From IMG/VR virus record IMGVR_UViG_3300025280_000023, positions 32,001 through 96,000 of that record: a stretch of 64,000 bases of DNA; one strand, 5' to 3'. This stretch comes from a virus. The notes under the pieces are model-generated. The model worked only from the letters and a program-made list of their open reading frames with translations. It was not told the DNA's origin and did not search any database. The position numbers were made by a program, and so were the translations under genes. Shown piece by piece: positions 1 to 64,000 of this stretch (its first letter is position 1; the number at the start of each line of letters is the position of its first letter).

Positions 1-113
1 GGTTGCCCCTGGAGGACTTCCTCCAGGCCAGTCAAGAGCTTCGACGTCCTCTGACGGTCGTTCTCAATATTTTTTAGCGCTTTTTCAAGCAGTTCTTCTG
101 TGTTTTCACTCAT
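1..113 (-). CDS. Hypothetical protein, truncated by window edge (MSENTEELLEKALKNIENDRQ...)
   Basis: ATG at 113 with AGGAG SD (123-127) and CTAATTAT motif (129-136); open to position 1. Confidence 0.7.
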   Translation of the reverse strand, partial: MSENTEELLEKALKNIENDRQRTSKLLTGLEEVLQGQ

Positions 114-142
114 ATACGTATTCTCCTAATAATTAGAAAACA

Positions 143-835
143 CTATACTTTTCCCTCGTTCCAGCCTCTTTTAAATTCATAATATCGCTGCTTTATTTTT
201 TTTAAGCTATTTGTTATTTGTTTAGTGTTAAGGCCAGTTATTTCTCTTATGTAGAGATAAATGGCTTTTTTATTGAAGATTTCTATATTTTCAATATTGC
301 CAAAAAGGGTTTCTATAGCATATAAAACCTTTAAATCATTTCCCTTGTAGTGCCTCTTCCAGGCCCCTATATTTTCTAATAAATTAGACCACAACTCAAA
401 CTGTTCCCTGTCCCGTATATAGCCATTGTATATTATAGTTTTTTCAGTATGACGGGCTTGGCTTTTTGTAATGTCGTCCAGATCCTCTACTCGCACCTCC
501 GTGAACCTTTTCTTGTTTTGCTTCTTGCACTTGTAAGAAAACCAATTTTTGGTCACAATTGTAAAGTAGGAAAAGGCTTTTGAACCTTTTTCGGGATCAA
601 AATTACTTAAAATAGAAACCAGATATAGTTTGCATTCATGCTTCAAAGAATCTAGATCGGCTAAATAACCAAAATTATATGTAAAAACAATTCTCTCTAT
701 TAATTCATCAAAAGCAGGATTAATAGATTCTATATATAATTCTTCTTTTTCTTTTCTACAGTCAGTCTCACAATACGAAACAATTGATTCTTGTGTTTGC
801 TTCGTAAAATATTTTTTGTCATCGGCTTTTTTCAT
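143..835 (-). CDS. Phage RNA polymerase sigma factor, T4 gp55-like (late transcription)
   Basis: Region-2-like motif NFDPEKGSKAFSYFTIVTKNWF; start moved to MKKADDKKYF (ATG 835) to shorten the overlap with the upstream gene. Confidence 0.7.
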   Translation of the reverse strand: MKKADDKKYFTKQTQESIVSYCETDCRKEKEELYIESINPAFDELIERIVFTYNFGYLADLDSLKHECKLYLVSILSNFDPEKGSKAFSYFTIVTKNWFSYKCKKQNKKRFTEVRVEDLDDITKSQARHTEKTIIYNGYIRDREQFELWSNLLENIGAWKRHYKGNDLKVLYAIETLFGNIENIEIFNKKAIYLYIREITGLNTKQITNSLKKIKQRYYEFKRGWNEGKV

Positions 836-1151
836 ATGAGTATAGTTCTTCTTCATCGTCGATAGTGTCGTATTCATATTCGTCATCCAGCATATCGTAT
901 ATCTCTCCATAAGTTTTAAGGTATTCCGTGAGCTTGTTCCCATGCTTCATTAATTTTATGAACAAAGGATCGCCATAAAACAACCTATTATTATGCAAAA
1001 CCCTAATATGACTACAAAAATCGTCTATAGCCTCTATCAGGTCCTTCTTGTTCTCTACTAGAAAGCTTAATTGAAATAACAAAAACCTAACATAAAAACA
1101 CATTACTATTAGTGCCAGAGCCAAGACGCATGTTAAAATAATCCAAATCAT
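819..1151 (-). CDS. Hypothetical membrane-anchored protein
   Basis: N-terminal hydrophobic helix, acidic tail, operon overlap. Confidence 0.7.
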   Translation of the reverse strand: MIWIILTCVLALALIVMCFYVRFLLFQLSFLVENKKDLIEAIDDFCSHIRVLHNNRLFYGDPLFIKLMKHGNKLTEYLKTYGEIYDMLDDEYEYDTIDDEEELYSYEKSR

Positions 1152-1399
1152 GTTTCGTAGTTAATCCTTGACTTTTTTGTCGATTCTATATCATGTCTTG
1201 TTTCTTCTATTACTTTCTTTATTTCATCTCCAGTACCGGAGCTTAAAGGATTCCTATCATTAATCGTAATAATCGTTGGTAGCCTTTCTAGCTCACAACC
1301 TTCATCACAATCAGGTTTTTTGTAGATCTCATCCTTATAAGAATGCCTTAGTTCAAAAACACTTTCACACTTATTGCACTTATACGAATACGCCGGCAC
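1148..1399 (-). CDS. FmdB-family zinc-ribbon protein
   Basis: MPAYSYKCNKC...FE...CDEGC pattern typical of FmdB-type Zn ribbons. Confidence 0.75.
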   Translation of the reverse strand: MPAYSYKCNKCESVFELRHSYKDEIYKKPDCDEGCELERLPTIITINDRNPLSSGTGDEIKKVIEETRHDIESTKKSRINYET

Positions 1400-1576
1400 T
1401 TATTCTTTTCCCGGATCTTCATCCAGGTGGACTACCGGTGGGTTTTTTACAACAAGTCCATCATTAGTGGGCTCCAAGCTGAACTCTTTAAGGATCCCCG
1501 TAACATCTACTTTGTGTAAAATTCCCCTCTGCAAGGCCATCATTATAGCTCCTACCGCTTGATTCGATAAATTCAT
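1400..1576 (-). CDS. Small hypothetical protein (58 aa, MNLSNQAVGAIMMALQRG...), not in ORF track
   Basis: Fills the gap exactly, ATGA overlap with the upstream gene, GGAGG SD. Confidence 0.75.
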   Translation of the reverse strand: MNLSNQAVGAIMMALQRGILHKVDVTGILKEFSLEPTNDGLVVKNPPVVHLDEDPGKE

Positions 1577-2454
1577 TTTAGTACCTCCTTAAAACAATTT
1601 CGAATTCCTTCTTCAATTGATACCTTAGTAAACCACCCCAATCTGGCCAACTTTGATTTATTTGCCAGAGTGACCATGACGTCACCTTTTCTTGGTGGTG
1701 CATAATCAAAATTAACGTCCGGATTGAACGCCATAACTATTTCTTTCATTTCATTCAATGAAATGTTGGCACCAGTCCCAACGTCAAAAACCTTTCCATT
1801 AAACTTATCACTATATAGCATAGAGAATATATTTGCGGACACAGCATCAGAAACATGAAGCATGTCCCGTCTCTGCCCGCCGGTTCCCGTTATAAACGGA
1901 TTCTTGCCTTCTCGAATATATTTGATCCAATTTGCTACCGCAGTAGCATACGGTCCATCCGCAGGCTGATCTTTTGAGTACACGTTAAAATACCTAAGGG
2001 CAACCGTATCTAGGCCATATAGTTTCGAATACAGTCCGCATTCCAGTTCAGAGACCAGCTTTTGCAGCGCGTATGGGCTTTCAGGTCCGTAGCCATTGCC
2101 GACGATAGAAGAGGAGCTTGAATAAATAACTCTCTTTGCTCCAACTTTTCTTGCAAAATTTAATACAACACTCGTAGACAAGACATTGTTTTCCATAGTC
2201 TGCACAGGCTGCTCAATACTAAGCGGCACCCTAGGAAAGCAGGCTAAGTGAAAAATATGTTCTGGTTTAAAATTAAAGTAATGTGGATGAAAATTTCCAT
2301 CGCTATCTTCTTTTAGGCCATTTAACTTGGTAATATCTTTTGGAACTTCTTCTTTCAAGTCTATTCCCATAACTTCATGACCCTGATTCTTCAGGGCTTC
2401 AAAAAGCCTAGAGCCAATATAGCCCTTATGTCCTGTCACAAGGCACCTACTCAT
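1573..2454 (-). CDS. NAD-dependent nucleotide-sugar epimerase/dehydratase (extended SDR)
   Basis: TGHKGYIG Rossmann motif, SSSS, YALQK (YxxxK), LRYFNVY, RDMLHVSD. Confidence 0.92.
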   Translation of the reverse strand: MSRCLVTGHKGYIGSRLFEALKNQGHEVMGIDLKEEVPKDITKLNGLKEDSDGNFHPHYFNFKPEHIFHLACFPRVPLSIEQPVQTMENNVLSTSVVLNFARKVGAKRVIYSSSSSIVGNGYGPESPYALQKLVSELECGLYSKLYGLDTVALRYFNVYSKDQPADGPYATAVANWIKYIREGKNPFITGTGGQRRDMLHVSDAVSANIFSMLYSDKFNGKVFDVGTGANISLNEMKEIVMAFNPDVNFDYAPPRKGDVMVTLANKSKLARLGWFTKVSIEEGIRNCFKEVLK

Positions 2455-3250
2455 TTTTCATACCTCTCATTTCCCCAATTCTAAGATTGGATTTCCAGAC
2501 CTCTTTTAGGAGTTCCGCAGAATATCCCTCTTTTTCAGCAGCGCAAGTCAACGCATTGATATCCTTTGGAAGACATTTCCCAGAAAACGGTAGTTTATTC
2601 TGGTGAAAAACAGCAGTGTGCATCGGATTGACTCTTGGGTCTAAAAGAAACAACTCTCTTGCTTCATTATAATCCATGCCAATGGCGTCACAAATATTTT
2701 TCATTTCGTAGCAAAACGTTATTTTAGTTGCATAGAAGGAGTTCTCCATATACTTAGCGAACTCCGCAGAAGTCGCATTTGTCTTTACATACTTCTTTGT
2801 GGGGCCAACAACAGGCATAAAATAATCAACCATTTTTGATGTATCCACGGGGTCTCCTCCGAAGATAAAAAATGGGGTCTCCTTTACATCCGTATCAAAA
2901 GCATACGGAGACCAATATGTAGACTCGCCACAATATTCAGGAGAAAATACAATACTTTTGCCTGTTTTCGCTTTGAGTCTTTGAGTTGTTCCCACCTCAA
3001 CAGTTGACTTCAAAAGAATAAGGGGAGTGTCAAGCCAATTAATAGTATCTTCAACAATAGATAAATCGCAGCTACCATCGCCTGCCATGGGGGTTGGAAC
3101 ACAGACGACCCCCAAGTTGCATGTATTTATATATTCTTTACTACAACTCCCTTTTTTTCCAGGATCGTAAAAAACTACATCATAATGATCTTTAAAAAAA
3201 TCATACATTGCGGTCCCAACATAACCAAGTCCGATTATTCCTATTTTCAT
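2447..3250 (-). CDS. UDP-glucose/GDP-mannose dehydrogenase family protein (short form)
   Basis: GLGYVG, CVPTP, KSTV, FSPE, KYMENSFYATKITF, SGKCLPKD. Confidence 0.88.
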   Translation of the reverse strand: MKIGIIGLGYVGTAMYDFFKDHYDVVFYDPGKKGSCSKEYINTCNLGVVCVPTPMAGDGSCDLSIVEDTINWLDTPLILLKSTVEVGTTQRLKAKTGKSIVFSPEYCGESTYWSPYAFDTDVKETPFFIFGGDPVDTSKMVDYFMPVVGPTKKYVKTNATSAEFAKYMENSFYATKITFCYEMKNICDAIGMDYNEARELFLLDPRVNPMHTAVFHQNKLPFSGKCLPKDINALTCAAEKEGYSAELLKEVWKSNLRIGEMRGMKNE

Positions 3251-3257
3251 ATGTTCC

Positions 3258-3899
3258 TCATTTATTCAAAATCTTATCGTACTGGCCAATTTCATCCACG
3301 TTTTTTGTCCTGTTGCTGGCGTGTTGTCTATACCTATAGAGCGGCATCTCTAAATGAAAATAACTATACTTTTTTGAAAATCGCTTTAACAAGTCATGCC
3401 CCTCTCTCATTTTAAACTTTTCATCATAGAAATTAATGCCGCATAGGGACTCGTAAGTAAACATTATACCACATGCGACTGGTTCGTCGCTAAAATTATA
3501 TGCCCCCAAGGTATTGCCAACCTCATCAACTTTTTTATAGTCACATGCAACTGCTTGGTATTTTCTATTCATATCTAAAAATAATGACAGCGACTGTAGG
3601 AAGTGTTTCGACACATAATCATCCGCGTCTATTCGAACAAAGTACCTTCCCAGGGACTGGTTCAGGGTCTTATTTAACGACGCAGGCAACCCTATGTTCT
3701 CTTTATTATTTATAAGTCTAATATTCAAATGTGGCTCAACTATACTACAAATGTCATCTAGGCTTTCATCCGGATTATCATTGACGATTATAACTTCAAA
3801 TTCGTCAGTGGGTAAGGTTTGCCCAATAAGGCTTCTAAGGCACCTGTGTAGCCAGTCTCTCTGTTTATAGCAGCACACAGCTACCGTTACCTTGTACAT
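3258..3899 (-). CDS. GT2 glycosyltransferase
   Basis: IIVND, NIGLPASLN, RIDADD (DxD). Confidence 0.9.
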   Translation of the reverse strand: MYKVTVAVCCYKQRDWLHRCLRSLIGQTLPTDEFEVIIVNDNPDESLDDICSIVEPHLNIRLINNKENIGLPASLNKTLNQSLGRYFVRIDADDYVSKHFLQSLSLFLDMNRKYQAVACDYKKVDEVGNTLGAYNFSDEPVACGIMFTYESLCGINFYDEKFKMREGHDLLKRFSKKYSYFHLEMPLYRYRQHASNRTKNVDEIGQYDKILNK

Positions 3900-4783
3900 G
3901 CTTCTAAAATCCCTTCCAGGGCCTTTCTCTGGCTCTCTACAGTCGCACCAGCAACATGGGGGGTTATTACAAGATTATCATGTCGCAAATTGAATAACTT
4001 TGATTCTTTCATGTTATAGACATCTTGTTCATTGCATAAAACATCGCAAGAGTAAAAAATCTTATCATCAGTTATAAGGCCATGAATATAGTCTTCGTCG
4101 ACCACCTCGCCCCTTGAAGTATTCACGACAATTAAGCCATCTCTAAAGTCATCAAAAACACCCTCTCTTATCATCTTCTTTGTTTCTTTTGTCAAATAGC
4201 AATTAATCGAAATTATATCACGATCTTTCAAATCATCAATATTTTTAACTTTTTTGTATTTTTCGTTGTCTACATACGGATCAAAATATGAAATATCCAT
4301 TTCAAATGCAGTTGCATATTTCGCTATTTTCCTACCTATTCTTCCAAGGCCCACAATTCCAATCTTTTTGCCAGCCAACTCATTGGATCTCAGTAGCTCT
4401 TCGTTTGCCTCTGTTCTCCAGGGCCTGTGTTTTTTAACAGCCTTGGTAAATTTTCTAAAGGAGTTCATTATATGGATCCACGTAAATTCCGCCGACGCAT
4501 GAATATTTTCAAGCGCATCCCTATTATCAAGAAGGCATTTTAGTTCAATGCCTTTTTCTTCTAGGTATTTAGAGTCAATATGTCCAACGCCCGTAGACGG
4601 GGTTCCGACGATTTTTAAACCTCTGAACTTAGAAAAATATCTCTCCCCAAGATAGGAATCTGTTCCGGGGTTTACGATTAAACAAGACGGTTCTCCGCTC
4701 GCGCTATAACCATACTTAAATAAAATTTCTCCAAGCTCTTTTTTGCTTAGAAAACCCACAGGACAATCAATTTTAACTCTCAT
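3887..4783 (-). CDS. D-isomer-specific 2-hydroxyacid dehydrogenase
   Basis: GIVGLGRIG, NTSRGEVVDE, DV, ITPHVAGAT. Confidence 0.9.
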   Translation of the reverse strand: MRVKIDCPVGFLSKKELGEILFKYGYSASGEPSCLIVNPGTDSYLGERYFSKFRGLKIVGTPSTGVGHIDSKYLEEKGIELKCLLDNRDALENIHASAEFTWIHIMNSFRKFTKAVKKHRPWRTEANEELLRSNELAGKKIGIVGLGRIGRKIAKYATAFEMDISYFDPYVDNEKYKKVKNIDDLKDRDIISINCYLTKETKKMIREGVFDDFRDGLIVVNTSRGEVVDEDYIHGLITDDKIFYSCDVLCNEQDVYNMKESKLFNLRHDNLVITPHVAGATVESQRKALEGILEACTR

Positions 4784-5534
4784 CTTTTTCTCTCAATAAA
4801 AGCTCTGCCCTTCTATCTTTTAGGAGAATCTCTGCTAGTTTTAGATCATTCCACGAGTCTATGTTTACAGAGCTTCTTTCATCCATAATATAAGGGCGAC
4901 ATATTCTACCATGCCTAGAAAACTGTTTAACAATGCAGTCTCTAGTCATCGAATATATGGCCCCATTTCTAATATAGCATGGCTCAAGATCTTGTCTTCT
5001 ACTCCCCTCCCCCTCTGGATGCTCCTTGCAAAAGTCTTCGATCCTGTCGTCTACTATTCTTTTCATCCTAACCGGATGTTTATCCTGCATTTTAACAACA
5101 GACGTAACGCTGTGCGTTCCCGAGTTTACAAGCTTCGTGACCGCATCTTCTATGTGCTCTTCGGTCCTAAGGGGGGCTACACACGGCAATTCTACTACAT
5201 AATCATACTTGATATTGTAGATTTTTTCACATTCGATAACAGCATGTTTTAATGCGTCCCTTGACCACACTCCATCTCCAGATAGTCTTTGCGGCCGCAT
5301 AAACGGAACGAGAGCACCACGTGCTTCAGATATCTTGGCAATTTCTTTGGAATCCGTGCTTACCACATAATGACTAAATACTCCGCTCTTTAATGCCGCA
5401 TCAATCGTATAAGCGATTAAGGGCTTGCCATCTATGTTCCGGATATTCTTTTTAGGAACGCCCTTTGAGCCGCCACGAGCCAATGTTACACCTAGTATTT
5501 TTAAGGTGCCTCCAAATAATTTATTTCTTTTCAT
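4773..5534 (-). CDS. neuA: Acylneuraminate (nonulosonate) cytidylyltransferase
   Basis: ARGGSKGVPKKNI, GKPLIAYTI, VSTD, NGAIY, SVNIDSWNDL; start set at ATG 5534 overlapping the neuB end. Confidence 0.88.
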   Translation of the reverse strand: MKRNKLFGGTLKILGVTLARGGSKGVPKKNIRNIDGKPLIAYTIDAALKSGVFSHYVVSTDSKEIAKISEARGALVPFMRPQRLSGDGVWSRDALKHAVIECEKIYNIKYDYVVELPCVAPLRTEEHIEDAVTKLVNSGTHSVTSVVKMQDKHPVRMKRIVDDRIEDFCKEHPEGEGSRRQDLEPCYIRNGAIYSMTRDCIVKQFSRHGRICRPYIMDERSSVNIDSWNDLKLAEILLKDRRAELLLREKDES

Positions 5535-6216
5535 ATATAGATTTCCTAACGCCCTCAACCTGAGAGCCCTGCTCTCTGAGCATTCTTAGCTCGTCTAGGT
5601 TCATAGAGCCGATATGATCGTTCCCTTTCATACCTTTATTTAGTGTAAAATGCTTTTCAATAATCGACGCACCATGCGCAATATTATAAAGAGCGTATGA
5701 TATACCATATGAATGGTCACTAAGTCCAATAATATTAGCATTATATACAAACATTTTAAAGTCTACACAACTTGTTGGATATTTTGAAATGCAATTGAAA
5801 TATTTAACATGGGGAGCCGAAAAAGGTACTCCAAGCCCCTGGTAAAGGCCAAGTGATATGTAAGTCGGCTTTCCAAGGTCAACGATCTTTTTACACAACT
5901 CTTGTTCTTTTACTATCGTTCGACTTGCAATCTTATATCTTTTGACCCCCAACTCTTCGCACCATTCAATTTTTTCCTCATCAAAAACAGAAGCGAAAAA
6001 TTCAATATTATAATGCTCACATATTTGTTTTATTGTTTTGACTTGCTCAAAATTGAATTCATTCTTTTTTCTAGACTCATCTCCAAATACCCGAACAGAA
6101 TCATATAATTGAAACTTAGCAAAATCAGCGCCGCCAATAGCGGATTGCCTTATTAACTCCTCAATTTTTCTAAAGTCTCCGTTGTGATTAATACCTATCT
6201 CAGAAATTATCTTCAC
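5521..6216 (-). CDS. neuB: N-acetylneuraminate synthase family protein (NeuB, no C-terminal SAF domain)
   Basis: EIGINHNGD, KFQ, KIAS, SKYP, GLSDHS, IEKHFTL, NDH. Confidence 0.88.
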   Translation of the reverse strand: MKIISEIGINHNGDFRKIEELIRQSAIGGADFAKFQLYDSVRVFGDESRKKNEFNFEQVKTIKQICEHYNIEFFASVFDEEKIEWCEELGVKRYKIASRTIVKEQELCKKIVDLGKPTYISLGLYQGLGVPFSAPHVKYFNCISKYPTSCVDFKMFVYNANIIGLSDHSYGISYALYNIAHGASIIEKHFTLNKGMKGNDHIGSMNLDELRMLREQGSQVEGVRKSIYEKK

Positions 6217-7192
6217 TTTTTTTAACCTGTCCTTTGATCCAGTTGAATGTCGTTTCCATCCCCGTTTTTAACTCCTGGGAATGGCTCCACCCAAGCTTCT
6301 CTTGGATTAGAGTATTGTCAGAATTTCTGCCCCTTACTCCTAAAGGGCCATCAATATTTTCAATAGAAAGATCTTTACCAGAAATATCAATCGCCATTTT
6401 GGCAAGCTCCTGTATAGTCACCATTTCTTCGGAACCAATATTAACAGGGCCCGCAAAACTAGACTCCATTAGGCGCACTGACGCTTCGATACATTCGTCA
6501 ATATACAGAAAAGACCGTGTTTGCGATCCATCACCCCACACCTCAATAAACCCCCCGTCTTTTCCCTGCGCCGCTTTTCTACACATCGCGGCGGGGGCTT
6601 TTTCTCGCCCACCCGTCCACGCTCCTTCAGGACCAAAGATATTATGATATCTTGCTATGCATACGTCCAGTCCATAATTTTTTGCAAAAGCGGACCATAA
6701 TCTTTCACTAAATAACTTTTCCCATCCATACTCGCTATCGGGATCAGCAGGATATGCGCTGCCTTCCGCACACATAGGATTATTAGGATCCATTTGGTTT
6801 CTTTCCGGGTATATGCACGCAGATGAGGAATAAAACACCTTTTCAACCCCGCTTCTCGTGCATTGTTTCGCTATATTTAAATTAATCATTGCGGAATTAT
6901 GCATTATATCTGCATCATTGTCCCCAGTAAAAACAAACCCAGCGCCCCCCATGTCCGCCGCAAACTGAAACACCCAGTCAAACGTTTTATCAAGAACTAA
7001 ATTACAGACCTTTGGATCGCGCAAATCGCCAATTAGAAACTCGTCAGCCACGGCCGCAATATCAAAAAACTCATGATGCTTTAAGTCCACTCCTCGAACA
7101 TAGTGTCCCTCACTTTTGAGCCTCTTTACCATCGCCCCTCCTATAAACCCTCCAGCGCCACATACCAAAATTCGTTTCTTATTATTTTTCAT
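6200..7192 (-). CDS. GDP-mannose 3,5-epimerase-like SDR
   Basis: GAGGFIG, AADMGGAGF, SSACIYP, DSEYGWEKLFSER, REKAPAAMCRK. Confidence 0.88.
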   Translation of the reverse strand: MKNNKKRILVCGAGGFIGGAMVKRLKSEGHYVRGVDLKHHEFFDIAAVADEFLIGDLRDPKVCNLVLDKTFDWVFQFAADMGGAGFVFTGDNDADIMHNSAMINLNIAKQCTRSGVEKVFYSSSACIYPERNQMDPNNPMCAEGSAYPADPDSEYGWEKLFSERLWSAFAKNYGLDVCIARYHNIFGPEGAWTGGREKAPAAMCRKAAQGKDGGFIEVWGDGSQTRSFLYIDECIEASVRLMESSFAGPVNIGSEEMVTIQELAKMAIDISGKDLSIENIDGPLGVRGRNSDNTLIQEKLGWSHSQELKTGMETTFNWIKGQVKKSEDNF

Positions 7193-7970
7193 TTCTAAAT
7201 TTTTCTCCTATAAGACATACAGGAGGAAGCTCTAACTTGTGCTTATTATTTATATGTCTCAAGGTATAAATACTCAGTGCTTCTTTCTGCTCTCGTGTCA
7301 AGAACCTACTTTCCTGCTGGTTTTTATCATAAAAGTCTAGCGCCCATTCCAAATTTTTATACGAAGCCCCAATTTGTTCTTCATCTGACCGATTATCACC
7401 CCACAGGCCGTCCGTAGGAATCGCTTCTTGAATTGACTTTGGGACGCCTATAGATTTTGCCATTTTATAAACCTCGGTCTTTAGTAGATCCGCGATCGGA
7501 CTAATATCAACACCACCATCACCGTATTTTGTAAAAAAGCCAATTCCGTAATCTTCAACCTTGTTCCCGGTCCCAACAACTAAATAATTTTTTGAATTCG
7601 CAAAAGCGTATAAAGTTATCATCCTTAAGCGGGAGGCTAAATTGGCATAGGCAAGCTCGCTAATCTCGAAAGGCAATACCGACTTAAAACTCTCATGCAT
7701 GCTTGTTAAATCAATAACATGCGACAAAACATTATCGTATCTACTTTTCAGCCAATCAATTTGTTCATTTGAACGACTAAATTGCCCCTCTTCTTGATTT
7801 ATCGGCATGTTAAGAGCCAGCGTTGGTTCTCCCGTTATTGCAGCAAGCGCAGAAGTTAAGGCAGAATCAATCCCCCCAGAGACTCCAATAACAAATCCTC
7901 GCGCCTTAGATTCAACAAGCTTTTGTGTCATCCATGACGAAATATGTTTTACTACTTCTTCATGCCGCAT
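7182..7970 (-). CDS. nadE: NH3-dependent NAD+ synthetase
   Basis: SGGIDS PP-loop, NLASRLRM, GTGNKVE, GFFTKYGDGGVD, PTDGLW; no glutaminase domain; start set at MRHEEVV. Confidence 0.92.
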   Translation of the reverse strand: MRHEEVVKHISSWMTQKLVESKARGFVIGVSGGIDSALTSALAAITGEPTLALNMPINQEEGQFSRSNEQIDWLKSRYDNVLSHVIDLTSMHESFKSVLPFEISELAYANLASRLRMITLYAFANSKNYLVVGTGNKVEDYGIGFFTKYGDGGVDISPIADLLKTEVYKMAKSIGVPKSIQEAIPTDGLWGDNRSDEEQIGASYKNLEWALDFYDKNQQESRFLTREQKEALSIYTLRHINNKHKLELPPVCLIGEKFRNEK

Positions 7971-9084
7971 GCTGATGCTGCCTGTCTCTGACTTGGTATT
8001 CAAACAGGTCTCCATATAGGCTTCTAACATTGTCAATGACTTCTTTTGATTCTCTTATTATAACCTTGTAGCCTTTTTCCGCGATCTCAACAGCAAACTT
8101 TAACTCTTGTGACTCTTCAAGGATTACCGTCCCTGGCTTATACGTAACTTGTTCAATAATTACATCCTCTTCTTTGTCAGTATCCTTCAAAAACTTTTCA
8201 ACTTGAAATTTCAAATGCAAAAAATTACTCTCATCAGAAGCAACACTAATAGGTACCTTTACATCTTTTTCTTCAGCATAGGCCATTAGGGCCCTGTTGT
8301 CGCGTGGAAGGCACGGACCCCCATAACCAAAACCATACCTCAAGCACTTATTTCCAACTCTTGTATCCGTTCCTATTGCCTCCAAGACCTTATCTGCTTG
8401 TGCGCCCGCCGTTACCGCCAAATCACCAATCATATTAGCAAAGGCAATTTTGGTAGTTAGAAAACAATTAAGAGAGATCTTACATATCTCGGCGCTTAGC
8501 GGGCTCATTCTTTTAATAGAGGGTGAATTAACACAAATATTATTATAGATATTTTCCAAAGTATCGCCTATGTTTTCATTGCCTTCTCCAATTAAGACCA
8601 GATCCGGGCTTTGTTGGTCTCTTAAAATACTCCCCTGGGCAATGAACTCCGGGTTGTAGCTGGCGACGAAACCCTCGCCCTTCAACCTCTCCGTGATCTT
8701 GTCAGTGTACCCGGGCATCACCGTCGCGCAGATTATTAAATGCTTCGTCCGCGCCTGTCTCCCAGAAGAAGACAGTTTTTCAACGACCGAATCTATCTGA
8801 CTATGATCATAGCCGCCATTCGATAGCGACGGTGTGGCTACAACCACGAATAATATATCCGAGTGTTCCACCGCCTCCCTAATGTCTACAGTCGCACGAA
8901 AATTTTTAGATGCTCGCAGGTGCTCTCGTACTCCGGGCTCAGACGTAACCAACCTTTTGTCGTTAATGCTCTTAACATAATCTTCTACTATGTCTACACC
9001 AACAACATTATATCCAGATTTTTCCAATGTCAAAGCGAAACAAAGACCCAACTTGCCGATTCCGATTACCGAGACCTTTTCCAT
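7960..9084 (-). CDS. ugd: UDP-glucose/GDP-mannose 6-dehydrogenase
   Basis: GIGKLG, VATP, NPEFIAQG, KISLNCFLTTKIAFAN, GYGGPCLPRD. Confidence 0.85.
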   Translation of the reverse strand: MEKVSVIGIGKLGLCFALTLEKSGYNVVGVDIVEDYVKSINDKRLVTSEPGVREHLRASKNFRATVDIREAVEHSDILFVVVATPSLSNGGYDHSQIDSVVEKLSSSGRQARTKHLIICATVMPGYTDKITERLKGEGFVASYNPEFIAQGSILRDQQSPDLVLIGEGNENIGDTLENIYNNICVNSPSIKRMSPLSAEICKISLNCFLTTKIAFANMIGDLAVTAGAQADKVLEAIGTDTRVGNKCLRYGFGYGGPCLPRDNRALMAYAEEKDVKVPISVASDESNFLHLKFQVEKFLKDTDKEEDVIIEQVTYKPGTVILEESQELKFAVEIAEKGYKVIIRESKEVIDNVRSLYGDLFEYQVRDRQHQHAA

Positions 9085-9085
9085 C

Positions 9086-9919
9086 TTACCCTTCCTCGTT
9101 TTCCAGCTTGGCTCTTATTAGCATATGCCACCCAACCTCGTCAGACATTTCTTCAAACTTTTCCTCTGTCATACTCTTAAAACAGTCCCTGACAACATAG
9201 TTCCCCTTTATATACTCCGGTACGTCGTATGGGAAAACATGGGTTTTTTTAATTTCTTCAACATTAAAGCCCTCTAATAATTTTTTGGCTTCGAGAAAAG
9301 TATAGGTATATGCCCTGGGACAGTTCGTTTGCGCTTCCGCATATTTCCGAATTATATCATCCGAATTTGAAAAATCCCAGCTTTCGGTTTCCCTCATAAA
9401 ATCAAAAAGCTTAAAACTGTACTTTGCGTAAAGCATCAAGCGGAACTCAGCGCCTGGTTTTAAGACTTTTTTAACTTCATTGACAATATCGGCGGGCTGA
9501 TCCGTATGATGAATAACACCGAAAGAATAGACAAGATCAAATTTTTCATTTTGACGGCCTAAAACACGTACAAGGTCCTCCGCGTTTCCATGAAGAAGCC
9601 TGGCATCCAGCCCATAAGTTTTAAACCTCTTGCGACATAGGTCTAAGCTTTTTTTGGACAACTCAACGACCGTTAAGTCCGCTCCGTGGCGTACAAAATT
9701 TATGCTATCAGTCCCAATCCCACAGCCTATTTCTAAAACCCTCTTACCTTTCCACTTTTCAAATTCGGCAAACTTTGGGATGTGTGGCTCGACAAAGTAT
9801 TTCTTCTTTTCAACTTCATCAAAGTACTCTCTTGTACCGATCTCTTTTTTAGAATGTCTAATGTTACAAGGGCGATGATCCCAAAAGGCCTCAATCTTAT
9901 CTATTAATAAGGTTTTCAT
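9086..9919 (-). CDS. Class I SAM-dependent methyltransferase
   Basis: [25 protein letters not shown]. Confidence 0.9.
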
Positions 9920-10452
9920 TTAACCGCCTCTACATTCAAACTAATGAGCATTCCATTTTCTTTATCCATGTGAGGTTGATATCCTTGGCTATTATCATCA
10001 ACATGTGCGTGCTCTGTTTCACGCCAATCATATCGGTACACTTCTCTAAACCCAACTTCTTCTAGGTCTTGGCTTAACGAATCAAAATCCCAACACCAAT
10101 GATGGAAATTATTTTCATAATCTTGCCCGCCATAAAGAGATCCCCTTAACAAAGGAAGGTCCTTGTGCTTCTGGTAATGCAAACAAATTTTTTCAAAGTC
10201 CGGGACCGCGACCCTTAAAATCCCACCCGGCTTTAAGATATCAAACCATCTTCTTAAAACAGAGCCGTATTCCCACCTAGTAAAATGCTCTAGGACATGA
10301 GATGCGTAAATCAAGTCCGCAGAATTTTTAGGGTACTTCCTGGCGTGTAAATACCTTATATCAGCTACGGCATCAACTGTCGGCATGTGCATGCTGTCTA
10401 TATTGACAAATCCATCGAGATGAACATCTCCACATCCCAAGTGTAGTTTCAT
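9916..10452 (-). CDS. SAM-dependent methyltransferase (type 11-like)
   Basis: [30 protein letters not shown]; start at ATG 10452. Confidence 0.88.
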
Positions 10453-10453
10453 T

Positions 10454-11233
10454 TCACTTCCCCCAGCAAAAAGACGGATTAAGTACAAGCCTATTTTTTT
10501 GCTCTTCCGAAAGGCCCCTATGGTGGTCTTTTTCAATATATGAGTCTTTATCATTTAAATTCATAATCTTAAATCGACCATCATTCAGATCACTTCTCAA
10601 AAAGACTAAATTATTTCTTTTGCAAAAAGCCACTAAGTCATAGCCTTTATAATGACCCAGCCTTTCAAGGGCCGACGCCGAAGCTCCAAAAAATTGAGAC
10701 TCATCCCAGCAATGTAACTCATCATAGGGTATACTAATTCTCTCTTCCCAATTTGAGTTATACTCTATTATAACAACCTTGGGTCTGTACTTCAATTCTG
10801 CCCAAACCCAATAATCGTTCCCATCTATATCAATAGATAATAGATCAAAATCACTTTGTACAAGATTTTTCTTTAGAATTGAATCAAGTTCTTGTCCTTC
10901 ATTCAAACTAATAAACGCTTTTTCGCAAGTAACCTTTTTAAAGCTATTCATAGATTCTTTTAAAGTATTAAATCTAGCTTCGTCACCTTCAATTAAAAGA
11001 GCCCGCCACCCTTTTTTAATCCATCTATAAGAATTGCTCCAATATTTTTCTTCCCACCAGCCATTTCCAGCGCCTAATTCCACAACAACTTTATCTTTGG
11101 CATCTATTGATTCAAAGATTTTTTCTACCACCCCATCTTCACCATCAGTACTATAATAACCCTCCTCTTCCGAGGCTCCTTTCTGAGGGTGTCCGTCAAC
11201 AAAACCCGCTTTGTGTAAAGAAAGATCAATCAC
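10454..11233 (-). CDS. FkbM-like methyltransferase
   Basis: GEDG, VELGAGNG, SNS, LIEGD, LLSIDIDGNDYWVW, IIEYN. Confidence 0.8.
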   Translation of the reverse strand: MIDLSLHKAGFVDGHPQKGASEEEGYYSTDGEDGVVEKIFESIDAKDKVVVELGAGNGWWEEKYWSNSYRWIKKGWRALLIEGDEARFNTLKESMNSFKKVTCEKAFISLNEGQELDSILKKNLVQSDFDLLSIDIDGNDYWVWAELKYRPKVVIIEYNSNWEERISIPYDELHCWDESQFFGASASALERLGHYKGYDLVAFCKRNNLVFLRSDLNDGRFKIMNLNDKDSYIEKDHHRGLSEEQKNRLVLNPSFCWGK

Positions 11234-12284
11234 GATTCGACTTTTTATATAGGGTTATTTCATGTTGGGGAATCCAGTCTCTAACAAAGTCGCTATAATG
11301 TTTCATGCCTCCATTAAATTTGGTAAATACTTTCCACACTTCCAGATATTTTTCCCATTCCTGTTTCCACGGATTGCTCACCTCATAAGGCGCAGAGCCG
11401 GGAGTGTGTATCAAATTTTCAGCGCTAACCCCCTCTTCCCTCCCCTCGATTCCTCTAAGCCACTCCGTATTGTGAGGAATCGCGAAGTGCTCCATAAATT
11501 TAGGCTTCACAGCGAGACCTTTATCAATCAAATGTTGTTTTTGAGAAATATCTCCAAGCCTCTCTTGCGGATGCCCAGGGCCTTCCCAGCGTTCAGATTT
11601 TTCCCAGCAATTCCAAAACCATCCATCAGTCTCTTCTATAAGCCTATTTTTATTAACCGTATGTAACCCTTGGCTTTCGCGCGAATCCGTATAATACGCT
11701 CCCCTGTACGCAACCGCTAGACTATCAAAGTTCTTACCCAACGAAGCCAACAAATATTCAAACTCCAGTCTGTGGGCTGCTTTTCTAATTCCCTCGTGAT
11801 TGTTTTGGAATCCTTCAACCCATATTTCGTTTCTGTCACTAGACCGTTGTTCATCAATAAACTTGATAATTCTAGCGCATTGTTCTCTACCCATTATATC
11901 GCAATGCTGGTACGTCACCCAATCAGTCCTCGCAAGGTAAAGCCCAAGATTCCACTGGATGCCAGTGTCATACGCGGGATACTGGCTTCGGTTTTTTTCC
12001 AAATTCATGCAATAAACATCTAGAAAATCATATTTAAGCACTATGGGATTTGGCTTGTCGGTCCACTCAATCCATATAAAATCAACATCCTCAGAGTTAT
12101 ATTGGTTTTGACAGCACTTCAGTGCCAGATCAATATAGCCCTCCCTATAGAGAGCGTCCCACATAACAACCGTTAGCCGCTTCTCTTCATTTTCATACGG
12201 AGCCGGGGTAAAGAAGTTCCAAGTCGGCTTATCGCAGGGACTCCACGACCATTCAGGTACTATTATTTTTTTCTCATCACTCAT
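11226..12284 (-). CDS. Hypothetical protein, possible GT-A fold glycosyltransferase
   Basis: WNLGLYLARTDWVTYQHCD resembles the GT2 N-G-A...DxD region; operon context. Confidence 0.5.
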   Translation of the reverse strand: MSDEKKIIVPEWSWSPCDKPTWNFFTPAPYENEEKRLTVVMWDALYREGYIDLALKCCQNQYNSEDVDFIWIEWTDKPNPIVLKYDFLDVYCMNLEKNRSQYPAYDTGIQWNLGLYLARTDWVTYQHCDIMGREQCARIIKFIDEQRSSDRNEIWVEGFQNNHEGIRKAAHRLEFEYLLASLGKNFDSLAVAYRGAYYTDSRESQGLHTVNKNRLIEETDGWFWNCWEKSERWEGPGHPQERLGDISQKQHLIDKGLAVKPKFMEHFAIPHNTEWLRGIEGREEGVSAENLIHTPGSAPYEVSNPWKQEWEKYLEVWKVFTKFNGGMKHYSDFVRDWIPQHEITLYKKSNRD

Positions 12285-12972
12285 AAATAATCTCCAAATT
12301 AGGGGCTTTTGGCAATTCAGCGACAGTAATCATCTTAAAATCAACCTCAGGGTTTCTCTTAACAACATCCATAAAATGACCAACCATATCTGTATTCTTC
12401 ATCTTACGCTGCTGGTTTTCTAACGAATTATGCCATGGGCGTCTAAACAGGTAATCTTCTTGATAAAAATCTAATCCAACAACCCAAAGATTTTTAGGCT
12501 TCAAAAAATCAGCGGCATATATAACAGCTAGAACTCCAGTGTTCGGATGCTTCTTCTTGTATTTGCCATCTCCAGGCTTAAGATAAAACTTATCATCAAA
12601 ATAGTCATTATATTCAAGTAGCCTCTCAGGAAGCATATGACAGGTTAATTCCAGACTTTCATAATACTGCTTCATATGTGTCAACTCTGGATCAAGCTCA
12701 GCCTTTGAGAACTGTATATTCTCGATACCAAGCTCCCTGTAGTGCTCCGGTAGCAGCGGCGCTGTATGAAGTCTGTTTACGAAATGTGCAACGCGCTTAT
12801 CTTTAAGTTCGGGTGCGATAATTGAGTATTCGGAATCTTCATTATCAACATTTTTATCGATATTATTAACAATAAAACAATCTTGAAAATTACTAGAAAA
12901 CTCCGGAAGTCTCGCCACGCTAGCACCCTTGAGGACAACGCCAAAGTTATTCAAGTTTTTTTTAAAGTACAT
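12277..12972 (-). CDS. Putative sialyl/nonulosonyl transferase (GT42/Maf-like)
   Basis: VVLKGAS N-terminal motif and PNTGVLAVIYAADFLKPKNLWVVGLDFY, resembling the CstII-type TSG...IYLSGIDFY motif; same operon as neuA/neuB. Confidence 0.55.
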   Translation of the reverse strand: MYFKKNLNNFGVVLKGASVARLPEFSSNFQDCFIVNNIDKNVDNEDSEYSIIAPELKDKRVAHFVNRLHTAPLLPEHYRELGIENIQFSKAELDPELTHMKQYYESLELTCHMLPERLLEYNDYFDDKFYLKPGDGKYKKKHPNTGVLAVIYAADFLKPKNLWVVGLDFYQEDYLFRRPWHNSLENQQRKMKNTDMVGHFMDVVKRNPEVDFKMITVAELPKAPNLEIIYE

Positions 12973-13824
12973 CTACCCTTCCCTAGTGACCATAAAGCTG
13001 CGCACGATCTTTTTGCTGCCCTGCTCCCAGTGCTCCTGGCAAGCAAACTTAAGCAGGTGTTCGTTGCTAATATTATTATATATTCCGCGATGAAACCCGT
13101 CTGTATAGACACTCTGCACAGGCTCATATCCTGCCATTTCAAAAAGCTGCGGTTGCGGAACAGGTGTCGCTACGACATATCTAGAATCAAAACCAATCTT
13201 AAAATATTCCTTAAGGATCTTAACAAAATCGTTATCCTCATTATATAATGCCGGGTGTACCTCAACTAGCATACTGGTGTATCCCTCGTTTTTTGAAAAA
13301 TAATCAAGGCCGCTTTCAAATATCTTCACTTCGTGGCCTTCGACATCCATTTTAATAAAATTGGGATATCTCCTCCCCTCTAAAAAGCTCGTCAGCGTAT
13401 AGCACGGAACAGATATCTTATTGGTGCTATACTTATTCTTTGTTACGCTACTGAGGTTCGGCTTGCTGGCTTCCCAGAAATCTATTTCTCCATTGTTATC
13501 ACTTATTGCGCAATGAACAGTTTCATGATTTTCATATCCATTCTCCTCAATGTTTTCTTTCAAGAGCTTTAAATTTCTAGGATCGGGCTCAATTGCATAC
13601 ACAAATCCGTCATCTCCACAGTTTTCTAGCATATAAAGGGTCGTATAACCGATATTACTACCCAAGTCAACACACGTCATTCCCTCTTCAACCTCATTCT
13701 GTAGCAGGCCCATAAAGGCAAGCTCCCGCTGGCCCTGGTGGTACAATACTGCCGAGATTCCCCCATCTTCAACATCAAGGTTCATCATGTGGTTTCCAAT
13801 GCGCTTCTTAAGAACGTTAGACAT
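12973..13824 (-). CDS. FkbM family methyltransferase
   Basis: VDLGSNIGY, AIEP, CAIS, FIKMDVEGHE. Confidence 0.9.
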   Translation of the reverse strand: MSNVLKKRIGNHMMNLDVEDGGISAVLYHQGQRELAFMGLLQNEVEEGMTCVDLGSNIGYTTLYMLENCGDDGFVYAIEPDPRNLKLLKENIEENGYENHETVHCAISDNNGEIDFWEASKPNLSSVTKNKYSTNKISVPCYTLTSFLEGRRYPNFIKMDVEGHEVKIFESGLDYFSKNEGYTSMLVEVHPALYNEDNDFVKILKEYFKIGFDSRYVVATPVPQPQLFEMAGYEPVQSVYTDGFHRGIYNNISNEHLLKFACQEHWEQGSKKIVRSFMVTREG

Positions 13825-14500
13825 TCAACTCTCCATTAATCCTATTATCAATAGCGCTTAATACTAAATCAAGCATATTTACATTTTTATCGTGCCCTAT
13901 AATTGTATAGGTAGTGCCTTCCGGCGTAGAATCAAATCTTCCCGTCGCAGAAAATTTATGCAAAAATATGTCGTTATTTTCTAGTAAGGCGTAGTAGTCG
14001 CCTTTAACAGGGAGTAGTTCAGAAATTTTTTCAATATCATGTCCAGCGCCACAAAAAATATCCACATGTTTTACTAAATCGCTTTTAACTAGGTCCTGGA
14101 ACACTTCGTACTCCGCCCCCTCAATATTCATTTTTATAATATTGATATCATCTTTAAATGTTGGGACATTATCTAGAATCCACTCAGAAAATAAAATTGA
14201 TTCCACATCTTCACTTTCACTTGTGACATTCTTTTTTGTACTAAAAAGCGAATGGCCTAAGTTATTCGGAGCGTGATATAGTTTTCTATTCCCCGGCTTG
14301 CCTGAAACAGCGTAATTAAAAATTTTGATATTGTCTTTTTTAAGCCACGGAATATTACTAACCGCTTCATAGTGCTCACGACATGCCTCAAAGCCATATG
14401 CAAAAAAATTATCAAATCCTATCTCTGGGATTATACGTTCCGCCATGACCGTTAATTCGGTCCCATGATACAGTCCAAGATCAAAGTAATTAATCCTCAT
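13817..14500 (-). CDS. FkbM-like methyltransferase
   Basis: FDLGLYHG, GFEA, YAVS, IKMNIEGAEY. Confidence 0.8.
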   Translation of the reverse strand: MRINYFDLGLYHGTELTVMAERIIPEIGFDNFFAYGFEACREHYEAVSNIPWLKKDNIKIFNYAVSGKPGNRKLYHAPNNLGHSLFSTKKNVTSESEDVESILFSEWILDNVPTFKDDINIIKMNIEGAEYEVFQDLVKSDLVKHVDIFCGAGHDIEKISELLPVKGDYYALLENNDIFLHKFSATGRFDSTPEGTTYTIIGHDKNVNMLDLVLSAIDNRINGELNV

Positions 14501-15404
14501 CTATTACCCCTGACAAAAAATCGCCGTACTTCTCTGAAGTATTTACCATATCAATATCAGTATCGCAATCATTTATGTATTGCTTGCTAAAATCCAAAGG
14601 CCTGGAAACATTGACTTCTTCTGGACTAAGATCCCAGTGATCTTCAATAACAATAGCGCCCTTTCCGGCGATCTCTTTTGTTCCGCCTACGGAAGAACAC
14701 ACAATCTCACAGCCACACGCACGAGCGTCCACAACAACGTTGGGACAGTTATCATATCTCCCAAGATGAACAAGTGTATCCGACGCCTTATAGACCCCTA
14801 AAAGCTCGGACGTAGATAATTCCCCAAGATATTTAAGCTTACTATCCTCAACCACCTGTTCCGTTTCTCCGGCAATCAACATGACATCGTTTTCAGATGA
14901 ATTCTCTAAAAAATATCTTATATTTTCATCCAATCTTTTGAACGGCCTCCAATGTGAGGCTGCGCACCACACCTTGCCATTTTTATTTCTTATCACATGC
15001 GGAGGAGTGTTTTTTATGGCCTCCATATCCGCTCCGTTATGGATAATAGTAGAGTTTTTATGTTCTCCAAAATATTTAAAAACGAGTTCCTTGCTAAACC
15101 TAGACTGAAACACTACCGCATCAGAATTCCGATAAGTTCCGAGTATATTTTGGTTTTTTATTGCAAAATTATCGGTGGGATCAAAATAAATACCATCCAG
15201 CCTCTGTACCATTGGTATGTATCCGTCGGTTGCATTTTTTAATCGCCCATATAAGCTTTCTACAAAAGCCAAATGAACATCGGGAATGCTACCAGGGTGG
15301 TAAAGTTCATGCCCCATTTTCAATAGCTGCTTAACAAGCTTGCTCGCAAAGTGGTTTGGCCCCGTTGTTGACTCGATATTAACATTGTCCAAAAAAATAT
15401 TCAT
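14490..15404 (-). CDS. GT4 (GT-B) glycosyltransferase
   Basis: QRLDG, IIHNG, DNCPNVVVDARACG; start at MNIFLDNV. Confidence 0.85.
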   Translation of the reverse strand: MNIFLDNVNIESTTGPNHFASKLVKQLLKMGHELYHPGSIPDVHLAFVESLYGRLKNATDGYIPMVQRLDGIYFDPTDNFAIKNQNILGTYRNSDAVVFQSRFSKELVFKYFGEHKNSTIIHNGADMEAIKNTPPHVIRNKNGKVWCAASHWRPFKRLDENIRYFLENSSENDVMLIAGETEQVVEDSKLKYLGELSTSELLGVYKASDTLVHLGRYDNCPNVVVDARACGCEIVCSSVGGTKEIAGKGAIVIEDHWDLSPEEVNVSRPLDFSKQYINDCDTDIDMVNTSEKYGDFLSGVIDED

Positions 15405-16015
15405 TTCTTTTCCGCTACAACAACCTGGCACTCCACTTGGACCGGGCAGATATACTGCTGTTTAATATCAAAGAATTGTGACATATACTCTTGAAGCTCA
15501 CCAAGCGTCCACTCCCTAATGTGCATCTTGTTGTAAGGAGGGCCATTTTCCTCCACCTCCCACCCAAAGCTTCTTTGTAGTCCTTGTATAGCGCCTCTCT
15601 CCGGCGTAGATAAAACCAGAGTCTTAAAGTTCACTTTATTTATAAACCTTAAAAGCTCATCAGGATCTAAAACATGCTCAAGTACATCAGAACATATAAT
15701 TAAATCTACTTCGTCTTGAGGAGGATTATTAAAATCAGACTCTCGAAAATCATATAATGGGTACTTCTTTTTAATAAAAGATAGATTGGGTTCAAGTTCC
15801 AGCCCTATTATTTTTTTATCTCTAAAAAACTTCACAAGCTTATATGCGGAGCCGCATCCAATATCTAAAATTGTTTTATAGGATTCCTGATCGCATATAG
15901 TCCTGGCCTTCTGATAAACCTCTCTTTGGAATTGGTCCGTATGCTCCATCTGTTCACAAGTAACATACTCTTCTCTATGAATGTACCCCTCTTTTATGTT
16001 GTATACTTTATCCAT
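15401..16015 (-). CDS. SAM-dependent methyltransferase
   Basis: ILDIGCGS, DLIICSDVLEH, STP, HIREW. Confidence 0.88.
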   Translation of the reverse strand: MDKVYNIKEGYIHREEYVTCEQMEHTDQFQREVYQKARTICDQESYKTILDIGCGSAYKLVKFFRDKKIIGLELEPNLSFIKKKYPLYDFRESDFNNPPQDEVDLIICSDVLEHVLDPDELLRFINKVNFKTLVLSTPERGAIQGLQRSFGWEVEENGPPYNKMHIREWTLGELQEYMSQFFDIKQQYICPVQVECQVVVAEKK

Positions 16016-17171
16016 TGTACAAAACCTCATCTAAATACTCAACCGTGCTTTCATAACTTAAAACCCTGGACCAGTCTTTTGTCTTCTTGGCTATGCGATC
16101 ATAGTAATCTTTATCCGAACTAAGTCTTTCAAGCTCTTTTTCAAGCTGCTCTTCATTTCTGACATCTATCGCCGGCATGTCTGCGTACCTTCCGACCGCC
16201 TTCGTGTCCTGTAGGGAGCAGATCGTGGGGACACCAAAATACATCGCCTCAAGGCCGGATTTTCCAACACCTCCACATGTGTCAGTAATTTTATCTATAC
16301 AAACGTGTGATTGCGCCTTTTCAATTATTATATCTTTGTTTGGTAATTGGTTTTCTTTTCCGTATATATTGATCTTTACTTTAGGGATTTTGCTCGCAAC
16401 TTTTTTAACTATATCGCTTCCTTTCTTGTGTGATTCTCGAAGGCCCGGAGTGTGTATTACAGAAAACTCTCCTTTCTTTTTTTCACTAATATACTTAAAA
16501 TCATAAGTTTGCATCAGAGGAAGAGACTCGCGATGCAACCCTACCAAATCTAGCATCGCAAACGCCTGGATATTAAATATGTCTATATATCTGTTAAGGT
16601 TTTCACTATTCTCCCTATACGTTGTATCCGTCCACCAAGACGCTAGTCTTCCGGTAAGCCGCTTCGTGTATTCTTCAACAATACGAAGCTTTTCATTCGT
16701 CGTATGCAGAGAATCCGGAAATATTATTTCTAAAAGTGTTTCCCAGTCTCTAAAAAGGCCTTTGCTTTTCGCAGCCAAACAAAGGCCGATAAAAGACATC
16801 CGGCCTAGAGTATAAGGAGTCCCATTTTCTTCAGACAGATCCGTTATTTGTATTTTGTCCTCGACTCTATATTCTCTACAATAATCAAGTTTAAACAGGA
16901 TCTCAAGCATATCAAGTGAGCGTCCAGAAATACCAAAAAAATATATATCCGGATCATATAGCGCTTCAAGTAAGTATTCTATACTTTCTAATGAAGTTAA
17001 ATCGCTCCAATATTTCTTTTGTTCTTTTTTTAAAAACCCATACGGTATACTATCCGCATAGATGCCCTCCGCCGTAAACCGGCGCGAGTGTTCGTTAATC
17101 GCTTCTATAAGGTTTCCAGATGCACCATACGAAGGGGAAGGCGCAATTATTATTAATTTTTTTTTGTTCAT
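16008..17171 (-). CDS. Putative GT-B glycosyltransferase
   Basis: C-terminal HTP..KKGS...D...GVGKSGLEAMYFGVPTI. Confidence 0.7.
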   Translation of the reverse strand: MNKKKLIIIAPSPSYGASGNLIEAINEHSRRFTAEGIYADSIPYGFLKKEQKKYWSDLTSLESIEYLLEALYDPDIYFFGISGRSLDMLEILFKLDYCREYRVEDKIQITDLSEENGTPYTLGRMSFIGLCLAAKSKGLFRDWETLLEIIFPDSLHTTNEKLRIVEEYTKRLTGRLASWWTDTTYRENSENLNRYIDIFNIQAFAMLDLVGLHRESLPLMQTYDFKYISEKKKGEFSVIHTPGLRESHKKGSDIVKKVASKIPKVKINIYGKENQLPNKDIIIEKAQSHVCIDKITDTCGGVGKSGLEAMYFGVPTICSLQDTKAVGRYADMPAIDVRNEEQLEKELERLSSDKDYYDRIAKKTKDWSRVLSYESTVEYLDEVLYNG

Positions 17172-17911
17172 TCTAATCCTACGAGCCTATCATAGGGCCT
17201 TTTGGCCCTTATGTCTCTTTCAATGCGAAGCTGCTCCCCTCTGTGTACTCTATCGACCGATATGGGATTTTCTCTATTATAGACATATAGCACATCATAA
17301 ATTGGACAAAAGTGCTCAGGACCAGCCATCTCCACCATAGGATACATCATTGCTTGATCAAATGTACATTTATAGAAGTTACCGTCATGATCAAACATAT
17401 CCTCTTTATTTACTTTTAAAAATAGTTCACGGCGAAATGTCCTCAGGTGAGAAATTGTCCAAGCGTGCCTTCTAATATTGCCATCCCAGAACCCCTTATT
17501 TATTTGAGGCGACGATACAAGCCCATTAGAATTATCAATATATGAACCAGCAGTTATCCATACATCCGGCGTATATATTTCATTCAATCTTGCAAGAACG
17601 TCATGATTAGGAAACCAATCATCACCGTCCAAAGTAATAATTATACTTTCACGGTGAGATCGCACAATCTCGTTATATATGTTTTCTAAGGCCTTCTTGT
17701 TAATCTTGTTTTTTTCATAATGAAAATTTTCAGGATCTCCCAAGTTATCAATAGTGTTACTGACAACCGCATCGGTCTCATCGGTAGAGCAGTCGTTTAT
17801 ATACGCGACATCGAAGTTATCATATTTTTGTGCCAGAGCAGACCTAACGTTTTTTTCTGCCCATTGCTCAACATTGTACGCAGGTATCACTATCGTAAAA
17901 TGTTGTTCCAT
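17168..17911 (-). CDS. GT2 glycosyltransferase
   Basis: IVIPAYN, INDCSTD, LDGDDW. Confidence 0.9.
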   Translation of the reverse strand: MEQHFTIVIPAYNVEQWAEKNVRSALAQKYDNFDVAYINDCSTDETDAVVSNTIDNLGDPENFHYEKNKINKKALENIYNEIVRSHRESIIITLDGDDWFPNHDVLARLNEIYTPDVWITAGSYIDNSNGLVSSPQINKGFWDGNIRRHAWTISHLRTFRRELFLKVNKEDMFDHDGNFYKCTFDQAMMYPMVEMAGPEHFCPIYDVLYVYNRENPISVDRVHRGEQLRIERDIRAKRPYDRLVGLE

Positions 17912-20001
17912 TACGCAAAACTATTCTGCCAAAAGAAGTCTTTTCGCGTTCTAAGATAATCCAAAGCGCCATCTACATCGCCTTCAAACCAATCCTCTCC
18001 CATGTGTTGAACATTTTCATTAAGCTCTAGTTCACACCCAAGCAGCTTGGCTTCAATAACAAATCTAGGGCAGGTATCGTACCCGCTCGGCTTAAAACAT
18101 ATGCCCTTGGATTGGTTTAGTTTCTCAAGAAACTGCCCATACGGTAAATTAAACAGCACTTCATAATCAAGTTCCTTTTGCGCGCACCACCTCTCAGAGG
18201 CGGCAGCCCCTTTTACCCAGCTATTCGATCCCAAGACGACCCACTTATCCTTCTTGTCGCCATCCTGGGACTTCAATATATCCAACTTCTTGAAAAAGCC
18301 ATCATCAAATACAGAGGACAGAATATGACTATTTGCCTTCTTTATCCCGGGTAGACACTCCTGATATATGTCTCTTTGTTTTTCAGACATAAAGAACGTG
18401 GAGCTAGAATTAGTAATAAAGTCAGATAGAAGCTTTCCTCTAGGCGTTTCTTTATAGTCGCATTCTTCCGGCTCTACAAAAGAATATAACAATGGATTTC
18501 TATGCTTGCAAAACTTATAATCAAATTCTACAAAGCTATACTCTATTCCGGATTCATGAAATAGAGGCAATAAATCAAAATCAATATTGGCTATATTACC
18601 AAAAATCCATTTCTTATCTTTAAACCTATCAATTATTTCCCTTGTTACAAGGTTCGAGTTGACCCTGTTGAGTCCTGTCGGGCACGAATCAATTATTGCC
18701 TGTAGGCTTAGTTCCGCGCCTCCCTGGTACTGTTCCTTGAACAAATCACTCACAAAAATATACTGTGCGTCGTCGGTGTATAAATCACTTCCGCCCAGCA
18801 CAGACTCAACGAACTCTCCATGTTTTGACTCTTCTGAAAAATTCTCTAATAGGTGTGCCTGTAGCTTTTCTGCTTGGCTCTTAAACCTAGGATAGTCTTT
18901 ATAGACCTCCCTAAGCCTCATCTTAAATGAGCCCTCCTTGGGAAAGCACCAGCCAGAATCAGCCTCTAGAACCCCCGGCCAAGCTGCCTCCGGCTCAATC
19001 TGCTGGATGCTGTACTCAACATGCGCAAAATAGGGGCGAATCTTTTCCTTTCCCTTTTTATCTACTTTTGGAGCATATAAGAAATCGCATTGTCCAGACC
19101 ACCCCGGAACAACGATAGGGAGGCCGTTGTATGCACTTTCAAAAAGAGGCAATCCAAACCCTTCTCCGTGTGTAGTAGAAATCATGCATTTAATTTTGGG
19201 ATTATTATATAATGAATTCATCTCTTGAAGGGATAGATCTCCATGCAATAGATATACCTTGCACTTCCTATCCTCATACTTTTTCAAGAACTTTTTAAGC
19301 TTTTTAGTAGCCCTGCTTCTATCGATCAAGGAGTTGTTCTCCATGTTCATCTTGATAACAAGCCCTACTTCCTGATCGATAAACTCCTCAACAAACCATC
19401 TCAAGCAAGACTTAAGGTTTTTTCTTGGTGAGAATTGCGCAATCGTCAGGAAATTAAAATCATATTCCAGATCCAATTGTATATCTTTTTCTTCAGTCTC
19501 CCTCACAGGGTATGAAACAACATCAACCGGCGTTGTCAATCTAAAATCTTTAATCTCTTGCCCTGTATTGGGGTCTCTCTTCGTATAAGAAGTGTTTTCA
19601 TAAACCTCCTTCGAGTGATTAGACACAACAATAATCCTATCCATAAAATTACCGGACTCAATCCACTGCCCGGATACTTTCGTTGTCTCAATACCAGCAG
19701 TATACCCGATGTTTATGGGTGCCATTTTTTCAAATTCATTCGGTATGGTTACCTGAAGGGATATGTCATAGGGCCTCTTTTCACCATGAAGATTCGATTG
19801 GTGCTTCATAATAAGTGAATCAAGCCACTCCCGCTCCTCATCATCCTCAAAAATCCAGCCTGTTTTCCCCCAATTAGTAGGAATCAAAAATATATCAAAT
19901 AGGTCTTCTCTTGTTCTTAGTGCCCTTAATGCAAATCGAGTTTGCTCTCCGTACCCGCTTTGGGATAGTGCTGGGCCTCGTACTATAATTCTTTTTTTCA
20001 T
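17911..20001 (-). CDS. Two-module GT4-type glycosyltransferase fusion
   Basis: SGYG, RKN, HGEGFGLPLFES in module 1; QGGAE, DTCPRFVIEAKLLG in module 2; start at MKKRII with GGAGG SD. Confidence 0.85.
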   Translation of the reverse strand: MKKRIIVRGPALSQSGYGEQTRFALRALRTREDLFDIFLIPTNWGKTGWIFEDDEEREWLDSLIMKHQSNLHGEKRPYDISLQVTIPNEFEKMAPINIGYTAGIETTKVSGQWIESGNFMDRIIVVSNHSKEVYENTSYTKRDPNTGQEIKDFRLTTPVDVVSYPVRETEEKDIQLDLEYDFNFLTIAQFSPRKNLKSCLRWFVEEFIDQEVGLVIKMNMENNSLIDRSRATKKLKKFLKKYEDRKCKVYLLHGDLSLQEMNSLYNNPKIKCMISTTHGEGFGLPLFESAYNGLPIVVPGWSGQCDFLYAPKVDKKGKEKIRPYFAHVEYSIQQIEPEAAWPGVLEADSGWCFPKEGSFKMRLREVYKDYPRFKSQAEKLQAHLLENFSEESKHGEFVESVLGGSDLYTDDAQYIFVSDLFKEQYQGGAELSLQAIIDSCPTGLNRVNSNLVTREIIDRFKDKKWIFGNIANIDFDLLPLFHESGIEYSFVEFDYKFCKHRNPLLYSFVEPEECDYKETPRGKLLSDFITNSSSTFFMSEKQRDIYQECLPGIKKANSHILSSVFDDGFFKKLDILKSQDGDKKDKWVVLGSNSWVKGAAASERWCAQKELDYEVLFNLPYGQFLEKLNQSKGICFKPSGYDTCPRFVIEAKLLGCELELNENVQHMGEDWFEGDVDGALDYLRTRKDFFWQNSFA

Positions 20002-20002
20002 T

Positions 20003-21259
20003 TTATACCTCCAGTAGCTCCCATCCCTTATATAACTTAGTCGGCCAGCTTCCATTCCTTTCATGAATATCAGTCAATAAATCAACCCATTGTTGATTAT
20101 GATTATCAAAATTATAATTCTTCTTGACGTATTCTCTACCAAGAGTTCCAAGCGCCTTTCTATCTTCCTCCGGTAGCTCCCAAATCTTAACCAATGCGTC
20201 TATGACATCTTCCTTGCCAACCCTATCTTCATAGATATAAGGGATATCTTGTGTGCCGACAATTGCCTTGGAAGCCGGTTCTATTCCAACGCCGAACCAA
20301 TTCTTCCCATCCGTAACCTGTTCCTGTAGGCCTCCGGTCATATTGACAATAATTGGAGTACCACAAGAGAGCGATTCTAAAGTACTCAGGCCAAACCCCT
20401 CCGCATCAGATATATTTATCGTTACATCCGACAAGTTATACATGTTCGCAAGAAACTCCTGTGGTACGATATTATTATTTATAATGAGTTCCTGGTCTGT
20501 CAACTCCAAGTCATTTTTAATAGCTTGAAGATTCTGTCCATTTGGATCATACGGATTTGTATGCATTAGCAAAACCGCTTTGTCTCGGCCAACCTTGTCT
20601 AAAAAGTCTTTCCACCAAAATACCAAAGAACCACTAAGCTTTCTACGCGCATTTCTATTATTCCAAAAAACAACAAACCTATCATTTTCTAAGGTTGGAA
20701 AGTGCTTTTCAGAAAATTTACTTAATTCATCCTTGGGCGTCGGTTGAAATAGCTCACTGTCAACGGAATGCGGGATGTAGGTATTTTCCAAATCAGGGCA
20801 CACGGTACTAACAATATCATGTGTGACCTTAGAAATAGAGACAAAGTGGTCATTAGAGCCCCATACTGGCTTGTTGTAAACCGGATACGGATAATTGTCC
20901 CAAATCCCATACCACACCATAGGCACTAAGGGCCTGACTTCATTTGACATCTCAAGGAGCCATTGAAAAAACCTTGGATCCGATTGAAACAGTAGAACAT
21001 CTGGACGTTGAGTACGCAACAGGCTCCTTATTGTTTCTTGCGATCCAAACCCATCTATGGGTTGGATAATCCAATCATCACCAAACTCTTCTGTCTTAAT
21101 TGGATTATAGTCCTCGTGCTTTATTGCTCCACCAAACGAATACACAGTGAACTTACCGGATCTTAACAGCGCCGTGATTATAGTCCTCATTGTGTGGGCC
21201 ACCCCTGACGCCATCAGCGGGTGATCAGAGATCGTAAAGACCTTAATTTTTTCAGACAT
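20003..21259 (-). CDS. GT4 glycosyltransferase
   Basis: SDHP..SGV, IPHSVD, NNRNARRK, AEGFGLSTLESLSCGTP. Confidence 0.9.
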   Translation of the reverse strand: MSEKIKVFTISDHPLMASGVAHTMRTIITALLRSGKFTVYSFGGAIKHEDYNPIKTEEFGDDWIIQPIDGFGSQETIRSLLRTQRPDVLLFQSDPRFFQWLLEMSNEVRPLVPMVWYGIWDNYPYPVYNKPVWGSNDHFVSISKVTHDIVSTVCPDLENTYIPHSVDSELFQPTPKDELSKFSEKHFPTLENDRFVVFWNNRNARRKLSGSLVFWWKDFLDKVGRDKAVLLMHTNPYDPNGQNLQAIKNDLELTDQELIINNNIVPQEFLANMYNLSDVTINISDAEGFGLSTLESLSCGTPIIVNMTGGLQEQVTDGKNWFGVGIEPASKAIVGTQDIPYIYEDRVGKEDVIDALVKIWELPEEDRKALGTLGREYVKKNYNFDNHNQQWVDLLTDIHERNGSWPTKLYKGWELLEV

Positions 21260-21269
21260 TTATTCCTCA

Positions 21270-22031
21270 TTAAGTACAATAGACCGTCTTGTAGAATTCA
21301 CATCTTCCACATGATAGCCTATTTTTGTAAAACTTCTTTTTATCAATGAATCCAATTGCTTTAACAAGTAATTTAAGGGCGTTACTCACCCTTCTCTCCC
21401 CCGTTGAGACCCTGAATATCTCTACTTTCTGCTTTTTGTTCGTTCTTTTTAACAAAGCAAAGTGTGTCTCAATATCTTTAGCGTCAATATTGTGCTTTAT
21501 AGAAAAGAAATGTTTATATAAAGCGAGTTGATACGTTATTATCTTTTCGTTCTTTTTTCTAGAATCCCATCCCCAAGAACAGGATTTCCAGTCAACTATA
21601 TGGTACTTATCATCTTTTTTTACAACTAAATCTATATAACCCTTAAAATTACATAAGTCAAGGTTATTATAAACTATTTTTTCGTATATCTCTTCTTCAG
21701 TTGAGTAGACTTCATGCTCTCCGAAGTATTCTTTCACCGCCGGCATGATATTCGGTATAATCTCTATACCTTGTTTCAAAAAGATATTGCGCTCTTCATC
21801 TTGAACGGATTCATTCAACAATGAAAGTTCTTTTAGGAACTCGTCTCTAAAAGACTCTTCTTCAACCTCATCACCCAGAACAAGTGTTTCACATGCCTTA
21901 TGTATTGCTGTACCAAACGCGGTATATATATTCCCCTTAAACAGCTTATTACCATCAACGTATGCAATTTTATGCTGATAAGGGCAGGAGTGCCACTTTG
22001 AAAGCTCAGAATAAGATATGTGTTTTCTCAC
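21270..22031 (-). CDS. PD-(D/E)XK nuclease (RecB/Cas4-like, four-Cys Fe-S staple)
   Basis: ISYS...CP, GTAIH, GYIDLV..IVDWKS, C-terminal CGRC...C. Confidence 0.88.
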   Translation of the reverse strand: MRKHISYSELSKWHSCPYQHKIAYVDGNKLFKGNIYTAFGTAIHKACETLVLGDEVEEESFRDEFLKELSLLNESVQDEERNIFLKQGIEIIPNIMPAVKEYFGEHEVYSTEEEIYEKIVYNNLDLCNFKGYIDLVVKKDDKYHIVDWKSCSWGWDSRKKNEKIITYQLALYKHFFSIKHNIDAKDIETHFALLKRTNKKQKVEIFRVSTGERRVSNALKLLVKAIGFIDKKKFYKNRLSCGRCEFYKTVYCT

Positions 22032-22459
22032 TACGCACCTGACGTTTTTCTTCTATTCTTTTTCCTCTTAGAGGATACGGGCGTTTTACTTTCTTGTAAA
22101 GATTTATTTTTTGGCTGGACACTTAAGGGTGTCGCTATACTCGCCGCTGGCTTGGGAGCCGGGTTCGTATTTTTTTCAGGCGACTTTCTTTTCGTAATTC
22201 GGCTATCCTTGAAGGGGAGACTTGACCGTTTGGCCTGTTCCACCGTCTTATCTCCAGGTTCAAAGACCCACGTACCAGATTTGTTAGAGAAGTTTACGAC
22301 AGTGTTCTTTAAGCACCTACCGACGCTTATCTCTTCTTCTCTCAACTTTTCCATCAACAAGGAGCACGTTATTCTACCACGCTCTTCAAAGCGAGGATCA
22401 AATTCTCCCCTGACGTGAACTTCTAGTCCCCGGCTTGTTAAATTTAATTTAATATCCAT
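22031..22459 (-). CDS. Hypothetical protein with basic low-complexity C-terminus
   Basis: Abutting operon ORF. Confidence 0.65.
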   Translation of the reverse strand: MDIKLNLTSRGLEVHVRGEFDPRFEERGRITCSLLMEKLREEEISVGRCLKNTVVNFSNKSGTWVFEPGDKTVEQAKRSSLPFKDSRITKRKSPEKNTNPAPKPAASIATPLSVQPKNKSLQESKTPVSSKRKKNRRKTSGA

Positions 22460-23117
22460 TGATGAACTCCTCTAGGGCTTCTATCGCTTTATAAACAGAC
22501 GGACTAATTTTTCTAACCCGCCCTAGCTTACCTAAGTAGTAAGATTCAAAGCCATTTGCGAAATATTCTCTAATCGACGTAGCCCCGTAAGGCGTTACAA
22601 AGAGTTCTCCGACGATTTTCCTCATGAGATCATAAGTAACCTCTTTGTACAAAAATTGATCAATCTCCTGATCCCACTTTAATTCAAACTCAAAATGTGG
22701 GGGGGCCTGAAACCCCCTCTGCTGTAGGGCCTTAGATAATTTTCTTCTTTTTATCAGGAATTCTTGAACGATTTCGTCGTCCCCATAGATCTCATCGTAA
22801 GCGATTCTCTCTAGATTATGAGCGACCTCGTGTATTATATCATCTATGAGGTCTTTATCATTATCCTGCTCGTTATCAATATACATAGTACCCTTGAAAA
22901 ACATAGCATTCGTCTCGTTATCTTCAAGTTCCTTGAACTTTCCAATATAAATTGAATCGATCCCAGTGAAGTAGACCTCTGGTAATATACCTTGTATTGT
23001 GTTTATAACATCAAATAAATTAATGTATTTAGGTAACGGATCTTTTATAATTATAGGGGATCCAAATATCTTTGGATCGGTTTTACTTTTAGTAGTTTCT
23101 ATTATGTACTTCTTCAT
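22449..23117 (-). CDS. Zincin-like metallopeptidase
   Basis: HEVAH (HExxH) plus distal YGATSIREYFANGF. Confidence 0.7.
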   Translation of the reverse strand: MKKYIIETTKSKTDPKIFGSPIIIKDPLPKYINLFDVINTIQGILPEVYFTGIDSIYIGKFKELEDNETNAMFFKGTMYIDNEQDNDKDLIDDIIHEVAHNLERIAYDEIYGDDEIVQEFLIKRRKLSKALQQRGFQAPPHFEFELKWDQEIDQFLYKEVTYDLMRKIVGELFVTPYGATSIREYFANGFESYYLGKLGRVRKISPSVYKAIEALEEFINGY

Positions 23118-23454
23118 TATTATTTTTTATTTCTAGATATTCTTTAGTATTATACCGGACTCTCATTTTCTTAAATGTATCAAGTTTAATACCTAACATC
23201 AAACATATTTCCTTTTGTGTCCTTTTATAGGTCTCAGCAAAGTTTAAAACTGATTCCTTAACAATAAAGTCCAACACATGATACAATGGGAAACAAAATT
23301 TTCCATTAAGTAACTTACACATTAACTCTAGTTTAAGAGAAAGGATCTCTTCTATGGATAAAGAATTTAGTAAAACCTCAAATTCCTTATGGATCCCTTT
23401 CTCTGTTCTTAATTTATGTGAAATACTAAAGTATTTATTTTTTGTGCGTTCCAT
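23089..23454 (-). CDS. Hypothetical protein, possible Fis-type HTH
   Basis: C-terminal TQKEICLMLGIKLDTF resembles an HTH. Confidence 0.55.
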   Translation of the reverse strand: MERTKNKYFSISHKLRTEKGIHKEFEVLLNSLSIEEILSLKLELMCKLLNGKFCFPLYHVLDFIVKESVLNFAETYKRTQKEICLMLGIKLDTFKKMRVRYNTKEYLEIKNNNEEVHNRNY

Positions 23455-23456
23455 TT

Positions 23457-23588
23457 GTACCTAGGGTACCTAGGGTACCATATATTGGATCTCTTGTAAA
23501 GCTTTAATATACTATTAAATATAACTAATACTTAAATACATAAAGTAAAGGATCCAACACATTGGGATCCAATACATTGGGATCCAAT
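23457..23588. repeat. Intergenic palindromic tandem repeats flanking an AT-rich spacer
   Basis: (GTACCTAGG)2-GTACC at 23457-23479; GGATCCAA(C/T)ACATTG x2.5 at 23550-23588. Confidence 0.8.
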
Positions 23589-23591
23589 CTA

Positions 23592-24266
23592 TTAAGTCCT
23601 GGGAGCGTTTAAAGAAATATCCTCTTCGAAAGACTTCATATATAAACGTAAATTTTTAATTAAATATTTAGAGAAGGTTTTACGATCCCCTTCATCTGCT
23701 AAGAGTTCTGCTGAAGTTACTATTTTAGATTCTATTTTTTTAAACGTTTCATAGGCCATATTACGACCTGTCTCATCGAGACCAGAAATCCGGAAATCCT
23801 GCCTCTCCCTATCTTCATCTGATACAATCTCGTCTTCAATATCAAGGAGACCCTCATCATCAAGACCAAGCATCTTTAGGATTTCTTCATCTTCATCTTC
23901 GTCTTTGTATAGTTTGATCTTTAAGCCTTCATCTATGCCTTCGTGTCTAGCATGGTCAAGGCTTAACAGGTTTTGAACCGCTTTAACTAAATGCAGAGAA
24001 AAAGATTTCCTCTGTTCAACACTGGTACCAAGGTCCTTGTATCCGTCTTCAATAGACGGTATAATCTCTTTTAAGAGATCCTCTAAGACATTAATCGCCG
24101 TGGAGCGAGTAGGAAATCTTCCCATCTCTACTTCTTTTAAAAGACCTCGTACAGTGGTTTTTATGTAGGCCTCTTTAATAGCTTCTTTCTCAAGATTGTC
24201 CATGACAACCTTAGAGATCTCCTCTCGTATGACTCTTTCCTGCAAAACTTTAAGCCTATCTACCAT
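23592..24266 (-). CDS. Hypothetical acidic protein, probably head-associated
   Basis: Helical N-terminus with repeated I/L-x-E sites (LQE, IRE, IKE, LKE). Confidence 0.6.
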   Translation of the reverse strand: MVDRLKVLQERVIREEISKVVMDNLEKEAIKEAYIKTTVRGLLKEVEMGRFPTRSTAINVLEDLLKEIIPSIEDGYKDLGTSVEQRKSFSLHLVKAVQNLLSLDHARHEGIDEGLKIKLYKDEDEDEEILKMLGLDDEGLLDIEDEIVSDEDRERQDFRISGLDETGRNMAYETFKKIESKIVTSAELLADEGDRKTFSKYLIKNLRLYMKSFEEDISLNAPRT

Positions 24267-24267
24267 G

Positions 24268-24762
24268 TTAATTACCAAATTGAGATTCTTTACCCTTGTC
24301 TAATTCAAGAGCGACATTGCCGGTGGTTGCCTTCACAACTGCCTTCTTAGCTCCCGGGCGAGGCAAACCACCTGCCTGGGTTCCTACAACCTCGGAGGAG
24401 TCCCCTAAATCCACATTATATGGGCCTCCAGCATCTTCAACGTCTTGGTCAGTCGTATGTGAAAATGGACCCGGAGTTCCTTGAACATCTCCCCCGGCCA
24501 CAGAGGACGTTTCAATCACGACCCCTTCTAACAGAATATCCCGCTCTTCAACGGCTTCATTAAGATTTCTTTCCATCTTACTAAGTTCGGTCTTCAAAGA
24601 CTTAAGACGCTTTTTGATTGAATGGACTCTGTTTCTATCGCCATCCGTTCTAACTCTTAAATTTTCTAACAAGTCTTGAATTGTCCTGAAGTCATCCCTC
24701 CAAGATTCCTGAACTAAAAAGTCTCCCTTAATAAACTTCTTTGTTAATTTTTTATAATTCAT
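24268..24762 (-). CDS. Hypothetical coiled-coil protein
   Basis: GGAGA SD; coiled-coil middle region. Confidence 0.65.
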   Translation of the reverse strand: MNYKKLTKKFIKGDFLVQESWRDDFRTIQDLLENLRVRTDGDRNRVHSIKKRLKSLKTELSKMERNLNEAVEERDILLEGVVIETSSVAGGDVQGTPGPFSHTTDQDVEDAGGPYNVDLGDSSEVVGTQAGGLPRPGAKKAVVKATTGNVALELDKGKESQFGN

Positions 24763-24774
24763 CTTTATCTCCGA

Positions 24775-25248
24775 TTATGTGGAGGCCACAAAAAATTCTA
24801 TATCGCACGCGGCGGTATCTGCTAGTGCGGTTATGTTAACCAGGTCACCCAAGGCAAGAGTTAAACCTGCGCCGTCTATCGCGTCCATGGTGTCTACTAC
24901 ACCTCCAGAATTATCACCCGGATAAATAAATGAGTGGCTAGCGTCTACCTTGATTGCAAATTCATCATTGTTTTCGTTCTTAAAAGTCAACGTGATATGG
25001 TTTGTATCATCAAGGTTAGTAATTCTAATGTATTTAACGCTACCTTCTAAAAATGTCCCACTTCCAACTGCGGTTCCGCTAAAAGCCAAAATCTCAACTT
25101 CCGTAATTGGAATAGTGACAATTCTTTTAGAGATTTCATTTATCCCAGAAAGGCTAACAGTAGCTTGGCTACCTCGTTGTCGGCCATCTAGAATGATGTC
25201 TTCAACTATCTTAACTTTTAATGTGGCTGACGAAAGTTTACTTGCCAT
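24775..25248 (-). CDS. Putative virion structural protein (beta-rich)
   Basis: KYIRITNLDDTN...CDIEFFVAS, alternating beta pattern. Confidence 0.55.
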   Translation of the reverse strand: MASKLSSATLKVKIVEDIILDGRQRGSQATVSLSGINEISKRIVTIPITEVEILAFSGTAVGSGTFLEGSVKYIRITNLDDTNHITLTFKNENNDEFAIKVDASHSFIYPGDNSGGVVDTMDAIDGAGLTLALGDLVNITALADTAACDIEFFVAST

Positions 25249-25251
25249 CGA

Positions 25252-26118
25252 TTAGTTCTCATTAAGTTTATCAACAATTAAATCAAAATCATATCCATCT
25301 TTTTGTAATTGTTTTTTGTTTTCATGAAACCAAGTTAGCATTAGAGAATTCGATTCTTCTTCGGTTCTTTCATTGAGCACCTTTACGACCCTTTCTGGAT
25401 CATATCCGTCGCTTTTTAGGGGCTTTAGATTTTCTATAAGCCAACCGCGAACGACGGCGGACTTCGATTCCCATAGGCCATCTTCGGGATCTCTATTAAA
25501 GGAGGGGTCGGAGTCACCAACTAGGTCTTCCCATGTCATATCTCGATTGTATGCCGTATCGCCATATCCGTCATCCCTGGTCCTAGGAATTTGACCCCTG
25601 TCTATTTCACCGGCATCGAATTTATGTCCTAATTCTTCAAAGCCACCTGATGCTTTGAATCCTTTTGGATCGCCCTGCTGTAGTGTTTGACCCCATGACC
25701 GCACATCTGTGGGCAAATCTTTCCCCGAATACCCGGGTACTTTCCTAGGATCTACTTTTTGTCCTAATCCTTTAATACCACCGATGCTATCAAGGGCACC
25801 GGGGGCTCCCTGTTCTAGTTCTTCTCCGTATGATTGCACATGACCAGGGAGCCCATGCTCGCCTCTTAGGTCGGTCATGCCCTTGGTTGTTCTACCGCTA
25901 ATATCACCAAGGTTGCCAGCCATGCCTCCGGCAGGCATGCCGCCAGCAAAATCCCGACCATATGCGTCACCAAGATCGTCATCTCTATCATAAGACCAAT
26001 CCTCTGATAGATCACCAGATATATCGTCTCTATTAGTTTCGTAGTGCTGCTTAAGATCTTCTGTCAAAGAAGCTTCGTTAATCTCTTTTCTGAGATCTGC
26101 AAGTTCATCGCTATTCAT
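25252..26118 (-). CDS. Hypothetical acidic Gly-rich protein with two internal duplications
   Basis: LPGHVQSYGEELEQG/LPTDVRSWGQTLQQG pair and WLIENLKPLKSDGYD/WFHENKKQLQKDGYD pair. Confidence 0.7.
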   Translation of the reverse strand: MNSDELADLRKEINEASLTEDLKQHYETNRDDISGDLSEDWSYDRDDDLGDAYGRDFAGGMPAGGMAGNLGDISGRTTKGMTDLRGEHGLPGHVQSYGEELEQGAPGALDSIGGIKGLGQKVDPRKVPGYSGKDLPTDVRSWGQTLQQGDPKGFKASGGFEELGHKFDAGEIDRGQIPRTRDDGYGDTAYNRDMTWEDLVGDSDPSFNRDPEDGLWESKSAVVRGWLIENLKPLKSDGYDPERVVKVLNERTEEESNSLMLTWFHENKKQLQKDGYDFDLIVDKLNEN

Positions 26119-26269
26119 TTTCTTCTTCCTCTATCTTATCAACACCCTCTTCGAGAACAAGAGCCTCGGTCTCAGTATCGGTATGATGGTTTTCGTTTAT
26201 TAGTTTGTAAGTGTAGGGCCGAGCGGATTTAATACCCTCTTTAATAGCTTTCTTGAAGTCGAATGACAT
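26111..26269 (-). CDS. Small acidic protein (52 aa, MSFDFKKAIKEG...), not in ORF track
   Basis: AGGAG SD; stop overlaps the next start. Confidence 0.7.
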   Translation of the reverse strand: MSFDFKKAIKEGIKSARPYTYKLINENHHTDTETEALVLEEGVDKIEEEENE

Positions 26270-26287
26270 GATATTTTCTCCTATATG

Positions 26288-26575
26288 TTATTCAGGTGTT
26301 GATTTTGGCTTCTGTGAACGTGTCTTCCTAGCAGGCTTGTCTGGCACCGCAGGCTCGGGTGCAGAAGTAGGTGTAGGCTCTGGCTCAGGAGCAGGCTCAG
26401 GAGCAAGAACAGGAGCAGGCTTGGGCGTAGGCTTAGGCCTGTGAGCCTGCGTTTTATTAGGGGGTGCCGGCTTTGACTCGGGCCCTGGAGCGGCCTCAGT
26501 TACCCCGCCTCTCCGAGCTTTCTGCGTTTTTAATAAGGCTCTTTTTCTGGCTAATCTAGTTCCTGGTGATCCCAT
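26288..26575 (-). CDS. Pro/Ala-rich basic protein
   Basis: PEPAPEPEPTP low complexity; abuts neighbours. Confidence 0.6.
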   Translation of the reverse strand: MGSPGTRLARKRALLKTQKARRGGVTEAAPGPESKPAPPNKTQAHRPKPTPKPAPVLAPEPAPEPEPTPTSAPEPAVPDKPARKTRSQKPKSTPE

Positions 26576-26934
26576 TACAGTATCCCTCCTAATCCGGTAT
26601 ACTTCTTCTTCTTTTTATAGAAGTCTTTAAATTTAATTTTAACGATGTTGTCAATGTTCACTATTCTTCTATGTAGTTCAGTTAAATACTTTTTTGGATG
26701 CTCGCCTTCTAGCGGCAAATATTTAATTTTTATGCTACTAACGTTTCTCCTATCGGAAGAAGCGACAGATGGATTTAAACTACTCACAATAGTAATTCCA
26801 CGAAGACCTCGTATTTCTGTGAGAATATCCGAAATATTCCTGTCGGAAGCAGATGTCATGATTGCTTCAATAGAAACAACCTTGCCCTCAATAATTGAGA
26901 TGGCTTCCTTAACAATAGTACGTAGTTCTTCCAT
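26575..26934 (-). CDS. Hypothetical protein, probably virion-associated
   Basis: MEELRTIVKEA N-terminus; CTAATTAT motif 5 nt upstream. Confidence 0.65.
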   Translation of the reverse strand: MEELRTIVKEAISIIEGKVVSIEAIMTSASDRNISDILTEIRGLRGITIVSSLNPSVASSDRRNVSSIKIKYLPLEGEHPKKYLTELHRRIVNIDNIVKIKFKDFYKKKKKYTGLGGIL

Positions 26935-27026
26935 TTGTTATAATTAGTTTAGTGAACCACAAAAATATGTATAATGGTCAAGAATGAATTTATATCGGAG
27001 TCTCTAATTATAAAAAGAGGGTTCAA

Positions 27027-28337
27027 GTGAGTAAAAAAATATATGTTTTAGATACAAGTGTTTACCTCACAGATGCAAATTCAGTCTACAGCTTTGGAAG
27101 GAACGACATAGTTGTACCTCTAAAAGTACTAGAAGAAATTGATAAGCATAAAAAGCGTCAAGATGGGGTTGGTGCAAACGCAAGATCAATCATACGAATA
27201 CTAGACAAACTTCGCTCTAAGGGAAATTTAAACCAGGGCGTCAGGGTAGAAAAGTACAAAGGCATGATTTATGCCAAAAATTATGATCCTGGCGTACTGC
27301 CTTCTGGTTTTGATATTAGTAATCCCGATAACGAAATCATTGCAACGGCACTCACAGAGAAGAGGAATAACCCGAAGAAAGAAATTGTTGTTGTCTCCAG
27401 GGACATAAACATGAGAGTCAAGTGCGATGCGCTCCAAGTAAAGACTCATGATTTTATTTCTGACGAGATTATTTCAAACACAGATGATTTATTTACGGGG
27501 ATGGCAACGCATCTAGTAGATGAACAAGTCGTAGATATGTTTTACGCGGGCGAAGATGTGTTTATCTCTGCGGAAGAAGCGAAGCTTCATCCCAATCAAT
27601 TTGTGATGTTGATATCAAATTCTAATGAGAAAAAGACTGCTCTTGCAAGATTCAACCACCATTCAGAACCCCTTAAAAAAATAGTGGAGTTCAAGAATGG
27701 ATTGTGGGGAATAAGACCTAGAAATAAAGAGCAGGCATTTGCCGCTAATTTACTCATGGATGAGTCGGTTCCAATAGTAACAATTGTGGGCAAGGCTGGG
27801 ACCGGGAAAACGTTATATGCCTTAAGTGCGGCGCTAGAACAGGTAGTAGAGAGCCAAAAATATACTAAAATTCTTGTCTCTAGGCCAGTGCAACCGATGG
27901 GTAAAGACATAGGGTTCCTCCCGGGGGATATAAAAGAAAAACTATTGCCATGGTTAATGCCGGTGCAAGATAATCTTCAATTTTTGATGGGTAACGACAA
28001 AACAACCCTAGAAATGTATATGGAGAACGGTACAATAGAGATTGAAGCCTTATCATACATTAGAGGCCGCTCTATTTCTAACGCCTTTATAATCATTGAT
28101 GAAACCCAAAACTTATCGAAGCACGAACTTAAAACAATCATTACCCGTGTTGGAGAGGGGACCAAGATTGTCTTGACCGGAGATATTGAACAAATCGACA
28201 GCATGTACCTGGACTCTACATCAAACGGGCTATCCCATGCGGTAGAAAGTTTTAAGGTATGCGATTTGTCCGGGCACGTAACACTATTGAAGGGAGAGCG
28301 GTCAAAGGTAGCAACTTTAGCCGCCAAGGTGCTGTGA
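27027..28337 (+). CDS. phoH: PIN-domain PhoH family ATPase
   Basis: VLDTSV PIN start, DNEII, DINMR; GKAGTGKT Walker A, RP, GFLPG, RGRS, DETQN, GDIEQID. Confidence 0.95.
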   Translation: MSKKIYVLDTSVYLTDANSVYSFGRNDIVVPLKVLEEIDKHKKRQDGVGANARSIIRILDKLRSKGNLNQGVRVEKYKGMIYAKNYDPGVLPSGFDISNPDNEIIATALTEKRNNPKKEIVVVSRDINMRVKCDALQVKTHDFISDEIISNTDDLFTGMATHLVDEQVVDMFYAGEDVFISAEEAKLHPNQFVMLISNSNEKKTALARFNHHSEPLKKIVEFKNGLWGIRPRNKEQAFAANLLMDESVPIVTIVGKAGTGKTLYALSAALEQVVESQKYTKILVSRPVQPMGKDIGFLPGDIKEKLLPWLMPVQDNLQFLMGNDKTTLEMYMENGTIEIEALSYIRGRSISNAFIIIDETQNLSKHELKTIITRVGEGTKIVLTGDIEQIDSMYLDSTSNGLSHAVESFKVCDLSGHVTLLKGERSKVATLAAKVL

Positions 28338-28603
28338 TATCAAAAACAAAATACAAAACTATAGGACACGACAATTATGAGGTTATTGTTGTGGACAAAA
28401 AAGGGGAAGAAACCGTCATAGGGAGAGTTTTTAAAAAGCTTGGCGAGAATAAATGGAAATTTAAGCCATATTTTAAACTTGCGAAAGAACAAATAATGTA
28501 TATAATAAAAGAGCATCATAGTTTTGTAGAGGCGGGAAGAACCCTATCAAAGCTATGGGAAAATTCCCTATTCTTCAACTTCTTTGATGGAGAACTACTT
28601 TAA
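28334..28603 (+). CDS. Hypothetical protein
   Basis: GTGA overlap with phoH stop; abuts the next gene. Confidence 0.65.
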   Translation: MISKTKYKTIGHDNYEVIVVDKKGEETVIGRVFKKLGENKWKFKPYFKLAKEQIMYIIKEHHSFVEAGRTLSKLWENSLFFNFFDGELL

Positions 28604-30496
28604 ATGAAAAGGCTCCTACTTCTTTTTATTGTCCTGGTACCACTATACTCCTGTGCCGATAAAGTGACAGAGGGCGAAGACGGGGACATAGGGCTTACAC
28701 CTATTATCCCAATTTATGATCCGTCATTGATAATGAACATCAAGGCGATGACGCCGCACGAGTACCAGCAGGAGTGCATCAGGCGGGAATATTATTTTTG
28801 TGATCTAGACGCCAAGACAAAGATGGAAGTCGTAAAGGATATATGTTTCGATCCCCCCAAGATCCTAAGTGTCGGTGAGTGCGAAGAGTTTTTGGAATGC
28901 GATCCAACGCAATACCTAATAGGTACGATAGAATGCGTAACATGGGATGGATATCCAGGAACGCAGGACGAGGTTTGTGATAAAGGAACCATTAAGTATA
29001 CGGAATGTGTAAGTCTGTGCGAAGAAGAGATATGCGATGGGGAAGATAATGATTGTGATGACCAGATTGATGAAGGCCAGCTAAATGATTGTGGCCTGTG
29101 TGGGTTCTTGCCCGAAGAAGTATGCGATGGTGTGGACAATGATTGCGACGGCTCTACAGATGAAGACCTGCTTCAAGAATGTTTTACAGCGTGCGGAACG
29201 GGCGTAGAATATTGTATTGGTGGGAATTGGGTTTCGTGTACAGCCCCTCCCGTCCAGGTGGAAATATGCGATGGATTTGACAATGATTGTGATGGACAAA
29301 TTGATGAGGAACTCAACTGCGGATGTACCATCGGTCATGTGGGAGTTTTATTCCCCTGCAACGAGTCGCCCCTTATATGTGGTAAGGGGTATAAGACCTG
29401 TGAATGCCTTGACCCAGGATGTACGTCTTTATCGATGACAGATTGTATGGCCGCCTGTGTCTACTTTCCTGATCCCGATGAACCCTGTGATCCAACGGTT
29501 GGACAGCCTCTCAAAGAAGAGGAATGCAACAACTTTGATGATAATTGTAACGAGCTTATAGACGAAGACCTGTTCGGCCAATGCTATACAGGGGACCCCG
29601 CGACCCTATACGTAGGCATATGCGAACCTGGAATCATGACGTGTAAAGAGGGCACCTGGGGAGGGGTCCATGATGAAATACAAGAATTCATCCCTGGGTT
29701 CTGCGATGGTGAAATTGTACCACAAGAAGAAATATGTAATGGTGTTGATGACGACTGTGACGGCGTTACTGATTCAGGAGAGGAGTTAGACCCTGTTGAT
29801 ATCTTGTTTATTATCGATTGGTCCGGTTCTATGTATATTGAAATAAATGCCGTCATGACCGCCCTTAATAAGTTTGCTAGTAATTACATTGACGAAGAAG
29901 TCCTACAATGGGGTACTATCATTGGTCCACTGGACTCCCCTGCTAACTCCTCAGGTAAAGAATACCTTAAGCTTCATCATAACCTATCTGGGTTTACTGA
30001 TTTTATATCCGCAATGTCACAATTGAATTTAAACTCGTACACAATGATTGGTGCCCGCGAAATGATGTATGACGCAATATATTTAGCCATGCATAACTTG
30101 GTGGGTGCTTCTTCTTTGCCGGTTGCCATAGCAGATGTCGTATGGGATACAATAAAGGGCGTTACTGAGTCGTCTCCTCCTAAAGAAGACTTTGTTATCG
30201 ATTGGCGTACTGATTCAGACGTAGAAAGGGTTATCATTATCTTTACCGATGAAACTCCGCAATCTTACTTCTTACCCAAGATAACTCAATTGGATCTGTT
30301 GGATTTGATTTCTAAGACGTTTAATACTAAGATATATGTGTTTACAAAGGACTGGCATAAAGAAAACGGCATGTATAACGATGGCTGGGAGCCTATTTGT
30401 ATCGCTTCTGGAGGGAAATATTACGAGTTAACTTCTGATATGCTTACTATGTATAATAACCTTGTGGAGATCATTGATGAAAATGCCTGCAAGTAG
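28604..30496 (+). CDS. Lipoprotein with five myxobacterial-type Cys/Asp repeats (ExCDGxDNDCDG) and a C-terminal vWA domain
   Basis: Signal peptide plus LYSC lipobox; repeats such as EEICDGEDNDCDDQIDE; MIDAS DWSGS and IIFTDE. Confidence 0.88.
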   Translation: MKRLLLLFIVLVPLYSCADKVTEGEDGDIGLTPIIPIYDPSLIMNIKAMTPHEYQQECIRREYYFCDLDAKTKMEVVKDICFDPPKILSVGECEEFLECDPTQYLIGTIECVTWDGYPGTQDEVCDKGTIKYTECVSLCEEEICDGEDNDCDDQIDEGQLNDCGLCGFLPEEVCDGVDNDCDGSTDEDLLQECFTACGTGVEYCIGGNWVSCTAPPVQVEICDGFDNDCDGQIDEELNCGCTIGHVGVLFPCNESPLICGKGYKTCECLDPGCTSLSMTDCMAACVYFPDPDEPCDPTVGQPLKEEECNNFDDNCNELIDEDLFGQCYTGDPATLYVGICEPGIMTCKEGTWGGVHDEIQEFIPGFCDGEIVPQEEICNGVDDDCDGVTDSGEELDPVDILFIIDWSGSMYIEINAVMTALNKFASNYIDEEVLQWGTIIGPLDSPANSSGKEYLKLHHNLSGFTDFISAMSQLNLNSYTMIGAREMMYDAIYLAMHNLVGASSLPVAIADVVWDTIKGVTESSPPKEDFVIDWRTDSDVERVIIIFTDETPQSYFLPKITQLDLLDLISKTFNTKIYVFTKDWHKENGMYNDGWEPICIASGGKYYELTSDMLTMYNNLVEIIDENACK

Positions 30497-30507
30497 GAGC
30501 GGTCTAA

Positions 30508-30675
30508 ATGGATTCGGAGAGCCTGATGTGCCTCATATGCGCAGATATAGCTAAGGGAAACATGAATTCTCTAGAGGCAAGAAGAAACCTTGGTGAAATA
30601 CATTCTTCAATGAAAAAAGAGCATATTTTGGAAGTCTTAAGAAAAATATGGGAACTAGAAGATGAAGAAGAATAA
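30508..30675 (+). CDS. Small protein with CxxC (55 aa, MDSESLMCLICAD...), not in ORF track
   Basis: AGGAG SD; fills the gap. Confidence 0.7.
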   Translation: MDSESLMCLICADIAKGNMNSLEARRNLGEIHSSMKKEHILEVLRKIWELEDEEE

Positions 30676-30679
30676 GAGA

Positions 30680-31285
30680 GTGACTTGGGCCTGGACAGAG
30701 TTTTTAACTGAACTAGCTATGAGTCAGATTGGAGATCTTAAATCGGAGTGGTCTGTTATCGTCACTAAAGACAAGGACCAGTTCGACGAGACCTTTCAGA
30801 TTCTGATGGTCCAAGAAGATCCTAAATCTACTGCTATTAGCCTTCCACAAGGCAATTTTAATAAGGTGAAAGGGCAGGATGGGTCGTCTGCTCAAATAAT
30901 ACTTACTAAATACCATGAAGACACCGACTGTGATGCCTTTATTATCAATCAGGTAAGCGCCCCCAAGGGCTTTGGGCCCCTGCTGTATGATATTGCTCTG
31001 GAACTATCGGAGGACTCAGGGGCGATGCCGGATAGGATCTACGTAACAAAGGATGCCTATAAGGTGTGGGAGTACTATATGAATAGCAGGGTTGATGTTG
31101 AAACAAAACAACTAGAATACGGTGTATGCCCTTGGGAGCCAGGTGAATCAGACGAACACGGCTCTGACCATGACCTCTGGTACGATTCACCCCTTTCGAA
31201 AATTTATTATAAAAGAGACAGATCAGTAATAAAAAGTTTGACAGGGGCGAACAAGATGATATATAGAGTCGGAGACTTATTATAA
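30680..31285 (+). CDS. Putative GNAT-like protein with N-terminal tag (WTEFLTE)
   Basis: APKGFGPLLYD resembles the acetyl-CoA binding motif A; VTKDAYKVW. Confidence 0.5.
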   Translation: MTWAWTEFLTELAMSQIGDLKSEWSVIVTKDKDQFDETFQILMVQEDPKSTAISLPQGNFNKVKGQDGSSAQIILTKYHEDTDCDAFIINQVSAPKGFGPLLYDIALELSEDSGAMPDRIYVTKDAYKVWEYYMNSRVDVETKQLEYGVCPWEPGESDEHGSDHDLWYDSPLSKIYYKRDRSVIKSLTGANKMIYRVGDLL

Positions 31286-31298
31286 TAAGGAGAATCCA

Positions 31299-31535
31299 AT
31301 GCAGCCCGAAATGAGACTCAATGTGAATTTAAAACAATGTAACAATGTAGCGTGTGACGAGTGTGAGAACACGTTCTTTAATACGGCATTCTTGATTAAA
31401 GAAGTGTCCCCGGTGGTTTCGCCCACTGGAGAAGAGATGCTCTTGCCGGTTCAAGTGTTTTCTTGTTTGTCTTGTGGACATATCAATGAAGGCTTCCTTG
31501 AGCACGTAGAGAACGCCAGCCCCGCTGCTGGGTAG
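31299..31535 (+). CDS. Zinc-ribbon protein
   Basis: CDEC...CLSCGH; AGGAG SD. Confidence 0.75.
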   Translation: MQPEMRLNVNLKQCNNVACDECENTFFNTAFLIKEVSPVVSPTGEEMLLPVQVFSCLSCGHINEGFLEHVENASPAAG

Positions 31536-31955
31536 ATGGATATTGTCAAAGACAAGGAATACCTAAAGAAGAAGTGCGATAAAGTAGAGCTTCAGCAGGG
31601 TATAAAAACAGGCAAAATCTTACTCGGTGTCCTTCAAAAGCACAAGAGTGGTATCGGTTTGGCTGCAAACCAAGTTGGAATCAATGAATCTGTCTGTGTT
31701 GTAAACGTGACAAGCCCCTTGATTCTGGTGAACCCTGGGATTACGGGCGAGTTTGGCAGCATAGTGACCGCCGAACGATGCCTTTCCTTCCCGGGTGAGT
31801 TTGTAATCACCAAAAGGCCCATGAGCATAGTCGTTGAGTGTGACTATAATGGAACAAAGAGATTTGATTCTAGAGAGGATTTGTTAGAACTCGTTTGTGT
31901 TTGCCATGAAATAGATCACTTGAACGGCATTACTATGCACGAAAGAAAAAAATAA
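31536..31955 (+). CDS. def: Peptide deformylase
   Basis: GIGLAANQVG, ERCLS (canonical EGCLS), HEIDHLNG. Confidence 0.92.
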   Translation: MDIVKDKEYLKKKCDKVELQQGIKTGKILLGVLQKHKSGIGLAANQVGINESVCVVNVTSPLILVNPGITGEFGSIVTAERCLSFPGEFVITKRPMSIVVECDYNGTKRFDSREDLLELVCVCHEIDHLNGITMHERKK

Positions 31956-31962
31956 CTTTTCT

Positions 31963-31990
31963 CTTGACTTTTAAAAATGCGTCCCCATTT
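31963..31990 (+). promoter_or_regulatory. Sigma32 (RpoH)-type heat-shock promoter
   Basis: CTTGAC-N14-CCCCATTT directly upstream of the Hsp20 gene; consensus CTTGAA-N13/14-CCCCATnT. Confidence 0.7.
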
Positions 31991-32022
31991 TATCTTTATC
32001 CTGTCATATAGGAGGAAACAAG

Positions 32023-32451
32023 ATGGGGACATATAATCTTATTAATACGCTGGATGGCTTGTTTGATAGCCTTGCCCTTGGTGAGCTAAAAAGCCCATAT
32101 AATTCATTCAATTATTGGATAGGGCCAGATCGGTATCAACCAAAACAGAAAACCGGGGGATACCCACAGTGTTCCAAAGAGAAGCTAGAAGATGGGGCTG
32201 TTTGCATCAAGATAGCAGCGCCCGGAGCTAAGAAGGAGGACTTTAACCTGGAGCTTAAGGACGGCCTGATCACGGTTTCGTGTGATCCATCGGATGAGAC
32301 GATTCTTCAGAAATTCAGCAGAGTATGGAGATTTGAGAAAGAGTTGAGTCTTGAAAACATAATCGCAAAGTATGACTCGGGAATCCTTACTCTAGAAGTA
32401 AAGAAGCCAGTTGCGGTTGATGAGGAGATCCTAAAGATTGAAGTCCTCTAA
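32023..32451 (+). CDS. Small heat-shock protein Hsp20
   Basis: APGAKKEDF..L, FSRVW, AKYDSGILTL; AGGAGG SD. Confidence 0.88.
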   Translation: MGTYNLINTLDGLFDSLALGELKSPYNSFNYWIGPDRYQPKQKTGGYPQCSKEKLEDGAVCIKIAAPGAKKEDFNLELKDGLITVSCDPSDETILQKFSRVWRFEKELSLENIIAKYDSGILTLEVKKPVAVDEEILKIEVL

Positions 32452-32453
32452 AA

Positions 32454-32768
32454 TTACATCCCTCGTTCAAAAAGTTCGTCTGCGACGGCGAGAGCGGTGG
32501 ATACGGGGCATGTTGCACCTGTTTCCTCCATGAGTTCCTCGACAGAAATTTCTTTTAACGACTCGTTGTCGTGTTCTTTTAAGATGCTTTTAACTGACTT
32601 GAATGATTCGGGATGATACCTTTCAACAAGACCATCAATAAGGTCTGCCTTTGGGGTATCATCTCGTTTTTCTTTTTTCTCTAATACGATTGATTCTATC
32701 GAACTCTTCACGAGTTGTTTTAGATCGTTTGTTTTTAGACTTAGTTCCAAAATCTTCTCCCTGCTCAA
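32454..32768 (-). CDS. Hypothetical protein
   Basis: LKQLVKSSIESIVLE helical N-terminus; start uncertain. Confidence 0.55.
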   Translation of the reverse strand: MSREKILELSLKTNDLKQLVKSSIESIVLEKKEKRDDTPKADLIDGLVERYHPESFKSVKSILKEHDNESLKEISVEELMEETGATCPVSTALAVADELFERGM

Positions 32769-33005
32769 CGCTGATCTTTATTAATCTCAAACACATGTAT
32801 AAGTATTTTATTGAAAGCTTTTTCGGCCTTTTAAATATTTGAAAAAAAGCGTAAAAGAAGGATACAAGGGAATAAAATAATAAAACAAGAGAAATCTTTA
32901 TGTTATAAAGAAAAACCCCAAGGAGCGTATTGGGTGGTATTTTTAAAAAATGAAAAATCATCCGATTGCCCATGACTTGTTTGATAATTCAATGCTATTT
33001 AAAAT

Positions 33006-33161
33006 ATGGAGCCAAAGGAATTAGTTCAGGAAACAAGAAAAAAAGCCAGCGAAATGGCTAAAGATAATGTGTGGCGGACGGATTTTCGAGTTTGTGAGCT
33101 TTTAACGGAACTGGCCGATAAGATTGAAGAGCTTGTCGCTAAGACAAGTGAGAAGTCTTAA
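33006..33161 (+). CDS. Small protein (51 aa, MEPKELVQETRKK...), not in ORF track
   Basis: CTATTTAA motif 3 nt upstream of ATG. Confidence 0.65.
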   Translation: MEPKELVQETRKKASEMAKDNVWRTDFRVCELLTELADKIEELVAKTSEKS

Positions 33162-33174
33162 TTTTACGGATTGT

Positions 33175-33540
33175 TTACTTGTCGTCTCCGCGCAATTTTT
33201 CCATGGCTTCAAGAGTCTTTTCTAATACGCTTAGACCAAGAGCCAGCTTGGAGGTTTTTTCTGACATCTCTTTCATTGTCTCCAAGGCCTTGCCAATTTC
33301 GTTTATGTTTTCTTTCATTTTAACGATTACTTGATCTAAAATAGCGAAGGGAGAGTCTTCCGCGCTTCCCGTCCTAAGTGTGATAAACCCTTCTGTATTT
33401 ATTGGCGAATCTCCTACACTCCCAATTGGCGTGGCCTGCTGACCGGCGCTAGTGGGGCTGTTTTTGGAGAGCGCCATGGCCTCTTCTCTTCTCACCTGCA
33501 AGGGCGAAACCATTCCGCTTGCGATTGGTGCTATTTTCAT
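33175..33540 (-). CDS. Hypothetical protein
   Basis: GAGG SD; helical C-terminus. Confidence 0.65.
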   Translation of the reverse strand: MKIAPIASGMVSPLQVRREEAMALSKNSPTSAGQQATPIGSVGDSPINTEGFITLRTGSAEDSPFAILDQVIVKMKENINEIGKALETMKEMSEKTSKLALGLSVLEKTLEAMEKLRGDDK

Positions 33541-33610
33541 AATATCCTCTTATGTGAAAAATCATCACGTATCTACATGATTCAAACTAATTATTACAAG
33601 GGGTACAATT

Positions 33611-34546
33611 ATGTCTAATTATAAACTTTCAGAAAAGGGTATGGGTGGGCGGACTTTTCAAAAGAAAGAAGATGATTTTCTTGCTTGGCTAAATAAGGCT
33701 TCTGATTGGACAAAGGAGCACAAACCAAGGTTCAAACCAAAGCTGCCCTCTGGATCCCCCTCATTCAAAGGCCCATTTGCCTCGCTACAATTCTCGTTTA
33801 GCCGAGACGACTATCAGTATCCGGAGTCCCTGGGAATATCCGACTTCGTTATGCAAGATGAACTTGAACCAAATTTCTGGGTAAACAACGCCCTTAAACC
33901 ACCGATTCTTCAGCGCCTGATGGTTATTACTGCCGATTTTGTCAACAGCCTGGGGCTAGACAATGTGCATATAGATGATATTATTATAACCGGCTCGATA
34001 GCAAACTATAACTGGTCTGAGTATTCCGATATTGATGTGCACATTTTATTAGACTTCGAGGATGTTGACGACAATACTGAACTTGTTAAGAAATTCTTTG
34101 ATGCAAAGCGGATGTTATGGAATAAACACCATGAAATTATGGTAAAAGGCCATGAAGTCGAAATGTACCTTCAGGATACGAAGGAAACACATGTTTCTTC
34201 CGGGGTCTATTCGCTTTTAAATGGCACGTGGGTTAAATTCCCAAAAAAAGAAGAGCCAGCGATTGATATGAAAGCAGTAGAAGAGAAAACTCTTTCGCTA
34301 ATGAAGCTAATCGACGAAGTTGGTATGTTATTTTCGAATGGGCAACACAAATCTGCCCTCGATCTTTCCAGTAAAATAAAAAATAAAGTAAAAAGGATGA
34401 GAAAAACTGGGTTGGAGAGTGTCGGCGTATACTCTTCTGAAAACTTAGCGTTTAAGGCCTTAAGAAAAAATGATTATTTGGCAAAACTCCATGAACTGTA
34501 CACTAATTCATATGATGAACTAATGTCCATGAATGGGGATGGGTAG
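33611..34546 (+). CDS. Pol-beta superfamily nucleotidyltransferase
   Basis: ITGSIANYNWSEYSDIDVH (GS...DxD), VEMY. Confidence 0.8.
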   Translation: MSNYKLSEKGMGGRTFQKKEDDFLAWLNKASDWTKEHKPRFKPKLPSGSPSFKGPFASLQFSFSRDDYQYPESLGISDFVMQDELEPNFWVNNALKPPILQRLMVITADFVNSLGLDNVHIDDIIITGSIANYNWSEYSDIDVHILLDFEDVDDNTELVKKFFDAKRMLWNKHHEIMVKGHEVEMYLQDTKETHVSSGVYSLLNGTWVKFPKKEEPAIDMKAVEEKTLSLMKLIDEVGMLFSNGQHKSALDLSSKIKNKVKRMRKTGLESVGVYSSENLAFKALRKNDYLAKLHELYTNSYDELMSMNGDG

Positions 34547-34726
34547 ATGTCACGAGCGCCCTTTGAGAAACCTAGCAAGGAACAAGTTTTAGAGTGGTAT
34601 AAAAAGGCGTGTCTTAAAGAATTAAATATTTTTGATGATCTAAATTTAATAATTCTTACATTAACAAAAATGGTATTGAGATCATGGGACATAATTGAAA
34701 AAAATGAAGATATCGGTAACAAATAA
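34547..34726 (+). CDS. Small protein (59 aa, MSRAPFEKPSKEQ...), not in ORF track
   Basis: Starts immediately after the previous stop and overlaps the next start. Confidence 0.6.
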   Translation: MSRAPFEKPSKEQVLEWYKKACLKELNIFDDLNLIILTLTKMVLRSWDIIEKNEDIGNK

Positions 34727-36908
34727 AAAAAGGAAAAAACATACGGTACTCACGGAGGTCACCGAAAAAGAGATCGAGCAGATCTCGGATTTTGTAACGG
34801 ACGTTGACCCGGAAAAGCTAGCATTTGGTAATTTGTTTGGTGATAAAATGCGTGTACTTTTAAAGTCGGATATCTCTGACAACAACAGTGTTAATACTTT
34901 ATTTAAAATCTTTAAAAAGAATGGCTATTTCGTTGATTTTATTGGAGGAAAAGCGGAGAAAACCATTAGGACCCAGCGAGGCCTCGCGAAGAGGTCGATG
35001 AAGATTGGAAAAATCTTAAATCGTGCGTCTGAGTTAATTGGGTCGTTAAATGATATAGATCCCGGGGGTACTTCCGGAGAAAGGTATCGCCTGCATGACA
35101 AACTAAAGGAACTTTTCCCAAAAATAAGTGGAGATGATTCAAGGGAAATCTTAGGGCTTAAGGATTTTTGGGAAAGCGACTCGGAAAAATACAGGAAGGA
35201 ACCAGACACACTATCTTCCAACAAAAACTTTGTCATTATTTCGAGGCATCCAATTGACATTGTAAGAATGGCTGATTTTGATGAACTTGAAACATGCCAT
35301 TCTCCGCCTTCAAGGGCCGATCATTCGTTTTTCAAATGCGCTCTTGCAGAGGCGCGAGGGATGGGCGCGGTCGCTTATCTCATGGGTGCGGAGGAGCTTT
35401 TTGAACTTACCGGCGCCTCCGATAGTCTCGAAGAGCTTCAATCAAGCCTACAGGATTATGACAATGATGAAATCTTTCGCGATGAAAGCAGGGGCGTTAA
35501 GGGTATTGAACCAAAAGCAAGAGTAAGAATACGTAGGTTTGATAGATTTGATGAAGATGAAAACCTCTCCTTTTCGCTCGCCGTCCCAGAGGTGAAAGTA
35601 TATCCGTATACCCATGGCATTCTTGGAGACAAGGTTGCTGATTGGACACGAAGTAAACAAAAAGACCTTATTGATTGGCTTAAAAACACCAAACATGGCC
35701 ACGACACCCTGTATTTGAGAGGGGGTAGCTATTCCGACAGCCCGGCAGGGGAACTCGTTGAAGACTTTGTGGGAGCCGATTTACATAAATTTAAAATTAA
35801 GCATTACGAAAAAGACGAGGATGATTTAATATCGCCACATAATCTAAGTGAAGAAAGAGTCAGAGAGGTCGTAGATGAAGTCAACGGCCGCCTAAGAAGG
35901 ATTCGTATAAACGCAACTATTTCTCTTCGCGCTAATCATCCGGATATTAACGTAAAAGCAAAAGCCTATTTTGATTTTGAAGCTTCTGAATTTATAAAAC
36001 CACTTTCAAAAGATGTGCCTCAAGACTGGCCCGGCTTCGGCGAGTTGGCGGAATTATTAGAAGAGTACAGCCTGGGGGCCGATTCCTATGCGGAAGATAT
36101 TGATAGATACGCTTTTGGAGGACAAGGCGGCGGTCAAAACCGCTTGTACGACACCAGGGAGTTTTCAGGCGCCAAAATACTGGACTATACCCCGGTTGGA
36201 GGTGGCACAGAAAAGATCTCTATTGCTCTACCACTAGTAGTGGATGGAGAGTATTTGAATACCATGGAAGAATTTGAAGAGCTTGCCGTTAGTTTTTATG
36301 ATAAAGATCTAGAAATAGAAAAGCACACCCCAATTATACGAGAATGGCTGCTTCGAGAAGGCTTCCTAAGAGGCTCCGCAATGAAAAACCTGGAATCCGA
36401 ACTTGGAAGTATTGGTATGTTTGATCTTGATTGGGATCATGCAATAGAAGAGGGTGAGTTTGGAGAGCCGCCGTATAGGATATCATTTGAGAATATAACC
36501 CATATTAAGACGCCAAACCCTGAGTATGCTGGTAAATTTATTGAGGTCGTTACTGACGAGGGCTACCAGTACGACGCCACAATAAACATTAAAAAGGCTA
36601 TCGTTAATAAGGTCTATGACAATAATAATGTTTTGCCGGGAGAGCGGTATTATCCCAATTTCGACTTGAGCGCAATGGCATATAAAACAGACCCAGCGGC
36701 GGTAGAGGTCAAGATCACCATGAGTGTACCTGACGACGCGCCCGAGTCGCTTATTAAATATATTCTAGAAATGGCTCAAACTTGGGATGATGAGGACATA
36801 GAGAATCTTATTCTTACCTCCGTTCAAGAAAGCATGTATCAGTATGTAGAGGCCAGACAAGTTAGAGAAAACTTTAATCGGTTTGACAAATTTTTTAAAA
36901 GGAGGTAA
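34704..36908 (+). CDS. Large hypothetical protein, paralog of 45198..48125
   Basis: Shared SRHPxDxxRMxD...CHS...FxCAxAExRGxGAV block; MKISVT...LTE N-tag. Confidence 0.8.
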   Translation: MKISVTNKKRKKHTVLTEVTEKEIEQISDFVTDVDPEKLAFGNLFGDKMRVLLKSDISDNNSVNTLFKIFKKNGYFVDFIGGKAEKTIRTQRGLAKRSMKIGKILNRASELIGSLNDIDPGGTSGERYRLHDKLKELFPKISGDDSREILGLKDFWESDSEKYRKEPDTLSSNKNFVIISRHPIDIVRMADFDELETCHSPPSRADHSFFKCALAEARGMGAVAYLMGAEELFELTGASDSLEELQSSLQDYDNDEIFRDESRGVKGIEPKARVRIRRFDRFDEDENLSFSLAVPEVKVYPYTHGILGDKVADWTRSKQKDLIDWLKNTKHGHDTLYLRGGSYSDSPAGELVEDFVGADLHKFKIKHYEKDEDDLISPHNLSEERVREVVDEVNGRLRRIRINATISLRANHPDINVKAKAYFDFEASEFIKPLSKDVPQDWPGFGELAELLEEYSLGADSYAEDIDRYAFGGQGGGQNRLYDTREFSGAKILDYTPVGGGTEKISIALPLVVDGEYLNTMEEFEELAVSFYDKDLEIEKHTPIIREWLLREGFLRGSAMKNLESELGSIGMFDLDWDHAIEEGEFGEPPYRISFENITHIKTPNPEYAGKFIEVVTDEGYQYDATINIKKAIVNKVYDNNNVLPGERYYPNFDLSAMAYKTDPAAVEVKITMSVPDDAPESLIKYILEMAQTWDDEDIENLILTSVQESMYQYVEARQVRENFNRFDKFFKRR

Positions 36909-36915
36909 TATGTAA

Positions 36916-37170
36916 GTGTTTAAGAATTGGATGACAGGAATTTTGATTTCGACTATTCTCTTGATGTTCACCGTCACTGAGGTGACCGGGAAAGTCCCGA
37001 GAGCTAAATTTTATGACTTTAATGAGCAACTAATAGATGGCGAAATAAAAAAGCCTACAACGCTCTATACAGATGCGAGAGATAAAGTTAAATTTGAAAG
37101 ATTGCTAAAATTGAAGAAGAGTTTTTTGAATAAATTATACAAAACAGCCAAAGAACGAGTTTTTAAGTGA
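36916..37170 (+). CDS. Secreted CglF/GltF-like gliding-motility protein
   Basis: Signal peptide; FYDFNEQLIDGEIKKP...ARDKVKFERLLKLKKSF matches the recalled DF...I.G...P....R...F..LI..R..F pattern of myxobacterial CglF. Confidence 0.65.
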   Translation: MFKNWMTGILISTILLMFTVTEVTGKVPRAKFYDFNEQLIDGEIKKPTTLYTDARDKVKFERLLKLKKSFLNKLYKTAKERVFK

Positions 37171-37556
37171 AGATCAGGCTTATTAAAGAAAAAAAGCCAA
37201 GGGATTCCAAGCTTGTCTCTAAGGGGATCCTACACGATGGGAACAATGTTTTGATCCTTAGCGGAATCGTTGGTCTTGGATGGGATCTTCCCGGTGGCCA
37301 TATACATATCGGAGAAGACCCTGTAGCGGGTCTTAAGCGCGAAGTCTATGAGGAGACCGGGCTTAACGTCGAAAATCCCGTAGAGACGCATTTTGAGGGG
37401 CATACGCACTATTATAAAGCAAGCTTGCCACCCGGAAAGATACATTTAAGCCACGAACATACCGAATATAAGCTTGTTGATTATAAAAACGTTGATAATA
37501 TAGACATGACGGATAAATTTAAGAGTGCTATAAAGAAATCAATGGAATATAGTTAA
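37167..37556 (+). CDS. NUDIX hydrolase
   Basis: Nudix box GGHIHIGEDPVAGLKREVYEETGL; LSHEH. Confidence 0.92.
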   Translation: MKIRLIKEKKPRDSKLVSKGILHDGNNVLILSGIVGLGWDLPGGHIHIGEDPVAGLKREVYEETGLNVENPVETHFEGHTHYYKASLPPGKIHLSHEHTEYKLVDYKNVDNIDMTDKFKSAIKKSMEYS

Positions 37557-37559
37557 AAA

Positions 37560-37763
37560 GTGCCTAAAGACGACAAAGACAAAACCATAAAAGAGCTTGT
37601 AGAGAAGAATAGACAATTACAAGACGAAGTAGACTCTCTTTGGATGATGTTAGATGAGATGACAAAATCCGATATTGAGAACTGGTCGAGTATCTTAGAC
37701 GAGCTTAATGCAAACGTAGCTGAGCGTATATTGATGGTTACAAAGAAAAAGGCTGACGCATGA
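37560..37763 (+). CDS. Small coiled-coil protein
   Basis: Operon overlap. Confidence 0.65.
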   Translation: MPKDDKDKTIKELVEKNRQLQDEVDSLWMMLDEMTKSDIENWSSILDELNANVAERILMVTKKKADA

Positions 37764-38314
37764 AAGACATCAACCTTTACTGTGATATGGATGGCGTTTT
37801 AGTCGATTTACACGGCGGGATTATAAAAGCCTCGTGGCTTCAAGCGAAGTCCATGAAGGATCGTATAAAAAAAATAATTGAGTCTGAATGGAAATTTGGA
37901 ATTAATCATCCTGTTCCGGAGCTTCAAGAAGCAAATTTATTTATAGACAACCTTGTTAGCAACAATGCTGCCTTTTGGGCAAATCTAGAGCCCACAAAGG
38001 AAAAGGACGAGCTTTGGGATAATATATCTAAGTTTAATCCTTCTATATTATCACATCCATGGGATAAGAGTAGCGCCGTAGGTAAAAACATTTGGCTTCG
38101 CAGGCATCTTAATCCGGGACCCAGGGAGATATTTTTACCTTTAGATGGTAAGAAACATCTTTGGGCATCTAGCGACGATGGCAAAATCAATATCCTCATT
38201 GATGATTTTGAAAAATACGTGATCCCTTGGAACAATGCAGGCGGCATTTGTATACATCACACTACTGGTGATGCCGAGTCTAGCATAAGCGCTTTAAATA
38301 ATATTCTTTCTTAA
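37760..38314 (+). CDS. HAD-family 5'(3')-deoxyribonucleotidase
   Basis: DMDGVLVD, FWANL, GKNIW, LIDD, WNNAGG. Confidence 0.88.
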   Translation: MKDINLYCDMDGVLVDLHGGIIKASWLQAKSMKDRIKKIIESEWKFGINHPVPELQEANLFIDNLVSNNAAFWANLEPTKEKDELWDNISKFNPSILSHPWDKSSAVGKNIWLRRHLNPGPREIFLPLDGKKHLWASSDDGKINILIDDFEKYVIPWNNAGGICIHHTTGDAESSISALNNILS

Positions 38315-38319
38315 AGCAG

Positions 38320-38349
38320 AAGGCCCCCTCCGTTTCCAGAGGGGGCCTT
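38320..38349. terminator. Hairpin between convergent genes (terminator)
   Basis: AAGGCCCCCTC/GAGGGGGCCTT 11-bp stem; T-rich flank on the minus strand. Confidence 0.75.
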
Positions 38350-38385
38350 AAAGACTCTAAAAAGAGTCACCCTAAAAGGGCTAGG

Positions 38386-40674
38386 CTATTCGCCAGACAT
38401 CTTGTCTAGTTTAGCCGTTAGTTTCTCAATCTGGCTCTGTTGTTCCTTAACAGCCTCTACGAGAACGGAAGCAACGCGGCTGTAGTCTACACCCTTAGCC
38501 TCGCCGTTTTCGTCCATCTGGCAGATTTCAGGAAGAACGTCTCCTACCTCTTGAGCAATGAAACCAAGGTCAGACGCTTTGTCTTCTTTCCAGTCGAAAG
38601 ATACGCCACGAATCTTCTTGATCTTCTCAATCGGGTCGGAAACCGTCTTGATGTTTTCCTTGAGGTTAACATCAGAATGGCAAACCCAAGCTTTACAAAT
38701 AGCTCTGTGGGAGGTCCCAAGAGCAAATTTGATGTCGCTGGCCATGCTAGACATATCAAGACTATCGAATTTCATAGTCGAAAATTCCATAGTCGTGAAC
38801 TTACCAGCTTTGGCCGTAGTTTGACCAATTGCAACACCGTCTATAGTACCGTCACCAGCGGAGTCCGTAAGGGCCACGTTGGTGGTAGCAGTCAAGTCAG
38901 TGAACGTACCAGCAGCAGCGGTACTGGCACCAATAACAACTTGGTCCATAGCGCCCGCGCCGTTTACATAAAGTCCATCCCACTTTCTCGTAGAACTACC
39001 AAGCCTTTGGGTGCCATCAGCAGCCGCAATAAGGTCGGAGTTAATCAAGGCGTTAACAACCAGAGTGTCATCAGTGCTGGCACCGATAGTTACATCGTCG
39101 TTAGCAGTTAGATTAGTGAACGTACCAGCAGCAGGAGCGCTGCCACCGATTGTAGCACCGTCCATAGTGCCACCGTTAATATCAGCAGTGGTAGCAACCA
39201 AACTTGCAGCAGTGGTTACACCGGCTGGACTGATCGCAAGAGCGTCAGTGCCGTCACTCTGTTCAACGAGGAACATGTTTGCAGACTGTCCACTGGCTCC
39301 CTTAACAGCAAGCGTTACTTCAGCAGCAGTATCACCTTCGATTGTAACACCCGCATTAACGGCGAGCGAATCGTTGGCAGTCAAAGCCGTGAATGTACCA
39401 GCAGCAGCGGTAGTACCGCCGACCACACTGCTATCGACAGAACCACCGCTAATGGTTAGATCCTGATCAATATACGCATTAGCAATGGAAGAACCCTGCC
39501 ATACGCCAGTGCCAATCGTTCCAACTGAAGTCAGACTTGAAGCCACAACTGCACTACCAAGACCAGTAGCGCTAAGCGTATCGACGCCGTTGATCTGATA
39601 GGTCTTGCCGGTGAGAATATCAATACCAGCAGAAGACTTCCAGTCACCGTCACTTTGAAGGGTCCAAGAGGCATCGCTATCGGTACCCTTAACAGTAAGA
39701 CCAGCGCCAGCGGCAGTAGCCAAGTTGCTCGCACCATTAGTCGAACCCGAAAGAGCGTTCAAGGTGATGTTCTTATCTTCAACTGCGTATTCGGCAACAT
39801 TGAAGTAAGATAGCTCACCGTGAACGGCAAGGTCGCCTTCGATAGTGGCATTACCAGCAACAGCTAGAGTCGATTGGCAAGCAACAGCACCACTGAAGCT
39901 TCTAGGGCCCGGAATAACAGACTTAAGCTGAAGCTTATTGCTTGAGATCTCAAGGCCGTTAGCGGAAGAAGCTAAGTCAATGGCAAGCACGTTGCTGCTT
40001 AGAGCAAGACCGTCACCATCAACACCGCTCTTAAGCTGAATCTCGTCACCGGAGATTTGAAAAGACGTGCTGTTTACGTTAACGGAAAGCGCGCTACCAC
40101 CACCACCAGCGAGACCATCGCCGGCAACAGAAGTGTTTAGGTGGCTCTCGGTAATACCGGAGGCCTTAACACGCATAGCATCACTGTCAGTTTCAATCGT
40201 TGAATCGTCAACGTTAACCTTGAGCGCATGGCTGGCTAGAGACAGGCCATCACCGGCTGAACCAGCCGCAAACTGAAGCTCGTCAGAGTCGTACTGAAAT
40301 GACGTGCTGTTTGCATTAGCAGCCATAACGCCATTGGCAGCCGAAAGACCAGTGCCAGCCATTGCAGTAGCAAGGTCAGCAAAGCTTTCTTTCTTTAACT
40401 TGTCGCTTTCGCTAGCATCGACAAATGCAAAGCTATCGTTTGCAACGTCAACCACCGCTCCACCTAGCCACGCTGAAGAGTCGTCAATGTAGCTTGCAGA
40501 GTGCATAATTTCGGACTTTTGATCGTCCTCAGACATATTTGTTCCTACAAGGTAGAGTCTTGCCTCAGATCCTGCGGCCTCAGCCCAGATCTTAACACTA
40601 CCAGAGGCATTCGTCGGCTGATCGCTGCTCGTTAAGACAGCAAAGTCGGCCGATAATCCATAAGAAGTTCCCAT
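38386..40674 (-). CDS. Fibre/tail-associated protein with C-terminal peptidase S74 intramolecular chaperone
   Basis: Ala/Gly/Ser/Thr-rich repeats (AGDGL, GGTIDG..IG..TAAAGTFT); SDVNLKENI...IRGVSFDW...GFIAQEV...LVEAVKE. Confidence 0.85.
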   Translation of the reverse strand: MGTSYGLSADFAVLTSSDQPTNASGSVKIWAEAAGSEARLYLVGTNMSEDDQKSEIMHSASYIDDSSAWLGGAVVDVANDSFAFVDASESDKLKKESFADLATAMAGTGLSAANGVMAANANSTSFQYDSDELQFAAGSAGDGLSLASHALKVNVDDSTIETDSDAMRVKASGITESHLNTSVAGDGLAGGGGSALSVNVNSTSFQISGDEIQLKSGVDGDGLALSSNVLAIDLASSANGLEISSNKLQLKSVIPGPRSFSGAVACQSTLAVAGNATIEGDLAVHGELSYFNVAEYAVEDKNITLNALSGSTNGASNLATAAGAGLTVKGTDSDASWTLQSDGDWKSSAGIDILTGKTYQINGVDTLSATGLGSAVVASSLTSVGTIGTGVWQGSSIANAYIDQDLTISGGSVDSSVVGGTTAAAGTFTALTANDSLAVNAGVTIEGDTAAEVTLAVKGASGQSANMFLVEQSDGTDALAISPAGVTTAASLVATTADINGGTMDGATIGGSAPAAGTFTNLTANDDVTIGASTDDTLVVNALINSDLIAAADGTQRLGSSTRKWDGLYVNGAGAMDQVVIGASTAAAGTFTDLTATTNVALTDSAGDGTIDGVAIGQTTAKAGKFTTMEFSTMKFDSLDMSSMASDIKFALGTSHRAICKAWVCHSDVNLKENIKTVSDPIEKIKKIRGVSFDWKEDKASDLGFIAQEVGDVLPEICQMDENGEAKGVDYSRVASVLVEAVKEQQSQIEKLTAKLDKMSGE

Positions 40675-40769
40675 TTTTTATTGTTCCTTATTTTTAAAAA
40701 ATGTTTAGCGGAGCCCATTCTCCGCGTCTTCTAAATAGGGGACGGCTCTGCAGTTGGCCTACTTAAATT

Positions 40770-41699
40770 TCATTTTTTTAAAGGAAAACTTCTAGCTTTT
40801 TTTGTGGTTCTCTTTATGTGTTTGATATTTCTATTTAATTCTTCAATTTGCCTTTGTTGAGAAACTGCAACTTTTTTTTGTTCTTCAATCATGACCTGTT
40901 GTTCTTTGACGCATTCAACAAGAACACCGATTAAAGAATGATAATTTACGCTGCTGATCTTGCCATCGTCTTCTTTGTCTACGATCTCAGGGAAGGGGAC
41001 GGCCACATCTTCTGCGATTAAGCCGATGTCAGGTTCTCCGGTTTCTTTCCAAGAGAAGGAGACCCCTTGAAGATTCTTTACCTTGTCCAAGGCTCCTTCA
41101 ACTGGCTTAATGTCCCTCTTAAACCGGGCAGAGCTATAGGCTTTAAACTTAGACGCCTTGATAGACTGGCCCTTGGCGAGCGTTAAAGATTCAGTAACGT
41201 CGTCACCCTGCACACCAATGCCTATCTTCCCGTTTTTAGAAACATGTATCCTGGAAATGCTATTGGTCACAATATCTAGTGAATAATTTGTTGTATTGCC
41301 AAGTGTTCGATTTGATGTGACCCAATCACCGCCGTTACTGTATTCGCCGCTAATATAGGTCCATGATAGATTGTCATCACCGTCATTGGTTAGGCCATAT
41401 CCGACCCCGCTGGCAGCATATGGCCAAGTATATGCGCAATTATTGAACTGGGTCTTTCCCGTCACGGAAAGGGAACCGGTGAATTCGTGCAGGTCATCGG
41501 AGCTATCCCCAGATTTTGTAGAGCCGTTGATGTGCAAATCACTTGTAGTAACACTGATCATCTCGTTAGATTGGACCCTGCCGGAGACATACAAAGAGCC
41601 GGTGAACATATGAATGTCGGTGGGGCGACGACCGAACTCTGAGTTACCCCTAACGGTTACCGATTCTAAATCTCTGCTGCTAGCTCTAAAGTTGCCCAT
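40770..41699 (-). CDS. Fibre-like protein with S74 chaperone domain
   Basis: Repeated DxHxFTGSL; SSARFKRDI, LQGVSFSW, GLIAEDV, LVECVKE. Confidence 0.85.
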   Translation of the reverse strand: MGNFRASSRDLESVTVRGNSEFGRRPTDIHMFTGSLYVSGRVQSNEMISVTTSDLHINGSTKSGDSSDDLHEFTGSLSVTGKTQFNNCAYTWPYAASGVGYGLTNDGDDNLSWTYISGEYSNGGDWVTSNRTLGNTTNYSLDIVTNSISRIHVSKNGKIGIGVQGDDVTESLTLAKGQSIKASKFKAYSSARFKRDIKPVEGALDKVKNLQGVSFSWKETGEPDIGLIAEDVAVPFPEIVDKEDDGKISSVNYHSLIGVLVECVKEQQVMIEEQKKVAVSQQRQIEELNRNIKHIKRTTKKARSFPLKK

Positions 41700-41807
41700 G
41701 ATTTACCGCCTAGTAATATTAAGTAGAGGTTTTTGTATGAAAATATGCAATTATATGATATATATTATACGGTTAATTACGAATAAATTACGCAATAAGA
41801 TAGTTTC

Positions 41808-41969
41808 ATGAAAATCATTGATAAGTTCCTTGCTTTGGCCGGCTGGAGATGCCTTGAGTTTGTTGTTATAAAAAACAATACTCGTAGATGTTCCCTAAAA
41901 AGAGGACACAAAGGACAACATGAAGCTAAGTTTAAAAAATCTACTTGGAGATGGATCACCAAAGAATAA
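41808..41969 (+). CDS. Small Cys/His protein (53 aa), not in ORF track
   Basis: RC...RCSLKRGHKGQH putative metal-binding motif. Confidence 0.55.
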   Translation: MKIIDKFLALAGWRCLEFVVIKNNTRRCSLKRGHKGQHEAKFKKSTWRWITKE

Positions 41970-41974
41970 ATTTG

Positions 41975-42003
41975 TTGACAACTACCAAGCTATAATATAG
42001 AAT
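41975..42003 (+). promoter_or_regulatory. Sigma70-type promoter of the large ncRNA
   Basis: TTGACA (41975-80), 17-nt spacer, TAGAAT (41998-42003). Confidence 0.75.
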
Positions 42004-42009
42004 ACCCTT

Positions 42010-42623
42010 GTTCTTTTAAAAAATGTTTAGAATTCCCCTTTTCGTCGGGGATTAAAATCAGCTTGCACAATCCGGGGCGGCTGGGTCTTCTTAATTGGAG
42101 GCATAGACGAGCGCCTAAGGAAGTAGATGCGTTGTTTCGTATTTCCCCTAGCGGGGCCTTTAAACAAGGCGGTGGATAGGAAAGTAGTGTTTCTGAAGCC
42201 ACTTGTTAGCTTGACGACTAGAGTCGTGGTACTACCCGCGAAGTGCTGCCGTCAAGACAAACGGATTTGGACCGTTTATCGTTTGACCGGGTGTAACCAA
42301 GAAAGGTTACGGGAAGTTTTGCGTAAGCAAGCAAAGCGTCACTGTGTATAACAGTAGTGCCAATGGTGAAAAGCGAAAGCTGATCACGTCACCCGCAAGG
42401 GCACGTTTGGATCCATCCCGTATGGTCAAAAACGTGAAGTTAGGTACGGGGATATAGCTATCCTACCAAGCCAAGCTTAGAATGTTATACACAATATAGG
42501 TGTGCTGTTGCATCACACAACAACAGGGGCAAAGGTGGTGAAGGATATTACCCTTCCGTGTACAGACGCCACATCGGCGGTCACCACTATAGAGACGCTA
42601 ACTGTGCTGGCGTCTCTTTTTTT
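42010..42623 (+). ncRNA. Large (~610 nt) structured non-coding RNA, family unassigned
   Basis: No credible ORF; bounded by promoter and terminator; many helices, GNRA tetraloops, an 11-bp long-range helix and two candidate pseudoknots. Confidence 0.8.
42591..42623 (+). terminator. Intrinsic terminator
   Basis: AGAGACGCTA/TGGCGTCTCT stem followed by a T-run. Confidence 0.85.
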
Positions 42624-42655
42624 ATGTCTGAACAATATAAAAAACTAATTATAAT

Positions 42656-42805
42656 ATGGGTAACACCAAGAAAACTTTGGAAAAAATGGTCCAAGAGGTC
42701 CTTTCTGAGATGCTTGATAGTCATTTGAATTCGTCACTGAACGAGACAATACGAAAAAAAGGAAAGTGCCGGTGTTTGTATTCTAAGAAGAAGGGAAAAA
42801 AATGA
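42656..42805 (+). CDS. Small basic protein (49 aa, MGNTKKTLEKMVQEVLSE...), not in ORF track
   Basis: CTAATTAT 3 nt upstream; ATGA overlap with the next gene. Confidence 0.65.
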   Translation: MGNTKKTLEKMVQEVLSEMLDSHLNSSLNETIRKKGKCRCLYSKKKGKK

Positions 42806-43311
42806 AAAAGTTTATAATATCACTTTTAACTATATTGGCATTGTGTATTCCAATAGGGAATTCTAGCGCATCTGTTAGTATCGGCAAGAAGCCGCTAATC
42901 AATCACCATGTGCATGTAATAAAGGGACACTTCTTTACTGTATTTGAAGCAGTGTCAAAAGAAAACAAAGAGCTTATAATAAAGTCTATCTTTGTGCTTG
43001 AGCATCTCCATAAGGATAAGAAGCACCATGACCTACTTAAAAGACAAGATGAGAGAGAAGTCCAAATAATATTGGTGGCGGTTCTTCATATTAGAGGCGT
43101 ATTAAATGGAAAATACCCCGGTATGTATCCGGAAAACGCCCTTGAACTCTGGGAACACCTAGGAAAAAATGTAATTATTAAGAAGGTGAATAAGAACTGG
43201 ACGATGCAGTTAAAGATCCCCAAAGATATGAAGAGAAAGAAAAAAGAACAACACAAAGAGAATGCCACGGAAGGTGACAATCTTAATGACTATTGGCGAA
43301 AAGAACATTGA
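42802..43311 (+). CDS. Hypothetical secreted protein
   Basis: MKK plus hydrophobic signal peptide ending SSA. Confidence 0.65.
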   Translation: MKKFIISLLTILALCIPIGNSSASVSIGKKPLINHHVHVIKGHFFTVFEAVSKENKELIIKSIFVLEHLHKDKKHHDLLKRQDEREVQIILVAVLHIRGVLNGKYPGMYPENALELWEHLGKNVIIKKVNKNWTMQLKIPKDMKRKKKEQHKENATEGDNLNDYWRKEH

Positions 43312-44141
43312 AATTAATTTTAGAAAGCTGGCGTCGATATTTGGCGGAAGGCCACAAGCCCCCAATGATTAAGTGGCGTGCTGAAGGCGGACAGGTAAGA
43401 CCTTATGCACTATCGTTTAACAGCACAAAAGCAATTGAAGATGACCAGATCAGAGAAGTAAGGCGACTAGCTCAGCAAGGCGAGGTTGAAATGCCGCCTG
43501 GCCCACTAACCTACCCGGAAGCTGACCAAATAATCCGCAAATACTATGTTGATAAAGGTTATGACTCTATTGTTTATCGAAATAGACATAGAGAAACCAA
43601 GTCGATACCATCTAGTCAAATTACAGAATATGTTGACTTGAATACTGGAAAGCATTATGCCAATAAGGACTACGCTGAGTTTTATAACGCTACGAACAGA
43701 CAAAAAACAGGGCAGGGGCAGGCGGAAGGCGAAAGGGTGGAATATGGTCCATCATTGGCGCAAGAGTTAGATCCATCCGATCCGGCAGTTGTTGCAGCGA
43801 GCGACCCAAAGGGAAAGTATGATTGGGCTGAGCGCATCGAAGATCTAATAGGCGACCATCCGGTGAGCCAGGCTTTCCAGGCATCCAGAAAAGCAGGGGA
43901 GTTCACAGGCGATGTTCTCAAGTCAATAGAAAGAGGAGAGCCCGCAGTCAGGCTACCTAGAGAAGAAGCTCCAACTGGCCCCGAAGATATCCCTTGGTGG
44001 TTAAAAAGTGTTGACGAGCCGCCAGAGGAACCAAAAGAAAGAATTCCCAATTGGATGAAACCGGGTCCTGTACGAGATCCCGAAGAAACCAAAGGCGATC
44101 AAGAAAAGAAAAAAGGAATAGAGTTCCCAAAAGATGAATAA
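43308..44141 (+). CDS. Hypothetical protein with N-terminal tag MKLILESWRRYLAE
   Basis: TTG start overlapping the upstream TGA; tag motif. Confidence 0.75.
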   Translation: MKLILESWRRYLAEGHKPPMIKWRAEGGQVRPYALSFNSTKAIEDDQIREVRRLAQQGEVEMPPGPLTYPEADQIIRKYYVDKGYDSIVYRNRHRETKSIPSSQITEYVDLNTGKHYANKDYAEFYNATNRQKTGQGQAEGERVEYGPSLAQELDPSDPAVVAASDPKGKYDWAERIEDLIGDHPVSQAFQASRKAGEFTGDVLKSIERGEPAVRLPREEAPTGPEDIPWWLKSVDEPPEEPKERIPNWMKPGPVRDPEETKGDQEKKKGIEFPKDE

Positions 44142-44159
44142 TATCGAACTATTTACTAT

Positions 44160-44600
44160 ATGAAAAAATTACTTAGAGAATGGAAAGAATATACTTCGAA
44201 GCTAAACGAGCAGGAGGGGAATATGGAACTGGGTGAGCTTCAAGACGAAGTGGCACAAAGAGAACTTGAAGATCAAGAATTCACCCAGTCGCTAACCCAG
44301 TCAGATCAGCAGCTTGCTGGCCTTAGATCCGATATAGGCCAAGGCATGACACAGTTGGCAGGAGTGTCAGATCTCCCGGAAACTGAAGCTATTCCCACCG
44401 CCACAACGGAGCCCACCACTGGAACAACTCCTACGAGCACTCTTGGCACGCCAAATACGCCGCCAGCCCCCGCAAGTCAGAGCCCCCTCCTAGCGAGCCT
44501 TAAAAAGGCTTTCGGGCTTGCTAGAAAACCTGGCGTTAAAGCACAAGATATATTTAAAGCATTTGGAAGTATGGCCCCTAAACGAAAAGACGGCGGCTGA
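44160..44600 (+). CDS. Hypothetical protein with N-terminal tag MKKLLREWKEY
   Basis: CTATTTAC 3 nt upstream; Thr/Pro-rich linker. Confidence 0.75.
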   Translation: MKKLLREWKEYTSKLNEQEGNMELGELQDEVAQRELEDQEFTQSLTQSDQQLAGLRSDIGQGMTQLAGVSDLPETEAIPTATTEPTTGTTPTSTLGTPNTPPAPASQSPLLASLKKAFGLARKPGVKAQDIFKAFGSMAPKRKDGG

Positions 44601-44769
44601 ATATAGTTATTTCGGGTAGTTACCTGAGAAAACAATTTGACACTTGATAAAAATCATACTACTATTTAGTAGCGTATTAACACTTGTAAAAGCCGGCGCG
44701 GGCTTCAGTGGGCGATAGACCGCAATCCCGGCTTTTCTAGTGACTTTATTAAGCAAAGGCAAATAGCGA

Positions 44770-44949
44770 ATGAAGGTTGTTGTACCGAATAAGACCGCAA
44801 ACAAGATAGACGATCTCTTAAAACAGTTGCACTTATTAAAAGTTGCAGTTACACAAGAGAAACAAGATAAGCTAGAAAAAAGAATTCTAGACATGCGCAG
44901 GGACCTGTTGGTTATCCGAGAAGAAGTTGTCGACGAGTCAAGTAATTAA
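44770..44949 (+). CDS. Small coiled-coil protein (59 aa, MKVVVPNKTANK...)
   Basis: Plus-strand ORF matching the local gene orientation. Confidence 0.55.
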   Translation: MKVVVPNKTANKIDDLLKQLHLLKVAVTQEKQDKLEKRILDMRRDLLVIREEVVDESSN

Positions 44950-44974
44950 CAAGGTGTAATCTATATATTGTAAT

Positions 44975-45127
44975 ATGGATACCAATTATTGCCAAGACTG
45001 CCACTGCGAAAAAATAATGACGTTCTCTGTCCAGAAGAACGAAGCTCCTCTTGATATGGCAATTGAAGGTCAAGAACCGGAGTACGAAGAAGAGATCGAG
45101 CTTTATAAGACTTATGGCGGGGATTAA
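44975..45127 (+). CDS. Small protein (50 aa, MDTNYCQDCHC...YKTYGGD)
   Basis: CTATATAT motif variant upstream; CxxC. Confidence 0.55.
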   Translation: MDTNYCQDCHCEKIMTFSVQKNEAPLDMAIEGQEPEYEEEIELYKTYGGD

Positions 45128-45197
45128 GCCTCTATGCAATGGCCTGTAAGTATTAAATAAAGCTGAACAATCCAGTTTAAAGGGCCTATTTATTGTG

Positions 45198-48125
45198 ATG
45201 AAACCAATATTAGAAAATTGGAATAGATTTGTCCATAGGCAATCTAAGTTGGTGCCTCTCCAAGATAAGCGGAAAAGGCTCTTAAACGAAATCAGCTATA
45301 AGAATGCAGAAGCTATCAACGATTGGTTTGGTGGCGATTATAGCAAACTTGCGCTCAGGAGACTGTTTGATGATAAGCTACGGTATTCTTTTCCTCTTCA
45401 AACCCAAGACGAGAGGTACCTGCTTAGAGCGATCAAATATCTCATAGACGACAATTGGATGCCACCTGAAAACGAAGACGACGCTTCTTGGGCGAAAAGG
45501 CGCTTCTCTACTAAAGTTGTCAAGCAAAAGCTTCGAAAGCTCGATACCGGAGAAGAGTATGAGGTCGATGTTGAAGTTCCTGATTTAAAATTAGAGCGTT
45601 CCGTTGAGCGTGAGATCCCGAAAGGCCCCAGGGCAGGCGAGATTGTTAAGAGCAAGGAGGTTGCCAGCTTTGCAAAGGCGATGGCAAAGGCGGGCGTTCC
45701 AAAGCCATTGATGCAATGGTGGGAGCGAGCCCAAGGTCACTATACTAAAAACAGTGGCTGGAAGGCCATTGAAGACGCATTTATTAGCGGCGGCGGCAAT
45801 GCTGGAATTGAATATTCTGTTGTTGTATCTCGTCATCCCATGGATGTTTTGAGAATGAGTGACATTGGAAATATTAAATCGTGTCATAGCGAAGGCGCGA
45901 GTTATTTCCAATGTGCCGTTGCCGAGTCAAGAGGGCATGGCGCTGTCGTATATCTTATTCCCACGGATGAGCTAAAGGAGTTCTTGCGTGTTAAAGGCGA
46001 GGATGAGGAGATGTATGGTAGCGATGTAGACATGGCAAGCAGCGAGGAGACGGAGTATAAGAAGCTGTCTGATTTTGATGATCAAGAGATCTTTAGAGAC
46101 TCCGCTAGAGGAGTTGATGGTATCGTTGCCAAAGCAAGAGTTCGTCTAAGGCGTCTTGAGCTTGAAGGTGGCTACATGGCTAAAGAGTTTGCTATTCCGG
46201 AGCTTGCGACATATGGATCGCACCCCGCTGGCTTTGTTCAGGCCGTTTCAAAGGATACATGGGAAAGGCAAAAGGATCTCTTTGTAGCCAAAAGTGGACG
46301 CCTTCATTTGCCGAGCGATGACGAACTAAAGATAACAGGCGGAACCTACAGAGATACAACTCCCGCTAGAATGTTAAACAACTTCTTTTCAGCGTCTGGA
46401 GAAAAGGTAGACAAATATCACGGCTTTATTGAAACAGAAGGTGGTGAAGAAGAACTAGAGAACCTATGGGAGATGTATGAAACAGAAATAGAAGAGCATA
46501 ATGCTAGAGCTAGCAATGAATTAGAACACGCCTGGTTCCATGGGGAAGTAGATGGGCATGATGAGCCCTACGTAACCGTTTCTGCCGGTATGTCTATTAC
46601 TGTTCCCTTGTCCTGGGAGGGCGCTATCGATGTTTCGGGAGGCGCACAAGCCGCCACCAAGGGTGATGTCCACGGGCAAGAGAAGTGGGTTCCTAACGAC
46701 CAGTATAACTTAATACCCAACACACATGGGGATTACAAGGCGTCAGGAGCATTTGAGTCGCTTATTAAAGACATATCTGACTACCCGGAATCAATGGAGT
46801 GGAGTATTGGCTCTGGAACAGAGACGCCATGGGAAATAGAATTCCAATTGTATTATAATTGTGACGATTGCTACAATCCGGACAACGCCGGTTATTTTTT
46901 AGATTATATCCGCGATGATATTGACAAAAAACATGACGTAATCAAAGAAAAGATTCGCAAGGTCCTCATAGAAAATGGCTACATGCCTGCCGGCTACTTC
47001 GATGAATTGGAAAAAGAAGAAGAGAACAGAGAAGAGGGCACTATTAGATTTGAAAACTTTGCCTTCATGGGTGATGAAAACAAGGATGGCACAATTGAGT
47101 TTATTTTAAGATATGCCGAACATGACCAGACTGAGAGTTTTTTACCCACCGGATTAAGAATCCCATTGGTCCTGGCCAGGTCTGCTCCCGGCGAGCCCCC
47201 GATATACGATTCTCTAGCCCTAATGAGGGCTGGCCTTGGAACTAAAAAAGTTCAATTAAGAAGCGCTTATAGCGCGATTGCGCTTTCTCCACTTGCAGAA
47301 TCCGAAGTAAACAAAAGATTGGCATCTCTAGAAAAGGCGGCCAATGAACATATTAGCAGGCAATTTCACCTGGATCTCGGTGACGGCTGGGAGCCCAAAG
47401 TATTCTCCGGCGTTGAAAATCTTAATCGTGCCGTGTTCTCAGTTTATTTTATGAACCAAAGCTGGCGTGGTTCGCCCACACCTAGTGAAGAAAGAGAAAT
47501 CGGTTTTAATTTAAGAATTCAAATCCGATCTACCGACACTAAAGAAGAGATTAATATTGCTTTAGAATATATTAGCTTTATTGATAGACACGTAGAAGAA
47601 ATTAAAAGAACAGTAGCCGATGTCTTTAGCACTATTATGGAGTCCAAAGCTAAAGAAGTAGAAAAAGAAGAAAGGGAGTTCTTTGACGGCACCACAGCGA
47701 AAGGACTTATCATGCAAATATACCGCTCCAACGCCACCCTAATGAATACTGACGAAGGTAAAGGCCGGGTCAAGATCGCTAAGTGGGTCGCTGAAAACTG
47801 GAGTACGATGAGCGATGATCAGAAGCGCATTTCAATTAATCAATATTTGGTTCCGATTGTGAACCGTAGTTACGGTGATAATTACGGGATCAACTTGTCT
47901 AGTCGAGCAAGTGATGAGCCGACCACCCCCTCGTTTTTTAGTGGATATCTTCCAGTGGGCCATGGACCCTGGGCTGGAACTGACTATAAGACCACCGAAA
48001 TACCCTCCTGGGACGAAGATGAGGACATTGAGCAGGGTAGGGGCCTAGGCAAGGTGTTTGAATGCGTTCTAGGCCCCAAAACGGGCCTTATACGGTTAAG
48101 ATTTAAGAGGGCTTTATTAGGATGA
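45198..48125 (+). CDS. Large hypothetical protein with N-tag MKPILENWNRF, paralog of 34704..36908
   Basis: CTATTTAT upstream; shared conserved block. Confidence 0.85.
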   Translation: MKPILENWNRFVHRQSKLVPLQDKRKRLLNEISYKNAEAINDWFGGDYSKLALRRLFDDKLRYSFPLQTQDERYLLRAIKYLIDDNWMPPENEDDASWAKRRFSTKVVKQKLRKLDTGEEYEVDVEVPDLKLERSVEREIPKGPRAGEIVKSKEVASFAKAMAKAGVPKPLMQWWERAQGHYTKNSGWKAIEDAFISGGGNAGIEYSVVVSRHPMDVLRMSDIGNIKSCHSEGASYFQCAVAESRGHGAVVYLIPTDELKEFLRVKGEDEEMYGSDVDMASSEETEYKKLSDFDDQEIFRDSARGVDGIVAKARVRLRRLELEGGYMAKEFAIPELATYGSHPAGFVQAVSKDTWERQKDLFVAKSGRLHLPSDDELKITGGTYRDTTPARMLNNFFSASGEKVDKYHGFIETEGGEEELENLWEMYETEIEEHNARASNELEHAWFHGEVDGHDEPYVTVSAGMSITVPLSWEGAIDVSGGAQAATKGDVHGQEKWVPNDQYNLIPNTHGDYKASGAFESLIKDISDYPESMEWSIGSGTETPWEIEFQLYYNCDDCYNPDNAGYFLDYIRDDIDKKHDVIKEKIRKVLIENGYMPAGYFDELEKEEENREEGTIRFENFAFMGDENKDGTIEFILRYAEHDQTESFLPTGLRIPLVLARSAPGEPPIYDSLALMRAGLGTKKVQLRSAYSAIALSPLAESEVNKRLASLEKAANEHISRQFHLDLGDGWEPKVFSGVENLNRAVFSVYFMNQSWRGSPTPSEEREIGFNLRIQIRSTDTKEEINIALEYISFIDRHVEEIKRTVADVFSTIMESKAKEVEKEEREFFDGTTAKGLIMQIYRSNATLMNTDEGKGRVKIAKWVAENWSTMSDDQKRISINQYLVPIVNRSYGDNYGINLSSRASDEPTTPSFFSGYLPVGHGPWAGTDYKTTEIPSWDEDEDIEQGRGLGKVFECVLGPKTGLIRLRFKRALLG

Positions 48126-50041
48126 AAATAAAAATCACAAACAAAAACCAAATGCTGACTGAAGCCAAAGGCGATCCAAAGTTGCCAATTATCGGGTATA
48201 GAAGAGATGCCAAAGGTAATATAATTCCAGTTCGTGCCTCCTGGGAAGGCCTTAAGCAGCGCAGAAACCCTCTCTTCAAAGGAACTCCCCTTGGCAAAAA
48301 GGGAATGATTTCAAGAAGTGAGGCGGGTGGGGTGCTGCGTGGGGTGGACCCAAACATCACATGGCTAGAATATATGAATAAGGATGTGTCCAGAGGCTAC
48401 CCGCAGTCTGCCGTCTATGATTTAAAGCTTCCATGGAAGAGATCAGAGCAGCTTCGCGCTGCCGGCGATATGGCCAGAGATGTATTTTTCGCAGCTAAAC
48501 AAAATGTCCTCGCAAGAATGAAAATGATGGCAGACCAATATGGTGCCGAGCGAGCACTTGAGATGATTGGTGTAAAAAAAGCGGAGGTGCGCAACCTCCG
48601 GCCCGTCGAGGCTCCAGGCCTGAAAGCAGTAAACGTCAGGTTACACCGGACTCCTCAGGGCCCCGAACGCGCCAAAGCAATTGCCGCAGTGGGATACGAT
48701 GCACCGGTTATGAAGAGATTTTACGCGCCGCTGGTTATAGAAAACCATGCTATACCTAGAGAAAACTGGGCTCTCTTGATCAGTGACGAGTTTGAAAATC
48801 TCTTTGGGCAACTATACGTTACCGGAAAATATGAACAGGTAACGTATGAACCAAAACAGAAGTACGAAACCGTGACTACGAGAACTCCCGGTAGGGACGG
48901 AAGGATGGTCGTTGGAACAAAAAATGTAAGTCGAGATGTAAACGAGCTTGGTAAGTACGAGACCAGAACCGTAGATGCATTTGAGCTTTTGGAACCGAGG
49001 ACGGGACGGGAAATAGACCAATATGAAAAGACTGGCCAGTGGCCAAAAGCAAGGCCAGGGCAAAAAAAGTCCCCGCGACAAAGGCTTAGCAGATTCGGGC
49101 TCCATCGAGCATTATGGGATTTGGCACCGGTATACGGGGTGCGCGCTGACTCACTTGTAAACGCTCGCACAAAAGCAGTACAGCTAGCTCAGGTAGCCGC
49201 AGCTAAAACTAATACTAGAAAGTTCGGTTTGGTTAATCGCCTTGAACACGATTCTAGTCTTGCACAAGAGGCTGCCGAACACTTAGAATTCTTAAAAAAT
49301 ACTGCTCCACCGGGCATGACCATGGAAGAGTGGGACAAGGAGTTCAGGGGGGTCCTGGCGGAGCTTGACGACGAATTAGCGCGTCCCGACTTGTCTCCAA
49401 AACAGAAGGCTCAAGTTGAGCTAGACCTCCAGGATATGAAAGCTCGCTTGCGAGGCCTACCGCATAAGCCAGATGTAGCGGCCACATATCCTGCCTCTGG
49501 ATCTCCCCGAGTAAAGATGGGCTCTATTAAGCCAGCGATAAAAGTAGGTGCGGTAGGGGCAGTGGTTGCGACAATTTTATCCATACCTGACGTTGCGTAT
49601 GCCTACGAATCAAATGGGTCACGGGCGGCCTTCGATAAAGCAATTGAGATTCTACCAAGTGTTGTAGACCCAACTGGTTTTTATGATGTGGTCGTTGGAC
49701 TACATACAATACTTTCCTCACCGGATCCCAAGAAAACATCAGAGATATACGGCAAAGCAATTGGCCAAGGCCTTGGCGCATACCCGGAAAAGTTCCCAGG
49801 AGGGACAGATATAACCGGAGAACAACTGCCGCAGTTGCAGCTTCCGCTAGGTGAAAAACCGGAGACTCGTGAGGATCTTAAAACGCAGATAGATCTTGGA
49901 AAGACCTATGAGCCTCATGGCAATATACCGGAGCCTTCCAAAAGAACCTCGTCTCCTATACCAAAGGCCCACCGGCCCCTATATCAACAAGACCCAAGAA
50001 CAAAGGAATGGATCGTAGATCCAGAGAGTTTAGAAAAATGA
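48122..50041 (+). CDS. Hypothetical protein with N-tag MKIKIT...LTE and a late hydrophobic segment
   Basis: AIKVGAVGAVVATILSIP hydrophobic helix followed by DPTG. Confidence 0.8.
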   Translation: MKIKITNKNQMLTEAKGDPKLPIIGYRRDAKGNIIPVRASWEGLKQRRNPLFKGTPLGKKGMISRSEAGGVLRGVDPNITWLEYMNKDVSRGYPQSAVYDLKLPWKRSEQLRAAGDMARDVFFAAKQNVLARMKMMADQYGAERALEMIGVKKAEVRNLRPVEAPGLKAVNVRLHRTPQGPERAKAIAAVGYDAPVMKRFYAPLVIENHAIPRENWALLISDEFENLFGQLYVTGKYEQVTYEPKQKYETVTTRTPGRDGRMVVGTKNVSRDVNELGKYETRTVDAFELLEPRTGREIDQYEKTGQWPKARPGQKKSPRQRLSRFGLHRALWDLAPVYGVRADSLVNARTKAVQLAQVAAAKTNTRKFGLVNRLEHDSSLAQEAAEHLEFLKNTAPPGMTMEEWDKEFRGVLAELDDELARPDLSPKQKAQVELDLQDMKARLRGLPHKPDVAATYPASGSPRVKMGSIKPAIKVGAVGAVVATILSIPDVAYAYESNGSRAAFDKAIEILPSVVDPTGFYDVVVGLHTILSSPDPKKTSEIYGKAIGQGLGAYPEKFPGGTDITGEQLPQLQLPLGEKPETREDLKTQIDLGKTYEPHGNIPEPSKRTSSPIPKAHRPLYQQDPRTKEWIVDPESLEK

Positions 50042-50259
50042 AGCATTTAAAAGAAAATAATGAAACGTACTTCAGTCATCTTAAATTCGCTTTAAGTATT
50101 GGAACAAGCCTGATGATAAGAGGAGCACTTCTTATTCTTCATGCCTTTCTGCCCATGGTAACGATTCCAAAAAAATGGAGTCTTGACGACACCCTGAGAA
50201 CAGTATATCGGTGGTCTGTTTATGCCAACAAAAGAAAGAAGGGGACCTTGAATGAATAG
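50038..50259 (+). CDS. DUF6356-like small membrane protein
   Basis: HLKENNETYFSHLKFA...ILHAFLP pattern. Confidence 0.65.
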   Translation: MKHLKENNETYFSHLKFALSIGTSLMIRGALLILHAFLPMVTIPKKWSLDDTLRTVYRWSVYANKRKKGTLNE

Positions 50260-52387
50260 CGGTTGGAAAAGCTTCATCAACGAAGCAAAGCAAGATAAGA
50301 AATTTATAAAGAAATTTAATATTACTGTCTTGCAAAAGAATACGCCGATGCCCGCAGAGGCAAACCCCAGGGAATACCATCAGCAGATCGCCCAGCAGGC
50401 AGAAGAAGGGCCAATGTTCAGTAAGGATATTCTTGAGATCATTGAAAACTTAGAAGACAGATTCTTTCCAAGAGAGAACAGAAAAGTATACACAAAGTGG
50501 CTTGCAAATATTGTTCGAGAACACCACGGAAGGGTAGGAGGATACCTTCACTACATGAAAGGACCGGAGGGTCTTCCCTATATAGTTGATTTTCTTAATG
50601 GAACCAGGGAATCAACGGAACCACTGTGGTCCCTGAATTGGGGCGGCATGAAGGCCGCCGCTGAAGACTGGCACGAACAGTTTAAAGGAGTCGAGGATAC
50701 CGGGCATTTTGAAAGCAAGAACGTTCTTCATGACTTTGGAAATGGGTATACAATAGTTGATGTGCCATCCGAAGACCTAGCGGCGGAAGGCAATAAGATG
50801 GGGCATTGTGTTGGTGGCTATTGTCCCGAGGTCGAGAAAGGCAAAATCAAGATCTACTCTCTTAGGGATCGCAATAACAATCCGCATGTGACAATAGAGT
50901 ACTCTCTTGAGGGCGATGGGATTTATCAAATTAAAGGTAAGGAGAACAAAGCTCCTCATGAAAAATATGCTAAAATGATTTATCCATGGATTATTGAAAA
51001 TTTTACCGCCGAGGAATACGCCGAAAGTGATGACTTTATAGCAATAATACCCACAGAAGAAATCAAGTCCTTTATGAGGTCCGGGAAGCTGTCGCTGCCA
51101 CGGGTTGCACGGATGGCGAGACAGGATGATGAATTAAATTCTTTGATTGTTGACACAATGATCAAACTTAAGCCCGTCGTCCAGGATAATACGCTTAAGC
51201 AGACTATAACGAATCTAAGATATAACAGTTCTTTTGACGACAAGCACCTTCTTAAACTTGTTGATACTATTGATGAAACAAAGGCTGATAAGAAGGATCT
51301 ATTCATACTTAGATTGGCCGATTGGCCGTCACTACCTATGGATGTTTTACTAAGGCTTTTTGAGAAAACAAAACATTATAGTGAATCTGGGCTTGGCGGC
51401 CCGAGCCGCCAGGGGCACGACTTATGGCGCACAATGATTAAAAACCTTTCAGAACGTAGTGACGCTCCGCCAGAATATTTGGAACAGATTTATGATATCG
51501 TACATCAGTTGCCTAATAATGCCTTTGGAAGCCGAGTAAGAGACAGGCTACTAAAAAACGAAACCACCCCCGACAGCGTGATTAAAAAACACTTAAGCCA
51601 GTTTATTGTAGGAAAAAAACTATTATACCATGCCGACTGGAACGACTGGCGGGGTATGGACAGTGAAAAGCGCACCGACTTATATGATAAGGGGGACCGA
51701 GCAGAGCGCACGTATCGTAGCTTATCTTCTAGAGAAAATACGGATCCGAGGGTGCTGGACTTGCTGCTAGTGACTGCGTTAGAGAAAGACAGGGCGTTAG
51801 ACGACTTTTTTAAAAAGGAAAAAGAAGAGCTTGGTGACGCTAGGATAGTGCAAGGCTCCCCATTGAGTATTGCCCTCCGGGAAAAAACCCGCAGCGCCGC
51901 TCAGTGGAAGATCGAGCTGTTTCGGAATCCCTCTCTCTCGGAGGCGAACAGGAAGATCTTAACTAATAATTTAGCCCCTTACGAAATTCAACTATTGGCT
52001 GGCTCCCTAGAAAGCTTCAAAGTGTCAGAAGATACGGCTGTCCGACTATTGGAAAAATCGCTCTCCGATTATATTGAATATTCTAAAGAGCTTGCAAATG
52101 CACGCACTAGAAAAGACCGTGTAGGAGAAAAGTTATCCAATTACAACTTGGGCGCGTTGGAGAGGGTTTTACAAGATATCCTCAACAGAAAAACCAGCAG
52201 GAAAAAAACAGAAGAATTCAATGATAAATTGTTGGCTGTGTCGTTAGACGACTCCCTGTGGGGTAGAGATCCAAACCACCGCGACATAAAAAGGCAGAGG
52301 AGGATTTTAAAGTCGTTCTATAATAAAAACAAAAACAATATAGAAAATTTTAGAAACCACTATTGGCCTGAAGAACAAGAAAAGTAA
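50252..52387 (+). CDS. PcfJ-like domain protein with helical-repeat C-terminus
   Basis: LAAEGNKMGHCVGGY, IYSLRD, PHVTIE, QIKGKEN; WKSFINE tag. Confidence 0.75.
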   Translation: MNSGWKSFINEAKQDKKFIKKFNITVLQKNTPMPAEANPREYHQQIAQQAEEGPMFSKDILEIIENLEDRFFPRENRKVYTKWLANIVREHHGRVGGYLHYMKGPEGLPYIVDFLNGTRESTEPLWSLNWGGMKAAAEDWHEQFKGVEDTGHFESKNVLHDFGNGYTIVDVPSEDLAAEGNKMGHCVGGYCPEVEKGKIKIYSLRDRNNNPHVTIEYSLEGDGIYQIKGKENKAPHEKYAKMIYPWIIENFTAEEYAESDDFIAIIPTEEIKSFMRSGKLSLPRVARMARQDDELNSLIVDTMIKLKPVVQDNTLKQTITNLRYNSSFDDKHLLKLVDTIDETKADKKDLFILRLADWPSLPMDVLLRLFEKTKHYSESGLGGPSRQGHDLWRTMIKNLSERSDAPPEYLEQIYDIVHQLPNNAFGSRVRDRLLKNETTPDSVIKKHLSQFIVGKKLLYHADWNDWRGMDSEKRTDLYDKGDRAERTYRSLSSRENTDPRVLDLLLVTALEKDRALDDFFKKEKEELGDARIVQGSPLSIALREKTRSAAQWKIELFRNPSLSEANRKILTNNLAPYEIQLLAGSLESFKVSEDTAVRLLEKSLSDYIEYSKELANARTRKDRVGEKLSNYNLGALERVLQDILNRKTSRKKTEEFNDKLLAVSLDDSLWGRDPNHRDIKRQRRILKSFYNKNKNNIENFRNHYWPEEQEK

Positions 52388-52389
52388 CA

Positions 52390-52986
52390 ATGAAGATAAC
52401 ATTGAATAAAAAGAACAGATCCCTATTAACCGAAGAGACCGAGGTACTCTGGGGATACAAAATACCCTCGCATAAAAAAACATTCATCTCTTCCGAACCC
52501 TACAAGGGATTTAGAGACATGGAGCAAGAGAAAAACCCATTTACTTCCGAAAGCAACAACAAACCCAGGGGCCTGTGGTATGCATGCGGAGATGACTGGG
52601 TGTCGTGGTTGCGATATTCGGGGATGGCGTCTTGGGTAGACGACGCCCACTACCTGTATGAAATAATTCCCGGAGATGATATCCTAAAGATCTCGTCGGG
52701 ACTAGGTTTGAGGTGGCTTGTAAAAAACTTCCAAGACCAGAATTATTCCGGGTGGAGGAAGCTCAATTGGAAAAAACTCCAGGACGCTGGTTATACCGGA
52801 ATAGAAATCTGCCCTTATAGCAAAGAATGGGAGTTCCAAGAGATCGATGGCAAGAACAGAATGATTCCTGGTCTCTGGTTTGGCGACTGGGATGTGGCCT
52901 CTGGGTGCATTTGGGATAAAAGAGGTATAAAAGACATCAAACTACTTAAGGCAAGGGGCGAGTTTCCAGATGAAGCTGATGATTGA
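52390..52986 (+). CDS. Hypothetical protein with N-tag MKITL...LLTE
   Basis: Trp-rich KPRGLWYACG...WDVASGCIWD. Confidence 0.75.
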   Translation: MKITLNKKNRSLLTEETEVLWGYKIPSHKKTFISSEPYKGFRDMEQEKNPFTSESNNKPRGLWYACGDDWVSWLRYSGMASWVDDAHYLYEIIPGDDILKISSGLGLRWLVKNFQDQNYSGWRKLNWKKLQDAGYTGIEICPYSKEWEFQEIDGKNRMIPGLWFGDWDVASGCIWDKRGIKDIKLLKARGEFPDEADD

Positions 52987-53278
52987 AAAATGGAGAAAGC
53001 ACATAGTGGAACTAACACAGTTTGAAATATCGGACTACACGGATCCAGAGTCTGAAGTTAATCTTTTTAAGAACAGGCTGGGAACCGCTCAGCGCCTTGG
53101 CAAGGTCTTGGTAATGCAAAATAACATGAAAGAGAGTTTCAAAGTACTTTATAAGGCCCCATATTGGCTAATAATACGCAATGGACAGTTAGCTGAAACA
53201 CTAAAGGACGTTCCAGATGTGGTTGATTATCTGGCCGGTGAACATGTTCTTTTCGACACAGTGGAAATTATAGAATGA
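52970..53278 (+). CDS. Hypothetical protein with N-tag MKLMIEKWRKHIVE
   Basis: Tag motif; operon overlap. Confidence 0.7.
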   Translation: MKLMIEKWRKHIVELTQFEISDYTDPESEVNLFKNRLGTAQRLGKVLVMQNNMKESFKVLYKAPYWLIIRNGQLAETLKDVPDVVDYLAGEHVLFDTVEIIE

Positions 53279-54051
53279 AATTACTATTTGAAAAATTCGA
53301 TAGATTTTTAGCGTCCGTCCCCGGCAAGGATCTCGAAGGCAAAACCATTGTTTTATTTGGAGATTCCCAGATGATAGGCGCCCCCAAAGAAGGCAGAGAT
53401 TATGCGCATCAGGCGCGAGTATTCGGCGTCCCGAAGACATTCAACTTCAGGAAAAAGGAAGGCTGGGTACGAAATGAGCATATGGGATCGAAGCTAGAAT
53501 CCCTACTAAGGGCCCGTGGCGCTAATGTAATTAGAATTGCTAAGGGCGGGACAGGCTCTAGGTTTTGGAATAAAACCCTCACTAACCGGACGGCGGAGTA
53601 CCTTAAGACGTTAAAACCAGATCAGGTTATTATAAGCTTAGGTGAGAATGACTCTTGGCGTGGTGGTTATGGCAGAGATCAAAAACATATGACAAATTTT
53701 TTCAAAGACAACGCCCTGCCTCTTATGCAAAAATTAAAATCTATTTCTCCTAACGTCACATGGTTTGGACCAGCGCACAGACATAGTTCAACAAGTGGAG
53801 AAAAGGGCCTCAAAGTTAAGCGTGGAAGATTCGAAACAGATCGCCACCTGAGTGAATTCGGAAAGCAGGCAGGAGTTAACTATGTCTCAATGTTGGATTG
53901 GCCAGAAAGGGAACCGACGTTCCAGGGCCTGAGACCCAAAGAGATCCGGTATGATAAGATTCACTATAGAGGGCCAGCGGCTCAAGCATACGCCGATGAG
54001 ATTAATCGAAACATTGCGCCAATTAAACCTTTGGACTCTACACTAGAATAA
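53275..54051 (+). CDS. SGNH/GDSL hydrolase with N-tag MKLLFEKFDRFL
   Basis: FGDS, GG, LGEND, DKIH catalytic blocks. Confidence 0.85.
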   Translation: MKLLFEKFDRFLASVPGKDLEGKTIVLFGDSQMIGAPKEGRDYAHQARVFGVPKTFNFRKKEGWVRNEHMGSKLESLLRARGANVIRIAKGGTGSRFWNKTLTNRTAEYLKTLKPDQVIISLGENDSWRGGYGRDQKHMTNFFKDNALPLMQKLKSISPNVTWFGPAHRHSSTSGEKGLKVKRGRFETDRHLSEFGKQAGVNYVSMLDWPEREPTFQGLRPKEIRYDKIHYRGPAAQAYADEINRNIAPIKPLDSTLE

Positions 54052-54119
54052 TATTTATTTCTAGCGCTCTTCGTGCATTTCATGGTATTAAAGGATAATA
54101 ATAAATCCTGGAAAATATT

Positions 54120-54227
54120 ATGGAATTTGAATTGTGGATGTTATTAGAGTTGTGCAAAGTAATGACCTTATCTTTGATTATTGCCATTATAGCGAATGCT
54201 TTAATCCCTCAACAAAACAATGATTAG
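54120..54227 (+). CDS. Possible small membrane peptide (35 aa)
   Basis: Hydrophobic ORF overlapping the next start. Confidence 0.35.
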   Translation: MEFELWMLLELCKVMTLSLIIAIIANALIPQQNND

Positions 54228-54360
54228 AAATGCCATAAAAGAAATACTGATTGGATGTGTATTAATAGCAATGTTTACCCTACTTATGAGAACTTGCGTG
54301 TTTATGGCTTATGAGCATGTAGATAAAACAGCAGAAGCTTTTATAATCAAAGGAGAATAA
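54220..54360 (+). CDS. Possible small membrane protein (46 aa)
   Basis: Hydrophobic ORF ending 1 nt before the next start. Confidence 0.45.
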   Translation: MIRNAIKEILIGCVLIAMFTLLMRTCVFMAYEHVDKTAEAFIIKGE

Positions 54361-54361
54361 A

Positions 54362-54865
54362 GTGAGAGTTTTAAGAAATATTATACTGGCGGCCTTTCTT
54401 ATGGGAACGCTGTCATTTACTGTCAATGCGGAGTATTCGGTCGGCTTTGCGGCGGGCGGCACACGAGGTGCTGGCGCTACTTTTAGAAGCCTGCCAGAAG
54501 ACACCTCCTGGGGATGGCAAGTAACTGGGCTTCCTCTGGTTCATCCGGACGGCGGAGTAGTGTCCCTGGGCGCACAAGCTGTCTACGTACTGCACAAAAG
54601 CCAGACAGGCATGGCTTACGCCACTCTTGGCGGGGGGACAGTAGCAATGTGGGACAACTGCACAGAGGAAGATTCAAAAGATGATATCTTTTGCGAAGAT
54701 GAAAGTAACTGGGGTGTTGGCCTGGGACCGGGCTTAGGATTTGAACTAAGAATGGTAGACAACCTTGCGTTTGCACTAGATGTGCCGTTGGCAGTTCTGT
54801 TTGTCAATGAAGAGTTTCATGGTATCCTTCCGGTTCCCAATCTATCATTGATGTATTATTGGTAA
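54362..54865 (+). CDS. Outer-membrane beta-barrel protein
   Basis: Signal peptide (VNA), amphipathic beta strands, C-terminal LMYYW BAM-type signal; AGGAG SD. Confidence 0.75.
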   Translation: MRVLRNIILAAFLMGTLSFTVNAEYSVGFAAGGTRGAGATFRSLPEDTSWGWQVTGLPLVHPDGGVVSLGAQAVYVLHKSQTGMAYATLGGGTVAMWDNCTEEDSKDDIFCEDESNWGVGLGPGLGFELRMVDNLAFALDVPLAVLFVNEEFHGILPVPNLSLMYYW

Positions 54866-54869
54866 GAAC

Positions 54870-55484
54870 TTACTTCTTAGGACGTCTTAAAAGGAACCTC
54901 TTTTTGGGTTTCTTTTGTTCGTTAACATATCCACCAAAGTCGTCGTGGTCCATTTCATTCGTATAGAACTCTGCGGCTTTGCGACGCTCTTGTGTTCTTC
55001 GTTCTTCTTCGGCATCTTCGAGAGAATTAAACCAATCTTCACTCTGGCCGTCGGCGTCGATTTTGCCTGTTCTAGAATGAAGGTCCCACAAAGAGATCCC
55101 AAGATCTTGAGCCCAGCTTGTGTCTGACTCGCCCTCTCGGCGTGTAGAGTATGGCTTGCCTTGCCACTTAAACTTTGCTTGGCCTCTCTCCCTGGCCAAG
55201 CTGTAGGCGTCGTCGAAATTACCCACAACGTCCTTGTCGGGCGCTACGGTCTGCTGAATTTCAGGAGGTGCCACGCTGCGGGCTCCGGCCTCTTCACCGG
55301 TTGGCAGTGTCATGGGTCCTGCTGTTAGCTCGTCTTCTCTGGCATACGCGGGCTCTTCCAAGCCACAGCCACCGTCTCTACCAAAGGCGGATTCCCCAGT
55401 GCCGTGGCCGCCACCGTCTTCGTCGTCTCGTGTATACATTATATAACGAGCCCAATTTTCTAGCAAGGGCTTCATTTTGCTCAT
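54870..55484 (-). CDS. Hypothetical protein with N-tag MKPLLENWARY
   Basis: CTATTTAT 3 nt upstream; FDDAYSLARERGQAKFKWQGKPYST module. Confidence 0.75.
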   Translation of the reverse strand: MSKMKPLLENWARYIMYTRDDEDGGGHGTGESAFGRDGGCGLEEPAYAREDELTAGPMTLPTGEEAGARSVAPPEIQQTVAPDKDVVGNFDDAYSLARERGQAKFKWQGKPYSTRREGESDTSWAQDLGISLWDLHSRTGKIDADGQSEDWFNSLEDAEEERRTQERRKAAEFYTNEMDHDDFGGYVNEQKKPKKRFLLRRPKK

Positions 55485-55526
55485 GACATAAATAGGGTAT
55501 AACAAAAAGAAAAAGCTATATATTAT

Positions 55527-55946
55527 ATGAAGTTAATACCAAGAATAAAATATATATCCGTCGTGCTTTTAATGTTTTTAATAGCGGCGTGCTCCTCCGT
55601 GTGTCCCGAAGTAACGGGCACTACCTACATTAAAGAGTATCCTGTCGTTCTCTATTCTGCTTCTTGGTGTCACTGGTGTGGCGTAGCAAAAGAATTCCTT
55701 GATGACAATGAGATTGCCTATATCGAAAGAAACCTTGAAGATCCTAAAGAATACAAAAAACTTAAAGAAGTAGCCAAGGAGTTACAGTATGGGGGATCGC
55801 TAAATGTTGTTCCAATTTTTATTGTAAGGAACAGGATAATAACAGGCTTCAGACCAGAAAAGATTCTGTATATTTTAGATAAAACCAACGGGGTCGTAAA
55901 GAAGCTGACCAATCATGAATCTCCCAGAAGTATTATTTTTAAATGA
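55527..55946 (+). CDS. Glutaredoxin-like lipoprotein
   Basis: IAAC lipobox; WCHWC active site; VVP cis-Pro; GF. Confidence 0.8.
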   Translation: MKLIPRIKYISVVLLMFLIAACSSVCPEVTGTTYIKEYPVVLYSASWCHWCGVAKEFLDDNEIAYIERNLEDPKEYKKLKEVAKELQYGGSLNVVPIFIVRNRIITGFRPEKILYILDKTNGVVKKLTNHESPRSIIFK

Positions 55947-56095
55947 AAATAGATATAAAAACGCTGATTTCACTCTTTGCGATGGTTGCTGCCTTGAGTG
56001 GCATATGGTATACTACACAAGATAGGCTACACCATTTAGAAGAAGATGTTACACAATTGCAAAAACAGGTTAACCGTTTACTTAGAACACGATGA
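55943..56095 (+). CDS. Small membrane-anchored coiled-coil protein (50 aa)
   Basis: ATGA overlaps at both ends. Confidence 0.7.
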   Translation: MKIDIKTLISLFAMVAALSGIWYTTQDRLHHLEEDVTQLQKQVNRLLRTR

Positions 56096-58242
56096 AACAC
56101 TTACTTAAAAATTGGCATGAGTACTCAAGCAAGTCCGTAAGCCAGATCCTTGAAGAAGGACAAGCGGAGAACTTAATAAAAAAGTTTCCCGAGCTTGAAC
56201 TGGCATATGAGGAAGGGATCAAAAATCCCCAGTATTTGATGTGGATTGCAAAGCGCCGTGGTGGAGAGCCCGTGATGGATATCGTTGATATCATTAGGGT
56301 TTTTGATAAAAACAAAAACAGAATAAAACAGAAGGGGTTGAGTCCGGACATTTATTCATACAAAACTCCCGGCTCTCTCAGGACTATGCTTGAGGAACTA
56401 GGCGGCTCAAAATCCAAAGAAAGACGCAGACTCAAAGAAGAAGAAACAACCCATCTTGGTGAGTTTGGCCCATGGGTGGTTGTGATGCCACACACCAAGG
56501 AAAGTAGCTGTCAGCTTGGAAAAGGGACCACTTGGTGTACAGCCGCCACTGAAACACAAAATCTTTTCTTGAGTTATGTAGGCAGGAAAGAACATGATAT
56601 CGTCCTTTATTATATAATAGAGCGTGGTCAAGATCCCAGGAAGAACCCAGATGCCAAGCTGTCCGTTGGATTCATCAACGGAGAACCAAGGCTAGAAGGT
56701 GAGCATGGGGGCGTTTCTGTAAATGCCGCTAACGATGGCCTACAAAAATCAGACTTGCAAAGAATCCTAGTAGATAGATTCCCGCCCATAATGGATGCAA
56801 TGCGTGCACACGCAAAATCCATTAAGGGTCTGCATCCAGCCAAGAAGCAAGTACGAGATGCTGCCAAAAATGTTCAATTATATCAAGAAGTTATAAAGAA
56901 CCTCGAAGGCGACGAAAAGTTTGATATGATCAAACAAGTCTTAAAATATGAGCCGGCACAGGAAGTAATGTCCGCGATGTTTGATGATCTCTTTACAAGC
57001 GTATCGGATATAAGAGAGAGTATAGGTGCCTACGGACAATCGCGTGGTATTGTATATAACAAAATCGCTGGAGCAGTTCCGAAGAAGACCGAGGAGTTTA
57101 TGTTTCCGGAAAAGTTATTCAATGATAAGGAATACTTTAGATGGAACCAGGACGATGTTCGCGTTGTTCTCGGATCTATGCTTGCGTCCCAAAGACCACT
57201 TGAATACGCCTTCCCGGTTTCATTCTTAAGAAAAGCATATGACTTTACAAGGATAGAACCAGACGAGTCGGGTATTGTATTTAGATATGTAGCCCAAGAG
57301 GTTGTTGCCTCACCAAGCGTAACCCCCGAGTTGCAGAAAGCGATCCTGGACGATAGCTTTCACAGGGCGCAGCATGGTAATAATATGTATCGCTTTGGGA
57401 CGCACAGTGAAATTGCCAAGGTTATCGTTAAAAAGCCCGGAACCCCCATCGAACTAATCATAGACGCCTGCAAAAAGAACCCGACAGAGTATACACTTAA
57501 TGGCGCTATAAACAATTTATACGGAACTGGACGAGTCCAGAATGATAAGCCCCGAATTGAAGATTTGCGAAAATTTGTTTCGGAGGATTGGTCAGAAATA
57601 GTGTACGATGGCGACCATATGTACAGGATGGCAAGGGCACTGTTCCTCGGAAAACAAGATTTAATGACACCCGAATTGCTCAACGATATCTATAGTATGA
57701 TAAAGCAATGGTACGGTGCACAGACGTATGCGCCAGCGAAAACGAAAAAAGTCCTTTCTGAGCTAGTCGCTTCGATGATTAGGGAATACGAATCCCGACC
57801 CTCTAACCTGGGGGTTATAAAAAGAATCATTAACGACATTGAGGGCATGGAACACGACCTCTCTCATGGCACTCTCAATAGGTTACGGAGACTAGCTGGC
57901 CTGAAACAAAAACCAGATGATGTTTTCCATTTTAGGAGATACAAAAACGTAGAAGATGTAAAAGACGATTATGCAGCTTGGGCCCTAATACGACAAGACC
58001 AAATGGAGAAGTATTTATTCCCATTAGTTGAAGTAATAGTTGAAGAGAATACCGAAGCGCACCCAACCTGGGTATCCAAAGAAGTCCCGCTGATATCAGA
58101 CTTTTTTGATGCCGATAAAAGCTATCCCAAGGAACACCAAATATACATGAATATGACACCCGAAGAGCGTATAGCCGCTGTTCGACTCACCATGTACATG
58201 CAAGGAACACTTAGGATTAACCCGCAGGGGTATGTAGAATGA
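56092..58242 (+). CDS. Large protein with N-tag MKHLLKNWHEY and a PcfJ-related domain
   Basis: PHTKESSCQLGKGTTWCTA...LYYI motif; helical C-terminus. Confidence 0.75.
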   Translation: MKHLLKNWHEYSSKSVSQILEEGQAENLIKKFPELELAYEEGIKNPQYLMWIAKRRGGEPVMDIVDIIRVFDKNKNRIKQKGLSPDIYSYKTPGSLRTMLEELGGSKSKERRRLKEEETTHLGEFGPWVVVMPHTKESSCQLGKGTTWCTAATETQNLFLSYVGRKEHDIVLYYIIERGQDPRKNPDAKLSVGFINGEPRLEGEHGGVSVNAANDGLQKSDLQRILVDRFPPIMDAMRAHAKSIKGLHPAKKQVRDAAKNVQLYQEVIKNLEGDEKFDMIKQVLKYEPAQEVMSAMFDDLFTSVSDIRESIGAYGQSRGIVYNKIAGAVPKKTEEFMFPEKLFNDKEYFRWNQDDVRVVLGSMLASQRPLEYAFPVSFLRKAYDFTRIEPDESGIVFRYVAQEVVASPSVTPELQKAILDDSFHRAQHGNNMYRFGTHSEIAKVIVKKPGTPIELIIDACKKNPTEYTLNGAINNLYGTGRVQNDKPRIEDLRKFVSEDWSEIVYDGDHMYRMARALFLGKQDLMTPELLNDIYSMIKQWYGAQTYAPAKTKKVLSELVASMIREYESRPSNLGVIKRIINDIEGMEHDLSHGTLNRLRRLAGLKQKPDDVFHFRRYKNVEDVKDDYAAWALIRQDQMEKYLFPLVEVIVEENTEAHPTWVSKEVPLISDFFDADKSYPKEHQIYMNMTPEERIAAVRLTMYMQGTLRINPQGYVE

Positions 58243-58580
58243 TTATAATAGAGAACAGCAGGATACCGGGGTGGTTATCAAAAATAGCGCCAATAGACAT
58301 AAGGGCCGTAACCATTTGGCCGTTTGTCCTATCTAAAGAGCCAATGGACACCAGAACGAAGCAACACGAAATGATTCATGTGGCCCAGCAAAAGGAACTC
58401 TTGGCAATCCCGTTCTTTCTTTTATACGGGATATTCTGGTTGATTGGGTTAGTCAGGTATGGAGACGGACACGTTGCGTACAGAAGGATCCCCTTCGAGC
58501 AAGAGGCATACGCAAACGAAATGAAAGAAGATTATCTGGGATATCGTAAGGCGTACAACTGGATTAAATATAAAATATGA
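58239..58580 (+). CDS. Membrane-associated zincin-like protein
   Basis: HEMIHVAQ, hydrophobic helix, AYRRIPFEQEAY. Confidence 0.75.
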   Translation: MIIIENSRIPGWLSKIAPIDIRAVTIWPFVLSKEPMDTRTKQHEMIHVAQQKELLAIPFFLLYGIFWLIGLVRYGDGHVAYRRIPFEQEAYANEMKEDYLGYRKAYNWIKYKI

Positions 58581-59209
58581 AACTCCTACTTGAAAACTGG
58601 CGCGCGTTTTTGACAGAAGGTAAAAAAGTAAAGTACTATAGAGCCCAGCCAGCGTCCACTGATGTCATCAGGACAAATGATTATATAACTATGTCTAGAA
58701 GGTTTGCTATCGATCACGCAACAACGTCAGCAACGTTTCACGATGAAAACTTCCACGTTGTCTTTACACTGATTAATCAGGACGATGTTAAAGAGGCAGA
58801 TAATCCCGGCGAGTATCGTTATACCGGGAGGCCTCTGAAGGCGGTGCCAGTGTTGATGGCGGCCCCAGACGGAGATGTAAAGCCCATCAAAGTTAGATTG
58901 GAAGAACTCCACTATCCACTGGCTGATCGCAATGAGTGGTATGGGGACGCAGACTATAAAGCCAGAGGCGGCCACATGGCCAATATGACCCCAGATGAAT
59001 ACCTAAGAAGGGTCAGGCCACTAGACGTAGATGAGGTGGCAAGAGAAAATATCGATGACCTAAAGAACCATATCCTATCCGGTCGGACCCTAGATCCCCT
59101 AGCTATCTACGAAGATGGAAAAGAGGACGGGAGACACAGAGCACACGCAGCCAAAGAGTTGGGCATCAAGCAAGTTCCAGTAATTCTTTTCGAGAACCAA
59201 AGCAAGTGA
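58577..59209 (+). CDS. Tagged two-domain protein: ADP-ribosyltransferase-like plus ParB/Srx-like
   Basis: MKLLLENWRAFLTE; YYRA...DYITMSRRFA...GEY; DGRHRAHAAKELGIKQVPV. Confidence 0.6.
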   Translation: MKLLLENWRAFLTEGKKVKYYRAQPASTDVIRTNDYITMSRRFAIDHATTSATFHDENFHVVFTLINQDDVKEADNPGEYRYTGRPLKAVPVLMAAPDGDVKPIKVRLEELHYPLADRNEWYGDADYKARGGHMANMTPDEYLRRVRPLDVDEVARENIDDLKNHILSGRTLDPLAIYEDGKEDGRHRAHAAKELGIKQVPVILFENQSK

Positions 59210-59308
59210 ACAAAGTACAAGGCCTTGCTTGACTATTATCAGCTTACGTTGACCATTGTCAAATTACTCTAAAAGCTTGTAATATAAACAAAATTATACT
59301 ATTTATAG

Positions 59309-59436
59309 GTGTCCCCTAAGGTAGGATAATCCATGGGGGACACTGGGAGAAGTTTCCAAGGCTCCACGGCAGACACGCTAGGGTAGCCCATGAAACGCCC
59401 TAGCCCGCCGAAAGTTTGCCGTGGAGCCTCTTTTTA
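59309..59436 (+). ncRNA. Candidate small structured RNA (~125 nt)
   Basis: Begins just after CTATTTAT; three stems including a 15-bp helix; ends in a T-run. Confidence 0.5.
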
Positions 59437-59506
59437 TATAGTTCCCACGTTGGGAAGCTTGCCTTACCCTGCCTCGCGAGTTGTAACCAAAGGCCAGGTG
59501 CGCAAA

Positions 59507-59818
59507 CTACAGGTGGCTTATATCGTCAGGGTCCATCATGCGAGCCAGATATTCCCAGTAGTCAAAATACAGGTCCTCAAGCTCATCTAGGTTCATCACG
59601 CGGTTCCCCTTCTGGGACTCGCTTTGCAGGTGCTTAATAAATAACTTCTTAGAAGAATCACCACCCTTACCAGGACCAGCGTTTGCAAACGGAGGCAGAG
59701 GGTGGTCGTAAGGAACCTCATCAAGAAACTGCAAAACATCATCCCGCGTTAGGCCCTCACGCACCAACCTCTTGGTTGCATGGTGAAAACCTTCCATAAT
59801 AAGCTTCATATCACGCAT
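59507..59818 (-). CDS. Hypothetical protein with N-tag MRDMKLIMEGF
   Basis: Tag shared with the upstream gene. Confidence 0.7.
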   Translation of the reverse strand: MRDMKLIMEGFHHATKRLVREGLTRDDVLQFLDEVPYDHPLPPFANAGPGKGGDSSKKLFIKHLQSESQKGNRVMNLDELEDLYFDYWEYLARMMDPDDISHL

Positions 59819-59823
59819 GTTAT

Positions 59824-60171
59824 TTATACATCCTTAGGGATGAAATGAAGCGGATCGCCGCCTTGGCTCGCCGGGTCCATTATGCGACTTACGGTGCTAA
59901 AGGGGTTCGAGTCATCAGGCTTTTTGTGTCTTGACGGACCGGGCGGAGTTGCAGGCTCTCCATGAGTCAATGCCATCGCTAGCTCTCTGCTCTCGGCGGC
60001 GGACCCTTGCGTATCGGGGTCAACATCGTCATCCAGTCCCGTTGGAACCAAAGATTGCTGAGGATCAACAATGCCGGATGTGCCCTCTGCGCTAGACCCT
60101 TGTCGCAGCTTATACTGCTGCTCGTTTACGAACTGGTCCCATTTTCCCAATATGAGTTTCATATCCCGCAT
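59824..60171 (-). CDS. Hypothetical protein with N-tag MRDMKLILGKWDQFVNE
   Basis: CTAATTAT 3 nt upstream of ATG 60171. Confidence 0.7.
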   Translation of the reverse strand: MRDMKLILGKWDQFVNEQQYKLRQGSSAEGTSGIVDPQQSLVPTGLDDDVDPDTQGSAAESRELAMALTHGEPATPPGPSRHKKPDDSNPFSTVSRIMDPASQGGDPLHFIPKDV

Positions 60172-60769
60172 GCTATAATTAGGCGACAACATTAGAAAAA
60201 ACACTTACACTTAAGTGGCAACGAAACTGATCAAAGCATAAAAGAGCACCAAAGCTACGCCCCAAAGAAACGGCCCTCCAAGAGCTTTAGCCCCACCAGC
60301 TAGGCCCCCGTATAGAGCAGCCCTTTAAAAAGCCCCCTATACACCAATAACCCTTGAACATAAAGATTGTCCGCCCCATGAACCTGTAAGTAATCCTTAA
60401 TAGTTCAAAAATACCTTGAAAAAATTTTTCCCAATGCCCATAATAGGCATTCCTTTAAGAATACATGGCTGGACATTGCCCACATTGAAAAACGCTAAAC
60501 GCTGTACCCGATTAGATTCGTTCTAGACGCTGATAGCCAACAATGGGAACATCCGGTAGCACCAAGGAGCACACGGATGACTTGGGTGCCCAAGGAGCAC
60601 AAACCATGGGAGCGCCTGGGATCAAAACAAAAGGGAACATCTGGGAAAATGGGGTCCATTATGAGCGCGTATTAGGGCGGTGCCCCCACCCATCGGCCCC
60701 CCCTGGGACATACTTTACCTAGGTTGTCAAGGGTTTTCTTTGTTCACCTGTTTTTCCTTGACACGCTGT

Positions 60770-60880
60770 GGTGTGCCTGTGTGGCCCTGTGTGGCCTTGG
60801 GGAGCCTGGGGCAGCCCTGGGTATGCCTGGGGTGCCTGGGGTGCGTCCTGGGGGCACTGTGGGCTACCTGGGGGGCTTGT
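60770..60880. repeat. G-tract-rich degenerate repeats (CCTGGGG, GTGTGGCC)
   Basis: Multiple GGG-GGGGGG runs separated by short spacers. Confidence 0.7.
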
Positions 60881-61024
60881 GTTTGATCCCCCTCGCATTC
60901 CCTGTGGTTATTGTTCACTTGATTCATAGTCGTTCCCTTGGCTTCCCTGTTCACCGGGTTCAATCTGTTCCAATTGAACCGAGTGAACAAGGGGGCACCC
61001 GGTTTCCCAGGTGCCCCGCCTGTC

Positions 61025-62110
61025 CTAGCTCGCGAAGCCCAGGGCCTGCCCGGTCTGCGTCAGGTCCCCTGCGTTCTGAGTGAACACTCGGAGGAACTGA
61101 TCGGCTTTCTGCGTCGGGCTCTTCTGGTTGAGCAGAACATTCTGCCACCGTGCAGCCTGCTGAGCCTCCTCGGTCCAGGCCGACTCTTCCATACCCTTCC
61201 GGCGCTTCACGCCAGCGTGGTAATTGTCGAACTCACTGAAAGCGTTGAGCGCTCCCCAGGCGGTCTGGCCTGCCAGTTCGGAACCGATGGATCCGCCGTC
61301 GAACAGTCCAGTCAGATAATCCCGCCGGTTGGCGAGGCGGCTGTTCGTCCGGGCTCCGTCCTCGACTTCCTTGACCTTCCCGACACTGAAGTCAAGCAGA
61401 CTATTCCAAGCTTCCTCGTTCACCTGCACACCGGCAGCGGCTTGGTAAAAGTCCTGGACTCCCATCAGCACCCGGATCGCCTCGCCGATTGCAGTGCGGT
61501 ACTCGGCTACGCGCTCATCGGTGACGCGCTTTGTGTGCTTCAGGTTCAGGCCCTTGCCCTTGGATTGCTGGTAGGCGTAGGTGATCGTGTTGGTACAGAC
61601 GGCGCGGGTGGTGCACCCTCCGGCCGTGGCCTTCAGGGCTCCAACGTGATTGTTGAGGAGCATGAAGTAGGGGTCCACCGCGTCTCCCTTGGTTACATCA
61701 AACCGGGTGCCGTCGATCTTGAACTGCACCCAACTCGTTGCGCCCCCGTCGAAGGTGCCAGCCGTGGCGATCTTGAGACCGAATTCATTAACCACTTCTT
61801 CCGGCGGCTGGAGCACACCGAACTCGCCCGTATCCTGAAGGATCCGATAGTCCGACTTGACAATACCGAGCGTGTTGTCTCCGCGAGTCGTCGCCATGAA
61901 GCCGGGGATCTTGGAGCCGCCCGCGACCATGACAGGGCGCTTACGAACCGGGGTGGAGATCCCAGTCTGATCGAACACATCCGCGAGAACCTCGGAGGGC
62001 TTGGCATCGGATTTGTACAATCCATCAATATTGATTCCCGCGCCGTGCCATGGCGTCCGATCGGTGTAAGCGATCGAGTCGGGCATCTGGTTGTTTGTAA
62101 TAAAGGACAT
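61025..62110 (-). CDS. DUF932 family phage/plasmid protein
   Basis: TPWHG, LGIVKSDYRILQD, TAGTFDGG, RAVCTNT, KHT, TAWGALNAFSEF; AGGAG SD. Confidence 0.85.
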   Translation of the reverse strand: MSFITNNQMPDSIAYTDRTPWHGAGINIDGLYKSDAKPSEVLADVFDQTGISTPVRKRPVMVAGGSKIPGFMATTRGDNTLGIVKSDYRILQDTGEFGVLQPPEEVVNEFGLKIATAGTFDGGATSWVQFKIDGTRFDVTKGDAVDPYFMLLNNHVGALKATAGGCTTRAVCTNTITYAYQQSKGKGLNLKHTKRVTDERVAEYRTAIGEAIRVLMGVQDFYQAAAGVQVNEEAWNSLLDFSVGKVKEVEDGARTNSRLANRRDYLTGLFDGGSIGSELAGQTAWGALNAFSEFDNYHAGVKRRKGMEESAWTEEAQQAARWQNVLLNQKSPTQKADQFLRVFTQNAGDLTQTGQALGFAS

Positions 62111-62152
62111 GCGCTAGCTCCTTGGGGCGGTGCCCCGGTTTGGAATGATCCA

Positions 62153-62180
62153 ACAGTACCAAATGGGTCAGTTAAGTCAA
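62153..62180 (-). promoter_or_regulatory. Early sigma70-type promoter
   Basis: TTGACT-N16-TACTGT with TGn extension. Confidence 0.7.
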
Positions 62181-62202
62181 CCCCTTTCTTTCAATCTCTC
62201 GA

Positions 62203-62649
62203 TTAGTCCAACTCGATCCTACGGAACCGCTTGGAATCATTCAGATTATCTTGGGGCGGTGCCGGGGCCGTGGTGGGCCGATCATCAATCTCGATCCGCC
62301 GTGGGCGGCGGGCCAGGGGGTCACGGGTGGGCCGGTTTCCTTTGACTGCACTATCCACCTGGGCGGCCTCTTGGGCCTCGTCCTCCCGGCGGCGCTCGTT
62401 CAGTCTGGTCAGGTAAATCCCCCGGCAGATCCCCACCTGCTGAACCAGTGCGTTCAGAGTGTTCAGAACATCATCGGGCAGGGCTCCGTACTCGCCGATT
62501 TCCTTTAGTCTACCTGAAACGTTCTGGATCTCCTCGTGGGCCATCCCCAGGAGACCGGTGACCCGACCCGTGCGGTTTAGTTCGATGTCCTTATCCGCTG
62601 CGGCCTGGACCTTTAGAACAATTGGGTTGTCGTGCTGGTAGGTGCTCAT
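62203..62649 (-). CDS. Hypothetical early protein
   Basis: GGAGAG SD and its own promoter. Confidence 0.75.
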   Translation of the reverse strand: MSTYQHDNPIVLKVQAAADKDIELNRTGRVTGLLGMAHEEIQNVSGRLKEIGEYGALPDDVLNTLNALVQQVGICRGIYLTRLNERRREDEAQEAAQVDSAVKGNRPTRDPLARRPRRIEIDDRPTTAPAPPQDNLNDSKRFRRIELD

Positions 62650-62675
62650 GGGGCTCTCCCGGTTGGTTCTTCTTC

Positions 62676-62704
62676 ACAGTAATCGAACCTTTTGAAGAAG
62701 TCAA
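62676..62704 (-). promoter_or_regulatory. Early sigma70-type promoter
   Basis: TTGACT-N17-TACTGT. Confidence 0.7.
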
Positions 62705-62751
62705 CGCCTTTCTTTTTTCTGACTCTTTTTTGTTTTTCCGCCCTTTTTTCT

Positions 62752-62940
62752 TTAGTTGCCTTTTTCTTTGGCAGGGCAGTTGCCGGTTAGTGCAATCATA
62801 GCAAACTCGATTCCCTGTCGGCATCCGGCCTCACGGGAATAGTTCAATCGTTCTTTTGCCGTGTTCCTCTCTTCGGGAGTCAGCGCGTGCTGAATAAGGC
62901 ACTTGCATCTTTTCGGCGTGGTGTTCGGGCTTGGCATCAT
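62752..62940 (-). CDS. Small Cys-containing early protein (MMPSPNTTPKRCKC...)
   Basis: AGGAG SD before ATG 62940. Confidence 0.6.
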   Translation of the reverse strand: MMPSPNTTPKRCKCLIQHALTPEERNTAKERLNYSREAGCRQGIEFAMIALTGNCPAKEKGN

Positions 62941-63053
62941 CGGGCTCCTTTTACTTTGATTGTCTTGATTCCCGTGCATCCCTCGTAGTGCCGTCGGATG
63001 CGACCCGGCACGGCAGCGATCTGCTTCCCGCATTGTGTACACTTGTAATACAT
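62937..63053 (-). CDS. Small zinc-finger protein (38 aa, MYYKCTQCGKQ...HYEGC)
   Basis: CxxC-x13-HxxxC; GGGAG SD; ATGA overlap. Confidence 0.65.
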   Translation of the reverse strand: MYYKCTQCGKQIAAVPGRIRRHYEGCTGIKTIKVKGAR

Positions 63054-63085
63054 GACGCTCTCCCTTTTATCCGTTTGACTCCTTC

Positions 63086-63113
63086 ACAGTATCAAACTGA
63101 GCGTAGAAGTCAA
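63086..63113 (-). promoter_or_regulatory. Early sigma70-type promoter
   Basis: TTGACT-N16-TACTGT with TGn extension. Confidence 0.7.
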
Positions 63114-63697
63114 TCGTTTTCTGTCGCGTTCTCGGGATCCTCAAGGGTGCGCTTGTACTGCCTGACTACACTAATCCACCAGTCAGGCCTAATCAGAGTA
63201 AACGCCTTGTTGCGCTCAATGTAGGTAATCTCTCTAAACAATCCCAGCGCGTTCTGCTTGTCTCGCGCTACGGTTTTATATGCATCAGAGTATTGTCCGG
63301 GGAAGCCGTCGCAGTAGTCGGCGCTTTCGTATCCCCCCTGAGCGGCGTCTTTCACCAACTGGCAGACGTTCTGCTTACAGTAATCCTTGACCTCTTCCGC
63401 CGTGGCTCCCAGGGCGATGCACTCATTTGCAATTGCCCTAAACTCGTCCCGTTTTTGTTGGGTTCTTTCTTCTTCTTTCTTCACTTGCTCAATGGTTCTA
63501 AGCAAACGATCAATTGTGGTTTCCTTCCCCATCACACCCGTGCGTGTTTTACTTGTAGTATAGCGCAGGGCTCTGTAGGCGCGATCGACTTTGAAGTGAT
63601 TAGGCAATCCGTTCGGTGCGTACTTGCGGATCAGCCTGCCGTTCTCTTTGATCAGAGACTCAGCATAATCCATTTGCTTTTCAGTTAGCTTCTTCAC
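63110..63697 (-). CDS. Hypothetical early protein (MKKLTEKQMDYAESL...)
   Basis: GGAGG SD and its own promoter. Confidence 0.75.
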   Translation of the reverse strand: MKKLTEKQMDYAESLIKENGRLIRKYAPNGLPNHFKVDRAYRALRYTTSKTRTGVMGKETTIDRLLRTIEQVKKEEERTQQKRDEFRAIANECIALGATAEEVKDYCKQNVCQLVKDAAQGGYESADYCDGFPGQYSDAYKTVARDKQNALGLFREITYIERNKAFTLIRPDWWISVVRQYKRTLEDPENATEND

Positions 63698-63724
63698 CGG
63701 GCGACCTCCGTGCCATCTGTCACC

Positions 63725-63753
63725 ACACTAGCAAATGATTCAGTATGTGTCAA
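63725..63753 (-). promoter_or_regulatory. Early sigma70-type promoter
   Basis: TTGACA-N17-TAGTGT. Confidence 0.65.
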
Positions 63754-63998
63754 CTGACTCTTGTGAACTCATCCTCGGTTATCACATAGGTCTTGGATTT
63801 GATCAATCCTTTCTTTTCCTTTTCAACCACGTTCTTGACGAGGGCAACCTCGTTCAACTTGTTGATCTTCTCAGATAGTTCAAGCGCTTCATCCGTCACA
63901 CTACGAAACATCCGATTGCTTCTTTCCGCGCAGTCAACCTCCAGGCTCAGAGTCCGCAAAGCGTGAAGGATTTGAGATACACTAAACCCGTAGACCTC
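63750..63998 (-). CDS. Hypothetical protein, N-terminus outside window
   Basis: Frame open to the window end. Confidence 0.55.
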   Translation of the reverse strand, partial: EVYGFSVSQILHALRTLSLEVDCAERSNRMFRSVTDEALELSEKINKLNEVALVKNVVEKEKKGLIKSKTYVITEDEFTRVS

Positions 63999-64000
63999 TC

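What the first reader, a model, noticed from the sequence alone, without database searches (positions are those of the whole stretch)
42010..42623. Stand-alone ~610-nt ornate non-coding RNA in a large phage
Seen: an otherwise gene-dense genome has a ~680-bp gap with no credible ORF, bounded by a near-consensus sigma70 promoter (TTGACA 41975-80, N17, TAGAAT) and an intrinsic terminator (42591-42623). It is densely paired: a perfect 11-bp long-range helix TGTGTATAACA (42343-53) with TGTTATACACA (42483-93); CTTGACG 42210-16/CGTCAAG 42250-56 enclosing a G-U-rich helix; AAACGG/CCGTTT 42259-77; GTAACC/GGTTAC 42293-310; GNRA-capped hairpins TTGC-GTAA-GCAA (42319-30), AGC-GAAA-GCT (42372-81) and CCC-GCAA-GGG (42392-401); CACGTTT/AAACGTG (42402-36), whose inner CCCGTA (42417-22) can pair with TACGGG (42445-50); a candidate H-type pseudoknot GTGTG/CACAC plus CTGTTG/CAACAG (42500-26); and a multibranch domain GTGGTGA/TCACCAC (42535-87). 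G-U pairs and GNRA loops read correctly on the + strand. Established: phages carry large ornate RNAs of this size class (GOLLD, ROOL). Inference: a divergent member or a new class, expressed from a host-type promoter. I could not assign it to a family by eye.
Basis: partly seen in the sequence, partly recalled or inferred. Interest (0 to 1): 0.88.

Follow-up and report, generated by a model that had tools for sequence, protein, structure and literature searches.

The report
New 610-base folded phage RNA
An uncultured marine phage carries a gene for a roughly 610-base, intricately folded RNA that makes no protein, matches no catalogued RNA family, and keeps its fold in a second, distantly related phage; its job is unknown.

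Summary
Every quoted helix, the promoter and the terminator sit at the stated coordinates, and no frame is open under any code tried.

The key evidence is one homologue, found in 1 of 80 metagenomic loci of related phages. L023 6762-7384 is 71% identical over 631 nt (nhmmer E 2e-83), at the same place in the gene order.

The shared fold has 171 pairs. In 43 of them both sides changed and none is broken.
- Column-shuffled alignments give 13.4 +/- 2.8 such pairs.
- Sliding the partners gives 3-6.
- The consensus fold energy is -180.7 kcal/mol on the + strand, -129.6 on the reverse complement and -95.5 +/- 6 for shuffles.

Substitutions show no codon periodicity. Both copies have a near-consensus sigma-70 promoter and an identical terminator. 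A phage-type promoter motif follows, so the RNA is its own transcription unit.

Rfam gives nothing for either copy.

Verdict: a genuine stand-alone structured RNA of an uncatalogued family with two known members. Its function is unknown.

This scan flagged the same stretch in an overlapping window. It also reported other large RNAs in marine phages, but no look-alike of this one.

The parts
41975..42003 (+). Near-consensus sigma-70-type promoter (TTGACA-17-TAGAAT); predicted start about 42010
   Evidence: 11 of 12. It is one of only 9 sites with >=11 of 12 in the 123.5-kb genome, against 3.45 in shuffles. Sequence conservation with L023 begins at about 42008-42010. L023 has its own 12-of-12 promoter at 6696-6723 in sequence that does not align.
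42010..42623 (+). The structured non-coding RNA gene (~610 nt)
   Evidence: nhmmer E 2.3e-83 and 71% identity to L023 6762-7384. 171 conserved pairs, 43 compensatory, 0 broken. Shuffle and strand controls. No codon periodicity, and the 74-aa ORF is not kept.
42010..42112 (+). 5' domain: closing helix 42010-18/42104-12 around three hairpins (42034-51, 42058-84, 42085-102)
   Evidence: 9 compensatory pairs across the four helices (2, 2, 3, 2). The loop UUAAUU 42091-96 is invariant.
42113..42124 (+). Junction whose last 10 letters, CCUAAGGAAG (42115-42124), are identical in both copies (the block runs on to 42126); its first two letters differ. Shine-Dalgarno-like; no credible partner
   Evidence: Its only predicted partner is the terminator's U tail (helix 5, never varies), which I regard as spurious.
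42125..42330 (+). Central array of hairpins (42125-44, 42145-55, 42156-70, 42171-203, 42210-56, 42258-85, 42287-313, 42319-30)
   Evidence: 14 compensatory pairs (helices 6, 10, 11, 13, 14, 18; coordinates). Helices 42287-313 vary on one side only and are weak.
42184..42235 (+). Candidate kissing loops: GUAGUG (42184-89; GUAGUA in L023) with invariant UACUAC (42230-35)
   Evidence: Loop sequences. 6 pairs are possible in both copies, and G-U becomes A-U. My own estimate is that about one such match is expected by chance, so this is a lead only.
42343..42493 (+). Domain closed by the 11-bp long-range helix 42343-53/42483-93. It holds the GAAA hairpin (42366-87), the GNRA hairpin (42392-401), 42402-36 and 42437-78
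   Evidence: 16 compensatory pairs (4 in the closing helix). Covariance model R1 of this domain finds only the window and L023 in 1.04 Mb.
42308..42422 (+). Candidate pseudoknot: UACGGGA (42308-14) with the loop UCCCGUA (42416-22)
   Evidence: 7 pairs kept in both copies with 2 compensatory changes. Stacks this good arise 0.73 times per shuffled alignment, so it is not significant on its own.
42497..42590 (+). 3' domain: invariant hairpin/pseudoknot region 42501-31 and the multibranch 42534-88
   Evidence: The 50-column blocks give 90% (from 42504) and 68% (from 42554), against 50-78% for all blocks from 42008 to 42503. 4 compensatory pairs in 42534-41/42581-88 and 42567-70/42576-79. Model R2 finds only the two copies at significant E; one chance-level match at E 7.7.
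42591..42623 (+). Intrinsic terminator (10-bp stem, 7-nt loop, U7), identical in L023 including the loop
42645..42653 (+). CTAATTATA: probable phage-specific promoter of the next gene (start 42656). It is not part of the RNA but marks its boundary
   Evidence: Conserved in L023. CTAWTTATW occurs 9 times in the window against 4.4 expected, and 4 of 100 shuffles reach 9. It lies just before the starts at 26934(-), 27027, 33611, 42656 and 45195.

Best explanation
This is a self-contained gene for a ~610-nt highly structured non-coding RNA, the first described member (with one metagenomic homologue) of a family absent from Rfam. Shown: the fold is conserved by compensatory substitutions on the + strand, and nothing in it codes for protein. 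Inferred from sequence: host RNA polymerase starts at a near-consensus sigma-70 promoter, so expression would be early and strong. Transcription would stop at a strong intrinsic terminator, and the downstream genes have their own phage-type promoter. The RNA would therefore be a discrete product, not a leader. Inferred mechanism, about 45-50% given that the RNA is real: it acts in trans through its three-dimensional fold, as a scaffold that binds a protein or ribosomal partner or assembles with itself, in the manner of OLE, ROOL and GOLLD, and not by antisense pairing. The reasons are at least 25 helices in separately closed domains, two conserved GNRA loops, many invariant unpaired nucleotides, and a 3' part that is 90% and 68% identical in its two 50-column blocks, followed by an identical terminator.
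For: Homologue: 1 of 80 loci fetched by the neighbouring 976-aa protein family, E 2.3e-83, 71% identity over 631 nt, full length, with collinear flanking genes. Covariation: 171 pairs, 43 with both sides changed, 19 with one side changed, 0 broken. 18 of 30 helices carry at least one compensatory pair. Partners slid by 1-3 columns give 3-6 double changes, and 0 of 500 shuffles reach the observed value. 60 column-shuffled alignments give 13.4 +/- 2.8 compensatory pairs (maximum 20) and -95.5 +/- 6.05 kcal/mol, against 43 and -180.7 observed. Strand: the reverse complement gives -129.6 kcal/mol and 18 G-U cells against 49. Non-coding: substitutions per codon phase are 0.27, 0.33 and 0.28, and the 74-aa frame stops after 15 codons in L023; no recoded frame opens. 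Selection: RNA nucleotide identity is 70.5%, against 49-78% for 12 flanking genes. Transcription unit: promoters in both copies although that DNA does not align, an identical terminator, and the CTAATTATA motif before the next start. No known family: 0 Rfam matches at gathering score in the window, and only chance-level matches at E <= 10 for either copy, with no family shared. No tRNA or tmRNA in the window.
Against: There are only two sequences, so covariation cannot be tested with a phylogeny-aware method, and RNAalifold chooses pairs that fit both sequences (controlled only by shuffles). No transcript evidence could be obtained. Single-sequence folding energy is not an outlier in this genome (-1.6 sd). 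The trans-acting scaffold mechanism is argued by analogy and nothing tests it. The family is rare: no further copy in 1.04 Mb of related phage DNA, in IMG/VR with three exact patterns, in 185,579 species genomes with one 22-mer, or in GenBank phages by blastn.
Confidence: 0.78

Rival explanations
1. Cis-regulatory leader: the structured RNA is the 5' leader of the downstream operon (42656 onward). Its terminator is a regulated attenuator read through on some signal (a ligand, a protein or an antiterminator).
For: The RNA lies directly upstream of co-oriented genes in both phages. The terminator and the 32-nt spacer up to the next ATG are conserved. In the window no other sigma-70-type site at 10 or more of 12 lies between the divergent tail-fibre genes and 42656; the only other + strand match there is a 9-of-12 at 41737.
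Against: The spacer carries CTAATTATA, a motif found just before at least four other gene starts, so the operon probably has its own promoter. 610 nt with about 28 helices is far beyond known attenuators. The one alternative pairing I found by eye for the terminator's 3' arm (with AGACGCC at 42564-70) is broken in L023, where that stretch instead covaries within helix 42567-70/42576-79. The terminator is strong (10 bp, U7).
Confidence: 0.1
2. Ribozyme: the RNA is catalytic, either self-processing or acting on a host or phage substrate, as argued for large, complex, highly conserved bacterial RNAs in general.
For: Size, multi-domain architecture, invariant unpaired nucleotides and conserved GNRA loops. 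The abstract of PMC11332333, seen in the listing, makes the same argument for OLE.
Against: No match to any ribozyme family in Rfam. No flanking exon or insertion signature. Nothing in the sequence points to a reaction.
Confidence: 0.08
3. Base-pairing regulator: part of the RNA acts as an antisense RNA, for example on the tail-fibre mRNA leader.
For: The RNA's 5' end 42014-42030 is identical to 40692-40708. It is therefore complementary to the minus-strand leader 18-34 nt upstream of the tail-fibre gene start at 40674 (E 0.017; one search shows that leader).
Against: L023 has no tail-fibre genes at this place, and only 10 of the 17 bases are conserved there. The repeat is A+T-rich. An antisense role does not explain 43 compensatory pairs over 600 nt.
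Confidence: 0.03
4. Not an RNA gene: a decayed protein gene, a DNA-level element (origin, packaging site) or chance structure.
For: Folding energy alone is unremarkable for this genome, and the minus strand also folds well as a single sequence.
Against: Compensatory changes far above the shuffles. Strong strand asymmetry with G-U pairs. No codon periodicity. No repeat elsewhere in the window apart from the 17-mer.
Confidence: 0.01

Closest known systems
ROOL RNA (Rumen-Originating, Ornate, Large)
   Same: Phage-encoded, about 600 nt, many helices and pseudoknots, no known protein partner, unknown function. Passages of bioRxiv 10.1101/2024.12.08.627333 describe a 659-nt ROOL from phages and prophages.
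   Different: No match to the Rfam model at E <= 10 for either copy. ROOL is 'often near tRNA islands', whereas no tRNA lies in the 64-kb window and the nearest are at least 27 kb away. Nanocage formation was not tested here.
[quoted passage not shown]
   Same: [quoted passage not shown] Here the block from 42504 is 90% identical and the last block, mostly terminator, 96%, against 50-78% for the blocks before 42504; the block from 42554 is 68%.
   Different: GOLLD members often exceed 800 nt and lie by tRNAs. No Rfam match, and sequence and predicted helices are unrelated.
OLE RNA (Ornate, Large, Extremophilic)
   Same: About 600 nt, an intricate fold with stretches of invariant nucleotides, and it works as part of a ribonucleoprotein (abstract of PMC9723947, listing).
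   Different: OLE is bacterial (Gram-positive extremophiles and anaerobes), not from phages. No Rfam match here. No OLE-associated protein genes were looked for or seen.
Other new large RNAs of marine phages noted by this scan (e1-5374588, e1-5319833, e1-5732243: 'twin-box' RNAs)
   Same: Uncultured marine phages, 400-530 nt, absent from Rfam, unknown function (AI notes, unchecked).
   Different: Those carry two short words that mutate together, and some sit beside a GIY-YIG nuclease. Here twin words are at chance level (2 four-mers against 2.24 expected; none of 5 nt or more). No look-alike stretch is indexed. I could not see their sequences, so relatedness is untested.

Membership tests
GOLLD / ROOL / OLE / HEARO / raiA (large bacterial and phage RNAs in Rfam; that these are in Rfam is recalled, and for GOLLD, ROOL and OLE also stated) | Match to the family covariance model | tested here: not met
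   cmscan against all 4227 Rfam 15 families. 0 matches at gathering score in the 64-kb window. With permissive filters at E <= 10, only 5 chance-level matches (miRNA, CRISPR repeat, RAGATH-33 at 16.7 against 120.4 bits) for the window copy and 2 for the L023 copy, with no family shared.
GOLLD / ROOL | Frequent position beside tRNA genes or tRNA islands | tested here: not met
   ARAGORN finds 0 tRNAs in the window and 0 in L023. The genome's 5 tRNAs lie at least 27 kb from the RNA. This is a tendency of those families, not a strict rule.
GOLLD / ROOL | RNA-only homo-oligomeric nanocage | not testable with these tools
   Needs cryo-EM or size measurement of the transcript.
tmRNA, RNase P RNA, 6S RNA, group I/II introns, self-cleaving ribozymes | Match to the Rfam model, or ARAGORN for tmRNA | tested here: not met
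Diversity-generating retroelement template repeat (considered because tail-fibre genes lie next to it) | A near-copy of the stretch inside a target gene | tested here: not met
   blastn (word size 7) of 41700-42805 against the rest of the window gives only a 17-nt A+T-rich repeat and chance matches. L023 has the RNA without tail-fibre genes beside it.
Stand-alone bacterial-type ncRNA gene (generic) | Own promoter, own terminator, no conserved ORF, conserved secondary structure | tested here: met
   Promoter and terminator in both copies. No conserved ORF and no codon periodicity. Covariation. Transcription itself was not observed.

The most novel reading that the evidence does not exclude
This is the founding member of a new class of large 'ornate' phage RNAs. 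It would be made early by the host polymerase and work through an elaborate tertiary or quaternary architecture, either as an RNA-only assembly like the ROOL and GOLLD cages or as a new ribozyme. That would add an independent lineage to the very few natural RNAs of this size and complexity. The invariant Shine-Dalgarno-like CCUAAGGAAGUA and the neighbouring deformylase, Hsp20 and NUDIX genes would fit a role at the host ribosome or on host RNA.
Probability: 0.2. Interest if true: 0.9.

Novelty: new variant of a known kind. Interest (0 to 1): 0.7.

Why it matters
Natural RNAs over 500 nt with dense conserved structure are few: ribosomal RNAs, RNase P, group I and II introns, tmRNA, OLE, GOLLD and ROOL. 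Each has revealed unusual biochemistry. The cryo-EM work read showed that ROOL and GOLLD build RNA-only cages and asked whether other large natural RNAs do the same.

This RNA is a clean test case. It has defined ends, a strong promoter and terminator, and a two-sequence alignment that already fixes most helices. It also shows that uncultured marine phages hold large RNA families that current covariance-model libraries miss.

Tried and rejected
Expression. No RNA holder is listed among 16 runs. The one metatranscriptome laid gave 0 contigs on the stretch, and three DNA runs gave only identical contigs, so there are no variants to use. This says nothing about expression either way.

Recoded gene. 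TGA=W, TAG=Q and TAA=Q open no frame across the region. Rejected.

DGR template or any repeat of a window gene. Rejected.

Folding energy as proof. It is only -1.6 to -2.0 sd against the genome's own windows and is not strand-specific in the single sequence. It is insufficient alone.

More homologues, all empty:
- GenBank phages, blastn with words of 11 bases, for both copies.
- IMG/VR by three exact patterns taken from blocks identical in both copies.
- Species genomes by the 22-mer.
- Relatives through the 169-aa, 976-aa and 311-aa neighbours in IMG/VR or species genomes. One search found only distant tail-fibre chaperone-domain matches (14 loci, no RNA hit).
- The paralogue alignment found two distant IMG/VR records without the RNA.
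- An nhmmer profile and two covariance models over 87 sources (1.04 Mb) found only the two copies at significant E; the single extra hit of R2 is at chance level (E 7.7).
- Whole metagenome records could not be searched: 17 of 18 handles were not held.

Twin co-mutating words, a lead from earlier notes of this scan, are at chance level.

An 11-nt GNRA receptor (CCUAAG with UAUGG, a motif recalled from memory): the UAUGG half is not kept in L023. Rejected.

A translated small ORF behind the Shine-Dalgarno-like box: the AUG-to-GUG change is one side of a compensatory pair in helix 6, and the peptide is not conserved. Rejected.

The supplements of the cryo-EM paper (ROOL and GOLLD alignments) were not opened. 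They could allow a direct structural comparison.

Full report
WHERE IT LIES. The window is bases 32001-96000 of a 123,549-bp IMG/VR virus record judged 68% complete. It is a phage. Two tail-fibre genes with the endosialidase-chaperone domain lie at 38386-40674 and 40770-41699 on the minus strand. A baseplate wedge gene lies further left, and PhoH is at 27027-28337. The finding sits between the start of the second tail-fibre gene (41699) and a run of + strand genes beginning at 42656.

THE OBSERVATION. The scan tool reports TTGACA-17-TAGAAT at 41975-42003 (11 of 12) and a terminator at 42591-42617 (10-bp stem, 7-nt loop) followed by seven T. With an 80-aa threshold, 41700-42801 is the longest ORF-free stretch of the window (1102 nt). 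The longest frames inside the RNA are 74 and 70 aa. Reading TGA, TAG or TAA as sense does not open the region.

The single sequence folds to -202.4 kcal/mol (z -3.7, 20 shuffles), but the minus strand does as well (z -4.26). I folded every 600-nt window of the genome and regressed energy on G+C and skew. The candidate is then only 1.6 (+) and 2.0 (-) sd better than expected, and several coding windows do better.

THE HOMOLOGUE. GenBank phages hold nothing similar. Close relatives of the neighbouring proteins are absent from IMG/VR.

The 976-aa protein at 45195-48125 has a paralogue at 34695-36908. That scan gave 464 relatives, of which the best 80 loci were kept.

nhmmer with 41970-42630 hit exactly one of them. 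L023 is a 22-kb marine scaffold whose 976-aa homologue is 47% identical. The match is 6762-7384 on the + strand, E 2.3e-83, 71% identity over 631 nt, covering the query from 42009 to 42628.

Gene order is shared. Window 30508-37763 matches L023 124-6680, and window 42656-50259 matches L023 7413-15419, at 31-81% amino-acid identity. The window has an extra ~4.2 kb (a 184-aa ORF, the two tail-fibre genes and an A+T-rich spacer) inserted just upstream of the RNA's promoter. In L023 the RNA follows the 67-aa gene directly.

The RNA's nucleotide identity (70.5%) is in the upper part of the range for 12 flanking genes (49-78%).

COVARIATION. On the 628-column alignment, RNAalifold gives 171 pairs. 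In 43 both sides changed and the pair is kept, in 19 one side changed, and none is broken. The energy is -180.7 kcal/mol, of which -26.25 is the covariation term.

RNAalifold chooses pairs that fit both sequences, so I ran three controls.
- 60 alignments with columns shuffled within the classes identical, different and gapped: 13.4 +/- 2.8 compensatory pairs (maximum 20) and -95.5 +/- 6.05 kcal/mol (best -112.65).
- Each 3' partner slid by 1-3 columns: 3-6 double changes and 41-46% of cells paired, against 43 and 100%. 0 of 500 partner shuffles reach the observed values.
- The reverse complement: -129.6 kcal/mol, 35 compensatory pairs and 18 G-U cells against 49. The + strand is therefore the RNA, and a DNA-level hairpin explanation is unlikely.

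18 of the 30 helices carry at least one compensatory pair. Examples, with coordinates:
- The 11-bp long-range helix 42343-53/42483-93: 4 double and 3 single changes, all pairs kept.
- 42224-29/42236-41: 4 double changes.
- The stem carrying the invariant GAAA loop, 42366-74/42379-87: 4.
- 42402-08/42430-36: 3.
- The hairpin 42319-30, whose stem is entirely re-written.

Six helices never vary and say nothing, among them the terminator and the 42501-31 region. The pairing of 42116-22 with the terminator's U tail is probably an artefact.

NOT CODING. Substitutions fall evenly on the three phases (0.27, 0.33, 0.28). Every frame of both copies has 5-16 stops. The window's 74-aa frame stops after 15 codons in L023.

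ENDS AND TRANSCRIPTION UNIT. Conservation starts at about 42008-42010, where the promoter would start transcription, although the promoter DNA itself does not align. L023 has its own perfect TTGACA-16-TATAAT at 6696-6723, some 32 nt further upstream, with a small extra hairpin. Sites matching 11 or more of 12 are rare in this genome: 9 in 123.5 kb, against 3.45 in shuffles.

The terminator is identical in the two phages, loop included. The 32-nt spacer to the next ATG is also conserved and contains CTAATTATA. The motif CTAWTTATW occurs 9 times in the window against 4.4 expected, and 4 of 100 shuffles reach 9. It lies immediately before the starts at 26934(-), 27027, 33611, 42656 and 45195.

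I read it as the phage's own promoter. That inference makes the RNA a separate unit: host-type promoter, RNA, terminator, then a phage-type promoter for the operon.

ARCHITECTURE.
- A 5' domain, 42010-42112, closed by its own helix.
- A junction, 42113-42124, whose last ten letters belong to an invariant Shine-Dalgarno-like block, CCUAAGGAAGUA (42115-42126).
- An array of hairpins, 42125-42330.
- A domain, 42343-42493, closed by the long-range helix. It holds two conserved GNRA loops (GAAA invariant; GCAA against GAAA).
- A 3' domain, 42497-42590.
- The terminator.

By 50-column blocks, identity is 90% from 42504, 68% from 42554 and 96% in the last block, which is mostly terminator. The blocks from 42008 to 42503 range from 50 to 78%.

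Two tertiary leads:
- UACGGGA (42308-14) with the loop UCCCGUA (42416-22). It has 7 pairs in both copies and 2 compensatory changes, but stacks that good occur 0.73 times per shuffled alignment.
- The loops GUAGUG (42184-89) and UACUAC (42230-35), complementary in both copies, at about chance expectation by my own estimate.

WHAT IT IS NOT.
- Rfam 15 (4227 families) gives nothing at gathering score in the whole window. It gives only unrelated chance matches at E <= 10 for either copy. So it is not GOLLD, ROOL, OLE, RNase P, tmRNA, an intron or a known ribozyme as far as those models reach.
- There are no tRNAs within 27 kb, unlike the usual ROOL and GOLLD setting (passages read).
- It is not a DGR template.
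- It lacks the co-mutating 'twin words' that earlier notes of this scan describe in other new marine-phage RNAs. No look-alike is indexed in the scan.

IS IT IN PRINT? Three full-text searches gave the ROOL/GOLLD/OLE literature and surveys of structured RNAs, but nothing recognisable as this RNA. The searches were GOLLD+ROOL+phage; structured noncoding RNA+bacteriophage+covariation+metagenom+large; and ornate+structured RNA+phage+new class. Text search cannot find a sequence, so the novelty claim rests mainly on Rfam and on the empty blastn against GenBank phages.

HOW IT PROBABLY WORKS.
- Shown: a conserved, + strand, non-coding fold.
- Inferred from sequence: early, strong transcription by host polymerase and a discrete ~610-640-nt product.
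- Inferred by analogy: a trans-acting RNA that works through its three-dimensional shape (a protein or ribosome-binding scaffold, or self-assembly). I put this at roughly 45-50%. A ribozyme, a cis leader and an antisense role are lesser alternatives.

The neighbourhood is a block of host-takeover genes: peptide deformylase 31536-31955, Hsp20 32023-32451, a weak nucleotidyltransferase match 33611-34546, NUDIX 37167-37556 and PhoH. It offers context but no test.

LIMITS. There are two sequences only and no transcript data.

VERDICT. A real, new, rare large structured RNA gene of uncultured marine phages. The function is open.

Noticed in passing
window 42014-42030 and 40692-40708: A 17-nt exact direct repeat (blastn E 0.017). 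One copy is the RNA's 5' end; the other lies between the two tail-fibre genes. On the minus strand each copy follows a G+C hairpin and lies upstream of a tail-fibre gene start, so it may be a minus-strand terminator or regulatory element.
   Followed up: partly
window 60205-60723: The second ORF-free gap of the window (519 nt). The 600-nt window at 60401 folds 3.5 sd better than expected on the + strand, stronger than the finding itself. It may be another structured RNA.
   Followed up: no
window 37760-41970 against L023 6680-6696: Relative to the syntenic phage L023, the window has a ~4.2-kb insertion just upstream of the RNA's promoter. It carries a 184-aa ORF and two minus-strand tail-fibre genes, which looks like a swapped host-range module.
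   Followed up: partly
window 26939-47(-), 27004-12, 33587-95, 42645-53, 45186-94, 59299-307: The motif CTAWTTATW recurs immediately before gene starts, some apparently leaderless (for example 45186 before the GTG at 45195). It is probably the phage's own middle or late promoter.
   Followed up: partly
L045 2167-3913, also L059, L065, L067, L068, L083 and others: In many metagenomic relatives the tblastn match to the 976-aa protein runs through stretches with no ORF of 70 aa or more, so there are in-frame stops. This may be stop-codon recoding or assembly errors in those phages.
   Followed up: no
window 42656-42805 and L023 7413-7646: A small basic protein directly after the RNA is conserved (26 of 48 identical, shared IRKKGK..CLYSKKK). 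It is 49 aa here and 77 aa in L023, and here it overlaps the next gene. It is a candidate partner of the RNA by position only.
   Followed up: partly
window 43293, 44160, 45195 (N-termini): Three consecutive proteins begin with a similar short motif (L.E.W..Y/F, seen by eye). It may be a shared leader or targeting peptide.
   Followed up: no
window 31536-31955, 32023-32451, 37167-37556: Peptide deformylase, Hsp20 and NUDIX genes lie in the conserved block upstream of the RNA.
   Followed up: partly
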